From an uncultured virus (IMG/VR IMGVR_UViG_3300042564_002063) (Duplodnaviria; Heunggongvirae; Uroviricota; Caudoviricetes): 64,000 nucleotides of DNA. The stretch lies in the IMG/VR virus record IMGVR_UViG_3300042564_002063; one strand, given 5' to 3'. This document shows, piece after piece, positions 1-64,000 of this stretch (its first letter is position 1; every line of letters starts with the position of its first letter). Both the position numbers and the translations under genes were made by a program. Under the pieces are notes generated by a model. It did not search any database. It had not been told where the DNA came from and saw nothing but the letters and a program-made list of their open reading frames with translations.

Positions 1-28
1 TATTTACCGCCGAACTCTTCGCCCGAAC

Positions 29-127
29 TTAATCTATTAAGATATCTTCTAAAATTTCGACGAGAAGCATATCCTCTAAATCTTTGTCGGTGTACCCTTC
101 TGCGTCCAAGCTTGCCATCTTAGCCAT
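29..127 (-). CDS. small acidic hypothetical protein (32 aa)
   Basis: Read manually: MAKMASLDAEGYTDKDLEDMLLVEILEDILID*; the ATG overlaps the upstream gene's TAA (TAATG coupling). Confidence 0.5.
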   Translation of the reverse strand: MAKMASLDAEGYTDKDLEDMLLVEILEDILID

Positions 128-330
128 TAGTCTTCTCTCTTACGATTCCATACCTCAACGCCCATGTAAAGGTTTAGAATCTCTATAGTAAAAGACCTAT
201 CATAGAGGTTGATGTTTGCACCTATGCCCCAGTGATCTGTCCTGCCAATGTAAAATGAAACTGTTTCAAATAATACTAAAGCTCCCCCAAAGTTCCAGGA
301 ACTCTTTTCATATCTAGCGAATCTACTCAC
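127..330 (-). CDS. hypothetical protein
   Basis: Track ORF 127..372; GTG at 330 overlapping the upstream TGA (GTGA) is the likelier start. Confidence 0.65.
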   Translation of the reverse strand: MSRFARYEKSSWNFGGALVLFETVSFYIGRTDHWGIGANINLYDRSFTIEILNLYMGVEVWNRKRED

Positions 331-566
331 TTCTGCCCTCCATTGATTGCTTGTATACCTTTCATCACACAAATCTCTGCCCCATCACCATAGCGATGCT
401 TGAACTCTGTGCCACGCATTACCCATTCATCTAGATTGGTTGGCTCTTTGCCATCAACAATAAGATAAACATTGTTATCGTCTTTGCCTGTGCCTCCAGA
501 AAACCTGCCGATGTGCAAGGTGCTCAAAAGCGAATCGTTAACCCTGATGTCAATGTGCAGTGGCAT
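327..566 (-). CDS. hypothetical phage protein
   Basis: 79-aa ORF, coupled TAATG start with GGAG upstream. Confidence 0.75.
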   Translation of the reverse strand: MPLHIDIRVNDSLLSTLHIGRFSGGTGKDDNNVYLIVDGKEPTNLDEWVMRGTEFKHRYGDGAEICVMKGIQAINGGQK

Positions 567-712
567 TATTCTCCGTTCGAAGTGTCTCTAAATTGTGTTG
601 GTGGGTGCATCTCTGCAAGTCTTTTCTTTTCCATGTATTCTTTAGCTAATGCCAAGATTTCTTCTGGTGTTCTGGGTGTAGCCAGACCAACGGTATACTC
701 ATGCTGACTCAT
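566..712 (-). CDS. hypothetical protein
   Basis: MSQHEYTVGL... start at 712 follows GGGAG; packed within the operon. Confidence 0.6.
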   Translation of the reverse strand: MSQHEYTVGLATPRTPEEILALAKEYMEKKRLAEMHPPTQFRDTSNGE

Positions 713-914
713 ACGGAACCCAATCTCCCTTATATGTATAGTTAAGACCATGCTCTGGTGTATAAACACAGATCTCGTCTGGCTCTAGCCACTTAGTCTG
801 CTTGTCAGATGTGATGAAGAACATCTTGGTCCCTTCGGGTATTGCAGTCTCTGCATCCATATTCTTCATTAGATTAATAAACGTATCACGCTTAGCCATT
901 ACGAACTGTGACAT
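699..914 (-). CDS. hypothetical protein
   Basis: 71-aa ORF downstream of a TATAAT element at about 948-953. Confidence 0.7.
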   Translation of the reverse strand: MSQFVMAKRDTFINLMKNMDAETAIPEGTKMFFITSDKQTKWLEPDEICVYTPEHGLNYTYKGDWVPYESA

Positions 915-1037
915 TTACAGGTGCACCTTATCTCTTGTGATGTTACAATTATACACTCATCGTGCTGATTTGTAAAGCACCAACCAAATCTTCCATCGCC
1001 CTTTGCCATACAAACAGTATAGTGGTATACTCTATAA

Positions 1038-1244
1038 ATGTCTAGTAAATTTAAATATCCTATTGACCCAACCAAGGTCTATACGCTACAATATGAAGAC
1101 TTCTCAATAGAGATAAGTGGTGAAGAAATATTGGGAGCCTTTAGACGAGGTGCCTACTTAGAAAAGATCTTAGCAGAAAGCGAATTATGGACACAAACTT
1201 TCAATCAGAGTCAAGACGGTCAGGAGACCTTTTCGAAGACTTAG
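1038..1244 (+). CDS. hypothetical protein, probably leaderless
   Basis: 68-aa ORF; TTGCCA-N18-TATACT promoter ends 6 nt before the ATG. Confidence 0.7.
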   Translation: MSSKFKYPIDPTKVYTLQYEDFSIEISGEEILGAFRRGAYLEKILAESELWTQTFNQSQDGQETFSKT

Positions 1245-1597
1245 TGCAAAATGATCTTGGTCGTATTGGAATAAAAGATCCAGAAAGAAACATTACCTTG
1301 GCAGATGTCGGTGTCGAGGTGGACTTTGCTTATCTTGATAGTGTGGGCAGGCAATTTTATATTGAGGCAAAGGGTGGCGAGCATGGTAAGAACAAGAGAC
1401 CAGGAGCCAAACGTACTGACAATGTAAAAAAGGCAATTGCAAATGGTGCACTCATAAAGGCAGCTTACCCAGAAGCTCAGTTTCTGGTATACTTTTCAGA
1501 GTTGCCAAAGTTTGGAAGCTCTTCTCACAAGATGATTAAGAATGCTGTCCTTGCTGGGTACATTGATGGAGTTAGGTACTTGATTAAATATGAATAA
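1187..1597 (+). CDS. PD-(D/E)XK restriction-endonuclease-like nuclease
   Basis: FE...EVDF...YIEAKGG catalytic motif pattern. Confidence 0.7.
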   Translation: MDTNFQSESRRSGDLFEDLVQNDLGRIGIKDPERNITLADVGVEVDFAYLDSVGRQFYIEAKGGEHGKNKRPGAKRTDNVKKAIANGALIKAAYPEAQFLVYFSELPKFGSSSHKMIKNAVLAGYIDGVRYLIKYE

Positions 1598-1808
1598 GAT
1601 TAATACTGATGTTAATAATGCTAAGTGGCATACCCTTTGGAAAAAGCGTATGGCAGAAAATAAGCCACGTGAGGGTGACTATAATTTTGTGATTTGGCAA
1701 AATGGTGGAGAGACCATTGTTGAGCCATGGGATAGATCCGTCCCGCCATCAATTTATACAAAAGGCGAATGGGTTATTTTAGCTAATGACTACAGAGAGG
1801 AAAGCTAA
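1590..1808 (+). CDS. hypothetical protein
   Basis: 72-aa ORF overlapping the previous stop. Confidence 0.7.
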   Translation: MNKINTDVNNAKWHTLWKKRMAENKPREGDYNFVIWQNGGETIVEPWDRSVPPSIYTKGEWVILANDYREES

Positions 1809-1918
1809 TGCCACCAAAGACTAAGGGTAATAGAAATTCGGAAAGAAACAACGGCAAGGCTTCTAAAAAGCATCCGCTAATCTTTGATCCAGTTAAACGT
1901 AGGCTAGTTAAAGCTTAA
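1808..1918 (+). CDS. small basic protein (36 aa)
   Basis: Manual: MPPKTKGNRNSERNNGKASKKHPLIFDPVKRRLVKA*; TAATG coupling and GAGG SD. Confidence 0.6.
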   Translation: MPPKTKGNRNSERNNGKASKKHPLIFDPVKRRLVKA

Positions 1919-2105
1919 TAAAACCGTCTATAGAAGACCATATAGAGTTGCATGATTTGCATATAAACTGTATATCAGAAGGGGTGCATCCGCCAAGGGT
2001 CCACCCCTTTTCTTCTTTTATTTCCATAAGGGCTTGAGTTGGGTATCCATACACTATCCGTGACATATTTACCTGGCAATCTAAACATTTTTTTTCGTAT
2101 TCCAC
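1908..2105 (-). CDS. small CxxC...IxYGYP...LGG...CxxC zinc-binding protein
   Basis: CLDC, IVYGYP, LGGC and CKSC motifs; GTG start inferred; paralog at 2427..2600. Confidence 0.65.
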   Translation of the reverse strand: MEYEKKCLDCQVNMSRIVYGYPTQALMEIKEEKGWTLGGCTPSDIQFICKSCNSIWSSIDGFIKL

Positions 2106-2151
2106 ACTACATTTTACCAAATCTTTTAACAAGGTAAGATATAATAATAGA

Positions 2152-2421
2152 ATGACGAGAAAAGAAATAATTGAGTTTAGTAATTCTAACTCACATGCGT
2201 CAGAGTCCATGAGAGATGTTGTCGCAAAGCTACTTGTCGCAAACCCAGATCTTTCTTACATTAGAGTCAATTATGATGAGGATCCTGACCTAGTTAAGGC
2301 TATTATCGCCTCTCAACCTCCAACAATTAGTCCATTTTTTGTTAGTTTTACAGACGGAAAAATGTCTAAGAGTATTGCTGGAATAGTTCCCATTGAAGAA
2401 CTAGAAGAATTAATTAAATAA
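2152..2421 (+). CDS. thioredoxin-fold protein lacking CxxC
   Basis: Trx-like pattern IIEFS..SHAS...VNYDEDPDL...SPFFV...G; TATAAT shortly before the ATG. Confidence 0.6.
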   Translation: MTRKEIIEFSNSNSHASESMRDVVAKLLVANPDLSYIRVNYDEDPDLVKAIIASQPPTISPFFVSFTDGKMSKSIAGIVPIEELEELIK

Positions 2422-2426
2422 TTATA

Positions 2427-2600
2427 TTATTCTGAGAATGGATAAGTGTCTTGGCACTCATGACAGTAGTGAGTATACTCTTTAAATACAGTACCGCCAA
2501 GAACAACCTTGTCTAGTTTTGACTGCTCAATCAAGTCAGCTGTCGGGTACCCGTAAATAATAGGCACAAGCTGAGCTTGATTACAATTTGGACAAATCAT
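2427..2600 (-). CDS. small CxxC...IxYGYP...LGG...CxxC zinc-binding protein (57 aa, below track cutoff)
   Basis: Manual: MICPNCNQAQLVPIIYGYPTADLIEQSKLDKVVLGGTVFKEYTHYCHECQDTYPFSE*. Confidence 0.75.
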   Translation of the reverse strand: MICPNCNQAQLVPIIYGYPTADLIEQSKLDKVVLGGTVFKEYTHYCHECQDTYPFSE

Positions 2601-2770
2601 TAAGTTATTATATCACGTATATAATGGAATATGTTGCCAATTTGTTATAAATGTGAGTGTGGCGTAAAGATTTTTGGCGACAACATTTTTGCTCTCATGC
2701 CATACTATTACGAACATAAAAGAATTTGCCCTGGATCTCAGCCTTCTTTATAAATTTGTTATAAAATCTC

Positions 2771-2800
2771 TTGCAATAACTATAAACCTAAGAGTATAAT
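2771..2800 (+). promoter_or_regulatory. SigA/sigma70-type promoter for the nrdH-groES-thyX operon
   Basis: TTGCAA (2771-2776), 18-nt spacer, TATAAT (2795-2800); AGAGGAG SD before nrdH. Confidence 0.75.
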
Positions 2801-2827
2801 AGAGGTCTAACTTAAGAGGAGATCCAA

Positions 2828-3049
2828 ATGACAACGGTTTATACAAAGCCATCCTGTGTCCAATGCGACATGACAAAGAAAATGCTAGACAAACTTGGCG
2901 TGGAGTATCAAACCGTAGATATTACTCAGGATACAGATGCTTTTGAGAAAGTTTTGGGTATGGGCTTTAAGTCTGCCCCAGTAGTAATCACAGATACGGA
3001 CTCTTGGGCTGGATTCAATCCAGACAAGATCAATAGCCTAGCGGCATAA
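2828..3049 (+). CDS. nrdH: glutaredoxin-like NrdH-redoxin
   Basis: TVYTKPSCVQC, APVV and WAGFNPDKI motifs; class Ib RNR genes present in the window. Confidence 0.93.
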   Translation: MTTVYTKPSCVQCDMTKKMLDKLGVEYQTVDITQDTDAFEKVLGMGFKSAPVVITDTDSWAGFNPDKINSLAA

Positions 3050-3064
3050 TAGAAACGAGATGGT

Positions 3065-3361
3065 ATGATCAAACCCGTAAACGACAAGGTCGTTGTAAAG
3101 GTAGTTAAAGAAGCAGAAAAGGCAACCTCTTCTGGTTTTATTCTAAGCATGTCAGAAGAGAAGCCTAATGAGGCTATTGTAGTGGCTGTTGGTCCAGGAC
3201 TAAAGCTTGACAATGGAGTTCTCATGAAGCCAGATCTTTCTGTTGGAGACAAGGTTATATTTGCCAAGTACCAAGGAACTGAGGTTGAGCATGATGGGAA
3301 AGATTATTTGATTCTTGCCTACCGTGACATTGTTGCGGTTATTGAGGAAGCAAATGACTAG
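3065..3361 (+). CDS. groES: co-chaperonin GroES (Cpn10)
   Basis: IKPVNDKVVV, VVAVGPG, VGDKVIFAKYQGTEV. Confidence 0.95.
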   Translation: MIKPVNDKVVVKVVKEAEKATSSGFILSMSEEKPNEAIVVAVGPGLKLDNGVLMKPDLSVGDKVIFAKYQGTEVEHDGKDYLILAYRDIVAVIEEAND

Positions 3362-3647
3362 AGATCTTTCTGCATTTAGACTTCTCGCTTCTCCGTATTA
3401 CGAAGAGGCACTGGAAATCCTTGTAAAAAAGCAGTCAGACTATGGTCCAAAGAACATTGCACTGGCTCCAGGAGGTCCTTTAAATGGACTTCGTGTACGA
3501 ATGCATGATAAGATGTCTAGAATTAATCATTTGATTGATTCTGGTGCTACTCCTGAAAACGAAAGTCTTAGGGATAGCTTTTTAGATATGTTGAATTACA
3601 GTGCCATTGCAATGATGGTGTTAGATGAGGATTGGCCAACAGAATGA
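3354..3647 (+). CDS. DUF1599 / nucleotide-modification-associated (MazG-like) protein
   Basis: KKQSDYG...RMHDKMSR...ESLRDSFLDMLNYS pattern. Confidence 0.75.
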   Translation: MTRDLSAFRLLASPYYEEALEILVKKQSDYGPKNIALAPGGPLNGLRVRMHDKMSRINHLIDSGATPENESLRDSFLDMLNYSAIAMMVLDEDWPTE

Positions 3648-4357
3648 CAGTGTATATTAGAACCACACCAGAACCAGTAAACGTCCTTGATGAAGGCTAC
3701 GTTAGGCTAGTAGATGTATTGGGAGATGATCTAGCAGTGGTAAATGCTGCCAGAGTATCTTACGATAAAGAGTCTACAGACTTTACTGAGAAGGATGCTA
3801 AGCTAATTAATTTCCTATTGAGGGAGAAGCACACTAGTCCTTTTAGGCACGCTGCTCTTACGTTTGAGGTCTATGCCCCACTTTTTGTGGCACGGCAGTG
3901 GTGGAAGTATGCAGTAGCATCTACTCACGTTGATGAGCAGAATGGTTGGAACGAGTCTTCACGCAGATACATTACTGAGGAGGAGAAGTTTTACATTCCA
4001 CTGCCTCACGAATGGCGTTCTAAGCCAGAGAACAGCAAGCAGGGTTCTGGAGAGCCAGTAGAAGAAGAAATTGGTGCTAAGCATTTCCAGAGGCTAATTG
4101 AGACCGTTGCTGCAGGAACTAGTGCGTACCACGATGCAATGAATGACGGTATTGCTCCTGAGATTGCTAGACTATTTTTGCCCGCATATGGAATGTATGT
4201 TCGTTGGCGGTGGACGGTATCTCTACAGGGAGTTCTTACCTTCCTGGATCAAAGACTAGAGCATGATGCTCAGTATGAGATTCAGAAGTATGCTGAGGCT
4301 GTTCTTAGCTTAACCAAGGATGCATTTCCACAAACGATTGCTGCTCTTTACGAGTAG
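3644..4357 (+). CDS. thyX: FAD-dependent thymidylate synthase ThyX
   Basis: AARVSY, HTSPFRH, PLFVARQW, NESSRRY, AQYEIQ. Confidence 0.93.
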   Translation: MTVYIRTTPEPVNVLDEGYVRLVDVLGDDLAVVNAARVSYDKESTDFTEKDAKLINFLLREKHTSPFRHAALTFEVYAPLFVARQWWKYAVASTHVDEQNGWNESSRRYITEEEKFYIPLPHEWRSKPENSKQGSGEPVEEEIGAKHFQRLIETVAAGTSAYHDAMNDGIAPEIARLFLPAYGMYVRWRWTVSLQGVLTFLDQRLEHDAQYEIQKYAEAVLSLTKDAFPQTIAALYE

Positions 4358-4364
4358 CAGTCCA

Positions 4365-4438
4365 GGGGAGTTAGCTCAGCTGGTTAGAGCAGCGGACTCA
4401 TAATCCGTCGGTCATGGGTTCAAGTCCCATACTCCCCA
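4365..4438 (+). tRNA. tRNA with CAT anticodon (Ile2/lysidine type or elongator Met)
   Basis: Acceptor GGGGAGT/ACTCCCC, anticodon arm GCGGA-CTCATAA-TCCGT, T-loop TTCAAGT; no encoded CCA. Confidence 0.93.
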
Positions 4439-4439
4439 C

Positions 4440-4512
4440 GTCCCCATATCCCAACGGCAGAGGAAGTTGACTTAAAATCAATTCAGTGTCAGTTCGAATC
4501 TGACTGGGGATA
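4440..4512 (+). tRNA. tRNA-Leu(TAA) with short variable loop
   Basis: Acceptor GTCCCCA/TGGGGAT, anticodon arm GTTGA-CTTAAAA-TCAAT, T-arm GTCAG-TTCGAAT-CTGAC. Confidence 0.88.
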
Positions 4513-4533
4513 CGAATAGTGTATAATGTATCT

Positions 4534-5187
4534 ATGCTTACACTAGAAAAAATAAGTAATAATGGATTCTCTGCTACAGAAATAGGAAGCAGAATCTTTT
4601 TGCTTGAAGGCTTTCTTACCCCCGAAGAAGTAGATGAGCTACTAAAAATATCTAAGGCTGCCACTCAAGACGAGTGGGAGGGTGCTTACCTAGATAATAT
4701 GAGGGATTTCTGCGTGGCAAAGTTTGGAAGAAGCGATATAGAAAATCTTGTTGCTGAAGGTAAGCTAGAGCTAACTGGTAACTGGAACGATAAGATTCTT
4801 AGAATTGACAAGCTTAATGTTGCTGCACAAATTGGTAAGAGGGTAACTGCTTTATTTGATAGTGTTGATGGCCTAAGAGATGGATCATCTGTTGGCATCA
4901 TACAGCGTCAGTATGAGGGCGTTGCCCTGACTGAGCACGTAGATAATCACACCGACCCATCACTTGACTATGCTTGCGTAGCATACCTGAACGATGATTA
5001 TGAAGGCGGAGAGGTATTCTTTTCTAAGTTTGGCATAGAACTAAAACCTAAGCCAGGATCACTTCTGGTTTTTCCAACCACAGAAGACTGGTCTCACGGT
5101 GTCTATGAGGTTAAGGCTGGTCCAGTAAGATATGTCCTACCAATTTTTGTTGGCAAGAAGGACTTTTACAAAAACAATAAACACTAA
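4534..5187 (+). CDS. 2OG-Fe(II) oxygenase (prolyl-4-hydroxylase-like)
   Basis: HVD...YLNDDYEGGE...PKPGSLLVFP...HGV...RY facial triad; TATAAT 6 nt before the ATG. Confidence 0.88.
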   Translation: MLTLEKISNNGFSATEIGSRIFLLEGFLTPEEVDELLKISKAATQDEWEGAYLDNMRDFCVAKFGRSDIENLVAEGKLELTGNWNDKILRIDKLNVAAQIGKRVTALFDSVDGLRDGSSVGIIQRQYEGVALTEHVDNHTDPSLDYACVAYLNDDYEGGEVFFSKFGIELKPKPGSLLVFPTTEDWSHGVYEVKAGPVRYVLPIFVGKKDFYKNNKH

Positions 5188-5870
5188 TTCTTTTCATAAA
5201 TAGTGTTTTTATTAAAATAGTGCTTTAAAAGATTTTCCTCAACCTCACTGAATGACGAGTCATTTGTAGATAGAAAAGGCAAAGATCCAGACATATAGTC
5301 ATAAGACTTAAAAGACATGCTGCTGCTAGAATATACCTTTACATCTGAAATCATAAAACCTCCGACCTCAAAGATGTTTCCATAAATAGATCTCCATAGG
5401 ATGTCGCTATACTTAATTATCTTAGCCAGTTTTACTTTCTCTACTGGGAATGGTACATGTAACTCATAAGATAGTGGGTCTTTGTACCCCAGCCTTTTTA
5501 GTTTATTTAACGTATCTAAAAGTTTTTTGTTGTATGAAGATACCTGGGTGATGTCCATGTAAGCCTCATACTTATTTTGCAAGCTACCCTCATGATAGTA
5601 TCCATACTCATTGTTTAAGAAATAAAAATCATCATTCATTAGAATAAAGTTATCTTCCACTAAATCTGAAATGGCAATCTCCTTCAGACTATTGCTTACA
5701 TTCTCATACTTGGCAGAATTTTGTTGTATAAACAAAAGATCACCGACATACCAGGACGGAGCTTCTCCAACAACAAGGATCTTGGCATCTGGAAAGCTTT
5801 TAATTACTGACCTGATAGAATATCTAAGCTCTTCATTTGGCCCTTTCCTACATAGGTAAACAAATTGCAC
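5184..5870 (-). CDS. Stealth-like (hexose-1-phosphate transferase CR2-like) / glycosyltransferase-related protein
   Basis: NEELRYSIRS and FILMNDDFYF motifs, plus ELHVP. Confidence 0.65.
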   Translation of the reverse strand: MQFVYLCRKGPNEELRYSIRSVIKSFPDAKILVVGEAPSWYVGDLLFIQQNSAKYENVSNSLKEIAISDLVEDNFILMNDDFYFLNNEYGYYHEGSLQNKYEAYMDITQVSSYNKKLLDTLNKLKRLGYKDPLSYELHVPFPVEKVKLAKIIKYSDILWRSIYGNIFEVGGFMISDVKVYSSSSMSFKSYDYMSGSLPFLSTNDSSFSEVEENLLKHYFNKNTIYEKN

Positions 5871-5871
5871 C

Positions 5872-6546
5872 TTACCCCCTCTTATCTTTAAACTCTACAA
5901 GGTCCTTGTAGTACTGATTCTCTGGCCTATCTCCACGGTAAGTTGGATCATTGAATGTAGAGTGTGCTGAGCCAGGAACATATGCAAACAGTTTTCCATA
6001 CTTATCAAAGTATGCCCTATGTAGCATTGTGTCCTCTGGACCCCAGCCCTTTATATTTTCCTCAAAGCCTCCCAGCTCCAAGAAGATGTCTTTTGGTACT
6101 ACAATTGATCCGCTACATGGCCATAGCCTTCTTGGCAGTGCATCATTGTATGATAGGTTTGGTGGAGAAAACTCCTTACCAAGCCTTAGTCTATAGTCAA
6201 GTCTTTTTAAAAATACCGCAGTCTCTTTGAGGTTGTTATGTTGAAGGTATCTGTTGTATGGTGCTGTAATTTCATTATGCTTTACAGCGTAGGTGATTGC
6301 CTTCTGCATTGAAGATGGAGTTGCAAAGAAGTCAGCATCATTGAATATTACAATATCTGACCCATTGGCTATTGCCTTCTTGGCCCCAAGGTTCCTTGCC
6401 TGAGCAAGATTAAAATCATCGCCAAGACTATCAGAAATAATTAACTCAAAGTCTGGAAAGTTTTCCTGGTAGATTTCTATTACTTTTTCAAATGCCTCTA
6501 TCCTACTTGGATGAGATCTCCACGGGATTACCACTGATATTTTCAT
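5872..6546 (-). CDS. GT-A glycosyltransferase (GT2 with GT7-C-like tail)
   Basis: ISVVIPW, AQARNLGA, FNDAD (DxD), GGFEE...GWGPED. Confidence 0.85.
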   Translation of the reverse strand: MKISVVIPWRSHPSRIEAFEKVIEIYQENFPDFELIISDSLGDDFNLAQARNLGAKKAIANGSDIVIFNDADFFATPSSMQKAITYAVKHNEITAPYNRYLQHNNLKETAVFLKRLDYRLRLGKEFSPPNLSYNDALPRRLWPCSGSIVVPKDIFLELGGFEENIKGWGPEDTMLHRAYFDKYGKLFAYVPGSAHSTFNDPTYRGDRPENQYYKDLVEFKDKRG

Positions 6547-7274
6547 AGCATTCCAAACTTTTTTGCGAAGTAGGTTATTGCCGAACCAGCTGGTGGAATT
6601 TGCTCAGTATCAAAGCCACGTGCCCTAAGTGTACCAGTAAACATTGTAGCACTGTATGCATCTTTGCATATGTCCAATATGTCATTGGTCTTATCTGGAT
6701 CCCAGAAGTCTGATCCCCTGCTCCAGTGATCCAATACATTTACTTTCTCTGCAGGTTGAGCATATTTTTCTAAATCAAACTTTTTAACAAGCTTGGTCAA
6801 AAGCAATGGACCAACTGCTGCCCACTTCTCCTTGCCCTGAAACTTTTTGAGCTGAGGGATGAGCTTTTCTGTTTGTCTATTTAATTGAATTGTCAGTGCA
6901 TGATTCTGTGGCATCTTTAATATACCGCCAGCAGTTAGGTAGGCAGACTCTCGAATAAAGACAAACTCATCGTCTTCAAAGAACTTATCGGTCAGGCATA
7001 GGGTGTCTGCATCCACCCACATGGTTCCAGTAAGCTGGATCATCCTGTACCTGAAGTAGTCTGAAAAGGCAGCATACTGTCCATGGTAAGTGAACACCTT
7101 GTCCTGTGGAATAATTACTGAGGCATCAATCTTATTTACACCGTCTGGAACAGACAAATCCATGTCATAAACATATAGATTAACCTCATGTCCATGATGG
7201 ACGAAGGATGTAAGGCATAGCCTTTGAACATAGCCTAGAGGACCACCAACCCATAACGAACTAACTGTAGCCAA
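6543..7274 (-). CDS. DxD glycosyltransferase (GT32 / alpha-1,4-GT-like)
   Basis: SLWVG, FSDYFRY, WVDAD, GPLLLT. Confidence 0.82.
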   Translation of the reverse strand: MATVSSLWVGGPLGYVQRLCLTSFVHHGHEVNLYVYDMDLSVPDGVNKIDASVIIPQDKVFTYHGQYAAFSDYFRYRMIQLTGTMWVDADTLCLTDKFFEDDEFVFIRESAYLTAGGILKMPQNHALTIQLNRQTEKLIPQLKKFQGKEKWAAVGPLLLTKLVKKFDLEKYAQPAEKVNVLDHWSRGSDFWDPDKTNDILDICKDAYSATMFTGTLRARGFDTEQIPPAGSAITYFAKKFGML

Positions 7275-7317
7275 CTCTTCTCCAGACTTACTTATAATAT
7301 TGGTATAATTATATCAT

Positions 7318-7599
7318 ATGGTAAAAACGGCTAAACACCGTAAGGCTATGGCATCGGTGTTAGAGGAACTACACCTCTTTAAAGAGAAAAAAGGCTGTGC
7401 TGATTGTAGAAATCATTACCCACATTACGTTCTTGAGTTTGACCACATGCCTGGTTTCCAAAAAATTGACGTTGTCTATCGTGTTCTAAGAAACTATGGC
7501 GAAGAGATGGCCTGGAAAGAAGTTTCTAAGTGCGAAGTTGTCTGTGCAAATTGTCACAAGATCAGAACTTATGAGAGAGAAAAGGACCTAGAGTCTTAA
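7318..7599 (+). CDS. HNH-family endonuclease
   Basis: CADC...LEFDH...KCEVVCANCHKIRT. Confidence 0.8.
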   Translation: MVKTAKHRKAMASVLEELHLFKEKKGCADCRNHYPHYVLEFDHMPGFQKIDVVYRVLRNYGEEMAWKEVSKCEVVCANCHKIRTYEREKDLES

Positions 7600-7637
7600 T
7601 TGCAAATTAGGGGTATACAGTTGTACCCCCCAAGTGT

Positions 7638-8756
7638 TTACTTGCCTCTGAGAGTCTTTAGCTTGTGTGCTACGATGGTGTCTGTAGGTTCTCCATCACG
7701 ATATAAACGAATTACAGCAGCTGGATCTTCAGGAGTTCCAGTTACAGTTACCTCGGTTCCAGGAACATTGTATCGTCCATCACGAATAATCCTAGTAATC
7801 TTTCCTTCTGCACGACCGCCAGATGAATTCCATGAAACCATAGACCCAACACCAAGTGCCTTAAAGATATCTGCCATTCCTGTGGACCGTGTCCAATCCT
7901 TACCAAAGCTACTAAACAAAGCCTTATCCCTCATCCTATTTACAATGCCTCTAGACCATGAGAAGCCAGCATCCCCACCCCATGCAAGCCACATGATGTA
8001 TCCGTTAGATGGGTTAGCTTGGTTAGCCCAATCCTTGCCCTTCTTGTCTACTTCGTGACGGGAGAAGTAAGAGTACATACGCTTTACTGTGCTGAGCGAG
8101 AGTGTCTCTCCATTAGCCAGCTGTCTAGCTCTAGTCCATCCAACAGCAGTTCCTGCACCTTTGGCTTTGCCGTCTTCTTTGAACTTAATAGCACGACGAG
8201 CAGCAGACCTGGCACCAGCAGGAGGAGAATAGCCCTCAGCTTTATCCATAAATTTTTCATCTTCATAATCTTCCATACTAATATTAGGCATGTTAATTCT
8301 ATTTACATCAGACATGAGTGCACCAATAGAATAAGGTGTGTAATAGTATACTCCGTCATCTTCTTCCAGCATTCTAATAGCTACCGCTGGATTTTCTGGT
8401 GTAGACTGAACTGCATATGGATTGCCTGGTTCTCCATATGTTCCACCTTCACGCATTACATGCTCTACCTGACCAACAACTGGACCTTCGGATGTAAGTG
8501 CGATTACGAAGTCACCCTCAGTGATCTCGGCATCTGCCTTAGATACTGGCCATTCGTCTGGATTCTTGATTCCCATGCCACCGTCATTAGTAATCATCTC
8601 TTTTTCATCGATGTTTCCCTCAGACTGATTGATTGCATAAATCTGATTAGCAGCCTCTTCGGCTGTACTGTGGCAACCCATTACGGTTCCATCATCTTTA
8701 ACGGCAGGGTATCCCTTGCAACCGTAAGAACCTTTTTCTCCAACATGATATGGCAT
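7638..8756 (-). CDS. multidomain protein with two Tudor/SH3-like (DUF2945-like) repeats and a central helical phage domain
   Basis: Internal repeat ...TPENPAVAIR / ...TPEDPAAVIR; central GTAVGWTRARQLANGE..VKRMYSYFSRH..WLAWGG. Confidence 0.6.
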   Translation of the reverse strand: MPYHVGEKGSYGCKGYPAVKDDGTVMGCHSTAEEAANQIYAINQSEGNIDEKEMITNDGGMGIKNPDEWPVSKADAEITEGDFVIALTSEGPVVGQVEHVMREGGTYGEPGNPYAVQSTPENPAVAIRMLEEDDGVYYYTPYSIGALMSDVNRINMPNISMEDYEDEKFMDKAEGYSPPAGARSAARRAIKFKEDGKAKGAGTAVGWTRARQLANGETLSLSTVKRMYSYFSRHEVDKKGKDWANQANPSNGYIMWLAWGGDAGFSWSRGIVNRMRDKALFSSFGKDWTRSTGMADIFKALGVGSMVSWNSSGGRAEGKITRIIRDGRYNVPGTEVTVTGTPEDPAAVIRLYRDGEPTDTIVAHKLKTLRGK

Positions 8757-8772
8757 AAGTATATTATAGCAT

Positions 8773-8871
8773 GAGAAATCCCCACACAGTAACCTTGGCG
8801 TTGCCCAGCATAAAATGGTAACTACTCATCCTAAGATAACAAAAGTTGCCTTGCCCTGTGTGGGGACTCTC
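8773..8871 (-). ncRNA. candidate structured small RNA
   Basis: Perfect 11-bp closing stem TCCCCACACAG/CTGTGTGGGGA enclosing internal hairpins; own TATAAT at 8874-8879; no ORF. Confidence 0.5.
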
Positions 8872-8881
8872 TAATTATACA

Positions 8882-9295
8882 CTAATTAATAGTGATCTTC
8901 TTTGGCTTCTTGTCTTCTGGAACACGCTTGTACAAATCAATGTACAGAATTCCATCAATCATAGATGCCCTGTCTACCTCGAAATACTCTGGCAGACTGA
9001 ATGATCGTGTGAACTTCCGACCAGCGATGCCTTTGTAGACATAGTTGGCCTTGTCGTCCTCATGACGCTCACCCTTAACAGTTAGCACATCCTTCTCTAC
9101 TGAGATGTCAATGCCATACTGATTAAACCCAGCAACAGCAAACTCCAGGACATAGTGTTCGTCCGAGATCTTGTTGATGTTGTATGGTGGGTAAGATGCC
9201 TTTACTGGCTGTGAAAAAGCCTTCTCAAATTCCTGAGCAAGGCTTCCGAATGGGAAGAGGTCTCTTCCTAGGTGTGGTGTACGTGTGTATACCAT
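8882..9295 (-). CDS. small heat-shock protein Hsp20 (alpha-crystallin domain)
   Basis: YPPYNI, AVAGF, KGIAGRKFTRSFSL, DGILYI. Confidence 0.95.
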   Translation of the reverse strand: MVYTRTPHLGRDLFPFGSLAQEFEKAFSQPVKASYPPYNINKISDEHYVLEFAVAGFNQYGIDISVEKDVLTVKGERHEDDKANYVYKGIAGRKFTRSFSLPEYFEVDRASMIDGILYIDLYKRVPEDKKPKKITIN

Positions 9296-9304
9296 ATATA
9301 TCAT

Positions 9305-9345
9305 CTCCTTATATTAAGCGAGTTAATTGCCCCCAAATGGCAGGC
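9305..9345 (-). promoter_or_regulatory. ROSE-like RNA thermometer in the hsp20 leader
   Basis: CTCGCTT-AATAT-AAGGAG hairpin sequesters the SD with a UCGCU motif; a GC-rich hairpin lies upstream. Confidence 0.6.
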
Positions 9346-9359
9346 ATATATATTATAGC

Positions 9360-9397
9360 AAAAGAAAAGGCGGACTGCAAGCAATATGCAATCCGCC
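9360..9397 (-). terminator. intrinsic terminator
   Basis: GGCGGATTGCA-loop-TGCAGTCCGCC followed by TTTTCTTTT on the minus strand. Confidence 0.8.
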
Positions 9398-9414
9398 AAT
9401 ATCTTATTTAGTTT

Positions 9415-9783
9415 TTACTTAGCCTGGTTTGTTGGCTTAGAGCCACTTCCACCAGTCTTCTTTGCAGCTGGCTTCTTAGCTGGAGCCTTTGGAGCTGCCT
9501 TCTTAGGAGCTTCCTTGGCTGCTGCCTCTAGCTTGGCCGTTACAGCCTGAGCTGTTACCTGTGCCACTAGACCAAAGGCTGGATCCTTCTTATTCACATA
9601 ACGGATCAGAGTTGGGACAGCTGCTGCCCATAGACCATTTGCAACAGTTAGCCATTCTCCAAGACCGAAATCTAGAGGAGATGCGACACCTGCACTAGCC
9701 ATAGTAGTTGTTACAAGAGCTAGGACCACACCGAGAAGATTTCTCAGGTATGAATCCAAAGCTGCCTTAATTTGCTCGTTCAT
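9415..9783 (-). CDS. holin-like membrane protein with Ala/Lys/Pro-rich tail
   Basis: Two hydrophobic segments, RYVNKKDPAFG, AKKPAAKK tail. Confidence 0.6.
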   Translation of the reverse strand: MNEQIKAALDSYLRNLLGVVLALVTTTMASAGVASPLDFGLGEWLTVANGLWAAAVPTLIRYVNKKDPAFGLVAQVTAQAVTAKLEAAAKEAPKKAAPKAPAKKPAAKKTGGSGSKPTNQAK

Positions 9784-9799
9784 TATTTCTCCTTATCGG

Positions 9800-9961
9800 T
9801 TACCACAAAGTCTCAGAGGAAATCATCTGGTAGTGAACCTCACACAAAGGAATTTCTCTTCCTTCTAGTGTTGTATATGTTGCAGATGACTTACTATCAC
9901 AGGATGACGCTGCACAACAGCAGCAACCTATGGCTTCCTCTAAATCTCGTAATGGTAACAT
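9800..9961 (-). CDS. small Cys-rich protein (53 aa)
   Basis: Manual: MLPLRDLEEAIGCCCCAASSCDSK...PLCEVHY...W*; GGGAG SD. Confidence 0.6.
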   Translation of the reverse strand: MLPLRDLEEAIGCCCCAASSCDSKSSATYTTLEGREIPLCEVHYQMISSETLW

Positions 9962-9988
9962 TTTTCTCCCATGCTAGTTTACCACATC

Positions 9989-10351
9989 TTAGTTTTCTGA
10001 TGGAAGAAAGCTTATTAATTTTTTATATGATTCACTAATCATAGTTTCATCGTTAAGTTCCATGGCTATCTTTAGTGATTCTATTGCAAGCTGAACCTCT
10101 GAAATATACTCAAAAGCTAGCTCCCTGGATTCAGAAAGAAACTTAACAAACCCATCATTTATATCTGAGCTGTTGTTTACTATAAAGTTAAGTCTCTCTA
10201 TTTCATCGGACATCGCAGATCTATCGATAAATAGCTGTGCAATCGACTCTAGGCTTTTTTTATTCCTAATATTAGAAGACACTAGCATGGCTAAAGATAT
10301 CGTTAATGATATAGATAGGATAGAAATAATTATGATCTCTACAAGACTCAT
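9989..10351 (-). CDS. membrane-anchored hypothetical protein
   Basis: N-terminal TM; FVKFLSESRELAFEYI. Confidence 0.75.
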   Translation of the reverse strand: MSLVEIIIISILSISLTISLAMLVSSNIRNKKSLESIAQLFIDRSAMSDEIERLNFIVNNSSDINDGFVKFLSESRELAFEYISEVQLAIESLKIAMELNDETMISESYKKLISFLPSEN

Positions 10352-10584
10352 AATTCTTTGCCGCCCTCTCTAACAATCAGAACTATTGCCCCACTGTCTT
10401 CTAGTGCCTGCTTTACACGTATCATGTATTCGATGGCACTACGCTTGTCCTCATCTGTTAGTCGCATAAAGATTTCTTCTTTTGCTTTTACAGTTATGAA
10501 ATTGTCATTATCTATTAGCTGTACCCCAAAGTTTTTGGGTGCAGTAATAGAGTGAAACGCTCTCTTCATTGCATCTGTATACAT
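10348..10584 (-). CDS. hypothetical phage protein
   Basis: 78-aa ORF coupled to both neighbours. Confidence 0.8.
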   Translation of the reverse strand: MYTDAMKRAFHSITAPKNFGVQLIDNDNFITVKAKEEIFMRLTDEDKRSAIEYMIRVKQALEDSGAIVLIVREGGKEL

Positions 10585-10871
10585 TATTTCTTATCCATCG
10601 TTAAGTATTTCCAGGTTTCTGCCCACTTGGCTTTAGTCCTGTGCCTGTTGAACTCTCTAGAGATCTTTCCGCCTTCTAGATATACTCCACCCCAGACTCC
10701 CCATTCCTTCTGAGATACGCCAACAGCAAAGCATTGCCTTGCAACTGGACAGCCACCGCATAGATTATCTATTGCTGGTCTTAGGCTAACATCTTCTTCA
10801 TACTTATCAAAGAATAAGTTCCAGTCATAGTCTTTGCATCTGGCTTGGTCTTTCCATTTTTGAGATTGCAC
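10584..10871 (-). CDS. whiB: WhiB-family Fe-S transcription factor
   Basis: WKDQARC...C..CPVARQC...GVWGG. Confidence 0.9.
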   Translation of the reverse strand: MQSQKWKDQARCKDYDWNLFFDKYEEDVSLRPAIDNLCGGCPVARQCFAVGVSQKEWGVWGGVYLEGGKISREFNRHRTKAKWAETWKYLTMDKK

Positions 10872-10875
10872 TTGG

Positions 10876-11091
10876 CTACCTCACAAAATTGTTTGGAATC
10901 TCCCAACCATCAGTGGACAGAGCAAATGTCTTTTGTGTATACCACTTATTGTTGATACGTACGCCTTCTGGCTTTCTCCAGCCAACTGGGTCGAATGTGT
11001 TTTGCACAACATCCCAACCATTCCATGCAAGAGTCTTGTTAGATTTAACAATCTCTTCCATCTTTTCAAGTGAATTAATTAACATAATCAC
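10876..11091 (-). CDS. hypothetical protein
   Basis: Trp-rich 71-aa ORF in the operon. Confidence 0.75.
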   Translation of the reverse strand: MIMLINSLEKMEEIVKSNKTLAWNGWDVVQNTFDPVGWRKPEGVRINNKWYTQKTFALSTDGWEIPNNFVR

Positions 11092-11097
11092 CTTTCA

Positions 11098-11463
11098 TTA
11101 TTTAACGGTTCGATATCTCATAACCTGGACATCGACTTCTTTTTTATCTAATACATCGCACAGCTTTGATAATGGCTGTCTCTCATTACAAAAGTATAGG
11201 AATAGATCTAGGTCATGACTATTATCTTTTGCCCAAGACTCTGGAACTCTAACTACCTTGGCAGAAATACCACGTGACTTAAAGTTAGAAACATTTACAA
11301 ACTCCATTGCCATTTCACTTACTCGCTTGGGACCAACAGAAAAGATTGTAAACACATTGTCATCTGGATCCACAGCATCCATTCTTTTTAGGGCTAAGCC
11401 CATGCTAGAAAGGAATACGCTGTAGTCGTTAAACTCAGCCGATCCCTGGATTCCCAAAATCAT
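11098..11463 (-). CDS. hypothetical protein, SLOG/YspA-like N-terminus
   Basis: ILGIQGSAEFNDY resembles the YspA/DUF2493 start. Confidence 0.5.
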   Translation of the reverse strand: MILGIQGSAEFNDYSVFLSSMGLALKRMDAVDPDDNVFTIFSVGPKRVSEMAMEFVNVSNFKSRGISAKVVRVPESWAKDNSHDLDLFLYFCNERQPLSKLCDVLDKKEVDVQVMRYRTVK

Positions 11464-11866
11464 TTCTAGTTCCTTCCGTAAGCTTTTGTACTATAAAAAT
11501 CATCTTGTCTAATTCTACCTTATCTATAGTCATTGTGTCAACTACTTTTGTGGTAGAACTATCAATTTCACCACTTTCAAGCAGGCCAGCCTCATAGAAT
11601 GCGTTGTCTTTGATCCAGTATGCCTTCTCTTCAGTAAAAATAATTCTCTGATTATTCTTTTCATCATTCAAAAATGATTGAGTTGGTCTAAATTCTTTTG
11701 CCATCGGCATGTATGGTATAGCAGGTGCTATCAAGGAGAATAGGTGGCTTTGTCTATACACAATCTTGCCAAGCTTGTTAGCCTTAAACAGGTCCTCAGT
11801 TAGTATATGCCTTTTTACAAATAGAATAGTGCCAAAGGCTAAGGCAAATCCAAGTAAAAACTCCAT
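11435..11866 (-). CDS. membrane-anchored hypothetical protein
   Basis: N-terminal TM; AYWIKDNAFY; AAGGAG SD. Confidence 0.75.
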   Translation of the reverse strand: MEFLLGFALAFGTILFVKRHILTEDLFKANKLGKIVYRQSHLFSLIAPAIPYMPMAKEFRPTQSFLNDEKNNQRIIFTEEKAYWIKDNAFYEAGLLESGEIDSSTTKVVDTMTIDKVELDKMIFIVQKLTEGTRNDFGNPGIG

Positions 11867-11887
11867 AACACTCCTTGATCAATTATA

Positions 11888-12211
11888 CTATTGAATTCTC
11901 AGTGCATCTATAATTATTTTTAAAGCCTGCCTGTGTTCCGCAGACAAGGATGCAACAACAGACTCATCCAATGCTACTGGATTAATTCTAATTACAGGAT
12001 TCTCTTCAAAGACATTCATGTCCAAGTATCCCTTTTGCCAGAAAAACATAATGTTTCTGTGAAACTCTTCCTCGAACTGCCTCTCTAGGTTAGGCATGTC
12101 TTTCTTAGCGGCAGCCGTAAACGAGTACAGCATTTCTCCAGTAACAACATCAATCCCAGCAGGCTCAACATACCCCTGAAGAATTAGCTTTTCTAGCATT
12201 TCGTCTTCCAT
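11888..12211 (-). CDS. hypothetical protein
   Basis: 107-aa ORF in the operon. Confidence 0.75.
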   Translation of the reverse strand: MEDEMLEKLILQGYVEPAGIDVVTGEMLYSFTAAAKKDMPNLERQFEEEFHRNIMFFWQKGYLDMNVFEENPVIRINPVALDESVVASLSAEHRQALKIIIDALRIQ

Positions 12212-12212
12212 A

Positions 12213-12611
12213 TTACTTCTGTCTTTTGGCTAGAAGTGCATCAAAGTCCTTGACCTTTGTGTCGCCCAGGTAACCCCAAGCATAGCCCTTCTCAATCATT
12301 TCATGGTTAATAGAGTTTCCCTCACCGTCCAAGTAGATCCATCCAAGGATACGACCATACTTCTCAGAACTATCAAGCTTTTCAGTCTTAATGACTACAT
12401 TTTTGGCTGCCTTGATTCTAGTCTCAAGGTACTTCTTAGACTCAAGACCAAGTGCCTTTTCTTTCTTGTCTGTAGTGCGAGACTCTGGGGTATCAATACC
12501 AGCCAAACGCACCCTGGATGCAAACATAATATCAAATCCTAGATCAATGACTACGTCAATGGTATCTCCGTCAACTACCTTGACCACTTCTTTTACAAAA
12601 TATTCATACAT
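12213..12611 (-). CDS. thermonuclease (SNase-like)
   Basis: VVDGDTIDV, RVRLAGIDTPE, KYGRILG. Confidence 0.92.
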   Translation of the reverse strand: MYEYFVKEVVKVVDGDTIDVVIDLGFDIMFASRVRLAGIDTPESRTTDKKEKALGLESKKYLETRIKAAKNVVIKTEKLDSSEKYGRILGWIYLDGEGNSINHEMIEKGYAWGYLGDTKVKDFDALLAKRQK

Positions 12612-12662
12612 ACAAAAACCATCCTTATTCTAGAATATTACTTATTTTAATTATACCAAAGT

Positions 12663-13481
12663 TTACCTGAGAATACCAGAACGAGTTAGCTCATTTAAAA
12701 ATTGATGTATTTCTTTAGTGTCGTGATTTTGATCAAATTGGCTAAAAAAAATGTCAGTAACTCCGAGATTGTACAGCTCCATAATTTTTTTACTTACGGT
12801 TTCTTTTGAGCCATACATCGGGGATCCATTAACAGTTCTTTTATCATCTGGGATGGCAGCAACCTCTTGCTCTGCATCTTCATCAGTTTCTCTTACCAGC
12901 ACAGACAAGAAAACAAATATCTTATCAAACTTTTTGCTTACATACCTTTGTGGATTTTCCATAAACGATTCATAGAACATCGCTATGCTGTTGCAGGTAT
13001 TTTTAGCCAGATCTATAGATTCATCTGAGGATCCAGACACAAGTATCTCTGGCATGCTATATGGAATAAACATTTCAGCATCATTAAAAAGCTTATGCAC
13101 AAAATCTTTTGCATAGTCTTTTCTATACTTTTGATCAAGAAGCTTTTCGCCATCTACAATTGACTTAAATGTTTCTTTAGAGTTAGGTATCCCGTGAACG
13201 AGATTTAGCATGAGTCTATTATTTGAGATGTCATTAAATGATGAAATCAACATGGCCAGGTATTGTGGACTAAATAAGTATGGCCTAAATGCAATCATAT
13301 ACTTAAAAGTATGATTTGGATTTACTGAGGCAGAAAGCTTTGTCCACATGTCAGATAGCATTGGATGAACAGTAAATAATACAGACTCATAACCATAATT
13401 GCCCACCTCATCTACGACTTCTTGTATGCTTTGTGCAGTCTCAGGTGGTCTATACCTAACCATCCAGTGTTTTTGTATCAC
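12663..13481 (-). CDS. LLM-class (luciferase-like) flavin-dependent monooxygenase
   Basis: GYESVLF, YMIAFRP...SPQYLA, RLMLNLVHG, GS..TV...I..LY.LGV. Confidence 0.7.
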   Translation of the reverse strand: MIQKHWMVRYRPPETAQSIQEVVDEVGNYGYESVLFTVHPMLSDMWTKLSASVNPNHTFKYMIAFRPYLFSPQYLAMLISSFNDISNNRLMLNLVHGIPNSKETFKSIVDGEKLLDQKYRKDYAKDFVHKLFNDAEMFIPYSMPEILVSGSSDESIDLAKNTCNSIAMFYESFMENPQRYVSKKFDKIFVFLSVLVRETDEDAEQEVAAIPDDKRTVNGSPMYGSKETVSKKIMELYNLGVTDIFFSQFDQNHDTKEIHQFLNELTRSGILR

Positions 13482-13680
13482 TCTTTATACCCCAACCAAC
13501 CTTAGACCAGATTCTTTCATGCCAAAAATAAACCACTATCTTGACTACAACCTCTAAGCTTACAATTGCTGTAGCCATTTCTATTTTACCAGTAACCAAC
13601 AAAGATATCAAAAAAGTATTCAGGCTCTGCCAAAACCGATATGTCAATGCCTTTGTTATCGATCTTGCGTTAGATTCCAA
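13456..13680 (-). CDS. DUF2061 family small membrane protein
   Basis: RSITKALTYR...YFWHERIWSKVGWG. Confidence 0.85.
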   Translation of the reverse strand: MESNARSITKALTYRFWQSLNTFLISLLVTGKIEMATAIVSLEVVVKIVVYFWHERIWSKVGWGIKSDTKTLDG

Positions 13681-14428
13681 GCTCTTTCCTTTTTTGAGTT
13701 GCAGAGATAGCCTGAATTTCTGGCGGTAGATCAACCTGCTCAATCTTATACCCTACATCTCTACCATAAACAATGTTAGTAATGTTTGGTAGACGCATGA
13801 TTACAGTATCGTTATAACTTTGATTATTTTGATAGATATAATCCTCAACCTCTTTATAGGTAAGTGGATCCTTTTCTGATGTACCGTGCGTATTCCTTAC
13901 ACCAACCAGCACTTGGTATGTACGGTTATGAGCCTCTTCCTTTAACGCCTGGTGGCCTTCATGCCAAGGTTGGTAGCGTCCAAGCATTAGTGTTGTAGGA
14001 GATGACCAATCAAACAAACCAAAATGTTTGATGACATCATCTGCCATTTCTCTATCTGTTTTCCACTCATAGAATGTATAGTCTGCATCAACAACTGGCA
14101 TCCACATAATATCTGTGTCTGGGAATCTGCTAGAGTATATTGTATCTAGTGCAATCTTAATGTCTGGTGTTCCAAAGGCTTCTCTAGTCTTTTTAGTTGG
14201 GCAGACAAAGTCCACAATGACTGTGTACCCCTGCTCAGACAAAAGCCTAGCCATCTCTCCGAGCCTTCTAGCATTTTCAATTCTATCCTTTTCGCTAAAC
14301 TTTAGATCAGAGTTTACGGTTGCCCTAACCCTGTCTGCATTTAGATGAATGGCATTAATACGCTCTTTAAGAGCATTTGCTAGTGTAGTCTTTCCAGAAC
14401 CTGGCAGACCAAGAATTTGAATTATCAA
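13670..14428 (-). CDS. adenylylsulfate kinase (CysC)-like domain fused to an HxGH nucleotidyltransferase domain
   Basis: GLPGSGKTT, FSEKDRIENARR, VDFVCP; C-terminal MLGRYQPWHEGH, YGRDVGY. Confidence 0.82.
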   Translation of the reverse strand: MIIQILGLPGSGKTTLANALKERINAIHLNADRVRATVNSDLKFSEKDRIENARRLGEMARLLSEQGYTVIVDFVCPTKKTREAFGTPDIKIALDTIYSSRFPDTDIMWMPVVDADYTFYEWKTDREMADDVIKHFGLFDWSSPTTLMLGRYQPWHEGHQALKEEAHNRTYQVLVGVRNTHGTSEKDPLTYKEVEDYIYQNNQSYNDTVIMRLPNITNIVYGRDVGYKIEQVDLPPEIQAISATQKRKELGI

Positions 14429-14667
14429 TTTTCCCCAACCAGTCTATTCTCAATTAACTTGTCTCGCTCATCCACAATCTGATATGCAAACTTTTCTAGG
14501 TTGGCATAGCCAACTGCATCATTAGTAATTTTATTATAGTGGTGAGAGCAGAACAGCAATTCTCCAGAAACCCCAACTGCCTTGACGTAAGCCTGTGCTG
14601 TACAACCAGCATCACACCTATCCAAAGCAGTCAGGGTCCACTCAGATTGATCGGTTAATACCTGCAT
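14425..14667 (-). CDS. small Cys/His actinobacterial-type protein
   Basis: LTALDRCD..C.AQAYV...LLFCSHH. Confidence 0.7.
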   Translation of the reverse strand: MQVLTDQSEWTLTALDRCDAGCTAQAYVKAVGVSGELLFCSHHYNKITNDAVGYANLEKFAYQIVDERDKLIENRLVGEN

Positions 14668-14849
14668 TAGTTTCCTTTATCAGTTCTATAGAATCCGCTA
14701 CCATTAAATGTGATGGCTCCTATAGAGTATACCTTAATCATGGGTAAATTGCAAGTGCCACAAGAATACCCTGGATCTGGATCAGTTATTGATCTAGTCA
14801 CAGAGATATGTCCACTACAAGACTTACACTGATAATCGTATGCTGGCAT
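14667..14849 (-). CDS. FmdB-family zinc-ribbon protein
   Basis: MPAYDYQCKSC...CGTC...FNGSGFYRTD. Confidence 0.88.
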   Translation of the reverse strand: MPAYDYQCKSCSGHISVTRSITDPDPGYSCGTCNLPMIKVYSIGAITFNGSGFYRTDKGN

Positions 14850-14860
14850 TTATTTCTTTC

Positions 14861-15523
14861 TTACTGGATTTTATTTGCGGAGGTTCCTCCGCCTGATGAC
14901 TTTTTTGCAGCTGGCTTTGCGGTTGGCTTGGCAGCAGCCTTGGGAGCTTCCTTTGCGACTGGCTTAGGTGCTGGTGAGTCTGCCTTGACATCTTGTGGAG
15001 TGGTATCCTTAGCGGTATTAGCAATCTTCTCAGAGGCAATTACAGACTTTGTAAACTCAATTGGCTCTACAAATCCCTTGCCATTGTCAGACCATCCGTG
15101 GTCTTTTCCTGCCCAGATCTCCCAGTGTAGGTGAACCCCAGTTGACATACCACTAGTACCCATAACTCCAAGCACAGTGCCTGCAGTGATCTTCTGACCA
15201 GTCTTTACCTGGATGCTGCCCTTTTCTAGATGAGCGTATAGGTGAGAATACCACTTGCCATTGATCATAGAAGAAACCTTTACGTAATATCCAAAGCCAT
15301 CTGGCTCTCCGTTCTCCTTCTTAGACTTAGACGGACCAGCATACATTACCTTGCCATTAAATGCGGATTCAATATACACCTTACCCTTGATATTGCCAGG
15401 AACAATGTCAGTACCGTTGTGGTGCTTTTCTGTTTTCTTTACTGGGTGGATTCTCCAACCCATCTTGCTCTTGACCTTCCAGGCTTTTCCTGGGATTCCG
15501 TCAATTGGAAATTGTGCTTTCAT
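14861..15523 (-). CDS. M23 peptidase endolysin with basic Ala/Lys tail
   Basis: HNGTD, YAHL, STGVHLHWE. Confidence 0.9.
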   Translation of the reverse strand: MKAQFPIDGIPGKAWKVKSKMGWRIHPVKKTEKHHNGTDIVPGNIKGKVYIESAFNGKVMYAGPSKSKKENGEPDGFGYYVKVSSMINGKWYSHLYAHLEKGSIQVKTGQKITAGTVLGVMGTSGMSTGVHLHWEIWAGKDHGWSDNGKGFVEPIEFTKSVIASEKIANTAKDTTPQDVKADSPAPKPVAKEAPKAAAKPTAKPAAKKSSGGGTSANKIQ

Positions 15524-15564
15524 TTAAGACTCCTAATCTTTTGTTTAATTTAATTATATCACAG

Positions 15565-15637
15565 AGCCTCAAGCAGGACTTGAACCCGCCACCTACGCAT
15601 TACAAGTGCGTTGCTCTACCAGATGAGCTATTGAGGC
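15565..15637 (-). tRNA. tRNA-Thr(TGT)
   Basis: GCCTCAA/TTGAGGC acceptor; anticodon loop CTTGTAA; TTCAAGT T-loop. Confidence 0.93.
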
Positions 15638-15647
15638 AATACCTATA

Positions 15648-16220
15648 TTATACTACAGAACCCTTAATCAGAGTTCTTAAATATTCAAAACAGTACAAAG
15701 ACATGACTGCATCATACTCTGCATCGTGCTGCCTATCCTTAAAGCCTTCAAACATTCCCTCCATTTTTTCAAATGCATAGTTCTTTGCTTTGCCCTTAAT
15801 TCTTTCGAACTGAGTGTTTGTATCTGACATTGCAAAGATTAATGAGTTTAGATCTACAGTTCGTCTAGAGAATTTGCTAAACAGTATTGGAAGTGATTGC
15901 TCAACGAATGGTCTATCAAACGAGCCAACATTAAATCCAACCATAACAAAGTCTCTCCTATGACTAGATTCATTTGCCCAATCAGCGAGCGTCTGATCTA
16001 CCATAGCTGGGTCTTCGCCGTTCTGTTCTATATATTCACGAGAAAATTCATGGATAGATTCCGCCTGCTCTGACCAGGCCATGGCTCCTGGATTTAGCAA
16101 TACGCCAATGGATGTCATCTGTTCATCTACATATTTGGCCATGCCTATTTGAATAAGCTTGTGGCCATTATTAATTTCAGTGCCAGACATTTCTCCATCT
16201 AGCCCAATATAAGTAATCAT
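15648..16220 (-). CDS. DEDDh 3'-5' exonuclease
   Basis: GLDGEMSG, GFNVGSFD, HDAEYDA. Confidence 0.88.
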   Translation of the reverse strand: MITYIGLDGEMSGTEINNGHKLIQIGMAKYVDEQMTSIGVLLNPGAMAWSEQAESIHEFSREYIEQNGEDPAMVDQTLADWANESSHRRDFVMVGFNVGSFDRPFVEQSLPILFSKFSRRTVDLNSLIFAMSDTNTQFERIKGKAKNYAFEKMEGMFEGFKDRQHDAEYDAVMSLYCFEYLRTLIKGSVV

Positions 16221-16241
16221 ATCAATCTTTCTTTATACCCG

Positions 16242-16314
16242 TAGTCCCAAGGGGATTCGAACCCCTGCTACTGCCGTGAAAGGGCAGCGTCCTAGGCCTC
16301 TAAACGATGGGACC
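16242..16314 (-). tRNA. tRNA-Glu(TTC)
   Basis: GGTCCCA/TGGGACT acceptor; loop CTTTCAC; TTCGAAT. Confidence 0.93.
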
Positions 16315-16318
16315 TAAG

Positions 16319-16392
16319 CGACTCCGATGGGACTTGAACCCACGACCCCCACCGTGACAGGGTGGTGCTCTAACCTACTGAGCTACGAAGCC
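16319..16392 (-). tRNA. tRNA-Asp(GTC)
   Basis: GGCTTCG/CGGAGTC acceptor; loop CTGTCAC. Confidence 0.93.
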
Positions 16393-16468
16393 TTGAAGAG
16401 ATCTCAAATTATACCCGTTTGCAACCAGACATAAACCGCATCCACATTTCTGTGCCCGTAGATCTTTG

Positions 16469-16540
16469 CTGACCATCCTGGATTCGAACCAGGAACCTTA
16501 GAGTTAACAGCTCTCTGCTCTGCCGTTGAGCTAATGGTCA
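16469..16540 (-). tRNA. tRNA-Asn(GTT)
   Basis: TGACCAT/ATGGTCA acceptor; loop CTGTTAA. Confidence 0.93.
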
Positions 16541-16541
16541 A

Positions 16542-16632
16542 TGGTGTCCCTTGACGCACTGGGACTAAGCGTGAGGCCTTACTGCAGAAAACCTCAGAGG
16601 GGTCTGATCTACACTTTCGTGTTACAGGGACC
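16542..16632 (-). ncRNA. candidate tRNA-like ncRNA ending in ACCA
   Basis: GTCCCT/AGGGAC closing stem plus ACCA and three internal hairpins; lies between a TATAAT (16654-16659) and tRNA-Asn. Confidence 0.5.
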
Positions 16633-16654
16633 TGGTCTCCGCCAATCTATTTAA

Positions 16655-16828
16655 TTATACTAAAAACTTAACTACATGGCAACATGGATCTCCACCATCT
16701 TCCCATTCTTTTTCTTCTTCTTCTGTCATGTAGGAATCCCCGTCATGAGTAAAACAAAATGGATCTGAGACCCATCCTTTTTCAATACCAATAGCGAGCC
16801 ATTGGCTTAGGTCAATGTCTTTGTTAAT
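16655..16828 (-). CDS. small Cys/His acidic protein, probable ATT start
   Basis: Manual: INKDIDLSQWLAIGIEKGWVSDPFCFTHDGDSYMTEEEEKEWEDGGDPCCHVVKFLV*. Confidence 0.7.
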   Translation of the reverse strand: MNKDIDLSQWLAIGIEKGWVSDPFCFTHDGDSYMTEEEEKEWEDGGDPCCHVVKFLV

Positions 16829-16857
16829 GACAAACCCCTTCCATATTTGGTATTTAT

Positions 16858-16887
16858 ATTATACTCTATACAGAAGGGGCAAGTCAA
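16858..16887 (-). promoter_or_regulatory. SigA-type promoter
   Basis: TTGACT-N18-TATAAT on the minus strand. Confidence 0.75.
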
Positions 16888-16890
16888 GTA

Positions 16891-17163
16891 CTACTTTGAG
16901 TTTTTGTCTACCTTTGAGAACGCCTCGTTGATTTCCTGCATGCTTAGGTTGCCGTCATCAAGGAAGGCACGAGCCAACCTTTCAACAACAGTTGCAACTC
17001 CAAGTATACCAGCCATCAAAACTGCTGACAATAGGTCAATGCCAACCACAGCACCAGCACCCAGAACACTGAGGCTTGATGCGGCAAACACTGCCACGAT
17101 ACGCAACAGAACATTCTTCATCGTGGCCCAACCGCCAGATACTCCTAGTTCCTTTTCTTCCAT
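16891..17163 (-). CDS. small two-TM membrane protein (holin-like)
   Basis: Two hydrophobic helices, ARAFLDDGNLS..EINEAF. Confidence 0.7.
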   Translation of the reverse strand: MEEKELGVSGGWATMKNVLLRIVAVFAASSLSVLGAGAVVGIDLLSAVLMAGILGVATVVERLARAFLDDGNLSMQEINEAFSKVDKNSK

Positions 17164-17184
17164 TTTTATCCTACCTTTCGACGA

Positions 17185-17370
17185 TTACTCGTCATCCTTT
17201 TCATAGCGTAGTGGGAATGTAATTACCCATACGCCTAGAGTAATCCAGATAAGCATTCCAACCACATCTTTGGCTGAGCCTTCTAGAACTACCCAAGCTA
17301 CAAACATACCAAGCAGGGTCCATGCCTGATCGATGATGTCTTTAAACAGTGCTTTGATAAATTTAATCAT
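17185..17370 (-). CDS. small two-TM membrane protein
   Basis: QAWTLLGMFVAWVVLEGSAK; coupled to the upstream surface-protein gene. Confidence 0.75.
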   Translation of the reverse strand: MIKFIKALFKDIIDQAWTLLGMFVAWVVLEGSAKDVVGMLIWITLGVWVITFPLRYEKDDE

Positions 17371-19592
17371 TATGGTCTCCTTGCTGCAGCTGCTGCTGCT
17401 GTTGTTGCGGCTGCTGTTGCTGTCATAGCAACCTGGGTTACGATGACGGCTGCAATAACAACCTTTTCTGATTGCTCACGGACCTGTGGAGACATATCTG
17501 CTCCAGCATTTCCTAGGGCATTAAATACTTCTACCGCTGCCCCTGCAACATTTCCAATCAGTGGAATTGCTGCTAATTCTTCGTCTAGTATGATGTCATC
17601 TGCCTGAGCTACAACTAGCAACGCATCTAGAGCTGCCTCATACTCAGGGGAGCCTTGCTCTGCATCAGCAAATACTTCCATGGCCGCAGCGACAATCAAT
17701 GTTTGCTGCTCTTCAGTTAATAGCTGAGGCTGAATCTCTGCAAGCTCTTCTACAAGCCCCTCAATGTTTTCAGCAGAAATTTCTTCCTTTATCTCAACCT
17801 CATTTTCTGGTACAATTGTTTCAGGTTTTTCTTCGATAGGGGGTTCAGGTGAAGGTGAAGGCTCTGGCGTTTCTGAAACTTCTGGCTCTGGTTCCTCTGT
17901 TACTTCTGGCTCAGGCTCTGATGTTGGCTCTGGTGTGGGCTCTGGCTCAGGTTCGGTGGTAGGAGATGGTTCAGGCGTTTCTGTTGGTTCTGGTTCCACT
18001 GGGTCTGTTGGGGTGGGCTCTGGAGTGGTGGTCGGTGAAGGCTCAGGTTCCGTGGGCGTTGGTTCTGTCGAAGGTTCTGGGGAAGGTTCTGGACTTGGTT
18101 GTACTGGCTGGGGCGGTGTGGGTTCTGACGTGGGTTCTGGTGTCGGGACTACTGGGATACTTATCGTAGACTCAGTGCTTGGAGTTATATAGCTTGTATC
18201 TACCTCAATATTTAATACAACAGACAATCTCTTGTATGTTCCACCACAAGGATCTCCAAACACCCCATTGTCTGCTGCAATAGTTAATGAGTTAGTTGTA
18301 GCTGCTGCTTGTACGATAATCAAAGAGTCTACGGCATGGCAATCACTATCTGCACCATAAGAAGCAGACTCAATTCTATCAATCTTATATCCCTCTGGTG
18401 CTACATAGCTTAGAACGTTGCCTTCATTAACAATAAGAACTATCCTGTTAGGATCTGATGGCACTACTGGAGATTCTGTAGGCTCTGGAGATACCGTTGG
18501 AGAAACGCTAGGCTCTGGCATAGGAGCTGAAACAAACAAGCTTTCTGGACTAGATGGCTGAGAGTAAACAGCTAGAGTATCATTGTCTGATCTAACAGTG
18601 AAAGAGTATGTGCTGTCAAGTCCTCCAGTCATGACAAACATCTCTCTTGACAGATAGATATTGGTTTCAGTAGACGCTACCCCCCAACCTCCGTTGCCGT
18701 TCTGCCAGGATACAGCATACCTTTCTACCTGAGCATTAGACTGCTGTGGGGCATCCCATAGTATTTCTACATTGCCCTCTGGAAGCTGCCTCACTCTAAC
18801 ATTGGTTGGAGAGTTTAGGAATGGAGGTTCTGGAGAAACGGTTGGCGACTGAGTAGGTTCTGGAGATACGGTGGCAGACTCAGTTGGCTCTGGAGATACG
18901 GTAGGTGATGCTGTAGGCTCTGGAACAAATGGAGACTCTGTTGTAGGAACTGGAGACAGGGTTGGTGACTCGCTTACTTGCTCAATTCCATATGTTTCAA
19001 AGCTAACTATAGATCCATCATTAAGCCTGACACCTGTTCTTGTTTGACCATCATATGTTGGACCATCTACGCTATATGCCATTGCTACAGTACCGTCAGA
19101 AAGAATAGCTGCAGTAATAACGATGTTGGTTGGAAGCTGTGCGTTCTGTTGCCAAATAGGTCTAGCAGATATGTCTACCTGGAAGCCACCATCAGATGAA
19201 TTGATAACTAAGTGCTCATCAGATCTGGCGTTTGGATACACTACCCAGTCCATAGAGTACAATGAGATGGATGGAGTAGATGGATAGGTCCAATATGTTC
19301 CATCTGGCCTACCAAAAGTAATCACAGAATTAGTTGTCACATAAATATTGCTGAAAACTCTTCCATCAAAAGTAACGTCAACGGATAGTGGGATTTGATA
19401 TGAAACATCGTCACCACCACAAGCATTGATTTCTGTTACAACTGGGCTAGATGTTTGTGCCTGTTGAGCAGCAGCGACAGCTGCCTCTTGACCTGGATTT
19501 ACACAGCTGGCTTTCGCCATATCGGATATGCCAAATACTGGTAGGAACGCTAAAATTAGAGCAGCTGCAGCTCTACCTACTTTATTATTAAT
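17370..19592 (-). CDS. large secreted/surface protein: signal peptide, NIDO-like region, FN3, SUEL-type lectin, Pro/Glu/Thr stalk, C-terminal hydrophobic anchor
   Basis: The frame stays open 24 codons above the track ATG and encodes a signal peptide from ATT 19592; FN3 PTNVRV..ILWDAP..YSFTVRS; lectin SASYG..C..N.VFGDPCGGTYKRL; PEPT repeats. Confidence 0.75.
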   Translation of the reverse strand: MNNKVGRAAAALILAFLPVFGISDMAKASCVNPGQEAAVAAAQQAQTSSPVVTEINACGGDDVSYQIPLSVDVTFDGRVFSNIYVTTNSVITFGRPDGTYWTYPSTPSISLYSMDWVVYPNARSDEHLVINSSDGGFQVDISARPIWQQNAQLPTNIVITAAILSDGTVAMAYSVDGPTYDGQTRTGVRLNDGSIVSFETYGIEQVSESPTLSPVPTTESPFVPEPTASPTVSPEPTESATVSPEPTQSPTVSPEPPFLNSPTNVRVRQLPEGNVEILWDAPQQSNAQVERYAVSWQNGNGGWGVASTETNIYLSREMFVMTGGLDSTYSFTVRSDNDTLAVYSQPSSPESLFVSAPMPEPSVSPTVSPEPTESPVVPSDPNRIVLIVNEGNVLSYVAPEGYKIDRIESASYGADSDCHAVDSLIIVQAAATTNSLTIAADNGVFGDPCGGTYKRLSVVLNIEVDTSYITPSTESTISIPVVPTPEPTSEPTPPQPVQPSPEPSPEPSTEPTPTEPEPSPTTTPEPTPTDPVEPEPTETPEPSPTTEPEPEPTPEPTSEPEPEVTEEPEPEVSETPEPSPSPEPPIEEKPETIVPENEVEIKEEISAENIEGLVEELAEIQPQLLTEEQQTLIVAAAMEVFADAEQGSPEYEAALDALLVVAQADDIILDEELAAIPLIGNVAGAAVEVFNALGNAGADMSPQVREQSEKVVIAAVIVTQVAMTATAAATTAAAAAARRP
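17830..18150 (-). repeat. PEP(T/S) low-complexity coding repeats
   Basis: Many ggctctgg/ggttctgg units encoding PEPT/PEPS. Confidence 0.85.
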
Positions 19593-19656
19593 TTTGCATC
19601 ACTCCTGTTGGGGTAGCTGGAATGTATTATGATACTATTATACTGGCTTATATAAG

Positions 19657-19690
19657 ATAAAAGGGGCATGGCCGTAGCCACACCCCTCAT
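19657..19690 (-). terminator. intrinsic terminator after nrdF
   Basis: GGGGTGTGGC-TACG-GCCATGCCCC then TTTTAT on the minus strand. Confidence 0.75.
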
Positions 19691-19704
19691 ACCAAGCTAA
19701 AGAA

Positions 19705-22755
<3,051 letters not shown>

Positions 22756-22763
<8 letters not shown>

Positions 22764-23148
22764 ACAGTATTTCTAACCTCTCTTTTACTTTTTGTACATC
22801 GTGTTCTGTGCCAAATATTTCTACCCTGGCAACAATGGGCACTCCAGTTTTAGCAGAGATCATATCTGCTGCTTTGCAAAAATGCTCTCCAAAATTTGTG
22901 TTGCCAAATCCAACAACCCCCTGGAGAAGGTCCCTGTTATTTGGAACATTTAAAAAAGCTCTCACCTGTTTAGGAATAGCAGACCTGTCAGAGCCACCGC
23001 CATAGGTTGGAACGAATAAGACAAATGGCCTGTCCATCTCTACGGTGCCTGATTGAATTTCAATCCTGGTAGCTGGCATTCCTAATTTTTCTACAAATCT
23101 CTTAGTGTTTCCAGAATGATTTGAAAAATAGACAATGTCTATGGACAT
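22756..23148 (-). CDS. nrdI: flavodoxin NrdI
   Basis: [28 protein letters not shown]. Confidence 0.95.
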
Positions 23149-23183
23149 CTATTTTACTCCCTCTTTTTTGATCTGGTGACAAT

Positions 23184-23214
23184 AAAGGGGAAGAACTTTT
23201 GTCCTTCCCCTCTA
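23184..23214 (-). terminator. hairpin, probable terminator
   Basis: AGGGGAAGGAC-AAAA-GTTCTTCCCCT then TTATT. Confidence 0.5.
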
Positions 23215-23229
23215 TCATTTTATCACGAA

Positions 23230-24126
23230 CTACTTGATGAACGCAAGCTTCTGAGCCTTTGGCTTTCCAACGTTGTACTTCTTTACAAGCACGTTGTACT
23301 GCCACTTTAGCTTACGAACAACCTTCTCTAGGTCTGCCTTAGCAGTGTTTGCTGTGGCTAGATCTGCAGTCAAGGTTGCTACAGCAGCTAGAGCAGCACC
23401 AAGCTCTGCCTCAATGTTGCGTGGCTGGTTAACTGCAATAGTCGCTACAGCAGAAGAGCTAGCAGCAAATGCAGTTACAGTTACGTTACCAGTTGCTGGC
23501 AAGGTTACTACGTGGCTTACAGTACCAGAAGTGGTAGTGGTAGCTGTTGCAGTAGTAATAACACCGTTGGTGTTGATTACTAGATTAACAGTACCGCCAG
23601 ACTTTGCGTTGTTGTACTTGTCAAATGCAGATACAACTACAGACTGAGTTGAGCCAGCTAGACCAGTTGCTGGTGCAGCTAGTGCAACCTTAGCAAGGTC
23701 ACCCGCTGTTCCCTTTACATGGTAAGTTGTCTGAGTGTTACCAACAGTAACAACTACAGAACCTACAGCCGTGGTCTTCGTGAATACGAATAGCTCTACG
23801 CTTCCGCTAGTGCTTGCGTTTACGGTCAGAGTTGCTGAACCAGAAGCTGCAGTTGCACCAGTCAGAGTTGATAGTAGTAGTGCATTGGTAGCAGTTGCAG
23901 AAACGGTAGTGCCATTGGCAACTCCCGAAACAGAAATGCTCAATGCGTTTGAAGATGATACGTTATCTGCTGGGACTGGCAATGCAATTGCAGTAGCAGA
24001 AGTAGTACCACCAGTTGCCGATACAGTGGCAACGGTTAGTGTCTGGGTGTTAGCAGATGCTGCAACACCAGCTAGGCCTAGGGTCAATGCTGCGACCAGG
24101 CCAATTGCTAGCTTATTAAGCTTCAT
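23230..24126 (-). CDS. secreted Ala/Thr-rich Ig-like surface (S-layer-like) protein with C-terminal coiled coil
   Basis: Signal peptide MKLNKLAIGLVAALTLGLAGVAASA; beta-rich body with DKYNN; basic coiled-coil end. Confidence 0.7.
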   Translation of the reverse strand: MKLNKLAIGLVAALTLGLAGVAASANTQTLTVATVSATGGTTSATAIALPVPADNVSSSNALSISVSGVANGTTVSATATNALLLSTLTGATAASGSATLTVNASTSGSVELFVFTKTTAVGSVVVTVGNTQTTYHVKGTAGDLAKVALAAPATGLAGSTQSVVVSAFDKYNNAKSGGTVNLVINTNGVITTATATTTTSGTVSHVVTLPATGNVTVTAFAASSSAVATIAVNQPRNIEAELGAALAAVATLTADLATANTAKADLEKVVRKLKWQYNVLVKKYNVGKPKAQKLAFIK

Positions 24127-24148
24127 TGGTTTTCTCCTTAGTTTGAAT

Positions 24149-25924
24149 CTAGATTAGATCGAATCTAGCCAAGTATTCTTTGACATCATTTGGCATAGGC
24201 TTATATTTTATCACACCGTTAGTATTTTCGTCAAGGCTTTCTTTTGGCCTATCTCTAAATGTGTGAATGTCAACTTCAAGGTTAAGGTCTCTTGGTGTGT
24301 GAGATATGGCACCAAAGACTGCACCACACACGGCATCGGCAAGGTCCTTAGACTTTTTGCGAGGGTGGTCAACTTTATTGTTATTCATGATCTTAAGCTC
24401 TGTAAGTTCTTCGAACAAAAGATCAATCATTGGCATGGCCAGACGCTCTTCATAAACTAGCATAGCCATATCTTCATAGTGTTTCTTGGCAACAGAAACA
24501 GTTTCAGTTCTCATGCCTACCTGCTTCAGCTCATTCTGAATATCAAATGATTGCCAGCGGTCAAACGACACCATTCCAATATTAAATCCTTGTCTGCGTA
24601 AGTTTTGAATCCACTGCTTCACTTCTGAAAGATTTACTGGCCCTTCTGTTCTTGGTTCCCACCATGCAACGGCATCCACTACTACTACTGGAGCAATCTG
24701 CTGATAGTCCTTAAGTACCTGGATATTTACCCACTTGTCAACGTGAGCAATTGCGACTGCACACTTGTCATGCTTCTGTGCAAGGTCAGCGTGGACGTAG
24801 TAAATCTTATCTGGATCTGGTTTAAACGATTCGTCAAACCTCCTGATAGAATCTAAAGGATTACGAATTGTCATTGCAGCCTTGACCTTATCAGTCTGCT
24901 TAAAGAATCTATCAGACGAGAATGTTGGGATACACGCAAAGCGTTGCATGGCATCACCCATGTCTGTAAAGAACGCTAACTTAAAGTCATCAATCTTTCT
25001 TGTTGGGTTTACTACCCAGGTTGGTCTTTTTAGTGCAAACACACCAGGATACTTATAGCTTACGATAGTGTCTTCGTCCCATTCAATATCCAGGTAGTTC
25101 CCATCCTGAGTTTCTGGCAAGTCTGGATTCATAATAAATCTGTGAGTCTTTGCTACCACTTCTTTTTCTGCAATCGCAGCATCATACTTTGCAGAGATAA
25201 AGTCTCCAGGGAAACGTGGGAATGATAGGAGTGCAACTTTCCCAAGGTCTGGGAAACGAGAGTCTACAGAAGCACGGAAGGCTTTGTAGATATTGTCTGC
25301 CGTCTTACCCTGATCATTACCAGTTCCAACCTCTGTAGCAAATCCAGAGATCTCGTCAAGTACCGCAAGAATAAGGTTGAGACCCTCGTGTGACTCTCTT
25401 TCGGAGTGTCCTGAATAAACAGTGATAGACTTGTCAAATTCAATGGATTCTGCTTTTGGATTATACTTTCCAGCAAACCAAGGCGACCTCTCAATCTTAG
25501 TCTTAAAGCCTTTAAAGAATACATTTTTCGCTTGCTGGGCGTTAATCGCAACGTTAATAATGTCAATGGCATCGCCAGCAGGTTTACCAAAATACCGTGC
25601 AGGATCCTTAAGGCAAAGAAGTTTATAGACGATATAGGCACACGCAACTGTAGACGTAAAGTCTTTACCAGACCCCTTGCCCAGCTGAAGAATAACTTCG
25701 TTCTTAGTATACTTTTTATAATACCTTCTCCCCTCTGTATCGCCTAGAAGCTCAATAACGTCTTCTAGCTTATAGATCTGACTCATGGCCTCTACAATGT
25801 CATACTGCACGTCTGACAGCGGAGGCTGCCCAAGAAAGTCTTCACCTTCGACAAAAGTCTTTGCATCTACTGGACGCTCCTCAAAATTGTCAGACTTGAG
25901 TGCTTCTAAAAAATCATCAAACAT
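24149..25924 (-). CDS. terL: terminase large subunit
   Basis: Walker A LGKGSGKD, Walker B AVLDE, nuclease HADLA...FDRWQS...KDLADAV. Confidence 0.92.
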   Translation of the reverse strand: MFDDFLEALKSDNFEERPVDAKTFVEGEDFLGQPPLSDVQYDIVEAMSQIYKLEDVIELLGDTEGRRYYKKYTKNEVILQLGKGSGKDFTSTVACAYIVYKLLCLKDPARYFGKPAGDAIDIINVAINAQQAKNVFFKGFKTKIERSPWFAGKYNPKAESIEFDKSITVYSGHSERESHEGLNLILAVLDEISGFATEVGTGNDQGKTADNIYKAFRASVDSRFPDLGKVALLSFPRFPGDFISAKYDAAIAEKEVVAKTHRFIMNPDLPETQDGNYLDIEWDEDTIVSYKYPGVFALKRPTWVVNPTRKIDDFKLAFFTDMGDAMQRFACIPTFSSDRFFKQTDKVKAAMTIRNPLDSIRRFDESFKPDPDKIYYVHADLAQKHDKCAVAIAHVDKWVNIQVLKDYQQIAPVVVVDAVAWWEPRTEGPVNLSEVKQWIQNLRRQGFNIGMVSFDRWQSFDIQNELKQVGMRTETVSVAKKHYEDMAMLVYEERLAMPMIDLLFEELTELKIMNNNKVDHPRKKSKDLADAVCGAVFGAISHTPRDLNLEVDIHTFRDRPKESLDENTNGVIKYKPMPNDVKEYLARFDLI

Positions 25925-26450
25925 TGTGGACTACCGTTATTACCTCTTTGTCTTTGGCTACGCTAGATAGCCTACGCATAATCTCATCTCTAATTTCTGG
26001 ATGCTCGGCTGCAATGTCTTTAAGGATATTAACAAGAACCTCTTGCTTCCTTTCGATCTCAAGCATCTCTTCTGCTAGCTCTTTGTTTTCTAGTAGTCCA
26101 GCCTTCTGAAGCATGTCAATCCTGGTACGCTCTAGATCCATTACTAGCTTAATTCCTGCAGTCTTTGCTGTAAGATTAGCAGTAGTGGTAGCTTCATCGA
26201 TTACCTCATATGCTTTATTAATTAGTTTACTATAGTGGGTGTCTGCACCAACTAAGGCCTCCTTGGCACGTGCACGAATAGCAGCATTGTCTGCTGCCAT
26301 TGTACGCCATTCATTGATATACCCAACTACCTTTTGTCTTGGGATAGCCAACTCTTTAGAAATCTGGGTCTCTGGGGTTCCAGCAAGATACTTTTCAACT
26401 ACCTTGTTTACTGTATCAAGATGTTCTACTGTAAGGTCTTCAAACGACAC
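25917..26450 (-). CDS. probable terminase small subunit (HTH + coiled coil)
   Basis: N-terminal HTH; immediately upstream of terL. Confidence 0.6.
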   Translation of the reverse strand: MSFEDLTVEHLDTVNKVVEKYLAGTPETQISKELAIPRQKVVGYINEWRTMAADNAAIRARAKEALVGADTHYSKLINKAYEVIDEATTTANLTAKTAGIKLVMDLERTRIDMLQKAGLLENKELAEEMLEIERKQEVLVNILKDIAAEHPEIRDEIMRRLSSVAKDKEVITVVHNV

Positions 26451-26724
26451 GCTTTGCCCTCTTTCCTCGCTTTGGGATACGCTTTACTCTGTCTTGCTTA
26501 AAGGAACGGAATACTGATGATACCCCACCAATAATCTCAAAGCAATCAACCCAGGAAGCTCCTGTCAGGGTATTTGTGGTAATCCCCACAAACTTAAACT
26601 TGCTGCCCCACTCACCATTGATCTTGATGACTTCTCCAGCTTGGACAGGGAATCCGTTTATCTCCATGTATGGAACGGTCTCAAAGTAACTAGGTGCTAC
26701 CTCAGCATTTTTACGTCTAGCCAA
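26440..26724 (-). CDS. hypothetical protein (SH3-like beta)
   Basis: 94-aa ORF, WVDCFE...FRSF. Confidence 0.7.
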   Translation of the reverse strand: MARRKNAEVAPSYFETVPYMEINGFPVQAGEVIKINGEWGSKFKFVGITTNTLTGASWVDCFEIIGGVSSVFRSFKQDRVKRIPKRGKRAKRVV

Positions 26725-26881
26725 CAGTCTTCTCCACTTTCATTCTTTGTCCACATTTTGAACAGCTTGTATAAGTATACCCAGTAAACGGACAAGACGC
26801 AACCCTTGAGTCTGAATGCTTACAGGTTATTCTATTAATATGATATCTGATCACATTGGCAAAGTGCTTTATATATTTCAT
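26717..26881 (-). CDS. small Cys-rich protein (54 aa)
   Basis: Manual: MKYIKHF...CKH...SCPFTGYTYTSCSKCG...; ATGA coupling. Confidence 0.65.
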   Translation of the reverse strand: MKYIKHFANVIRYHINRITCKHSDSRVASCPFTGYTYTSCSKCGQRMKVEKTVG

Positions 26882-27039
26882 CGTCTAGACTTTCTTAATC
26901 CAAATTTTGCAAGATAGACATAAATAGTTTCTACGCTAGTCCCACATTCTTTTGCAATTTGCTCTGGCGTTTTCTTGTCTACATGAAATCGCTTCTTCAG
27001 CCATAGTTCATTTGTATATAGTTTAACAGATGGTGCCAT
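26878..27039 (-). CDS. small HTH DNA-binding protein (53 aa)
   Basis: Manual: KLYTNELWLKKRF...TPEQIAKECGTSVETIYVYLAKFGL. Confidence 0.75.
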   Translation of the reverse strand: MAPSVKLYTNELWLKKRFHVDKKTPEQIAKECGTSVETIYVYLAKFGLRKSRR

Positions 27040-27044
27040 TTTTG

Positions 27045-27620
27045 TCAATCCCCCAGCTTTTCCCAGTTACGCAATGAGTAGTGCCCAATGCCAATTGCAT
27101 CGGCAATATCGTTGTCATCGATGGATAGATCATAGTTTATATTAACAAAGTTTATAGTTCTTTGTTTTCTAATGTCTCTTTCCATTGCCTTATAATAACT
27201 CTTTGACTTTCCTGGATACCTAGAAACTATATCTAGCTTTTCTACCTTTGTCAATACTTTGTTGCCAATGAAGCTCTGCCAGGCAACTGGGTTCGTACCC
27301 TTAAACACCTTTACCCCAGCTAGAGATGCACCAGCAATTATTGCACCCTGCACCATGGACAACTCAGACATCGTCTTTGGGCTATTGATAAAGACTGCTC
27401 GTTCGATTACAAGAGCGTCCACGTTCATTTCTCTGACCACTTCATGAACAATCTGTACGGCACTTGATATTTTTTTGAAAACATCTGTGCCAACAAACTG
27501 AGCCTTACCAGATCTAACCAACCTGTCTCCCTCAAAGATTGCATATGCGATATTGTTTGTGCTTGCATCAATAGAAACAATCCTATTTGGCTTATTCACA
27601 AAGTTACTCAGATTTACCAT
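27045..27620 (-). CDS. RuvC-like Holliday junction resolvase
   Basis: VSIDAST, LVIE, DDNDIADAIGI. Confidence 0.82.
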   Translation of the reverse strand: MVNLSNFVNKPNRIVSIDASTNNIAYAIFEGDRLVRSGKAQFVGTDVFKKISSAVQIVHEVVREMNVDALVIERAVFINSPKTMSELSMVQGAIIAGASLAGVKVFKGTNPVAWQSFIGNKVLTKVEKLDIVSRYPGKSKSYYKAMERDIRKQRTINFVNINYDLSIDDNDIADAIGIGHYSLRNWEKLGD

Positions 27621-27900
27621 TGGCAAATCCTTTTAGCTCTTTTAATGCTTTCTTTACTTCTGCTGGATTAACCAAGCATTCGCTACAGAGCTCTTGGTCA
27701 TTATATGCAGAAAGAGGTATGCCACAGGACTTACACTTACGATCTTTTCCAAGTCGCTTTGTGCGTCGTTTCTGAGCATACCTCTGTGCTATCTTCTCTC
27801 TAGTTGCAGATTCTCTACAATCTGAAGAGCAGTATATCTGATAAGATACGTTGGTTTGGAATTGGCTATCGCACCAATCACAATGCTTGTGCTTCATCAA
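27604..27900 (-). CDS. Cys-rich zinc-binding protein
   Basis: Four CxxC-type pairs. Confidence 0.7.
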   Translation of the reverse strand: MMKHKHCDWCDSQFQTNVSYQIYCSSDCRESATREKIAQRYAQKRRTKRLGKDRKCKSCGIPLSAYNDQELCSECLVNPAEVKKALKELKGFANGKSE

Positions 27901-28675
27901 GTGGCTCCAGGGACTTAATCTTAATTAGTCCCTCGCCAGCTGAGTCACAAGTTGCCCGAATTGGACATGTCTTGCAAATCTTTGAATTAGATCTGTAGTT
28001 CTTTGTAGGCAAAGTCTTATCTGTCCAAGCCTTACGAACCGTTCTCATCCATTCAAATGTCTGGTTTACCCACCTAACATAGTAATCATTAATCTGTACT
28101 GGTATAACCAGAAGATCGTGATTGTTCTTGTTCTCATAAATCAAGACTGCTTCTGTCTTGTTTAAGATCTTCATGTAAATCAGCAGCTGAACTAGGTGGC
28201 CAAGCTTTGCTTTTCCGCTTGCCCTCCTATATTCAAAGCCTTCGGATGGCATCGTTTTGATTTCACCCAAGAGCTCTTTTCCTGCCCAGTCTAGTATAAC
28301 ATCTCCAAAGCCAAAGATTGGCGGATCGCTGTATGTTACCTTGAACTCAGAGTCAATTAGAATGCCCTCGTCTGCCATGGCTTGCTGAATACGCTCATGA
28401 GACTTTGTGCCAGCAGTCATGTTTGCACCGCCATAGGCATCTGCATTATCCTCAAACACTGCACCCTCAAATGCTAGATACCAGTATCGTGGACACTCGC
28501 CATGAGAATATGCAATCGTGCTTGGTGCAAAAGTTTTCTTCTGAGCAAACTTAGGCTCACGCTTAGCGATATATCCGTGCTGGATCCTATCGATGAGGTC
28601 CTGAGTATTTATAAAAGACTCTTTGCTGCTTTCGATTTTCTTTAGCATTACCTGCTGTAAAAAGTTTTTAGCCAT
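27878..28675 (-). CDS. Cas4-like/RecB-family PD-(D/E)XK exonuclease
   Basis: CPRYW, GT..H, GDVIL, GEIKT, QLLIY, C-terminal CKTC..C. Confidence 0.85.
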   Translation of the reverse strand: MAKNFLQQVMLKKIESSKESFINTQDLIDRIQHGYIAKREPKFAQKKTFAPSTIAYSHGECPRYWYLAFEGAVFEDNADAYGGANMTAGTKSHERIQQAMADEGILIDSEFKVTYSDPPIFGFGDVILDWAGKELLGEIKTMPSEGFEYRRASGKAKLGHLVQLLIYMKILNKTEAVLIYENKNNHDLLVIPVQINDYYVRWVNQTFEWMRTVRKAWTDKTLPTKNYRSNSKICKTCPIRATCDSAGEGLIKIKSLEPLDEAQAL

Positions 28676-28682
28676 AATGACA

Positions 28683-28997
28683 CTAGCGAATAATGTATTT
28701 AAGAACAGCAACCAAACCATTAATGGCTTCTGCAGCTGTGTAATAAATATTCTTCTTCGCTCTATCTCCCTTGTCTACGTTAGTCAACCAGGTTGCACGG
28801 AATGCCATCTTAGCAGCAATGGCTTGCAACCTAACGACCTCAAGAGTTGCTACTTGCAGTGGAATATCTGGCTTAACAATTACCTTTGAAATAAAGACAA
28901 GTGCTTGGGTCAATTCTTCGTCCTGCATGTAGTCTGCAATCTCTGCAAGACCGTTGATCATATCGATTGTATTTTTGTTTTCTGTTTCCATTACCAT
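28683..28997 (-). CDS. hypothetical helical protein
   Basis: 104-aa ORF. Confidence 0.75.
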   Translation of the reverse strand: MVMETENKNTIDMINGLAEIADYMQDEELTQALVFISKVIVKPDIPLQVATLEVVRLQAIAAKMAFRATWLTNVDKGDRAKKNIYYTAAEAINGLVAVLKYIIR

Positions 28998-29000
28998 TAA

Positions 29001-29618
29001 TTATACCACGGACTCAGGTTCTGGGCTAGATGATATAGCCTGCTTTTCTTTAGATGTAGCTCTGCCCCCAGCAACAAACCAAGGTAGCAGCTTGTCGTAT
29101 AGATCCACAAGAAGGTTTACATCTTGAATCTGATACTTTTTCATCTCTGCCCACGCCTTCTCGTCACCTTCCATACACCTAACCCAAAGACTAAATCCAG
29201 AGTGTTTTACCTTTGCACCCACTCCAAGCTTTTGTGCCACATAGTCTAGCTTGTTAGATGGGAATAGGAAGTTGGCCTTGGTAATGCTCATAAGGTCCAG
29301 GTCCTTTACTGGTGCAGGCGGTGTCATTCCATTCTCAAGGAACTCACGGTTGATATGCTTGTGGTCAAACGCTGCTGAGTTCCAGCCAACCAATAGGTCA
29401 GCCTCATTCATTAGCTTGTGCAGCTCTTCAAGCATTGCCTGCTTGCCATCGTGGTGCACAGATTTGAAGATAACCTTCTTCTCGCCTAACCAACGAGCAC
29501 CAAAGCAAAGCATCTCACTGCTCTTAATGATCTGATCAATGCTAATGTTCTGGTCCCACAGACCCCATGCATAAACTTGCATAGGAGTTGTTTCAATGTC
29601 TAGTAGTAATATTTTCAT
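29001..29618 (-). CDS. RNase H-like (DEDD) exonuclease
   Basis: LLDIET, GWNSAAFD, KLDYVA, YQIQDV. Confidence 0.85.
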   Translation of the reverse strand: MKILLLDIETTPMQVYAWGLWDQNISIDQIIKSSEMLCFGARWLGEKKVIFKSVHHDGKQAMLEELHKLMNEADLLVGWNSAAFDHKHINREFLENGMTPPAPVKDLDLMSITKANFLFPSNKLDYVAQKLGVGAKVKHSGFSLWVRCMEGDEKAWAEMKKYQIQDVNLLVDLYDKLLPWFVAGGRATSKEKQAISSSPEPESVV

Positions 29619-29905
29619 TCTTTGCTTCCTTCTATTAATTGTTCTAGCAAGCTCAGTTCGATGATTGCTAGTCTTGTTTTACGATTTTCTTCTCCCAATA
29701 CCACCACAATGGCTGGGTCGTTCTTATTCTTCATGGCATCAGTTACTGCCTTAGCCCAGTTGTCCTGGTTTACAGTAAAGCCCTTTGGATACTCTTTGAA
29801 GTCAACGGTGAAGCTTTCAAAGATTGCATCTCCCTTGGTATTTCCACGACCACTATTCTTTATGCCCTTGGCACCAAGACGTTTGATCTCGCCACGTTCA
29901 CTCAT
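29615..29905 (-). CDS. small PD-(D/E)XK resolvase-like nuclease
   Basis: NSGRG..KGDA...VDFKE. Confidence 0.7.
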   Translation of the reverse strand: MSERGEIKRLGAKGIKNSGRGNTKGDAIFESFTVDFKEYPKGFTVNQDNWAKAVTDAMKNKNDPAIVVVLGEENRKTRLAIIELSLLEQLIEGSKE

Positions 29906-30071
29906 AATCTTTCTTTGTTTTCTTTTTAGCTATAAGGCTAACTTTGCTCAAGTGTTTTTCTGGACAAACCCATGTTACCTCTTTGGTTTCAGAGTATAGC
30001 CTTAAGCTAGGAACTACGGCCTTGCAGGTATGACATGGGAACTGCCCACTATAAACTGTGTACTTAGACAT
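29898..30071 (-). CDS. small zinc-binding protein
   Basis: CHTC...CPEKH. Confidence 0.65.
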   Translation of the reverse strand: MSKYTVYSGQFPCHTCKAVVPSLRLYSETKEVTWVCPEKHLSKVSLIAKKKTKKDYE

Positions 30072-31074
30072 TATTAACCTTTGCAACTAGTGATTCGTAT
30101 AGGTCTTTGTCTTCTTTTACCTTGTTGATAAATGCATCTCTTCCCTGAAGCTTTGTACCGTCTTCAAGTTGATACCAGGCACCAGTTCTATTTACAAAAC
30201 CAAGCATCTCTGCAGTATCTACTAGATCTGCAATAGAGTCAATTCCAATTAGGTCACCCCTATAGTAAAAGTCATACTCAGCACTGTCTCCAGGTGCAGA
30301 CGTTTTAGAGTTAAGCACTTCCCAACGCACCTTACGACCAACCTTCTGCTCAATTAGTTTATCTCCAACAGGAATCTTAGCTTTAATGGCCTGAGAGTCT
30401 GAGCTTGATGAGAATAACTTAACAATTGTAGACGACATGAACTGCGTTGTCAACCCACCAGTTGGTGCTGCTTGGGTATATGTAGCCTGAATGTTATTAC
30501 GTGCCTGAGAGATAGCAACTACTAGTGCAGGCTTTTCACGATTGTTTGCATAGTTAAGCATTAGCCATGCATGCTTTAGATCCTTAGACTCTGCACCAAT
30601 CTGCTTAGTCTGGTCTAGTGCCTTTAGTTCATCAGAGTCTTTCTCGAAGTATACTGCTGGCAATAGCGAGCTAATGCTGTCAATAACAATGATGTCTACG
30701 CCAGCCTGAAGTAGGGCAACGCCAACATCTACCATGTCATTGATGCTTCTTGCCTCTGAGTAGATGAGCTGACTAGTATCGACACCAAGCTTCTTTGCCC
30801 ACTCTTCGTCATAAGACATCTCAGCATCTACCCAGGCACAAAGCTTACCTTCCTTCTGTGCCATACCAATCATTTGCAGACATAGCGATGACTTAGCACT
30901 AGACTTACTACCCCAAAGTAGTACCTGACGACCATATGGAAAACCACCGCCTAGTGCCCTATTAAGACCAGCACTTGGTGTTGGCTGTAGCTCAGTTGTG
31001 ATACCCTCTCCATTGCTCAGCCTCTTCCTAATCTTAGGGTCAAGCTGTGCCATTGCTTCTTCAATTGTTGTCAA
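30064..31074 (-). CDS. recA: RecA/UvsX-like recombinase
   Basis: LNRALGGGFPYGR, WVDAE, IVIDSI, GAWY. Confidence 0.88.
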   Translation of the reverse strand: MTTIEEAMAQLDPKIRKRLSNGEGITTELQPTPSAGLNRALGGGFPYGRQVLLWGSKSSAKSSLCLQMIGMAQKEGKLCAWVDAEMSYDEEWAKKLGVDTSQLIYSEARSINDMVDVGVALLQAGVDIIVIDSISSLLPAVYFEKDSDELKALDQTKQIGAESKDLKHAWLMLNYANNREKPALVVAISQARNNIQATYTQAAPTGGLTTQFMSSTIVKLFSSSSDSQAIKAKIPVGDKLIEQKVGRKVRWEVLNSKTSAPGDSAEYDFYYRGDLIGIDSIADLVDTAEMLGFVNRTGAWYQLEDGTKLQGRDAFINKVKEDKDLYESLVAKVNNV

Positions 31075-34000
31075 TTACATCCTCCATTATGATTGTTCCA
31101 TCTTTTGTTTTACCAAATTCAAATTTGTATGGCTGTCCTTCTTTGATTTTCATGTAAGCTTTAGGAAAAGCCGTAGGGAATACCGTAACAGAGTGAAGCT
31201 CCCTAGTTGCATCTGCCAAAGTTAGCGATGCCATCTTTTTGCCAGCCTTGGTAATGCGTGGCTTGAATGCCACCACATACATCTCTTCTTCTTTATAGGG
31301 CAACTGCTTATAGTTTAAGAACTTTACCAGTGCGGAGTCATTCCCCTTTATCTCATCAGCTGGGATAGCAGAAATAATCCTGTTATCACTAGCCAATAGA
31401 AGGTACGTACGGCCTGGCTCAATTGCAGTTTGCTCTTCATCAAAGATACCCACGCTTCCCGTCTTGTCTAGAATCTCAATACGTGACCAACCAGAGCCAC
31501 GCTTAATTGCCTTAACCATACCCATAAGGATGAAGGACCCCTTCTCCTCAAACTCTTCTACATCATTGATAAATGCGTAGTAGTGAGAAGGAATGTTAAT
31601 ATTAAACTCTGGAAGGTTTAGGTATTCGTAAAGATTCTCCCTGACCTCTTGATCATTCCTAGGATTATCATCAAAGGTTGCAGCACCGATTAGCCTTAGA
31701 GCCTGTAGTGCACGACTGTTTACTCCATTACCCTTGCCAAAAGAGAACTCCTCTAGCTCCTTGTAAGAGCGGAATGGTCTATGTGCAATATACTTCTGTG
31801 CAATATTATCACTAATAAACTTAATAGACGACAGACCAAACCTAATTCCCTTACCTTCAATCTTAAAGTCCATGTCGGACTCATTGATGTGTGGAAGACG
31901 AATGGGAATGTTCATACGCTTGGCCTCGATCAAGTACTCTGTGCGAGCATCCTTATCCTTTTCATTCTTAAGAATGGAGTACATAAACTCAATTGGGTAA
32001 TACTTCTTTAGCCATGCGGTCCAGTATGAAAGGGTGCTGTAAGCCACAGCATGAGACTTGTTAAAAGAGTATCCAGCATGTGCCTCAAAGTCCGTCCAGA
32101 GCTCTTCTGCGACCTCTGGGCGTACATATTCTGATGCTCCCTTTACGAACCTATCCCTAAACTGGTCGAACTCCTTGGCATCTTTCTTCTTACCAATGAT
32201 CTTACGAACCTTGTCAGCCTCAGCCATTGACATACCGCCAAGTTCTGTACAAGCCTGCATAACTTGTTCCTGATACAAGATACAGCCATAGGTCTCAGCA
32301 GTGAACTGCTTCATCTTGACGTGGTGATACGCAATGTTCTGCTTACCGTGCTTACGAAGAATGTAGTCTTTACCAATGGTATTCATAGCACCTGGACGAA
32401 CCAAAGCGTTAGAGGCTGCAAGCTCTGCAAAGTTCTTGACACCCATCTTGACCAGCAAATTAGTATACGGTGTAGCTTCACATTGGAATACGCCCTTGGT
32501 ATAACCAGAAGAAAGCATATCATAAACGCTTGAATCTTCCATGTCTAGCTCAAGCAGATTGATCTCTCTGCCAGACCTATCCTTAATAATATCAAGAGTG
32601 TCACGTAATACTGATAATGTCTTTAGCCCTAGTGCGTCAATCTTAATTAGACCAATACGCTCTGCCTCTTGCATGTCTACAGCTACCACTGGGATTCTTC
32701 CACCACTACCTGGAGACTGACGAGTTTCCATTGGGGCAAACTTAAAGATTGGAGACTTGGAGGTTACAACACCAGCAGCATGAATACCAGTGCCACGAAT
32801 ACGACCACGGAGCTGATCTCCATACTGCTCAATCTCTGGATACTTCTCACGGAACCATGCAGCCTGCTTAGAGGTGCAGTAGTCATCCCAGGTATCAACA
32901 ACCTTCATAACTTTATTAACGTCTGTTAGTGGAATGTGTAGCACACGTGCAATGTCTCGCACAACACCCTTGTCTTTGAACTCAAGGAAGGTAGCAATAG
33001 ATGCAACATGTCGATACTGTCTGACAAGATAGTCTTTAACCTCTTCACGACGTGAATCCTGGATGTCTGTATCAATATCTGGAAAGTCGTTACGCTCTGG
33101 ATTAATAAAACGGAAGAACAATAAGCCATGTGGGATTGGGTCAATGTCTGTAATCTCTAGGGCATAGCATAGCAAGGACCCTGCAGCAGAACCACGACCT
33201 GGTCCTACCATAATGCCTTCCTTCTTTGCCCATGAAATCATATTACGAACAACCAAAAAGTATGGTCCAAAGTTCTTGTCCTCAATAACCTTAAGCTCTT
33301 CATCTAGCCTAGCAAGATACTCGTCAGATAGAACTCCACGCTTCTCTAGACCTGCTACAGCAAGCTCTCTAAGCTCTTTGTTCGGGTTCTGATACTGTAC
33401 TGGGAGTAGGTCAAGGTAATCCTTGATGTCGTAGTCCTGAATCTTGTTAGCAATTTCCTGTGTGTGCTTATACATATCCTCACGATCAATACCCTGCGAC
33501 TTCATCGCATTGTGCATCTCTTCATCTGATAGGAGGTGGATGTCGTATTCGCTAAAGCTAATGTCACGGTCTCCATAAAGATACTGAAGTCTATCTACAA
33601 GATTGTCGAACTTGGTTGACTTCTCATAGGTTGAATCCTTTTGGACCTTGTTTGAGTATGTGTTTAGTACTAGCTTAAGTTCCTGGATCTCTTTCTGTCC
33701 AGTGTGTGCGTGGTGGCAGTCTGGAGTTACAACAGCCTTTACTCCAAACTCATCTGCCAAGGCAAGCAACTGCTTGTTAACCTCTGCAGGGTTATGTGGC
33801 ATAACCTCAATGTAGTAATCATCTTTGAATACACGCTTGTGCCACTCAATAATTCTCTTTGCTTCCGCAAACTCCTCAGCCTCAATGGCTTTGGCTAGGG
33901 CACCAGAGAGGCACCCAGAAAGAACAATAAGTCCCTCTGAGTACTTCTCTAGTACCTCGTAGTCGATACGTGGCTTCTTGTAATAACCTTCAGTCCACGC

Positions 34001-34336
34001 AATCTCGTTGAGCTTGTTTAGATTCTCAAGCCCAGCTTCATCCTTGGCAAGAACGATAATGTGATTGTAGACAAGATCAAGCAGACCCTCACGCTCTTGC
34101 TTGTCTCTCTGATCGAACCTGTCTGCAGTAATGTATCCTTCTACACCAAGGATTGGTCTAATGCCCTGCTCCTTTGCAGCACGATAGAACTCCCTGTGCC
34201 CAGACAACGAACCGTGGTCTGTGATAGCAAGAGAGGTCATGCCTAGCTCCTTAGCACGTTCAACGTACTCTAGAGGCGTAGCAATTCCATCAAATAGGCT
34301 GTAATGGGTGTGAACATGTAGACCAATGTAGCTCAT
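31061..34336 (-). CDS. dnaE: DNA polymerase III alpha subunit
   Basis: PHP HVHTHYSLFDG, GRGSAAGS, PDIDTD, HAAG, YSFNKSHA, C-terminal OB folds. Confidence 0.97.
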   Translation of the reverse strand: MSYIGLHVHTHYSLFDGIATPLEYVERAKELGMTSLAITDHGSLSGHREFYRAAKEQGIRPILGVEGYITADRFDQRDKQEREGLLDLVYNHIIVLAKDEAGLENLNKLNEIAWTEGYYKKPRIDYEVLEKYSEGLIVLSGCLSGALAKAIEAEEFAEAKRIIEWHKRVFKDDYYIEVMPHNPAEVNKQLLALADEFGVKAVVTPDCHHAHTGQKEIQELKLVLNTYSNKVQKDSTYEKSTKFDNLVDRLQYLYGDRDISFSEYDIHLLSDEEMHNAMKSQGIDREDMYKHTQEIANKIQDYDIKDYLDLLPVQYQNPNKELRELAVAGLEKRGVLSDEYLARLDEELKVIEDKNFGPYFLVVRNMISWAKKEGIMVGPGRGSAAGSLLCYALEITDIDPIPHGLLFFRFINPERNDFPDIDTDIQDSRREEVKDYLVRQYRHVASIATFLEFKDKGVVRDIARVLHIPLTDVNKVMKVVDTWDDYCTSKQAAWFREKYPEIEQYGDQLRGRIRGTGIHAAGVVTSKSPIFKFAPMETRQSPGSGGRIPVVAVDMQEAERIGLIKIDALGLKTLSVLRDTLDIIKDRSGREINLLELDMEDSSVYDMLSSGYTKGVFQCEATPYTNLLVKMGVKNFAELAASNALVRPGAMNTIGKDYILRKHGKQNIAYHHVKMKQFTAETYGCILYQEQVMQACTELGGMSMAEADKVRKIIGKKKDAKEFDQFRDRFVKGASEYVRPEVAEELWTDFEAHAGYSFNKSHAVAYSTLSYWTAWLKKYYPIEFMYSILKNEKDKDARTEYLIEAKRMNIPIRLPHINESDMDFKIEGKGIRFGLSSIKFISDNIAQKYIAHRPFRSYKELEEFSFGKGNGVNSRALQALRLIGAATFDDNPRNDQEVRENLYEYLNLPEFNINIPSHYYAFINDVEEFEEKGSFILMGMVKAIKRGSGWSRIEILDKTGSVGIFDEEQTAIEPGRTYLLLASDNRIISAIPADEIKGNDSALVKFLNYKQLPYKEEEMYVVAFKPRITKAGKKMASLTLADATRELHSVTVFPTAFPKAYMKIKEGQPYKFEFGKTKDGTIIMEDVIDNN

Positions 34337-34345
34337 AGACTATTC

Positions 34346-35002
34346 TTACCAATCCATGTTGGTAGCTGATCCAGCACTTGGTCCATCAAAACCAAGGTAG
34401 AAAGCTTCCTGCTCTGCATACGGAATCTTGTTCAGTGCAGACTCTAGTGGAAATGGTCGAACATCCTTCCAGTCGAAAGGCTCGCTGTCTGGAGTAGAAG
34501 GTAGAAGAGTGTAGCTGGTCTCAGTTCCCTGACCGTTACGCTTTACCTTCCAGGTTAGGTTTGAGATGCTACCAGTGTCAATAGCATACTCACGAATGTT
34601 GTTGAATGCTGACTGCTTGGATACTCCCATAGACCAGATTGCAACATATGGGTCCTCTAGACCATCGTCAACTAGTACGTTGCAGTAAAAACGCATACGT
34701 GCTCGCCAACCAGCCTTTGGATCCTTGCGGTGCATCTCTTCTGCCCAGTCACGACCCTCGTCGTCCATGGTGTCTACAGCCTTACGCTTGTAGTCCTTTG
34801 GGTTAGTGTGCTCCTTAACAACCAGGGCAAGGCCTCGCTCCTCAGAGTAGTTTGGGCTATCCTCATCCAACTCTTCAATAAAACGAATCTTTACTGCCTG
34901 GCCATCAGCCAGCTTTAGCCAACGAACCTTGGCCTTGCTCTCATCATACTTTGGCTTATCAAGTAGTGCATTGATATTCTTTAGCCCTTTTACTACGCTC
35001 AT
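34346..35002 (-). CDS. single-stranded DNA-binding protein (gp32-like)
   Basis: Between primase and polymerase; KRNGQGTETSY; acidic/aromatic C-terminus. Confidence 0.7.
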   Translation of the reverse strand: MSVVKGLKNINALLDKPKYDESKAKVRWLKLADGQAVKIRFIEELDEDSPNYSEERGLALVVKEHTNPKDYKRKAVDTMDDEGRDWAEEMHRKDPKAGWRARMRFYCNVLVDDGLEDPYVAIWSMGVSKQSAFNNIREYAIDTGSISNLTWKVKRNGQGTETSYTLLPSTPDSEPFDWKDVRPFPLESALNKIPYAEQEAFYLGFDGPSAGSATNMDW

Positions 35003-35025
35003 TTTTCTCCTTGTATTTTGGTGTT

Positions 35026-35970
35026 TTAGTTTAGCATGGCAGCAATAGATTTGTCAAACGATTCGTCTAAAGACTTTATCGCATCATCATCCATATCGCC
35101 AATATCTTTATATTGTTTATCTAGTTTGATAACAGTAACACGAGGTCCAAGCCTTTCAGCTATTCTGTCTTTCATGTTACCGCCTGCTTCATCATTGTCT
35201 GCAATAACAATTACGCTATTGAAGTATTTTTGTAGTAGGTCTGTTTGGTAGTTGGATACGTTTGCTCCTAGAGTTGCTACCGCTGCGAATCCGCATTGGT
35301 CTAGTCTTATGGCATCAAACGATGACTCAACTACATAAACTTTATTTGATGACTTAACCCTATGAAGGTTAAATAGGACTTTGCTCTTGGGCATGCCTGG
35401 AGTATTCTTAAAATCTTTGCCTTCAACAGATCTGCCGACAAAGCCAATTTCCATGCCGTCTGGAGAGTGTACAGGTATAGTCACCATGTCTTGCTTCTCA
35501 GAATAGCCCAGAGCGAACTTCTTAATCGAATCTTCTGTAATGGATCTGCCAGAGTAATACCTCATGGCTCTTGGTGAATCCAGTGCTTGCTGATTTAGTC
35601 TCTTGATCAGAACCTGGTCGTACTGAGTATACATAGGCTTTTCAACTAGATTCTTGGATACCGCATCTAGGATAGAGGACTCTTGCTCTTTGCTCTTAAT
35701 AAACCTAGCAGACTCAAAGTATGTTCTGCCAGAGGTGTGCATAACTAGCTGGATAAGATCTGTGACGTGCTGACATGAGAAGCAGAAGAACACACCACTG
35801 TGTTTGTCTACCTCACCAGCAGGAGTTCTGCTGTTGCCGTGAAATGGGCAAAATATAATATAGTCAGAATCTACTTCTGACTCAATGTCTAGGCCTGCTC
35901 CCGTGAGAACTCTTTTAATTTGTTCTGGGCTATATAAATTGCCTTTGTTTCGTCTATTCCCGTTATCCAT
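35026..35970 (-). CDS. DNA primase (Zn finger + TOPRIM)
   Basis: CPFH...CFSC; VVESSFDA; DNDEAG. Confidence 0.93.
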   Translation of the reverse strand: MDNGNRRNKGNLYSPEQIKRVLTGAGLDIESEVDSDYIIFCPFHGNSRTPAGEVDKHSGVFFCFSCQHVTDLIQLVMHTSGRTYFESARFIKSKEQESSILDAVSKNLVEKPMYTQYDQVLIKRLNQQALDSPRAMRYYSGRSITEDSIKKFALGYSEKQDMVTIPVHSPDGMEIGFVGRSVEGKDFKNTPGMPKSKVLFNLHRVKSSNKVYVVESSFDAIRLDQCGFAAVATLGANVSNYQTDLLQKYFNSVIVIADNDEAGGNMKDRIAERLGPRVTVIKLDKQYKDIGDMDDDAIKSLDESFDKSIAAMLN

Positions 35971-36215
35971 TCGCTCTTTTTCTTTCCTACGTATACTCCA
36001 TAAATACTTAATTCAAATTCAAAATACTGTTTCTGTTGATTATAGTTTAGCGTAAAGTCTGGATTTATGTCAACCCTTGGCACGTATCCAGACAATTTCA
36101 TTTCAGTTATTAATAGCTGTTGATACTCAAATCTAAGACGTGCTATAGCTGAATCATCATGAATGTTGCCATCCAGATGAAACCTCCTAATAGGTTTGTG
36201 GTGCAAATTGTCCAT
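35889..36215 (-). CDS. hypothetical protein
   Basis: 108-aa ORF; TATAAT 5 nt before the ATG. Confidence 0.75.
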   Translation of the reverse strand: MDNLHHKPIRRFHLDGNIHDDSAIARLRFEYQQLLITEMKLSGYVPRVDINPDFTLNYNQQKQYFEFELSIYGVYVGKKKSEWITGIDETKAIYIAQNKLKEFSREQA

Positions 36216-36227
36216 ACACCATTATAC

Positions 36228-37448
36228 CTACTTATCTTCAAAGTCCTTGTAGCGATACCAGCCTTTATCGAAGTCTACCTGAACCAGGAAGTCTCCCATA
36301 AATCCGTTACGGTTCTTTCTAAAGACACACTCAATAATGTCTGAATTGGTTCCACGACCTAGTGCAAGGACCCAGTCAGCATCGTAAGCAATCTGACGTG
36401 ACCAGGCAGTCTGTCCTAGAGTAGGAACAGTGTCAAGTTTAGTAACGTCGTCTGGCGTTGCCGATGAGATTGCAATGATTGGGACTTCTTCTCCAATTGC
36501 CATTAGCTTTAGCTCACGTGACAAGTTCTTCATTCGTACCGTCTCATTATCTGACTTCTGATTTGGGCTCATTAGCTGTAGGTAGTCTACGATAACAAAG
36601 TCTGGTCTATACTGATCAATCTTACCACGCAAGACAGATGGAGTAATTTCTCCACCAGTGTCATTAGAGATAATGTGAAACTCTGGCTTGCCTTCAAGTG
36701 CCTTAGAGTGCCAACGCTTCAGATCCTCAATCTCAATATCTCCATTAGCAAGCTTTCTGTGTGACCACAGCCCCTCTCCCATAATTGCAAAGACACGGTT
36801 ACGAACCTCAGTCTCACTCATCTCAAGGCTGATAACCATAGGAGACTTGCCCTGCTTCCATGCCTGTACTGCAAAGTATAATGATAGCCAAGACTTACCA
36901 ATACCAGGGTAAGCAAGCATAACTCCAAGCTGTCCTGGCATAATTCCAGATGGCAGATAGTTGTCAAAACCTGGAAGGCCAGTCTTAATTCCAAGCACAC
37001 CAAGCTCTTGCTGCTTCTGTACGTTTTCATAGTATGCAACTGCAGACTGAAGATCTGTAGCATCAATGTCACGGATTACTGAGGTATTTTTCTTTAGCTC
37101 TGATGTTTTGGCAATTAGCGATTCGAGGACCTGTACGCCCCTTCCGTCCTGAACATCTGTTGCTGCAGATACCAGAATTTGCTTGAGGCTGGTCTGAAGA
37201 TACTCTGCCTGTAGCTCTTCTAGGTGGTGCTTGGTTGCACCAACTCCGTCTACTGGCGAGAAGTCTCTAAACTTTTCAACCACCAATGTCTTTGGTGGAA
37301 CTGACCCATTCGTCTCAGTATACTTACGAATGAACTCCCAGATGTCAGTGTGAGTACGCAAGATTGACTCAACGTTTGCCTGCAATAGGACATGTACCTG
37401 CTTGTCCTCAAGGACTGCTGATATCAGTCTATCTTCTGTATTACTCAC
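36228..37448 (-). CDS. DnaB-like replicative helicase
   Basis: AYPGIGKS, SLEMS, IVDYLQLM, KNRNG. Confidence 0.93.
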   Translation of the reverse strand: MSNTEDRLISAVLEDKQVHVLLQANVESILRTHTDIWEFIRKYTETNGSVPPKTLVVEKFRDFSPVDGVGATKHHLEELQAEYLQTSLKQILVSAATDVQDGRGVQVLESLIAKTSELKKNTSVIRDIDATDLQSAVAYYENVQKQQELGVLGIKTGLPGFDNYLPSGIMPGQLGVMLAYPGIGKSWLSLYFAVQAWKQGKSPMVISLEMSETEVRNRVFAIMGEGLWSHRKLANGDIEIEDLKRWHSKALEGKPEFHIISNDTGGEITPSVLRGKIDQYRPDFVIVDYLQLMSPNQKSDNETVRMKNLSRELKLMAIGEEVPIIAISSATPDDVTKLDTVPTLGQTAWSRQIAYDADWVLALGRGTNSDIIECVFRKNRNGFMGDFLVQVDFDKGWYRYKDFEDK

Positions 37449-37749
37449 TTAGCCACTCTTTCGCCCTACGTCGTCTCTCAATACGTTCTTCGCTATCCTG
37501 ATCTATACGAGACTTGGCATCTATCAGGTTGTTAATTTGCCCTGCAAAATTTTTCCAGGTTGGTGCTGAATGCACATCGAAATAATATTCTAACATCTCA
37601 TAGCACTTTTGTAAACCATAAGAGTCTATAATTGCATCGGCTGCCCAGGCTTCCGCCCATCGATTTAAATTTGGCTTTGCATCATACTTGAATTGATAAT
37701 GCTTTTCAAACTTGCTGAGCAAAGCCATTTGGTCTTTGCGATCAGCCAT
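37441..37749 (-). CDS. hypothetical protein (helicase-adjacent)
   Basis: 102-aa ORF. Confidence 0.75.
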   Translation of the reverse strand: MADRKDQMALLSKFEKHYQFKYDAKPNLNRWAEAWAADAIIDSYGLQKCYEMLEYYFDVHSAPTWKNFAGQINNLIDAKSRIDQDSEERIERRRRAKEWLSE

Positions 37750-37959
37750 TTACTTTGCCTCTACCTCAGCAGATGCTTCCTTGACCTTGCTTGATAGCTT
37801 TTCTTCAACAAATGAGTAGACTCTCTCAAAAGCATCATTGATGTTTTCTCCGTCTCGCTTGTTGTCGCTAACGCTTAGATCAATTCTAAGCGACTGAAAA
37901 TTTCCTAGGTTTAGTGTATAGCCCAAACCAACTGTTACCTTTGTCTCTTCGTTATTCAT
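37750..37959 (-). CDS. hypothetical phage protein
   Basis: GYTLNLGNFQSLRID. Confidence 0.8.
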   Translation of the reverse strand: MNNEETKVTVGLGYTLNLGNFQSLRIDLSVSDNKRDGENINDAFERVYSFVEEKLSSKVKEASAEVEAK

Positions 37960-37972
37960 ACCCATCTCTTTC

Positions 37973-38503
37973 TTAGATTGATTCTGCCCAGACTGGGATA
38001 AATCTTCCATCGTCAGTCCTCGTATAAGTCAGTATACCATCGCCCATTCTCCGTGTCAACTCTTGTGATGAAGGAGTTATATCGTTAGTAATCAACTTAT
38101 CTTTTCTTGGCCTACCCATATGGTAGGAAGCAAGTATATCACGAATATCTCTTACTTGTGATTCAGAGTAATAACTTCTTACCTGCCATCCAGTTGCCCC
38201 ACCCTTTTGAGATCCTGTTGGATGTGGAATTATGCCACGCTTCATTAAGTTTGGCAAGTACTTCTTGTGCCTATTTACTAGCTGTGCCGTCTCACCAACA
38301 GTGTAGGCACGTTCCCTGTTTTTCTTAAAGTCTGATATTAGGCAGCTTTCTATTTGATCTTTTGTAATATTGTAAACAGACATAATTCCGTTTGACTTAT
38401 TCAAGTGATGTATCCTGACTAGGCTACCGTTTAAAAACCATACCTTTTTACTTCCAGGAATTACTGGTGCATTGTTATATGCTTCCATGTCTATTAATGC
38501 CAT
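37973..38503 (-). CDS. MerR-like HTH DNA-binding protein
   Basis: AYTVGETAQLVNRH...GIIP...RSYYSE. Confidence 0.7.
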   Translation of the reverse strand: MALIDMEAYNNAPVIPGSKKVWFLNGSLVRIHHLNKSNGIMSVYNITKDQIESCLISDFKKNRERAYTVGETAQLVNRHKKYLPNLMKRGIIPHPTGSQKGGATGWQVRSYYSESQVRDIRDILASYHMGRPRKDKLITNDITPSSQELTRRMGDGILTYTRTDDGRFIPVWAESI

Positions 38504-38514
38504 GGCAAACTTTC

Positions 38515-38967
38515 CTACTCAGGCACTCCGATAGCGATTAGGGATACGCCAACTGTTGAAACACCAGAGGTCCCAAATCGAACTACACCATCAACCCTAG
38601 AGGAGCTGATTGAGGTTAGGACTACTGACACGTCTCTTCCAGCTTCGGTTCCAGAAACGTTAACTGGAGTAGCTGTAACAATTGGTGGATACTTAAACCC
38701 AGCACCCTCAAAGTTGTGAAAGAATGTTGCTTCAGATCCTTGCAAGTTTGATGCAGAGTTTGAAACTTCTTCATAGGCTCCAACAACACGACTCTCAGTA
38801 ATCTTTAAGTCCTGTCTTCCAACACCTGCTCCAGGTGTATCAACAGACAGAAACTTGTTTGCCGAGTAAACTGCATTTTGGCTAAGACGATTTACAGCTT
38901 CTGCAATCGCATAGATATATGTTAGGTCTACTGGTTGACCACGTTCTGGTAGAGGGATGTTTGCCAT
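38515..38967 (-). CDS. tail fibre/tip protein (H-type lectin-like C-terminus)
   Basis: F..PPIVTAT...SLIAIG; end of the tail module. Confidence 0.6.
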   Translation of the reverse strand: MANIPLPERGQPVDLTYIYAIAEAVNRLSQNAVYSANKFLSVDTPGAGVGRQDLKITESRVVGAYEEVSNSASNLQGSEATFFHNFEGAGFKYPPIVTATPVNVSGTEAGRDVSVVLTSISSSRVDGVVRFGTSGVSTVGVSLIAIGVPE

Positions 38968-38974
38968 ATTGCTA

Positions 38975-39397
38975 TTATACCACGTCGATCAGTTCAGACT
39001 CAAATATTTGCAAAAACTCATCATAGGTTTTTGATATTGATGATACCTGAATCGCAAACCTATAGTTTTCTTCGGCAGAACTAATGAATAGGTACTTGCT
39101 CTCTGACGTAGTGCCATGATATGAAGGCTGATCCCCATCATATCCAACGAATATGTCGAATTCTGATCCAGCTGGTAAGCCTTCCCAAACAATATTAACA
39201 ACAGAACCAACCATAAAGGATGCCACCCTTGCTTCTGACAAGACTGGCACTCCAGCTCCAGCAATAGAAAAAATTGGAGACCATTCTGAAAACCTATTTC
39301 TGTCATCAGATAGGACTCTAAATCTTACTAAATATTGATTGTTGGCATCTACTGGTATTAGCTCTGAGTTAGGAATAATAACCCTTTTTGTTGCCAT
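38975..39397 (-). CDS. tail-associated FN3-like protein
   Basis: RFRVLSDDRNRFSEWS; position in the tail module. Confidence 0.6.
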   Translation of the reverse strand: MATKRVIIPNSELIPVDANNQYLVRFRVLSDDRNRFSEWSPIFSIAGAGVPVLSEARVASFMVGSVVNIVWEGLPAGSEFDIFVGYDGDQPSYHGTTSESKYLFISSAEENYRFAIQVSSISKTYDEFLQIFESELIDVV

Positions 39398-40566
39398 TAC
39401 TCAACACCCACAGACAGTCTAAACTCTATAAAGTTTGATGTATTTGGAGCCTTTACAATTGGTAGCGAGTCGTTATTCTTAATCACAGAGTATCCAGTCA
39501 AGCCGTACAGTGGATTATTAGAAGAAAGATTTTCTAGTCTAAGGCCATCTAGACATACATAATAGTCTGATGATGTTTCTTCATCCTTAGATACAGAGAC
39601 ATAGACCTTTATAACATTTACGGACTCCCAGTTAAATGCAGAAGTATAAGATAGCTCCTGTAGCTGTCTTGCTACAACAAAATACCTGTTCGAAGAAAAG
39701 TCTTTTGAGTCGTTAGCTTCGCCGTCAAAGGAATCATTGTCAATATTAATCAATAGCCTTGCATGCTCCCCAGACTCTGTTGTGTCTGATGACGAGAACT
39801 CTACAAGTATTTTAACATTATCTGGATCTTCATCTAGGCTTCCATCTTTATTGATTAGTGAGAAGGCAAGCCTAAGCTCATCTGATGGAGCATTCTTGTT
39901 TAGGTTAATGCTAGCATCTGTTAGGTGTATGTGATTTCCAGATGTTGTTATCGCACCGCTCTGCTCATTTAGCTGTATTGCTGAGCTGTCTCCAGCTATA
40001 GCAACTAGCTCGTTTAGAAACCTACACCTTTCATTTTTAACAAGCCTACTCTCATTAGTAAAAATTCTATTGTCAGCATTTGTATAGAATGCTGATGCCA
40101 CGTTGTCCGAGATTATGTTATCATTTTCATCTTCATCTAATGGCCCTCCATTAAAAGCATACTGAATTTCTGTTACTCCACTATTAGTGTGATATTCCCA
40201 GCCTTCTCCACTACCAAATGTATAGAGAGTCCTACTATCAAAAGCTCCTACTGCTGGGTTAGCTCCAGCAGAGAATATTCCAATTTCTGTAATCTCATAT
40301 CTTTCTTCGGTTGGTAGCTCTGCAGTTAGTACTAGCTTAACAACGTTATTTTCGTTTACATACCCTCTAGATATAATCGGAACACGGAACATCTCAAAAT
40401 CTAGAGAATTTTTTGCAAAGTATTCTTCTTTTTGCTCTGGCGTAAATCCAGACCCTTCGCTTGAAAGTGCCTGTGGTCCACATCCTACTGCAATGTAAGA
40501 CGCATAGGCTGGTGCCTGTCCTAGCAGGTACTTAGCAAGAATTCCTTTTCCAGTATTAGTTATCAT
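39397..40566 (-). CDS. tail tip/baseplate-associated protein
   Basis: MITNTGK...YIAVGCG...ITEIGIFS resembles tail-collar/fibre N-termini. Confidence 0.65.
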   Translation of the reverse strand: MITNTGKGILAKYLLGQAPAYASYIAVGCGPQALSSEGSGFTPEQKEEYFAKNSLDFEMFRVPIISRGYVNENNVVKLVLTAELPTEERYEITEIGIFSAGANPAVGAFDSRTLYTFGSGEGWEYHTNSGVTEIQYAFNGGPLDEDENDNIISDNVASAFYTNADNRIFTNESRLVKNERCRFLNELVAIAGDSSAIQLNEQSGAITTSGNHIHLTDASINLNKNAPSDELRLAFSLINKDGSLDEDPDNVKILVEFSSSDTTESGEHARLLINIDNDSFDGEANDSKDFSSNRYFVVARQLQELSYTSAFNWESVNVIKVYVSVSKDEETSSDYYVCLDGLRLENLSSNNPLYGLTGYSVIKNNDSLPIVKAPNTSNFIEFRLSVGVE

Positions 40567-41036
40567 ATTGTTTCCTCACTATATATTGTATCATCTAGAA
40601 CAGTTACATTAGATACAGTTTGAACTTCAATGGATTCTGACGGTAGCATATTATCTACTTCAATCACCAAATCCCCATTATCTAGTACATAGATATATGG
40701 CCATTCTGGCAGCTTGTCCTTTAGGCTAATAGCAAAGTTCTTAAAGTAATCTCTATCAGTTCTTTGTAATGAAAGAATATTCTGTGGATTATATTGAGAA
40801 AACAAGCTGGTAATATTTTTTATTGGCTGATAGATAACATTCTGACCATTTATCATGTCGTTTCTGGCGATGTTAATTATCTCCTGGCCCCCAATATCTT
40901 GGAAGATTAAATCAGTCATAATTTGGGCAGCTATAGCCTCGTCTTTTATCAAGATAATATCTGGTGTTGCAATCTTTACAGAATCATTAGATGTATTAAT
41001 TGTCTGTGTGGTTGGATAGTCTGGTCTAGTTTCCAT
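40563..41036 (-). CDS. tail-associated protein
   Basis: Position and translational coupling. Confidence 0.65.
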   Translation of the reverse strand: METRPDYPTTQTINTSNDSVKIATPDIILIKDEAIAAQIMTDLIFQDIGGQEIINIARNDMINGQNVIYQPIKNITSLFSQYNPQNILSLQRTDRDYFKNFAISLKDKLPEWPYIYVLDNGDLVIEVDNMLPSESIEVQTVSNVTVLDDTIYSEETI

Positions 41037-44000
41037 TATTTTACCTCGCTCAAGAATACTTGCATGTCTGGTCCACTTACAGAGTTTGAGTAATCAATTT
41101 GATATACCACAAATCTAGAATTATCTTCCGCAGCTTGATTAACACCATCGACTGAATAGGACACCTTTACAACATCTCCTAACTGAAGAACTGGCATTCC
41201 AAATACACGCAGTCCAAGACTTCTTCTTGGCTTCATTATTTTAGAAACCATCCAAGACATCAAGTTATCGGCATCGTCATGGCTTTGTATATATGGAGCT
41301 TCTAGGACAAACTCATTCTTTCCTTGGCTTAGCCTACTAGCCTTAATATCTTGATAATCCTTTTTAGATTTTATTGGATAAGACACTAGCTGAGATCCTT
41401 CAAACTCTGGCTTTGAAAAGTCACTCTTTTTTGAGAAGTATTCATCTACGGTAAGCTCATGCTGAGATTCTTGTGTAAAGGTCACGCCCTGAATTCTTAG
41501 ATAGTTTCCGCTAGTCTCATCTAGGTTAAGGATAGTATCTGTGGCATTAAATACCAGGAACTCTGCACCATAAGCACTTGCAACAAATCCAGAAACGGTG
41601 TACCCCTTAATGCCATTAAATGTTGGAGACATTTTTGCATGTAGTGCAGGGTATGCCTTGTCATATCTAATGTTAAAGTATGCTGCCTCCCTCATGATTG
41701 TTCCAAACTCCTCAAAGTACATGTTATACTTTGGTGGCTCGCTAGGATTAATGCCAGTAAGATAGCTAGCTTGAACCACACCACTCATAGCATACTTTCT
41801 AAAGGACTGATTTACGTTTATTTCCTCTTCTGCAAATACTGCGTTTACTGGTGTGTCTAAGGCATATGCAGTGTTCTGAGAATAGTTATTTGAAATTGCA
41901 TAAATATTTTCAAACATCAATCGTGAGCCACCTCGCACAAACATTGCCATACTGTTATAGACTGGCAAAGGGCTATTATCATCAACTGTTGCCACCTGCT
42001 TATTGTTGACGTATAGGTAGAATCTTCTTGTAGATCCAATGTCTCGATACTCTACAGCAATATCGTATACCGTTGGGTATTGCTCGGATGTCATCCTATA
42101 CTGTCCAGTAAACTTTCCATCATCTACAAGAATCTGAGAAAGTCCTTGCCATAAAGTGACAGGCACTGCTTTTTCAGATGAGTTTCCGCCACTACTCATT
42201 ATCTTATAAAACATCATGTTGTAGATTGTGTCTGCATTGTTGTATGACTCTACATTGTTCTCGCTAAGTGCAACTAGTTCAAAGTAGTATCCATTGTTTG
42301 TTTGTGGATTAAGTAATACAGCTAAACCACCGCTAGCACCAGATATAATAACATTTTGGCTTGCCTTCTTTGGCTCTCCAACATATGCTGTATATGCTCC
42401 AAGCGGTGACTGCGTCTTGTCATCACTATTTTCAAGCTTTCCCACAATCCTCATTCTTGTACCAAAGTGAGTAAACTTAGATGGTAGTGGCTTGTGAACA
42501 TAAGAAATAAAGTCTATCGGCTTTTCTGTTGTGCTAAATGCTGGTCCAGTCATAACAAAGGCAGATGACTGAATAGTTCCTGGAGCAATGGCAGCCTGGT
42601 TTGCTGACCCTTCCTTTTGCGGGTCGTACGTTAGGAAATTCTTAATTACTCCAGTCCTTACTGACTCGGTAGCAATTGAGTTGCTTACACCAGCAGGTCC
42701 CCTAGAAACTACCAGACTATCCGACTGCATTCCGAATAGCTCAGAGGATATCATGTTACATCCACGGACATTTTCATTATTAGTCCAGTAAGGGTTTAGT
42801 CCTGCCTCATGAGCCACAACCTTAGTTCCAAACTGTCCACGACCATGCTTGGCTACTGTGCCGTCAGAGAGCCTCTCAGTGCCGTTTACAACCACATAGT
42901 TTGGCTCTGAATAGATCCTTACACGTCCAGTCGGATACATCTTTCCATTAAATGGTATTTGAGAGAAGTACCTCTGATACTCTCGTATTCCTGTAATCCA
43001 AACTCTGCCAATTCCTCCAGAAGAAACTGATTCTGCTGATAGCTGACCATTAGTATTTGTTTGCAGAACAGTAGTCTGAACTCCTGGGATCTCAAACTCT
43101 ACCGCATCATACTTGATGACTTCGCCATTTGCATAGAAATATCCATTGTATCGTGTAAGCCAATAAGCACCTTCACCAAAATCCATAATGTTATCTACGA
43201 CAACCCCATTTCTTACTGAAGGAACTGTACTAGACAGAGTAGTCTGTAGTGGAATGGCAGCTAGAGCATATGCAGACTGATTACCGACTTCGTCATTTAC
43301 AGACCTAGTATTCTCTGTTCCAGATACTTCCCAAAGCAATGCTGGCTTATATATCCAAGTCTTGTCCTGATCTATCATAGAGGCTTGTCTAATTGTTCCA
43401 TATGATCTTTGAACATACCTAGTAGTGTATGATATATATCCGTCATTAAATACATCGTCTTGCTGAGAGCTTATCTCGATAATATTTGCAAGCTTTTGAC
43501 TAGTAGCCTTATTGCTAATTGCACCATCCACCTCAAAGTCTTTTGTTCCGTATAGCGTTACATCTATACCACGAACCTCTTCTGACGGCATCATATATTC
43601 CTTGCTCATCAGAACTAGATTATTATATTCATCAAGGAACATTGCTGTCTGTGTGGATACCGCAATATCTTGTAGAACTTCTGCAACTGTCACCCCTGGT
43701 GCCACAAAGAAGAATGGAATAATTGCTTCAGACTCTCCTGGTGCTCTCTTGAAAACATAATTACTAAATCCAATTGAGTCTAACAATAGAGATACCGCAT
43801 AGCTAAGAGAAGCATCCTGGATTAGTATCTGTGGTGCGGACTGGGATTCAAAGTAAAAGAATAGATCTCTTAACGTCAGGGACACTGATCTGTCTGAGCT
43901 GGATAGCTCTGGGATGCCCTCAGAATACATGGTCTTAATTGGAACAAAGTAGTCATACCCGTCTACATCAAGAATGGCTTCAAAGAGCTTTATCTGAATG

Positions 44001-45412
44001 TTTCTAGTTAGGTGATTCTTAATTATGCTGTTGTCGTTTATAGAACTAAATGCTAGATCGTAATCAAAAAGTGTTATTGATCCTGTACCAGCAAGGAGTT
44101 GGCCAACTGGCATACCACTGCTGCCCAAATCTGATGCAGCCTTGGTTACGTTAAAAGACTCTACTTTATCTGTTAGGTTAACTGCCAATCTAGGGGATAG
44201 CTCTATGAGGTCAAATATTGAATCTACCTTATTCATAGTTTCTACTACTATTCTAATTCCAGAAATTTCTTGGAACTCCCTATAATAAGTCTGTCCAGTA
44301 GAAGGATCGGTAAAGGTGCTTGGCTCAGTTAGGTTTGTAACGAAGTTGGTAAGCCTATCTATAGAACCCTCTTCTAAGTACCAGCCATAACTTGGAACAA
44401 ATGTTTCATAGTCTCCAGTTCCTTGGATCCAAATGTGATATGTTCCAATATCGGATTCACTATCTTTAACCAGATATGCATATCCATTTAAAGACTGTTC
44501 TGGCAACAAGCTTTCAGAGCGGTACTCCTCCATCTTAATAAAGATGTCTCTATATCTTTCTGGAACCTTTAGTCCATAAGATAGTTCTACATAGCCATCA
44601 GACCCTATGATTGGCGATCCGTCTCTTCTTGCAGAATTGGGATTAAAAGAAGCAATGTCTATCCAGCTATTATCGCTTAGGCTTTGTACCTTCCATTTTA
44701 CTGGTGTAGTTTTATTTCTATCTCCAAAAAACGGATCTGCGAAAGAGCCAACCTGATTTCTAAATGGACCAAGATCTATCTCTCCAACGTTGGTCTGCAT
44801 CTTGACTACAATTCTATTTGTTGGAACTACGTTCTTATAAACAATAAATGGAGCTACGTCATCAATGTAGTGCTGTCCGTTTCTTAGTTTATTTGCAATA
44901 CCACGCTCGTGCGATACATCATTGTCATCTACTTCTGTTCTGTACGAAGACCAATACTTAAAGCTATCATCCTTATGGGCCATATAGTACCTAGGCCTAC
45001 GAATCATATTAATGTTTGTATGATGTGTATATTTATCTTGGAAGTACCTTAGCTTGTTGATTCCTGAACGTGGTCGGAATTTGCCAAAACATTGTTCTAA
45101 AGAGTATAGCTGTGCCTCTTTTTCTTTTTTAGATTTAAACACCGCTGGGGTATCGTTATCCTTAAGACCTCCATCGATAACAATGTCAGCATCTGTTGCA
45201 CCTGTATAAAAATTACCACTGTCATTTGGATCAAAAGAGTTTAATGGCAACCCAAACTTTGAACCAGGCGTATCTGTTGGCCTATACCTATAATTACCTA
45301 TGAGGGCAATATTTTCTGCAATGTTCATATTCCACTCAGCAAACGCTGCCAACTGAGTTCTTATTGTAGAGCTAGTTTCTAAATGATTTTGTAGGTCTGA
45401 ATCTTGAAACAT
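41036..45412 (-). CDS. large minor tail/hub protein
   Basis: 1458 aa, two genes after the TMP; C-terminal G.PVLQLGDVV hub motif. Confidence 0.75.
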   Translation of the reverse strand: MFQDSDLQNHLETSSTIRTQLAAFAEWNMNIAENIALIGNYRYRPTDTPGSKFGLPLNSFDPNDSGNFYTGATDADIVIDGGLKDNDTPAVFKSKKEKEAQLYSLEQCFGKFRPRSGINKLRYFQDKYTHHTNINMIRRPRYYMAHKDDSFKYWSSYRTEVDDNDVSHERGIANKLRNGQHYIDDVAPFIVYKNVVPTNRIVVKMQTNVGEIDLGPFRNQVGSFADPFFGDRNKTTPVKWKVQSLSDNSWIDIASFNPNSARRDGSPIIGSDGYVELSYGLKVPERYRDIFIKMEEYRSESLLPEQSLNGYAYLVKDSESDIGTYHIWIQGTGDYETFVPSYGWYLEEGSIDRLTNFVTNLTEPSTFTDPSTGQTYYREFQEISGIRIVVETMNKVDSIFDLIELSPRLAVNLTDKVESFNVTKAASDLGSSGMPVGQLLAGTGSITLFDYDLAFSSINDNSIIKNHLTRNIQIKLFEAILDVDGYDYFVPIKTMYSEGIPELSSSDRSVSLTLRDLFFYFESQSAPQILIQDASLSYAVSLLLDSIGFSNYVFKRAPGESEAIIPFFFVAPGVTVAEVLQDIAVSTQTAMFLDEYNNLVLMSKEYMMPSEEVRGIDVTLYGTKDFEVDGAISNKATSQKLANIIEISSQQDDVFNDGYISYTTRYVQRSYGTIRQASMIDQDKTWIYKPALLWEVSGTENTRSVNDEVGNQSAYALAAIPLQTTLSSTVPSVRNGVVVDNIMDFGEGAYWLTRYNGYFYANGEVIKYDAVEFEIPGVQTTVLQTNTNGQLSAESVSSGGIGRVWITGIREYQRYFSQIPFNGKMYPTGRVRIYSEPNYVVVNGTERLSDGTVAKHGRGQFGTKVVAHEAGLNPYWTNNENVRGCNMISSELFGMQSDSLVVSRGPAGVSNSIATESVRTGVIKNFLTYDPQKEGSANQAAIAPGTIQSSAFVMTGPAFSTTEKPIDFISYVHKPLPSKFTHFGTRMRIVGKLENSDDKTQSPLGAYTAYVGEPKKASQNVIISGASGGLAVLLNPQTNNGYYFELVALSENNVESYNNADTIYNMMFYKIMSSGGNSSEKAVPVTLWQGLSQILVDDGKFTGQYRMTSEQYPTVYDIAVEYRDIGSTRRFYLYVNNKQVATVDDNSPLPVYNSMAMFVRGGSRLMFENIYAISNNYSQNTAYALDTPVNAVFAEEEINVNQSFRKYAMSGVVQASYLTGINPSEPPKYNMYFEEFGTIMREAAYFNIRYDKAYPALHAKMSPTFNGIKGYTVSGFVASAYGAEFLVFNATDTILNLDETSGNYLRIQGVTFTQESQHELTVDEYFSKKSDFSKPEFEGSQLVSYPIKSKKDYQDIKASRLSQGKNEFVLEAPYIQSHDDADNLMSWMVSKIMKPRRSLGLRVFGMPVLQLGDVVKVSYSVDGVNQAAEDNSRFVVYQIDYSNSVSGPDMQVFLSEVK

Positions 45413-46054
45413 TTAGACCTCTTCCAGCGTTACGCTTATATTCCAAAAGTCATAGTTAGAACCACCACGCCTTACAACAGAGTAGTTAAAGTCAGAAATA
45501 AACATTTCTATAAGCTGGTTATACTGTGGCAGCTTTTCATACGCTTCATCATTTTCACCAAAGGATGAGAACTTGTCATATGCTAGGTATACCCAGAATG
45601 ACCCCTTGTGGTTTTCATACCACTTTAAAATATCTACACCGCCAGCACCGCCATCAGTGGTGTACTCTAGTGTGTTATTATTTGCATATGGGGACTTTCC
45701 GTCCTCTAGGCTATAGTTTGGCCTAAGTGCGTATGACCTAGATGGAAGCATTTCCCACGAAGTAGATAGCGTCATCTTGTCTGCAATGTGGTATGAACGC
45801 ATTCTGCCGTTAGCCATTCTCTTTCTACTCTCTATTCTCTGAGGCTTAAAGTCTAATGGTGATCTATTGTCATCCGAAAGAATCATAAATTGATCAAGCA
45901 GTGTTTGGTCTTCTTCCCCGTCTGGATCTGCATTTACCTCAAGACCATTTGGAATGTATAGCCCATTGACAACCGTTCCAGAGTTGTCAGACCAAAGCAT
46001 GCCTTGCGGTCTTTGATACTTTTTGCGTCCTAGTAGGTATGCTTCACTAGTCAT
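45413..46054 (-). CDS. distal tail (Dit-like) protein
   Basis: Directly after the TMP; RMANGRMR...WNISVTLEEV. Confidence 0.65.
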   Translation of the reverse strand: MTSEAYLLGRKKYQRPQGMLWSDNSGTVVNGLYIPNGLEVNADPDGEEDQTLLDQFMILSDDNRSPLDFKPQRIESRKRMANGRMRSYHIADKMTLSTSWEMLPSRSYALRPNYSLEDGKSPYANNNTLEYTTDGGAGGVDILKWYENHKGSFWVYLAYDKFSSFGENDEAYEKLPQYNQLIEMFISDFNYSVVRRGGSNYDFWNISVTLEEV

Positions 46055-49000
46055 TAGAACTTATTTCCCCTAATTCTCTGAGAGTCAATGTGCTTAATCT
46101 GGTTCATAACTGCCCTGGCAATTTGGTCAGGATTTGAGTCAGTCTGAACATTAACGTTTACCTCATAATTATACATGGAATCGCCATTGTATGTTCCATT
46201 ATTTACAGCCTTTAGCTTATCTGCACCAAAGTTTTCAACACCATACTTGCTCATTACAAACTCTCCAGGTGTTAGCATAGCTGGGATAGTGTCTGACCCC
46301 TTTGATACAAACCTTGTAGCCATAAGCCCACCAGAACTAAATCCGATGGAGTCTGCAGGAAATGTCTTATAGTGATCTTTGTGAATTCCTTGTGGCGATT
46401 CCACCCTCAAGATATTGTCTAGAGCCTGCTTTACATTTCCGAATGCCCCACCTGGCTTGCTTGTACTCCAGGCTCCTGTTTTTCCATTAGAGTATACGAT
46501 GCTTCCTGGCTTTTTTCCATACTTCAAAACGTAACTTGCTCCAAACCTTTTAACGGAATAGACAGTAGAACCAACTGGCACCTTAAAGAAGCTGTTTGCT
46601 GGAACCTTAAGGGTCTGCGGAGAAGTTTCTGAAGATCCTGCTGTTAGGGCTGCAGCAATAATTGGGTTATTCTTTGTTTTTCCAAGAGAGTTCTTTAAGA
46701 TATCTTCTCTTTTTGCCTGTGCTGCTGCTGCTGCTGCATCTGCTCCAGAAGGCTGGAAGTTGTCTCTCTTAACTGCGTCCCCACCGTAAAGAGTTGCGTT
46801 TCTTGCGGCATCTGCACCAGAAGTTGGAAAGTTCATTGATGATGCAGCTAAAATTCCAGCTAGAGTTGTTGTGTCTACTCCGCTAGGGACATTGACATTC
46901 TTTGTGGTGTCGGGGACTGAGTCTTCGTCTTGGCCATCTCCGTTGTCGCTGTCACTTCCACCACCAGAGCTTGGACCACCAGTAGCTACTGCAACTGGCT
47001 TTTGGTTAAACTTGGCATTTGTGGCAGCGTTCTGCTCATTGGTGAATAGCGTCTGAACATTAGACTGCCTATCTGATGGCTTAGTGTTGTAATAATCTTC
47101 TATGTCCTTTACGACTGTCAATCCGCCATTGATAGCTTTTGTATATTCTTCGCTGCTAGTTCTCGCTAGCTCAATTCCGTTAGAAATTTGATCCCACTCT
47201 AGCCTTGTCTTGCCAGCAACCTTTAGGTCTTGCTTTGCTAAACTAGCAGCAGCTTCTGCCTTTCTGATGTTTTCCTGTGCTGGCTCAAGACGGCTTTCCT
47301 CAATTTCAAAAATCTTTTTCTGATTTACAAGGATCTTGTCATCAAGCTGTTGCCTTGTCATACCAGACTTGGACAGGAGTGCATCTGTCTGAAGCTTTTG
47401 TGCCCTCTCTAGAGCATCCCTCTGAGAGCTAAGTGCGTCACGAGCTGACTGATCTCTCATCTCTTGTGCTGCTCTAGCAGCTGCTGCAATGTCACCTCGT
47501 GAAAGAGCATCTGCAAGACCTAGCTGCTTTTGTTGCTGAGCAGTGATTCTTTGGTTTACCTCTTCGATTCTGTCTAGAGCCTCATACTTCTTTTCATAGG
47601 ACTTGCTAATTTCCTCTTCTTTCCAAGCAATTTCCTGAAGTCCTGCTTGATAGTCATCAATCTGATACTGCAGTAATGCAATATCATTCTGAGCAACTTC
47701 AGCAATTTTTCTATCCCCTACAATAGACAGCTCTGCTTTAATGTCAATAGCTCGCTCTTCAGCAGCAAACTTATCCATGGCCTTGTTTAGACCGTCAGTA
47801 AATAGGCCTTCTTTAAATTCAAGGCTATTTACAACCTGCTCAAGTCTAGTTTTAAATTCTTGCGGAAGCGTATTAATCTCTCCAGCCAAGTACTGTCCAT
47901 AAATTTCACGAAGGTTGCTGTCTTCTAGGATGGCCTGCTGCTGTGCGAAGTCAAACTTAGTAGCACCTTGTGCAAATCTTTCAGTTACTCTTAGATCCCT
48001 ATTTTCATTTGTAACGTCTTCCCTTAGTGTTCTTACGGCTTCGAACTGGCGAAGTGCTTTTTCTGCTCGCTTAGCCTCTTCAGTTATCTTCTTTAGCTCT
48101 TCGTTACTCAAATCCTTGGTAGCTACAGCTGCTGCAAATGCAGTATCCTCTACTGCTGCATAGGCTTCACTTACAGACATTCCAGAGGCTACTAGTCTCT
48201 GAAGTGCTACGTTTTGGTTATTGACATCTACTGTGACTCTTGCCATTCCATTTTGGAATTCACCAAGTGCAATTTCATTAAAGGCTTTTTTAGTTGCTGT
48301 ACCCTGGTCAGTAAGAGTGATTGCACCTGTCTTCTTGTTTGTCTTAAAGAATTTCTTTTGGTCAGCCTCGTCTAGCCCCATCAGGTAATCTACAAACTCA
48401 GAGCTTCCGCCCTTTTGTGTTAGAAGCTGCTCCATTCCAGTGAATCTAGTAATGTCCTTATTTCCACCAAGAAGTCTCATAAGCTCTTTCTTTCCGCCCT
48501 TGGCATTAATTCTAGAGTCTCTAATTTCTTTTAGTCTTGATAGTGGATCATCAAGTGGCTCATTTCTGCCTCCGCCACCGCCACCGCCACCACCGCCTGG
48601 AGTCTTTGGTGCTGCTGCTGCTGAGCCCTGGGTTGCCTTAAAAGCTTCATGAGCTCTATAGTATCCAACCTTTACAGAGTCAGACATGCCTGCATACTGC
48701 TTGCCACCGTACTTATATCCGTCAATAGTTACGTCTTCTGTTAGCCACTTCTGGTAGTCTTCTGATGCAATAATATCAGCTTCTGGGACATACAGCTGTG
48801 AGACTAGAGTCTTTGTATATACAACCTTATCATCTTCAGACAGAGTATTGAAGTATGCCTCATCCTCTTTACTGATCTTACCCTTTAGCTCAGGTGCGAT
48901 TTCAAGAACAGCCTTTATTGTCTTTGGCTTCTTTTCATTGATTGTATCCATTAACTTATTAAACTTATTATATGCAGCTGAATTTGCTAGGTAGAAGTCT

Positions 49001-52000
49001 ACGGCTACCTTAGCTGGAATTACCTGGCCAAGCCTGGTTAATTCAGAAATGTTATTTAGAAGATCCTGGGCATCTCCGTCAGACTCCTGTGCATCTACCT
49101 CTAGCGTTAGCTTTCTTGCCAGATCCTTGTCTCCTAGCATAGCTCCTAGCTCTGCAGTTCTTCCTGCTACGTCTCCAGAAAACTTTGTAATGATGTTTAG
49201 TACTGCTGCCTGCGACTTTGCATCTCCCATTGCCATATCCATCAGCTTACGCATAGTCGCTGGAGGAATTTCTCCAGAAGACATCTTGAGTTCAATTAGG
49301 TATTGCTGGTCTTCTCCAAGCTTAAGCTGATCTGCCTGAGCACGTACAACATCAACATATGCTAACTGATCTGCATCATCCTTGTACTTTGCATCAGTTG
49401 CCTTTACAGCACCGCTCATTAGTGATTCTTGAAGTGCTGGGCTTTCATTAAATCCATTTAGGATTTCCTGATTCATAGCTGCCATCTGGTCTGTAAGAAT
49501 CTTACGCTCATCCATATATCTAGTTTGCATGGCGTTAGCTTCGTTAATTTTTCCCTGTATCTTTAGCTCTTTAATTTTCTTTTCATAGAACATATCCATA
49601 GAGTCTAGAAGTTCTTTATTTTGCTCTAATGCTATCTTTGCATCTACCGCTACTGCAGCACCAAGCTTTCCATAGTTTGCTACACCCTCTTCATATGCTG
49701 CAAAGCCAGCAATTGCACCACCAATAGTTCCAATGATTCCACCAATTGCAGCTCCAAGCGGGGCAGCTACACCAGCAGTTAGAGCTCCTGCAATAAGGGC
49801 ACCGATTCCTGCACCAGCGGCACCAGCACCCAAAGCAGTTCCTATAACTCCAGTATTTCTATCTACAGATGAACCACTTGCAGAACCAAAGTACCCTGGT
49901 CCTACGTTTGCATTAGCAGTAGCCAAGCTTTGTGTCATTGCATCTTGGTTTGCCTGCAAAGCATTAATTCTAACCTGGAGTGGATCTTTCAAAAGATCTG
50001 TTCCGTTTGGACCTAGTAGCTCTTCCATATTTGCAATTACGTCAATTGCAATAGAGGCATCTCCAGATTCTTTTGCAAGATTACCTGCCATTGATGTGGC
50101 TTGCGAAAAAGTCATTGCATTAGATAGGACTGCAGATGTTAGCTGAGATGTAAGATCCTTGACGCTACCCTCTCTATCTCCAGAGGCAAGCTGTTTGGCT
50201 AATGCCTCTGTCTGCTTCTTACCAGCCTCAGTCTGAACGAATGCTTCTCCATAAGTTGTCTTACCAGCTACAGCACCTAGCTCACGGTCTCTTTCTGCAC
50301 GTCTTCTGTCCATTGCTTCAGATGCAGTAACGTTACCGCCAAACTCAGCAATAGTCTGCATAGCCTCACGGCTGGCCTTCATGGTTTCTGAGTACTCTAG
50401 AACCTTTTTCTGTGCGTCATCGAACTTTGCATTTAGAAGCATAATGCTTCCAATAACAGCACCAACTGCTACAGCTATTGCTCCAGCGAAAGACCCCATA
50501 AGTGGAATTGCTATTGAGGCAACCATTAGAGCTGGCATTAAGTCATTTGCCATCTTAGCCATTGGGCTATCGCTCATACCGACCATCATGGCACCCATCA
50601 TGGCAGCTCCTGCTGCACCACCAGCTGCTCCAGTTGTCCTGCCCATGGCATTGCCATAACGCTGCCTTAGCGTTTGCTTAGGTATTGGCTTTCCGTCTTT
50701 GTCTACATCTTGATTTGCTGCATTTCTGCCATATGCTGCTGGAGCTAAGAATTGTTGCTTTGCTTCTGCAGTGGCAGGTCTTGCCTTTCCCTTTTCGTCA
50801 AACGTGAATACCTTGTTTCCACTACCAGAAGGAACCATATAAGATGTTCCAGGAACCCTTGCGTTTTTAATATTTGTGTTACGCTCATTATCCCGCACCA
50901 TCTCATCTTTATTTGCGTAAACCTTTCCGCTGTTATTATCTCTAACGCTACCATTGGCAAGGTCTGTATAAGTGTTAAGTGGTGCTGCAGTGTGTGGCAA
51001 CAACAACTGTCCCCTAGTTGCAACATCTAAAGCAGCCTTCTTGGCTACTGATACAAAACCAGTTCCAAGGTTCTTTGCACCTTCTGCAACAGTCTTAGGA
51101 GAAAAAGCACGAAGACCAAATCTCTTTCCAGACTTGTCTATTTGATCATCAGTTGGCAAGAAAGGTGATTTTCCTGGTCTTGCCCCCACAGTACCTTGAG
51201 AATTTCCAAGTGGATCTAGCGGTAGCGGTCTTCCGCTAGTGTCAAATCCTGGTATCTTAGGAACATTGCTATCAAAGTAGCCTGGGATCTTTCCATGTAC
51301 CATTTGCTGAATTAGTGGTGCATACTTTTCAGATTGCTTTGCAGGAATTACAGCTTCTCCTGGTGACAGCATAGCGGGAACTACGTCGCCAGCTCCCTTT
51401 GGTCCTGGAACAGATACTACACCATTTGCATATCTCTTACCCAATAGCTGTGCCATGCTGATAGCTGCCTGCTGCCTTGAAGCTCTCCCTGGCTTTGGAG
51501 AAGGTTTTTCTGACTTAGCAGGCTTTGGAGAGACAGGTTTTCCTATTTTTGGAGCTACTTGTTTGGCAGCATGTCTCTCCATAACTTCTTCATGCTTTCT
51601 TCTTGCCTGGGCATTTACCTGGCTGAGGTATTTTTCATCGGCGGCATCTCTAGGGCTTATCCTCATGGAGGCTAGTCTGCCTAGGTATGAGTTTCCTGGT
51701 GACTTCTTGTATTCTACCAAACGCTCGTCTATGAACTCAGATAGCATACCTGCTTCTTTAGTGGCAACCATAGCTCTTGTAGAGCCTGCATTTGCAGTAT
51801 AGAAGTCTTTAGAAATTCTTCCTAAAAGCTTATAGGCTTCTATGGTTGTTGGGTGTGCTCCGCCCTTAAGTCTATTAAACTCTCTTCTTGCTACAGCACT
51901 ATCGATGCCCAAAGATTTTGCAATTTTGTCAATATTCTTTTCAGAGTCATTCATCAAAACCTTAAAGGATGATGTCTTTGACATATCATCAAGAGCCTTA

Positions 52001-55000
52001 TTAACCATTGCATGATCAGCCTGAAGGTTCTGGTATATCCAATTCTTTTTCTGAAATGTCTTTCCGAATGCCTGCCTGCTTTCGTAATCCTTTTCGATAT
52101 GCGACAGGTGAGCACCACGTAAGCTGCCCAATACCTTTTCGTCTAATCCATACTTAGCTCCAAGCTTTGTTACGAATTCATTCTCTCTTATAAGTATTTC
52201 ATTTATTGGTAACTGAGTTTTTGGGTCGATCTTATTATAATAATCTACTCTAGACTGAAACTCTTTTGCTAATGGAGCGGGGGCACTTCTTAGCACCTTT
52301 GTTAGCTGCTTAAAAGCTTTTGATTGTGTTGGTGCACCAGTAGTTCCATCTTCAAATCTTGTGCCAAACATATTTGCCAAAATCTTTACAACTGTAGGTG
52401 CGTTTTGTGGGGTAACACGAATTCTGAGTCCAGCCTTGTTAACAACTTTCTGGAGAGCTCTTGCAGTTGATCTATCCTTAGTTATAATCTTAGAGATTTC
52501 TTTAACGCTAAATCCACCAGGAGTGTATGTCTCTACATATGGTGGCTTAGGGTTAGAGGTATAACTGTTTGGACCAGTCTTATTGCTTCCGAATGGACTA
52601 CTTAGTCTGTAAAACTTTGCATCATTCTCAAAATTACCTTTTCCACCTCGCATAGATACTGGAGACAGCCTGAAGCCAGGATATTCACCCATTTTATTAA
52701 AGTCCATCAAAGCATCTGTTACAGCTGCGGAAGATCTTCTGGCAACACTTCTCTTGGTTACTAGATCAATGTCTCCATACCTTTCTAGAGTGTCTGACTT
52801 AAAGTTTGGGGTAGGGCCAAACATTCCAGTCTTTGGATCTTTATATCCATATTGCTTTCCACGATCACCAATAGGGAAATCTGTGGTTACAGCGTTATAC
52901 TGCTTGCCCTTAAATCCAAATAGCTTATTTATTAATGCCTGAACAGGAGAAGTTCTTGCATAGCCATATGTTGGTCTGGCAGAACCTGGAGTGTCTGGAC
53001 CAAGACCAAACACTTTTTGCTCCATTCTCTTACGAAGGAATTCTTGTGCTATGTTTTTATTTTTAGCAATGTCAAGGAAGTCTGCACCAGTGCCAGTTTC
53101 GAATGCACTCTTGTATCTTCCGCCCTTGCCAGCCTGTAGCATAGCTTCTAGATCTGTTTTCTTGGTTCTAACGGCTACACGAGAACGTCCCAACATTGAT
53201 GCAAACGGGTTACGCCCAATAGAGTATCCAGGAATGCTATCAGTCATCATTCCCTGAATGATGCCAGCATACTTCTTGCTTTGCTTGGCTGGAATTACAG
53301 CTTCTCCAGGAGAAAGCATTGCTGGGACTATATCTCCAGCACCCTTTGGACCTGGAACTGATAAAATTCCAGAGTTAAGCTTCATTGGCTTTTGTCCAGC
53401 AGGATTCTTTGGTCCTATAGGTACGTTAAGAAGTCTGGATTGTGCTACTACAGCCCTAGCATATGCGGAAGCTAGCTTGTCTACAGATGCTGCCTCAACA
53501 TTGAACGTCTGGATAAGCTTGGCGTGTGTCTGGTCAAGTGATGCTGCTACAGCTGATGCCTCTAGCTGTTGCTGGGTCATGTACTCTGTAGATGTGGCTA
53601 GATCCTTTGAAGATGTTCCTGCCCCCTGGAACACCTTTGATATAAAACCAAACATCTTAATAAGGTTTGCAACACCGTTAGCTATCAAACCAAAAGTCAT
53701 GAGGAGGACTGGACCAATACCAGCAAAAATTGTAGTAAGGACTACAATAAAGTTTTTTGCCCCATCGCTCATGTTGTTAAATCTATCTAGTAAATTCTTG
53801 GCAAACTCAACTACTGGGGTAATTGCCTTTAGGAATGCCTCTCCCAACGGAACCAAAGAAACCTTAAGGTCTTCGACTGCCTTCTTGAACTTGTACATTG
53901 GAGAATCTTCAACACGCTTCATTTCTCGTTCAGAAAGGATGGCTAATTCTTCTGCAGTCTGTTGCGAAATCTTTGCAACTCTCTGTGCCTGGGTTCCTTC
54001 CTTAATGACGTTCTGGAATAGTGTAGATAGACGTGCGAACTGGAACTTTCCGAATAGCTGCTCAATTGCACGGGCACGATTTAATGGGTCTAGAGTATCT
54101 AGTGCACTAGCAAAGTCGATGACCAGTCCTCTAACATCACCTTTATTAGCATCTACAATACCTTTAAGATTGATTCCCATCTGTAGCAAGAATTCGTTTG
54201 CTTTTCCAGATGGGTTAATTAGAGATGCTAGACCAGACTTGAGTGCGTTAGCACCCTCAGAGGCATTAATTCCACCTTCCTTCATGGCAGTCATGAAGAA
54301 TGCTAGATCTTCCATGTCTCCACCAAGCTGCTTGATTACTGGAGCAGCCTTTGGAATAGCAATTGTCAGGTCTTCAATGGCAGTGACTGTTTGGTTTTCA
54401 ACTGCGTTTAGAAAGTCAATTTCGCCAGCCAGGTCTTTGGCAGAGGTTCCAAATGCATTCATTAGGGAGATAGTAGTGTCCAATGCCTGCTGCTGCTCTA
54501 CCCCACCAAGAACAGATAGCCTGGTAGCTTGATTAATTTGAGCAAGAAGATCTGCATTTGTTAGACCCATTGCTGCTGCGGATGCAGCCATCTCCATGGT
54601 CTTTTCTACAGCAACACCATACTTTGTAAATTCAGAGGCAAGCTTCTGAACCTGCTTAATCATCTTGTCTGTTTCTTCTGTAGCAGTAAACGTATCTCCA
54701 TAGACACGCTTAAACTTGATTGCCTGCTCTTCCATTTGCATAAAGGTCTTTGCTGCAACTGACCCCAGCATAGCAAGCGGAATTGTAAAACCAACCATGA
54801 GCTGACGACCAGCCCACTGGGTATTCTTACCAAAGTTTAGAAGATTTGTGGATCCCTGCTTCAGTAGCTGATTAAATAGCTGTTGCTTTTGAGCAGCAAT
54901 TGCTGTTTTTGTAGCTAGGTTATCCATGTCTAAAGCTAAAGGCCGAACAGAAATGGCCTTCATAGCACCACTACCGTCACGGCCTAGCTTTATAAACTGT

Positions 55001-55380
55001 GTTTGAAGAGTCTTAACTCTCTCTGTTGCAACCTTTTCTATTGTAGCGAATTCGCTCTTAAAGAATCTACCAAAACTTTTGGTGGCTGCACCAGCATATC
55101 TGAAAGTCTCACCAAACCCTAGCTTATTTCTCTCTAGGGCTGTGGTGAAAGACTCTGCAGTTGTAGAAATGGTCCTAACATTTGCTGCAAACTTACCAGT
55201 TGCATTGATGTTATTAATCAGGTTGCGTTGGATGTTTTGGGCAGCTTTTGCCTGCTGGGTACCACTCTGAAGGAGCTGAGCATTTAGCTGAGATATTTGC
55301 CTTTGTAGGTTTTTAATTTCTGCAATACCCACAGACGTATCGACATTAATTATAATGTCGGATCTGATATCATCAGCCAT
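46054..55380 (-). CDS. tape measure protein (3108 aa) with inserted domains
   Basis: Follows tail chaperones; TP901-type TMP core, TM segments, coiled coils, C-terminal DTIPAMLTPGEFV. Confidence 0.93.
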   Translation of the reverse strand: MADDIRSDIIINVDTSVGIAEIKNLQRQISQLNAQLLQSGTQQAKAAQNIQRNLINNINATGKFAANVRTISTTAESFTTALERNKLGFGETFRYAGAATKSFGRFFKSEFATIEKVATERVKTLQTQFIKLGRDGSGAMKAISVRPLALDMDNLATKTAIAAQKQQLFNQLLKQGSTNLLNFGKNTQWAGRQLMVGFTIPLAMLGSVAAKTFMQMEEQAIKFKRVYGDTFTATEETDKMIKQVQKLASEFTKYGVAVEKTMEMAASAAAMGLTNADLLAQINQATRLSVLGGVEQQQALDTTISLMNAFGTSAKDLAGEIDFLNAVENQTVTAIEDLTIAIPKAAPVIKQLGGDMEDLAFFMTAMKEGGINASEGANALKSGLASLINPSGKANEFLLQMGINLKGIVDANKGDVRGLVIDFASALDTLDPLNRARAIEQLFGKFQFARLSTLFQNVIKEGTQAQRVAKISQQTAEELAILSEREMKRVEDSPMYKFKKAVEDLKVSLVPLGEAFLKAITPVVEFAKNLLDRFNNMSDGAKNFIVVLTTIFAGIGPVLLMTFGLIANGVANLIKMFGFISKVFQGAGTSSKDLATSTEYMTQQQLEASAVAASLDQTHAKLIQTFNVEAASVDKLASAYARAVVAQSRLLNVPIGPKNPAGQKPMKLNSGILSVPGPKGAGDIVPAMLSPGEAVIPAKQSKKYAGIIQGMMTDSIPGYSIGRNPFASMLGRSRVAVRTKKTDLEAMLQAGKGGRYKSAFETGTGADFLDIAKNKNIAQEFLRKRMEQKVFGLGPDTPGSARPTYGYARTSPVQALINKLFGFKGKQYNAVTTDFPIGDRGKQYGYKDPKTGMFGPTPNFKSDTLERYGDIDLVTKRSVARRSSAAVTDALMDFNKMGEYPGFRLSPVSMRGGKGNFENDAKFYRLSSPFGSNKTGPNSYTSNPKPPYVETYTPGGFSVKEISKIITKDRSTARALQKVVNKAGLRIRVTPQNAPTVVKILANMFGTRFEDGTTGAPTQSKAFKQLTKVLRSAPAPLAKEFQSRVDYYNKIDPKTQLPINEILIRENEFVTKLGAKYGLDEKVLGSLRGAHLSHIEKDYESRQAFGKTFQKKNWIYQNLQADHAMVNKALDDMSKTSSFKVLMNDSEKNIDKIAKSLGIDSAVARREFNRLKGGAHPTTIEAYKLLGRISKDFYTANAGSTRAMVATKEAGMLSEFIDERLVEYKKSPGNSYLGRLASMRISPRDAADEKYLSQVNAQARRKHEEVMERHAAKQVAPKIGKPVSPKPAKSEKPSPKPGRASRQQAAISMAQLLGKRYANGVVSVPGPKGAGDVVPAMLSPGEAVIPAKQSEKYAPLIQQMVHGKIPGYFDSNVPKIPGFDTSGRPLPLDPLGNSQGTVGARPGKSPFLPTDDQIDKSGKRFGLRAFSPKTVAEGAKNLGTGFVSVAKKAALDVATRGQLLLPHTAAPLNTYTDLANGSVRDNNSGKVYANKDEMVRDNERNTNIKNARVPGTSYMVPSGSGNKVFTFDEKGKARPATAEAKQQFLAPAAYGRNAANQDVDKDGKPIPKQTLRQRYGNAMGRTTGAAGGAAGAAMMGAMMVGMSDSPMAKMANDLMPALMVASIAIPLMGSFAGAIAVAVGAVIGSIMLLNAKFDDAQKKVLEYSETMKASREAMQTIAEFGGNVTASEAMDRRRAERDRELGAVAGKTTYGEAFVQTEAGKKQTEALAKQLASGDREGSVKDLTSQLTSAVLSNAMTFSQATSMAGNLAKESGDASIAIDVIANMEELLGPNGTDLLKDPLQVRINALQANQDAMTQSLATANANVGPGYFGSASGSSVDRNTGVIGTALGAGAAGAGIGALIAGALTAGVAAPLGAAIGGIIGTIGGAIAGFAAYEEGVANYGKLGAAVAVDAKIALEQNKELLDSMDMFYEKKIKELKIQGKINEANAMQTRYMDERKILTDQMAAMNQEILNGFNESPALQESLMSGAVKATDAKYKDDADQLAYVDVVRAQADQLKLGEDQQYLIELKMSSGEIPPATMRKLMDMAMGDAKSQAAVLNIITKFSGDVAGRTAELGAMLGDKDLARKLTLEVDAQESDGDAQDLLNNISELTRLGQVIPAKVAVDFYLANSAAYNKFNKLMDTINEKKPKTIKAVLEIAPELKGKISKEDEAYFNTLSEDDKVVYTKTLVSQLYVPEADIIASEDYQKWLTEDVTIDGYKYGGKQYAGMSDSVKVGYYRAHEAFKATQGSAAAAPKTPGGGGGGGGGGRNEPLDDPLSRLKEIRDSRINAKGGKKELMRLLGGNKDITRFTGMEQLLTQKGGSSEFVDYLMGLDEADQKKFFKTNKKTGAITLTDQGTATKKAFNEIALGEFQNGMARVTVDVNNQNVALQRLVASGMSVSEAYAAVEDTAFAAAVATKDLSNEELKKITEEAKRAEKALRQFEAVRTLREDVTNENRDLRVTERFAQGATKFDFAQQQAILEDSNLREIYGQYLAGEINTLPQEFKTRLEQVVNSLEFKEGLFTDGLNKAMDKFAAEERAIDIKAELSIVGDRKIAEVAQNDIALLQYQIDDYQAGLQEIAWKEEEISKSYEKKYEALDRIEEVNQRITAQQQKQLGLADALSRGDIAAAARAAQEMRDQSARDALSSQRDALERAQKLQTDALLSKSGMTRQQLDDKILVNQKKIFEIEESRLEPAQENIRKAEAAASLAKQDLKVAGKTRLEWDQISNGIELARTSSEEYTKAINGGLTVVKDIEDYYNTKPSDRQSNVQTLFTNEQNAATNAKFNQKPVAVATGGPSSGGGSDSDNGDGQDEDSVPDTTKNVNVPSGVDTTTLAGILAASSMNFPTSGADAARNATLYGGDAVKRDNFQPSGADAAAAAAQAKREDILKNSLGKTKNNPIIAAALTAGSSETSPQTLKVPANSFFKVPVGSTVYSVKRFGASYVLKYGKKPGSIVYSNGKTGAWSTSKPGGAFGNVKQALDNILRVESPQGIHKDHYKTFPADSIGFSSGGLMATRFVSKGSDTIPAMLTPGEFVMSKYGVENFGADKLKAVNNGTYNGDSMYNYEVNVNVQTDSNPDQIARAVMNQIKHIDSQRIRGNKF

Positions 55381-55421
55381 TCATCAGCACCTCCTTTTAT
55401 ATACTATTTTAAATTATTAAA

Positions 55422-55733
55422 TTATCGAGCTGGTCCGCCGAATAGCGAACTATTTCCCGATGCCTCTTCAACAATCTTGTAGACTGTTGGTAGGTCAAGC
55501 AGGTCTTCCAGGACAGAGATATCCTCTGCCAACTCTGGCTTAAACTGCTTCATAGCAATCTGGACACACTCAAGCAAAAGGTTCATCGACTTGTCGTTGT
55601 CTTCTGCTACTTCCTGAATTGCCTGGAACTTTGCCAAAAACGGCCTAAGAAGAGAAATCTTCAAAGGACGGATTTCGATTTTTTGACCATCTAGTAGTGT
55701 AACTACCTTGTCTTCATTTACTGTAACTGCCAT
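55422..55733 (-). CDS. tail assembly chaperone (G-like)
   Basis: Directly before the TMP; paralogous to the N-half of 55796..56479. Confidence 0.75.
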   Translation of the reverse strand: MAVTVNEDKVVTLLDGQKIEIRPLKISLLRPFLAKFQAIQEVAEDNDKSMNLLLECVQIAMKQFKPELAEDISVLEDLLDLPTVYKIVEEASGNSSLFGGPAR

Positions 55734-55795
55734 TGTTTTTTGGTTTCCTTTCCCATATTGGGGCTTAACCATTATAGCACAGAGATACCTTATTT

Positions 55796-56479
55796 TTACT
55801 CAACTTTTTCGTAGCTTAGCCCCATGCCAATTCCAAAACCAGCCTTTTGGGCATTAGCACCCTGCAGGGCAACCACATCGTTAGAATCCTTTGCCTGACC
55901 GCCACTAAACACTCTGGCCTTCATCTCTTCCCAGGCATTAGCTTTATCTCTTCCAGACTCCTTGTCAAGATCAACGCCTTGGATGGCTGCATGAAACTTT
56001 TTATTGTCATAATCCATCTCTCGTTTTACTTCAAGAGCAGCCATGAGCTCTGGCATTGATAGACTTATTTCGAGCTCTTCGTAGTCTCTCCAAATACCCA
56101 GCAAGAATAGTTCCGACTCTAGCTTGGCTAGATCTAGCTTTTCCCACTCCGATCCACTTTCCACAGCATCCTTCTTTACGTCAGGGCTGTCCTTCTTTAC
56201 TTTTACTCCTGCAGCAACATCTATGATTTCGTAAATTGTTTTTAAATCTACCATATCTTCTAGATCAAATATTGTTTGAATCGATGGGTGGTATTGCTGC
56301 ATTGCAATCCTTGCACATTCTGATAAAAAGAATATTGCCTCTTCGTCATTCTTTGCAGTCTTGACAAACTCAAAGGCATCCATAAACTCTCTTAAATACT
56401 TTATCTTAAGTGGAGTAAGGTACACCAAAGTACCGTCTATAAGCCTTATAGTTTTTGAATCATATACCCTGGTAGCCAT
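55796..56479 (-). CDS. tail assembly chaperone (G+T-like single ORF)
   Basis: After the major tail gene; G-like N-half and C-half with ELEISLSMPEL. Confidence 0.75.
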   Translation of the reverse strand: MATRVYDSKTIRLIDGTLVYLTPLKIKYLREFMDAFEFVKTAKNDEEAIFFLSECARIAMQQYHPSIQTIFDLEDMVDLKTIYEIIDVAAGVKVKKDSPDVKKDAVESGSEWEKLDLAKLESELFLLGIWRDYEELEISLSMPELMAALEVKREMDYDNKKFHAAIQGVDLDKESGRDKANAWEEMKARVFSGGQAKDSNDVVALQGANAQKAGFGIGMGLSYEKVE

Positions 56480-56493
56480 CCTACTATTGTATC

Positions 56494-56532
56494 AAAAAGA
56501 AACCGCCCTAGCAGTTAAACTAGGGCGGTTCT
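56494..56532 (-). terminator. intrinsic terminator after the major tail gene
   Basis: AACCGCCCTAG-loop-CTAGGGCGGTT then TCTTTTT. Confidence 0.85.
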
Positions 56533-56549
56533 CAGTATTAAGTTATGAT

Positions 56550-57176
56550 TTAGGACTCTGGAGTCACTGTGCGGTCTACGATCTTACCGTAAGAAGCACT
56601 GTCGTTTGGAAGCAAGCGGAAGCTTACCTCAAACATTGTTGCCTCGTCACGCTTTGCAGATACTGTAACGCTCTCGATAGAGAGGGCACGGTATGCAACG
56701 TAGATACGCTCTAGCTCAGAACCAATAGCACAGTCACCTGTACCAGGACCAACTGCAACTAGACCACGCTCAACTGGGCACTCACCGATGTCACCTGCGG
56801 ACAGGTTCATGGTTGGGTTACCAGCTACTGTGGATAGGTCAGCGTCCTTACCAGCTAGCGAGAACAGCAAGTTCTCTAGGGTTGACTCAGCAAAAGCAGT
56901 ATTCAGGTTAACCTGCATACCCTGCTTGTAAAGCTTAGCCACGTCTAGAACCTGGTCAACCTGTACTTCACCGAAGTCAGGCTGGAACTGGATCTCTAGA
57001 CCGTTCATTGTGTAACCAACGTTACGGAAGCTAACGTCGTCAGATAGAGTTTCCACATATCTTTCGCCACTTACGTACGCTGGCAAATCAGCGTCGGTAA
57101 GGTTACCGTCTTCGAAAGTGAAGAGAGCTGCTGCACCAACAATAATGTTGGAGCTTGAACCACGTGTATATGCCAT
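56550..57176 (-). CDS. major tail tube protein
   Basis: NIIVGAA, VGYT..G, VDQ, position in module, followed by a terminator. Confidence 0.85.
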   Translation of the reverse strand: MAYTRGSSSNIIVGAAALFTFEDGNLTDADLPAYVSGERYVETLSDDVSFRNVGYTMNGLEIQFQPDFGEVQVDQVLDVAKLYKQGMQVNLNTAFAESTLENLLFSLAGKDADLSTVAGNPTMNLSAGDIGECPVERGLVAVGPGTGDCAIGSELERIYVAYRALSIESVTVSAKRDEATMFEVSFRLLPNDSASYGKIVDRTVTPES

Positions 57177-57250
57177 AATTTTCACCTCTTTTTTTAGTTT
57201 TATGGATTAAAAAAAGGCGTTTGTTTCCTCATGCCAATTATAGCACGGTT

Positions 57251-57814
57251 TTATATAGTTGTATTATTGTAGGTAGTATTTCCATTAGAATACCCCTTAG
57301 TATGATAGCAGTAATCAATAATTATTTTATTACCAGCATATGTCCTAGCCGTGCCAAAATCAACGATGTCTCTTGTCTCTTCTAGCTGATAAATCTTGAT
57401 ATCGTGAAAGTATACTGGCAAGAATTCTTTAGTAGTGTTACCATCCTGTTTGACATAAACACCATTTACAAGCTTACCCTTGATCCATTCATTTAGGTCT
57501 TGAGCAGACTCATCCCCACGGTCAAGTAGGTCAGCTATGTATTGAGTAGCATCTATCATTGCAACAATGTCTAGCGAATAGAAATAGTACAATAGCTGTT
57601 CGTCCTTAATGTGTGGGAAAGCCTTTCTACGCATTTTAAACATTCTGTCATATACCGCAAACAAGTTGCCTGTATTATTTATGGTTGCCGTTTGTGTTAA
57701 CTGCTCTATTGTAGATGGGCTAGTTGGAAAGAATGGAACATCCGTGTTTGCAATTGCAAGAATCTTTTCTTTCAAATAGTCATTAATAAAGATAGGTGGG
57801 TACGATATTGCCAT
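57251..57814 (-). CDS. tail terminator/completion protein (putative)
   Basis: Position directly upstream of the major tail gene. Confidence 0.55.
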   Translation of the reverse strand: MAISYPPIFINDYLKEKILAIANTDVPFFPTSPSTIEQLTQTATINNTGNLFAVYDRMFKMRRKAFPHIKDEQLLYYFYSLDIVAMIDATQYIADLLDRGDESAQDLNEWIKGKLVNGVYVKQDGNTTKEFLPVYFHDIKIYQLEETRDIVDFGTARTYAGNKIIIDYCYHTKGYSNGNTTYNNTTI

Positions 57815-58482
57815 TAGATAAGACCTGCCTTTGCTATCCAGGATTGTCCGACTGTTACGCCTAGAGTTCTACCGCCACGTTTTCCAGAGCTAAAGTTTTT
57901 CTTAAAGTCAACTGGACTACGAAGGTATGAAGCAATCCCAGAGCTTTCAAGAAATGACTGAGTAAAGTATCTATTAAAAAATGAATTAAACACCCTCTCA
58001 TACTCTCCTTGGACCTGGCCTCCTGGATTGCTCACCCTAACTGGCTTGGTGGTAAAAACTGTTTCTCCGTCTTGCTCAAATGCAAGCACTCGCTGCTTTG
58101 GAACGATTGTAACTGGTATTCCATTTTCCATAATCCTAGCTTTATCATAGAATGGTACACGTGATCCATTCTTAATAGATGACGACTGTCTAAATGTTGA
58201 ATTGAAGGATAGGCCTACTCCAGTAGAGACATACTTGATGTCGTATAGCCTAGCATCTGGGGAACCTGTCTTATCCCATTCGTAGACGTGGTGTAGGACT
58301 TGTGGATTTACCCTGGCATTTGCATCTATGTATGCCTTCAAAGCCTCTGACATCGTCGCTCCGAGCTGCTGGAGGAATGATGGGTAGCCCTGCTTAACCC
58401 CATCCAAAAATCCTAAAGCATAGTTTACGATATTGTCCATATCCTTTGCAAACTGCTTGTTCTTAACCGTTACCCTATACAT
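57814..58482 (-). CDS. neck/tail completion protein (putative)
   Basis: Position; LHHVYEW...FYDKARIME. Confidence 0.55.
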   Translation of the reverse strand: MYRVTVKNKQFAKDMDNIVNYALGFLDGVKQGYPSFLQQLGATMSEALKAYIDANARVNPQVLHHVYEWDKTGSPDARLYDIKYVSTGVGLSFNSTFRQSSSIKNGSRVPFYDKARIMENGIPVTIVPKQRVLAFEQDGETVFTTKPVRVSNPGGQVQGEYERVFNSFFNRYFTQSFLESSGIASYLRSPVDFKKNFSSGKRGGRTLGVTVGQSWIAKAGLI

Positions 58483-58931
58483 TAAACATCAGCCGCCTGA
58501 TTTTCTGATCTACGAACAACTAACTTGTAATACTCAACATTTCCAAATGGACCAGCAAATGGCTCATTCGTGGCTACCTCAAAAATAGTAGACTTGCCAG
58601 CTCTTGGTCCAGATGTTTCAACATATAGAGGATTACAATTCTTATCCCGAATGTTTGTTATGATTACATTTGTAATGGCGTTACCTGCGTCACGACTAGA
58701 GAATCTAATATCATCTTTTACTCTTCCCATTAGAATGCCATCTTGGGTAATATTTATATTTGGCTTGACTTCTTCTTTCCACGCTGTCCCAGCTGGAGCC
58801 AAACTACAGGCAATTGTTCTGTCTAGAACCCAGGTCTTTATAACGTTTCCAAGAGCACCTTGTTCAACTATTGGGTGATAAACATCTGCTTCCATTGGGA
58901 ATATGAAATCTGTCTTGTCCCCACACGCCAT
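58482..58931 (-). CDS. head closure/stopper protein (putative)
   Basis: Position, size and beta-rich pattern. Confidence 0.6.
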   Translation of the reverse strand: MACGDKTDFIFPMEADVYHPIVEQGALGNVIKTWVLDRTIACSLAPAGTAWKEEVKPNINITQDGILMGRVKDDIRFSSRDAGNAITNVIITNIRDKNCNPLYVETSGPRAGKSTIFEVATNEPFAGPFGNVEYYKLVVRRSENQAADV

Positions 58932-59812
58932 TATAAGACTCCTATTGTCCGAATCGGCCTCATGTATTTGGACAGAATCTTATCTACAATGATGTTTCCA
59001 GTGCCATCAAAGACACCAGAATCAAACTTAATCTTAAACTGATCGGTATTGTAGTCTGCAATATAACGCTTGTAGTAATCAAGCTTTCCGCATGAAATAT
59101 CGTCAACCAGCATTTCGGTCGCACGAACCACATCTGATGGTATTTTCTTATACCCTATTTCTAGTACGGCAGAGTAGTCGAAGCCTCTGGGAAATCCACG
59201 ATATACGAAATTTAGATCTAGCATATCTGATCCAGCAGCTGGCAAAAGGATCGGTGCACCTTCATTTCTGTTAAAGGTGTCTGAGTAAAGTTCTTTAATT
59301 GCAAACTTGTCTTTGGTTAGTCCATACTGAATGGTGTATAGCTCTGGCTCTGAGATATCAAAAACTAATGTGTTGTTCTCATAAAGCTTTAGTAGCTTGT
59401 TTGCATTTGTCCAAATTGGAAGGTAGTCAGCACCTAGTCCAGTTGTGGAGTAATACTTCTTCTTGTAATAAAAACCGTCATTTACGATAGAGTCAATAAT
59501 TGCTCTAGCAATTTCTTCATTTTTCCTATATTCCGCAATCTCTGTGGCGGTGGTTCCCTTAGTGGTTGGATCTACATATGGCCTAACCACGGAAACATTT
59601 TCTGTAGAATCATCTACAGTTATTTCATAATCTCCGTCAACAGTGCTAGGAAGATCTATGTATGCTGTCTGTCCAGCTGAAGTTATCTCAACAACTCCAG
59701 TGGATACTGAGTGGTCCGCCAAGTCTAGGATAGAATACTCATACTCTACCCCAACGTCCAATCCAGTAACTGGATAGGTAACACTACTTGACGGAACCCT
59801 CAATATTTCCAT
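58931..59812 (-). CDS. head-tail adaptor protein
   Basis: GY..IPSDVVRATEML...TGNIIVDKILSKY. Confidence 0.7.
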   Translation of the reverse strand: MEILRVPSSSVTYPVTGLDVGVEYEYSILDLADHSVSTGVVEITSAGQTAYIDLPSTVDGDYEITVDDSTENVSVVRPYVDPTTKGTTATEIAEYRKNEEIARAIIDSIVNDGFYYKKKYYSTTGLGADYLPIWTNANKLLKLYENNTLVFDISEPELYTIQYGLTKDKFAIKELYSDTFNRNEGAPILLPAAGSDMLDLNFVYRGFPRGFDYSAVLEIGYKKIPSDVVRATEMLVDDISCGKLDYYKRYIADYNTDQFKIKFDSGVFDGTGNIIVDKILSKYMRPIRTIGVL

Positions 59813-59813
59813 T

Positions 59814-60338
59814 TTACTTGCCAAACTCCTGAGCAACCTCTTCTGGTGTTGCTAGTCGAATGTGACCCCTTGTAAGCCACTGGTCAGCCTGTTCCTTGGT
59901 TACGATGTTGTAGCCACGGTATACCTTGCCAACTCCAGGCCAAGAAACATTCTTGCTTGAGTGGACGGCAACCTTTTCAGGCTTTGCCTCTTCATTCTGC
60001 GTCTTAACAGATGGCTTACGCTTAACGGTTCCAGTGCCAATAACACCGTTAGCAACTCCAGTTAGGCCTGATGCAAGATCGGAAGGCTTTGCCTTATTTT
60101 GTGATGCAGAAGAGATGACCTTTGTGTCCTCTACTTCTTCAACAACAGAAACCTTTGCAGCTAGGTTAAATTTTTCAACAACCTCTTCAACCTTTGTCTC
60201 TGGTACTTCTTCTACTACAGATTCTGTAGCAATCTCTTCTACAAGTGCCTTAAATTCCTCAACTTTTTCTGCTGGGATTACAGCCTCACCATCAGCCAAT
60301 ACTGCTGGGATGACATCATTTGCATTTTCTTCTGACAT
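59814..60338 (-). CDS. head-module protein downstream of the capsid gene
   Basis: Acidic N-half; C-terminal RGYNIVT..AD.WL...IRLATPEEVA. Confidence 0.7.
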   Translation of the reverse strand: MSEENANDVIPAVLADGEAVIPAEKVEEFKALVEEIATESVVEEVPETKVEEVVEKFNLAAKVSVVEEVEDTKVISSASQNKAKPSDLASGLTGVANGVIGTGTVKRKPSVKTQNEEAKPEKVAVHSSKNVSWPGVGKVYRGYNIVTKEQADQWLTRGHIRLATPEEVAQEFGK

Positions 60339-60382
60339 AATTCCTCCTGTCGTTATTCAATTAATTATAACAGATTAAATGG

Positions 60383-60417
60383 TAAGAGGGCAGGAGCTAG
60401 ATGCCCCTGCCCCCTCA
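60383..60417 (-). terminator. terminator after the major capsid gene
   Basis: GGGCAGGGGC-loop-GCTCCTGCCC then TCTT. Confidence 0.65.
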
Positions 60418-60435
60418 AAGGTTTGCTACAGATTT

Positions 60436-61566
60436 TTAGCTATCTGAAGCAGCGTCAGCGAACGCAATAGCGTCCTCTTCCTCCCACTGTACACCAAAGC
60501 GTACGAATACAGTATATTCTACTGTGTCCTTCTTTGGCTTGTACTCACGGTTTACGGTGATGTCCCTCTGGAATCCCCATACACGGTTCTGTGGGAATGT
60601 GAGGTCAACGTAGCCATCTGGGTAGTAAGGAACTTCCTGTACGTCGATGCCTAGAACACGGGTAGTGCGAGCACCACCGAATGTCTGACCAGCTCCGTCT
60701 AGGTAAGCCTGGGTGTTAGCCTGGGTGTTACCGTTCTTGCCAAGAGCCTCGGCAATTGCATCGGATAGTGTACCGTTGTTCTTAACGATACCCTGGAATG
60801 CGTCAGTACCTGCGTAGAACTTCAAGTTAGACTTGATTGCACGGTACTTACGTGGCATTGCCAAGATGATCTGCTGCATTACTTCTGGAGTCCATGCGTT
60901 GTCAGCTACTGTTACTAGTGCCTCGTGTGCATCTCCATTGGTCGTTACACGGTTAACAAAACCTTCCATAATGTTAAGGAATGCGTTGCTACCAGTGCCA
61001 GTACCATTGATTGCTAGGTCTTCGATGTCATTTGCAAAAGCGTTTGTCATCAAACGAACTAGGTGGTCCTCAAGAGCAGCACCTTCGATGCCATCTTCTA
61101 GAGCCTCAGCTGAGACCTCCCAGTCAAGACGGATCTTCTTGGTTGTTAGCTCTACCTTTGAGAACTGAGCACCAGTGTTTTCGTAGTTACCGATTGCCTG
61201 TGCAGCAGCACGGATAACCCTCTCTCCAACATTGACCTTCTCGAGTTCCATTGTGTTGGCTCGCATAGTTACACGACGACCATCCTTGGCGAGTACAGTT
61301 GCATCCCATACGTAGTCAATAAAACGACGTGCCTGTTCAGGGCGTAGAATACCACTGCCTGCATCACCCGAAGGATTTACAGCATTTGGTCCAGTTGTTA
61401 GACCATATTCAGCGTTTGGAATGTTACCTAGTGTGTTTAGACCTGGGTCTGATACACCACCAATGCCACCAGATGCGAAAGCACCCTGACCTTGATATAG
61501 ACCAGGAGCAGTGCCACCTAGTTCACCAGATTCTCCTGGCTGATTTTTAATAATCTCTTCCGACAT
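60436..61566 (-). CDS. major capsid protein (HK97 fold)
   Basis: GILRPEQARRFID, EALEDGIEG, DIEDLAINGTG; follows the protease gene. Confidence 0.92.
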   Translation of the reverse strand: MSEEIIKNQPGESGELGGTAPGLYQGQGAFASGGIGGVSDPGLNTLGNIPNAEYGLTTGPNAVNPSGDAGSGILRPEQARRFIDYVWDATVLAKDGRRVTMRANTMELEKVNVGERVIRAAAQAIGNYENTGAQFSKVELTTKKIRLDWEVSAEALEDGIEGAALEDHLVRLMTNAFANDIEDLAINGTGTGSNAFLNIMEGFVNRVTTNGDAHEALVTVADNAWTPEVMQQIILAMPRKYRAIKSNLKFYAGTDAFQGIVKNNGTLSDAIAEALGKNGNTQANTQAYLDGAGQTFGGARTTRVLGIDVQEVPYYPDGYVDLTFPQNRVWGFQRDITVNREYKPKKDTVEYTVFVRFGVQWEEEDAIAFADAASDS

Positions 61567-61592
61567 ATTGTCACCTCCTAAGTGATTGTTAC

Positions 61593-62945
61593 TTAATTAA
61601 ATAAGTCGGCAGTTTTGAGGAAACGTCCGCCCCATAGGGATTTTTCAACCTTTTCTGGTTGTTCCTGTACAATCTCTCCGAGATCGCCAGACTTACGGAA
61701 AGCGGTGTCAGCCTCTACAGCGTCTACCCTCTTTCCAAAATTATCAAACTCTGATGCTGCCTGTGCTAGCTCACCCTTTACAGATGTAAGCTCGCCCTTT
61801 ACAACACCTAGAGACTTGTTTAGCTCAGATACCTGCTCGTGTAGAGACTTTACGGTATCTGCTAGATCGCTAAAGGCTGATGTTAGAGTATTCTTGATGT
61901 CAGCTACTGCGTCAACAATAACATCATCTGACTTCGATACCTCTTCTTCAGCAGACTTGTCCACGTCTTCAGACTTCATTGCTTCGTCTTTATCCATGTC
62001 ATCAGACTTCTTCTCTTCATCCATAGACTTCTCGTCCATAGACTTTTCCTCGTCCATGGACTTTTCGTCCATAGTCTTGTCTTCGGAATAGCCCTTCTCT
62101 ACTGCTTCGGCATCTGCCTCTGGAGCGACCTGTGTTTCTTCAACTACGTCGTCGTTTTTTACGACATCTTCAGTTGCTTCGTTCATAGGACTTGCCTCCT
62201 TCGTCATCTTAGAAAGATTAATGCCTTTAGCACTATCAACTAAGAACTTTATCATTTCTGTTTTTTCGTCATCATTCTTTTCAACGAAACCTATGTTCTT
62301 CATCTGGCTGCCATTAATTGGACTTACCTCTGCGTCTAAGTCAGATACCTTTACGATACCGCTTTCGCTATCCCAGAAGACATTTTCGAATTCTACATCT
62401 AGGTTGTCACCCTTGATCATATCTACACCGTCTACTTTCTCTACAGACAAAATATTTGCAAACTGGTTGGCTGGATTATCTACAAGAGATAGCTCTACCA
62501 AGTCATAATCTTTGATAATCCTGATTGACTTATCCATCTTCTCGTCATAAGCGTCATCCCACTTATTCATTCGGCCACCGATAGAAAAACCAGAAAGGGT
62601 TCCATCTAGAACCTTCTCCCAGGTATCCTGAGCACCCTTTGAAACATAGGCAGAAACGTAAACACCAGAGAAGAATTTCTTCGACTCTGGATCAAAATAC
62701 TTGTCTTCCTTAAAGGAAACCATTTTGCCAACAGATAGTGGCTGGTGCATTTCACGAATGTTGCCACGGAACTTTGCGAATGCCTTTAGAGATGCATCGG
62801 TAGTAACGATATCTGACTGCTTGTCAACGTTATCAAGTGTGGCAAATCCTGAGACAATACGTCTCTCTGAATCGACCTTGCTAAAAGGCATCGAGAGTCG
62901 AACATTCTCACCCTCGGTGTCCCAGTGAACCTTTGATATAGTCAT
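61593..62945 (-). CDS. prohead protease fused to scaffold
   Basis: VSGFAT..NVDKQSD, REMH, GFSIGG, ELSLVDNPAN; acidic and coiled-coil C-half. Confidence 0.9.
   Translation of the reverse strand: MTISKVHWDTEGENVRLSMPFSKVDSERRIVSGFATLDNVDKQSDIVTTDASLKAFAKFRGNIREMHQPLSVGKMVSFKEDKYFDPESKKFFSGVYVSAYVSKGAQDTWEKVLDGTLSGFSIGGRMNKWDDAYDEKMDKSIRIIKDYDLVELSLVDNPANQFANILSVEKVDGVDMIKGDNLDVEFENVFWDSESGIVKVSDLDAEVSPINGSQMKNIGFVEKNDDEKTEMIKFLVDSAKGINLSKMTKEASPMNEATEDVVKNDDVVEETQVAPEADAEAVEKGYSEDKTMDEKSMDEEKSMDEKSMDEEKKSDDMDKDEAMKSEDVDKSAEEEVSKSDDVIVDAVADIKNTLTSAFSDLADTVKSLHEQVSELNKSLGVVKGELTSVKGELAQAASEFDNFGKRVDAVEADTAFRKSGDLGEIVQEQPEKVEKSLWGGRFLKTADLFN
62000..62085 (-). repeat. (E)EKSMD coding repeats in the scaffold
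   Basis: DKTMDEKSMDEEKSMDEKSMDEEKKS. Confidence 0.85.
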
Positions 62946-63010
62946 ACTACCTTAATTATAATACACGTTTTATGAAATTGTTATAATTGCCAATAAACAA
63001 TTATAACACA

Positions 63011-64000
63011 TTATTCTGAAGAACTACCCTCGCCCTGGGCATTTCGTCCAGAAACTGTTGATGGACTGTCAGAATTATTATTAGTTCTTTCAGTATCACG
63101 CTGCCTGCTCTGTGCCGTATTGGCTCTAGTATCCGCTGCCTGACGAGACGACATTTCAAAAGGCTCGTCGCCGTCTGATCTTTGTGGTAGTCCAAGAACC
63201 TCACGTGCCTCGTTAGGGACCATAATCTGAGTCTTAACGTAACGCTCTAGAATCTGAGACTGAGTAATCTCATCAGTTAGAGTTAGCTCATTAAACTTAA
63301 GCTCTAGGATGTCTGTCTTTTCCTTGATAATTCTGCTGATAAGCTTCTCAATGTTTCTCTGCATTGGTCTAGCTACCTGCTCCTTAAAGGTACGATCCTG
63401 AGATAGCGAAGCTGCAATATTTGACGCATCGCTACCACCTATCTTAGATAGCGGTACCTGGTGAGCAATCAGGATGTCATCACGGTTACGTAGTCGATAC
63501 TCATTAAACGATGCCTCTTGAACTCCATTCTCAATTGGCTTCATCTCGAACTCTACCTTGTTTGTGTCAGAGTCTCCTGGCAAAGGAATGTATAGGGTTC
63601 TGTGCGACTGCCCCTTCAGGTTAGTCTGAAGGAATCTAAACAGCTTGTCCTCTGCATCAGAAGATAGTTTTGCACCCTTAAGTGTTACAACGTAGCGTGG
63701 CACAGCCTTATTGCTAAAGTAGTCAATGTTGTACTGTGATGCTAGCTGATCTCCATGTAGGGAGGATACTGCAGACATGATATCTGGAATACCGTAATAA
63801 GTGTTTAATGGAGAGTACTGCTTAAAGTGAATAATCTCATTTGGTCTTGGATCTCCAGTTATGGGGTTTGCATTCTTTGCCCCAAAGTTTCTAAAGTAAA
63901 CAACCTTTTGACCAATAATCTGAACAAAGCCATCTTTAAGTCTACGAACACGCATAGTTGTAGCTGGAATGTGACCAACGTAACCAATCTCACCACGAAT
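63011..64000 (-). CDS. portal protein (5' end outside the window)
   Basis: EIIHFK...YYGIP, YFSNKAVP, ILIAHQVP, PNEAREVLGLP. Confidence 0.92.
   Translation of the reverse strand: MRGEIGYVGHIPATTMRVRRLKDGFVQIIGQKVVYFRNFGAKNANPITGDPRPNEIIHFKQYSPLNTYYGIPDIMSAVSSLHGDQLASQYNIDYFSNKAVPRYVVTLKGAKLSSDAEDKLFRFLQTNLKGQSHRTLYIPLPGDSDTNKVEFEMKPIENGVQEASFNEYRLRNRDDILIAHQVPLSKIGGSDASNIAASLSQDRTFKEQVARPMQRNIEKLISRIIKEKTDILELKFNELTLTDEITQSQILERYVKTQIMVPNEAREVLGLPQRSDGDEPFEMSSRQAADTRANTAQSRQRDTERTNNNSDSPSTVSGRNAQGEGSSSE

What the first reader, a model, noticed from the sequence alone, without database searches (positions are those of the whole stretch)
46245..53385. Tape measure protein as a cassette-bearing polyprotein: enzyme-like cargo between repeated PAMLSPGE modules
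Seen: the module G..SVPGPKGAGD[IV]VPAMLSPGEAVIPAKQS.KYA..IQ.M....IPGY occurs twice internally (about 53225-53385 and 51277-51436; shared DNA ggaattacagcttctcc), with a third diverged copy near the C-terminus (about 46245-46345). Between the internal copies lie about 600 aa of basic, non-coiled-coil sequence forming two globular units. Junctions carry a similar short motif: KLNSG, GYSIG, RFEDG, RYANG, GYFDS, GFSSG. Known: TMPs are ejected into the cell, are often proteolytically processed and can carry enzymatic domains. Inference: an effector-delivery system in which swappable cargo is inserted by recombination between the repeats and released at [FY]xxG sites on maturation or injection.
Basis: partly seen in the sequence, partly recalled or inferred. 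Interest (0 to 1): 0.85.

Follow-up and report, generated by a model that had tools for sequence, protein, structure and literature searches.

The report
Mosaic tape measure protein carrying ADP-ribosyltransferase
The tail "ruler" protein of an uncultured freshwater phage is strung together from exchangeable blocks separated by a small repeated hook element, and one block has the fold of an ADP-ribosylating enzyme that the tail probably carries into the host cell.

Summary
ORF 46054-55380 (-) is a real 3,108-aa TP901-type tape measure protein (TMP). A ~50-aa module occurs three times: aa 669-722, 1318-1368 and 3015-3071. Copies 1 and 2 are 76% identical (E 2e-23).

The module matches the JBD30 gp46 segment (1020-1057) that its authors predict to be a "hook". 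It also matches two internal repeats in mycobacteriophage Douge gp16.

Of 145 complete relatives, 57 carry 2 copies, 71 carry 3, 16 carry 4 and 1 carries 5. The blocks between copies recombine in many combinations, and collinearity with this protein breaks at the module edges.

Nothing here shows cleavage, catalysis or delivery.

TMP-borne enzymes are already known (T5 pb2, P23-45). Earlier reports of this scan describe hook-delimited giant TMPs on other DNA. The SopF/DarT-like domain inside a TMP appears new: a new variant of a known kind.

The parts
46054..55380 (-). Tape measure protein gene, 3,108 aa
   Evidence: One open frame. PF10145 at aa 246-444, TIGR01760 at aa 203-557, PHROG TMP families. 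An identical ORF is on an independent IMG/VR contig, L001.
53389..55380 (-). Highly conserved N-terminal part (aa 1-664), including the TP901 core and a hydrophobic hairpin at aa 541-577 (window 53650-53760)
   Evidence: BLAST hits in 193 of 197 distinct family sequences. Many invariant columns. Hydrophobic segments.
53215..53388 (-). Hook module copy 1 (aa 665-722)
   Evidence: The module profile matches JBD30 gp46 1020-1057 and Douge gp16 967-1014 and 1413-1462.
52366..53214 (-). Block A (aa 723-1005): ADP-ribosyltransferase-fold domain, net charge +25
52345..52359 (-). Orphan module edge RFEDG (aa 1008-1012) at the A/B junction
   Evidence: In P0015 the same place is followed directly by hook copy 2. 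Similarity to P0005 and P0009 breaks here, and to P0007 about 40 residues later (aa 1054). 69 of 184 collinear alignments end at aa 975-1049.
51556..52323 (-). Block B (aa ~1020-1275): folded alpha/beta domain seen only in TMPs, with a helix-turn-helix-like stretch near aa 1150-1172
   Evidence: AF2 is confident over model residues 17-270. No fold match; the only hit is another uncultured-phage TMP. 16 sequence relatives among 1.84 billion representatives, all 1,504-2,962 aa. Weak CasR/Csa3 hits, E 0.01-0.03.
51427..51555 (-). Lys/Pro-rich linker (aa 1276-1318), predicted disordered
   Evidence: pLDDT below 50; composition.
51271..51426 (-). Hook module copy 2 (aa 1319-1370)
   Evidence: Predicted short beta-hairpin plus helix at low confidence.
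50626..51270 (-). Variable Gly/Pro/Asn-rich stretch after copy 2 (aa 1371-1585)
   Evidence: BLAST hits in only 9 of 197 family sequences.
49693..50544 (-). Two hydrophobic, glycine-zipper-like segments (aa 1613-1654 and 1845-1896) with a conserved stretch between them
   Evidence: Gly-zipper Pfam hits at the equivalent place in relatives. aa 1651-1840 hits 170 of 197 sequences.
47131..49680 (-). Long conserved, mostly A/L/E/K/Q-rich segment (aa 1901-2750), taken to be the helical ruler
   Evidence: Composition; 177 of 197 sequences hit. Helicity is inferred, not predicted here.
46339..47130 (-). Hypervariable stretch before copy 3 (aa 2751-3014)
   Evidence: Hits in 6 of 197 sequences. Relatives carry LysM or CW_7 here. 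No Pfam hit in the window copy.
46168..46338 (-). Hook module copy 3 (aa 3015-3071), canonical C-terminal type
46057..46167 (-). Conserved C-terminal tail (aa 3072-3108), taken to be the trimeric plug helix that sits in the baseplate hub
   Evidence: Conserved in 178 of 197 sequences together with copy 3. The role is inferred from JBD30, T5 and Douge structures.

Best explanation
This is a genuine giant TP901-type tape measure protein of an uncultured phage of roughly 110 kb. It is built as a string of blocks separated by a small conserved hook module (a short beta-hairpin plus helix or helices).

Order of parts:
- conserved N-terminal core with a membrane hairpin
- hook 1
- block A, an ADP-ribosyltransferase-fold domain related to SopF/DarT
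- block B, a TMP-only folded domain with a possible DNA-binding motif
- a disordered linker
- hook 2
- a variable stretch
- two glycine-zipper membrane segments
- a long ruler
- a hypervariable stretch
- hook 3
- the terminal plug helix

Proposed mechanism (inferred). A TMP trimer fills the tail lumen, with its C-terminus plugged in the hub. On infection it is expelled C-terminus first. The hydrophobic segments build the channel, and the hooks catch on the opened hub or tube as the T5 pb2* C-terminus does. The N-terminal third, including the transferase, leaves last, just ahead of the DNA. It refolds in the host and ADP-ribosylates a host target. Its strong positive charge and DarT/Tpt1-like fold make a nucleic acid a candidate target.

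Across the family, blocks are gained, lost and exchanged at the hook edges.

Shown here: the repeats, their homology to the JBD30 and Douge TMPs, the variable copy number and block content, the break points at the hook edges, the transferase fold, and its conserved candidate catalytic residues.

Inferred: docking, delivery, catalysis, the target, and any cleavage.
For: Gene and repeats.
-.

Hook homology.
- The module profile hits Douge gp16 twice (E 2.8e-25 for the whole protein) and JBD30 gp46 1020-1057 (E 1e-5) among 177,635 PDB sequences.
- The JBD30 paper (PMC11445458, section 16 read in full) predicts residues 1022-1066 as a hook of two helices and a beta-hairpin. It likens this to the T5 hook.
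- The T5 paper (PMC10038345, passages) shows pb2 cleaved after R1127. The C-terminal 42-43 residues of pb2* are anchored between hub subunits, and the peptidase fragment is expelled.

Family variation.
- 145 complete TMPs carry 2, 3, 4 or 5 modules: 57, 71, 16 and 1 respectively.
- The 232 pieces between hook 1 and the conserved middle fall into 29 clusters used in many combinations. Examples: c0 alone 35, c0-M-c1 32, c2-M-c3 16, c2 with six other partners, and c3 and c8 either alone or after another block plus a hook.

Break points.
- P0005 is 82% identical over aa 4-1014, then 30%.
- P0009 is 70% identical over aa 1-1013, then hook 2 follows directly.
- P0011 is 64% identical through aa 1368, then 28%.
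- Of 184 collinear alignments, 71 end at aa 675-749, 69 at 975-1049 and 11 at 1350-1399.

Transferase.
-.
- Two family members give PF12294 (DUF3626) at 25.6 and 26.6 bits against a cut-off of 27. SopF carries DUF3626 (PMC6682159, passages).
- R738 ends predicted strand 1, Y805/G806 lie in a strand followed by a helix, and E950 opens a strand after a conserved loop. R738, G806 and E950 are invariant and Y805 nearly so in 26 sequences of 43-80% identity.

Other cargo in relatives.
- HAD phosphatase before hook 2 in L039, L051 and L059.

Precedent for a TMP-borne enzyme acting in the host.
- P23-45 (PMC10770324, abstract in the listing only).
Against: - No experiment or dataset here shows catalysis, delivery, docking or cleavage.
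- The window's own block A has no Pfam hit even at E 10. A profile of nine copies finds no PDB sequence at E 10.
- Foldseek TM-scores are low (0.32-0.54). So the assignment rests on the fold ranking and on VIA-align Z, not on sequence.
- Candidate catalytic residues were placed from predicted strands, not from a residue-level superposition.
- The hook is predicted at low confidence as a monomer (pLDDT 33-57).
- A trimer of folded 30-kDa domains would not fit a tail lumen, so the blocks must travel unfolded or extended. That is assumed, not shown.
- Alignment end points can also reflect uneven divergence rather than recombination.
- The samples of relatives are biased. P0002-P0121 were found with aa 640-1400 as the query. 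L007-L086 are the best 80 of at least 590 matches.
Confidence: 0.7

Rival explanations
1. Polyprotein reading. The hooks or their [FY]xxG edges are processing sites. The TMP is cut there during tail maturation or injection, freeing block A and block B as separate effectors.
For: - T5 pb2 is cut after R1127, directly after its hook. The freed C-terminal peptidase stays in the tail and is expelled first (PMC10038345, passages).
- The JBD30 authors speculate on a cut at residue 1066, right after the segment homologous to this module.
- Block A begins within two residues of the end of hook 1, and block B is joined to hook 2 by a disordered Lys/Pro-rich linker.
Against: - No cleavage data exist for this family.
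- The motifs are conserved module columns, not independent signals.
- The T5 hook is not detectably related in sequence: the module profile listed no T5 chain at E up to 1.
- The JBD30 cut is a prediction from a peptide-cutter program.
- The P23-45 abstract calls the RNA polymerase TMP-fused, so an enzyme may act without release (abstract only).
Confidence: 0.25
2. Structural reading. The blocks between hooks are not enzymes in action. They are spacers or envelope-spanning parts of the ejected conduit. The transferase fold is a relic kept for shape or for binding (for example to DNA ends or to NAD-like ligands).
For: - Block B has no enzyme fold.
- Block A has no stand-alone relatives of 157-501 aa in 5.8 billion clusters, so it has evolved only inside TMPs.
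- The total length between hook 1 and the conserved middle is fairly constant (median 822 aa, quartiles 744-896) whatever blocks fill it. That fits a length or geometry constraint.
Against: - The Arg, Tyr and Glu candidates and about 20 further residues are invariant or nearly so across 26 sequences down to 43% identity.
- Relatives fill the same zone with a HAD phosphatase that passes Pfam's cut-off (52-55 bits against 27), which points to enzymatic cargo.
- Block A is present in only 9 of 70 TMPs picked without regard to it, so it is not needed to build the tail.
Confidence: 0.2
3. Artefact reading. The giant ORF is an assembly chimera or a run-together of several genes, and the repeats are chance or low-complexity matches.
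For: None found, beyond the unusual length.
Against: - The identical 3,108-aa ORF is present on a separate IMG/VR contig (L001) and in record G001.
- A 98%-identical 3,062-aa protein and 1,356 relatives (mostly 2,600-3,700 aa among the 120 listed) were found.
- The repeat E-value is 2e-23.
Confidence: 0.01

Closest known systems
Pseudomonas phage JBD30 gp46 TMP 'hook' (residues 1022-1066), and T5 pb2 (hook 1085-1127, cut after R1127, released peptidase pb2C)
   Same: The module here is homologous in sequence to JBD30 gp46 1020-1057. Copy 3 sits, as in JBD30, just before the terminal helix. In T5 a hydrophobic hairpin is followed by the hook and then by an enzymatic part that is expelled. The order here (hairpin aa 541-577, hook 1, transferase) is alike.
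   Different: JBD30 and T5 have one hook; this protein has three and its relatives have 2-5. No sequence relation to the T5 hook was found. The part after hook 1 is 2,390 aa long, not 92 aa. The enzyme is a transferase, not a cell-wall peptidase. Anchoring and cleavage are shown only for T5.
Mycobacteriophage Douge gp16 TMP (PDB 8ZDO/8ZDQ)
   Same: It carries two internal copies of the same module (967-1014 and 1413-1462), about 400 aa apart.
   Different: The passages of the Douge paper that I read (12 of 25 places) model only residues 1658-1699 and do not mention the repeats. Douge gp16 is 1,699 aa. What lies between its copies was not examined here.
Thermus phage P23-45 TMP with an N-terminal virion RNA polymerase (PMC10770324)
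   Same: A giant TMP whose N-terminal part is an enzyme that works inside the host after ejection (abstract). Block A also lies in the N-terminal third.
   Different: A different enzyme. No relation to the hook modules was tested. Only the abstract in the search listing was seen.
SopF (Salmonella effector, DUF3626) and DarT (DNA ADP-ribosyltransferase toxin)
   Different: Block A is embedded in a phage structural protein. It has no ARF-binding or antitoxin partner that I could see, and no macrodomain gene in the window. It is not recognised by PF12294 in the window copy or by PADLOC models.
T4 Alt, an ADP-ribosyltransferase packed in the head and injected with the DNA (recalled; cited in PMC7824862, passages)
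   Same: A phage transferase delivered ready-made at infection.
   Different: Alt is a separate head protein, not part of the tail ruler. No comparison was run here.

Membership tests
TP901-type tail tape measure protein | Match to the family's core domain models above their cut-offs | tested here: met
   PF10145 at 91.7 bits (cut-off 33.2). TIGR01760 at 111.8 bits (cut-off 28.8). Eleven PHROG TMP families.
TP901-type tail tape measure protein | Position in the tail gene order, after the tail tube and chaperone genes and before the distal tail genes | tested here: met
   Upstream: an Ig-domain protein (56550-57185) and two ORFs sharing phrog_10504 (55422-56479). Downstream: a 213-aa ORF and a 1,458-aa minor tail protein (phrog_10359).. 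The tube and chaperone roles are inferred from position.
JBD30-type TMP hook module | Sequence homology to the JBD30 gp46 hook segment | tested here: met
   Profile of 20 copies against PDB: gp46 1020-1057, E 1e-5; Douge gp16 twice, E 2.8e-25. Copy 3 alone against PDB: Douge only, E 0.28. Copy 1 alone: nothing relevant.
JBD30-type TMP hook module | Fold of a short beta-hairpin plus helices | tested here: inconclusive
   Model of copy 2: strands 319-321 and 329-331, helix 343-358, at pLDDT 39-52. Model of copy 1: two short helices, no strands, at pLDDT 33-57.
JBD30-type TMP hook module | Anchors the TMP inside the opened baseplate | not testable with these tools
Anchoring is shown only for T5 and is speculative for JBD30.
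ADP-ribosyltransferase superfamily (SopF/DUF3626 and DarT branch) | ART core fold | tested here: met
ADP-ribosyltransferase superfamily (SopF/DUF3626 and DarT branch) | Match to the family's sequence model (PF12294) | tested here: inconclusive
   Window copy: no hit at E up to 10. L010 and L022 homologues: 25.6 and 26.6 bits, just under the 27-bit cut-off.
ADP-ribosyltransferase superfamily (SopF/DUF3626 and DarT branch) | NAD-binding and catalytic residues (Arg or His on strand 1, Tyr or Ser-Thr-Ser on strand 2, catalytic Glu after the ARTT loop; the pattern is recalled) | tested here: inconclusive
   R738, Y805/G806 and E950 sit at the expected places in the predicted strands and are invariant or nearly so. 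No residue-level superposition could be made.
ADP-ribosyltransferase superfamily (SopF/DUF3626 and DarT branch) | NAD+-dependent transfer activity | not testable with these tools
   Needs a bench assay.
Processed TMP (T5 pb2 / lambda gpH type) | Proteolytic cut next to the hook | not testable with these tools
   No proteomic data. The lambda-type C-terminal model TIGR01541, named in earlier notes of this scan, did not match this protein or its three modules at E up to 1.

The most novel reading that the evidence does not exclude
The hook is a universal joint of tape measure proteins. It lets phages assemble, by exchange at the joint, a programmable train of ready-made effectors that ride inside the tail. 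In this lineage the train includes a DarT/SopF-like ADP-ribosyltransferase that enters the cytoplasm immediately ahead of the genome. There it modifies host DNA, RNA or a defence or transcription protein, as the very first act of infection. Successive hooks dock one after another in the opened hub, so that the blocks are released or exposed in a fixed order.
Probability: 0.2. Interest if true: 0.85.

Novelty: new variant of a known kind. Interest (0 to 1): 0.66.

Why it matters
Tape measure proteins are usually treated as rulers and channel formers. A few are known to carry a cell-wall enzyme or, in one case, an RNA polymerase.

Three results here widen that picture:
- A very large uncultured family builds its ruler from exchangeable blocks fenced by one small conserved element. 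The family has at least 1,356 proteins and at least 590 IMG/VR stretches.
- That same element recurs in two to six copies in the 120 best-scoring of 7,596 other matching proteins of 115-2,000 aa, many of them TMP-annotated.
- One block has the fold of an ADP-ribosylating toxin or effector.

If the transferase is active and delivered, it would be a tail-borne counterpart of T4 Alt. It would also give a direct handle on what a phage does to its host before any gene is expressed.

The hook-bounded layout also offers a natural scaffold for asking how proteins are carried through a 4-nm tail lumen.

Tried and rejected
- Phage GenBank records. There is no near-DNA match except a 44-53-nt stretch in Streptomyces phage TMP genes. 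There is no tblastn match for aa 640-1400. A first try had the wrong frame.
- Lambda gpH lead from earlier notes. TIGR01541 gave no hit, and no lambda chain was listed by the module profile at E up to 1.
- Pfam on the 20 module copies: nothing at E up to 10.
- Block A. There was no PDB sequence hit with a 9-row profile, no PADLOC hit and no stand-alone relatives of 157-501 aa.
- Stretch before copy 3: the ESM Atlas gave no usable hit.
- A scan for more block-A loci with alignment A3 mostly returned hook-only matches.
- Host. The 13 MAG contigs carrying relatives are binned under mixed taxa. Six are Bacteroidota, which is no more than a hint. The window's own assembly is not held.
The alignments used for folding hold whole stored proteins instead.
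- Gene conversion between copies is rejected. Within-genome identity of the 87-nt core (0.78) is no higher than between genomes (0.80).
- Literature searches for this layout found no paper describing repeated hooks as block borders or a transferase in a TMP. I saw only the listings, plus passages of PMC7824862.

Full report
**The gene.** The finding lies inside one open reading frame, window 46054-55380 on the minus strand, 3,108 aa.
- It matches PF10145 at aa 246-444 (91.7 bits) and TIGR01760 at aa 203-557. It also matches eleven PHROG tape-measure families through its first ~700 residues.
- Its neighbours are those of a siphovirus tail module. Upstream are portal, protease and major head protein genes, an Ig-domain protein, and two small ORFs that share phrog_10504. 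Downstream are a 213-aa ORF and a 1,458-aa minor tail protein.
- The rest of the window carries replication and nucleotide-metabolism genes.
- The identical ORF stands on a separate IMG/VR contig (L001) and in the nearest held virus record (G001, 57 kb, CheckV completeness 52%). The gene is real, and the genome is probably about 110 kb.

**The repeats.**
- Residues 670-719 and 1319-1368 are 76% identical (E 2.4e-23). The C-terminal copy is weak by BLAST.
- A profile of 20 copies finds all three clearly: 669-722, 1318-1368 and 3015-3071, at 64-76 bits.
- At the DNA level copies 1 and 2 are only 64% identical over 183 nt. Of 39 codons for identical residues, 19 are the same codon.
- Across 21 first and 12 second copies from related loci, the 87-nt core is 78-82% identical whether compared within or between genomes.
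- So the copies are old and held by selection on the protein. They are not recent duplicates and they are not homogenised.

**What the module is.**
- No Pfam or NCBIfam model covers it.
- Against PDB sequences the profile hits two tape measure proteins. One is mycobacteriophage Douge gp16, with two internal copies at 967-1014 and 1413-1462 (E 2.8e-25). The other is Pseudomonas phage JBD30 gp46 at 1020-1057 (E 1e-5).
[quoted passage not shown] Its authors speculate that the hook anchors the protein in the baseplate after a cut at residue 1066, by analogy with T5.
- The T5 paper (PMC10038345, passages) shows three things. pb2 is cut after R1127. The last 42-43 residues of the remaining pb2* wedge between hub subunits after opening. 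The freed C-terminal peptidase fragment is expelled.
- My monomer models give the module low confidence, with a hairpin plus helix for copy 2.
- The passages of the Douge paper that I saw (12 of 25 places) model only the last 42 residues and do not mention the repeats.
- The module is very common. With the profile, 7,596 of the 8,000 scored candidates of 115-2,000 aa reach E 1e-5. The 120 best, which favour multi-copy proteins, carry 2 (60), 3 (56), 4 (3) or 6 (1) copies. Many also hold lysozyme, transglycosylase, amidase, NlpC/P60, M23, CHAP or LysM domains.

**The family.**
- Residues 640-1400 find 1,356 proteins at E 0.001, mostly 2,600-3,700 aa among the 120 listed, on contigs up to about 125 kb.
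- Among 145 complete proteins, 57 carry two modules, 71 three, 16 four and one five. The first copy is always at about aa 665-690 and the last is near the C-terminus.
- BLAST of this protein's segments against 197 distinct sequences gives these hit counts:

| Segment | Sequences hit (of 197) |
|---|---|
| N-terminal part | 193 |
| Block A | 131 |
| Block B | 26 |
| Stretch after copy 2 | 9 |
| Middle, aa 1651-1840 | 170 |
| Middle, aa 1901-2750 | 177 |
| Stretch before copy 3 | 6 |
| C-terminal end | 178 |

- These counts are inflated for block A, because 117 of the 197 sequences were found with a query that contained it.
- Among 70 TMPs picked by N-terminal patterns alone, 9 have block A.

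**Shuffling at the module.**
- I cut the zone between copy 1 and the conserved middle at each internal module. This gave 232 pieces from 147 proteins, which form 29 clusters.
- The clusters occur in many combinations. c0 occurs alone (35) or before a module and c1 (32). c2 pairs with c3 (16) or with c11, c12, c15, c24 or c28, and once with c13 ahead of c3. c7 pairs with c12, c8 or c21. c3 and c8 occur alone or after another block plus a module.
- Close relatives show sharp steps in similarity. P0005 is 82% identical to this protein over aa 4-1014 and 30% afterwards. P0007 is 76% identical to aa 1054, then 35%. P0009 is 70% identical to aa 1013, and then its copy 2 follows at once. P0011 is 64% identical through aa 1368, then 28%.
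- In P0015, block A ends ...ANMFGTRFADG and runs straight into VVSVPG of copy 2. Here the same place reads ...ANMFGTRFEDG, then block B, then ...KRYANG-VVSVPG. So block B sits between two copies of the module's N-terminal edge.
- Of 184 alignments that start at the N-terminus, 71 end at aa 675-749, 69 at 975-1049, 13 at 1175-1224 and 11 at 1350-1399.
- This is what exchange at the module edges would leave. Uneven divergence could contribute, and I ran no formal recombination test.

**Block A.**
- I folded aa 665-1008 with an alignment of 26 rows. Mean pLDDT is 75 and pTM 0.71. The domain from model residue 60 to 340 is mostly at 79-95, and the hook is below 57.
- Foldseek against the PDB gives five matches at E 0.001 or better, all ADP-ribosyltransferases. 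They are SopF (9.9e-7 and 3.3e-6) and DarT (3.2e-4 to 6.3e-4), though TM-scores are low.
- Two family members give PF12294 (DUF3626) at 25.6 and 26.6 bits against a cut-off of 27. SopF carries that domain (PMC6682159, passages).
- The window copy itself has no Pfam hit.
- R738 ends the first predicted strand. R802-P-T-Y-G806 leads into a strand followed by a helix. E950 opens a strand after the conserved loop N943..Y948. R738, R802, G806 and E950 are invariant in the 26 rows; P803, T804, Y805, N943 and Y948 are nearly so.
- This fits the usual order of NAD-binding and catalytic residues in this superfamily (recalled). I could not superpose residues.
- The block is strongly basic, net +25.
- It has no stand-alone relatives of 157-501 aa.

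**Block B and the rest.**
- I folded aa 1005-1375. Residues 17-270 form a confident alpha/beta domain. The Lys/Pro-rich linker and copy 2 are at low confidence.
- No fold match stands out. The only viral match is another uncultured-phage TMP.
- Against 1.84 billion representatives there are 16 relatives, all long proteins. In eight of them the block sits directly after a detected copy 1, with no block A.
- A helix-turn-helix-like stretch gives weak CasR/Csa3 hits, which is a lead only.
- In relatives the same zone holds a HAD phosphatase in L039, L051 and L059. The stretch before the last hook holds LysM in L055 or CW_7 in L059.

**How it most likely works.**
- By analogy with T5, JBD30 and Douge, a TMP trimer fills the tail with its C-terminal helix plugged into the hub. 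It leaves C-terminus first.
- The order hydrophobic hairpin (aa 541-577), then hook 1, then enzyme mirrors T5's hairpin, hook and expelled enzyme. Here, however, 2,390 residues follow the first hook.
- The N-terminal third leaves last, next to the DNA. That is also where P23-45 carries its virion RNA polymerase (abstract only).
- I therefore read block A as a delivered ADP-ribosyltransferase, and the hooks as docking joints that double as exchange points.
- Docking, delivery, activity and target are inferred. Cleavage is possible (about one in four) but nothing here shows it.

**Novelty.**
- TMP-borne enzymes and a C-terminal hook are in print.
- My four literature searches found no paper on repeated hooks as block borders or on a transferase inside a TMP. 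I saw the listings, and passages of one paper.
- Earlier reports of this scan describe the same hook-bounded layout in giant TMPs of other genomes, some with phosphatase blocks, so the layout is not unique to this window.
- Their lambda gpH link was not reproduced for this module.
- I could not see the supplements of the JBD30 and Douge papers. They may say more about the module.

Noticed in passing
window 55422-56479 (-): Two adjacent ORFs directly upstream of the TMP (227 aa and 116 aa) both match phrog_10504. The longer one also matches phrog_10474. They may be a chaperone pair or a duplicated gene rather than the usual frameshifted G/GT pair.
   Followed up: no
window 54779-54831: A 44-53-nt stretch inside the TMP core (about aa 184-201, around NTQWAGRQLMVGF) is 91-98% identical in DNA to the TMP genes of 29 Streptomyces phage records. 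The genomes are otherwise unrelated and differ widely in G+C.
   Followed up: no
L039 aa 1342-1481, L051 aa 1346-1469, L059 aa 1014-1152 of their TMPs: Relatives carry a HAD-superfamily phosphatase (PF03767, up to 55 bits; PNKP-phosphatase-like) in the block before hook 2. This is the zone that holds blocks A and B in the window protein.
   Followed up: partly
L055 TMP aa 2752-2802; L059 TMP aa 2875-2907: LysM and CW_7 peptidoglycan-binding domains sit just before the C-terminal hook, in the stretch that is hypervariable in the window protein.
   Followed up: no
P0140 aa 1268-1468: A 1,803-aa TMP from another family has four hook copies back to back with no block between them, and six copies in all.
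   Followed up: no
window 51880-51960 (TMP aa ~1140-1172): Block B holds a helix-turn-helix-like stretch (IDKIAKSLGIDSAVARREFNRL) with weak CasR/Csa3 profile hits, E 0.01-0.03.
   Followed up: partly
window 1-20000 and 19705-23148: Accessory genes of the phage: ThyX, a 2OG-Fe(II) oxygenase, two glycosyltransferase-like genes, Hsp20, a staphylococcal-nuclease homologue, an APS-kinase-like P-loop protein, an M23 peptidase, class I ribonucleotide reductase and a flavodoxin. No macrodomain or other ADP-ribose-removing gene was seen in the window.
   Followed up: no
L158-L170: Relatives of this phage are binned into MAGs named for very different taxa (Bifidobacterium, Acidimicrobiaceae, Methylococcus, Aquiluna and six Bacteroidota). 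This probably reflects binning of phage contigs by coverage. It gives only a weak hint of a Bacteroidota host.
   Followed up: no
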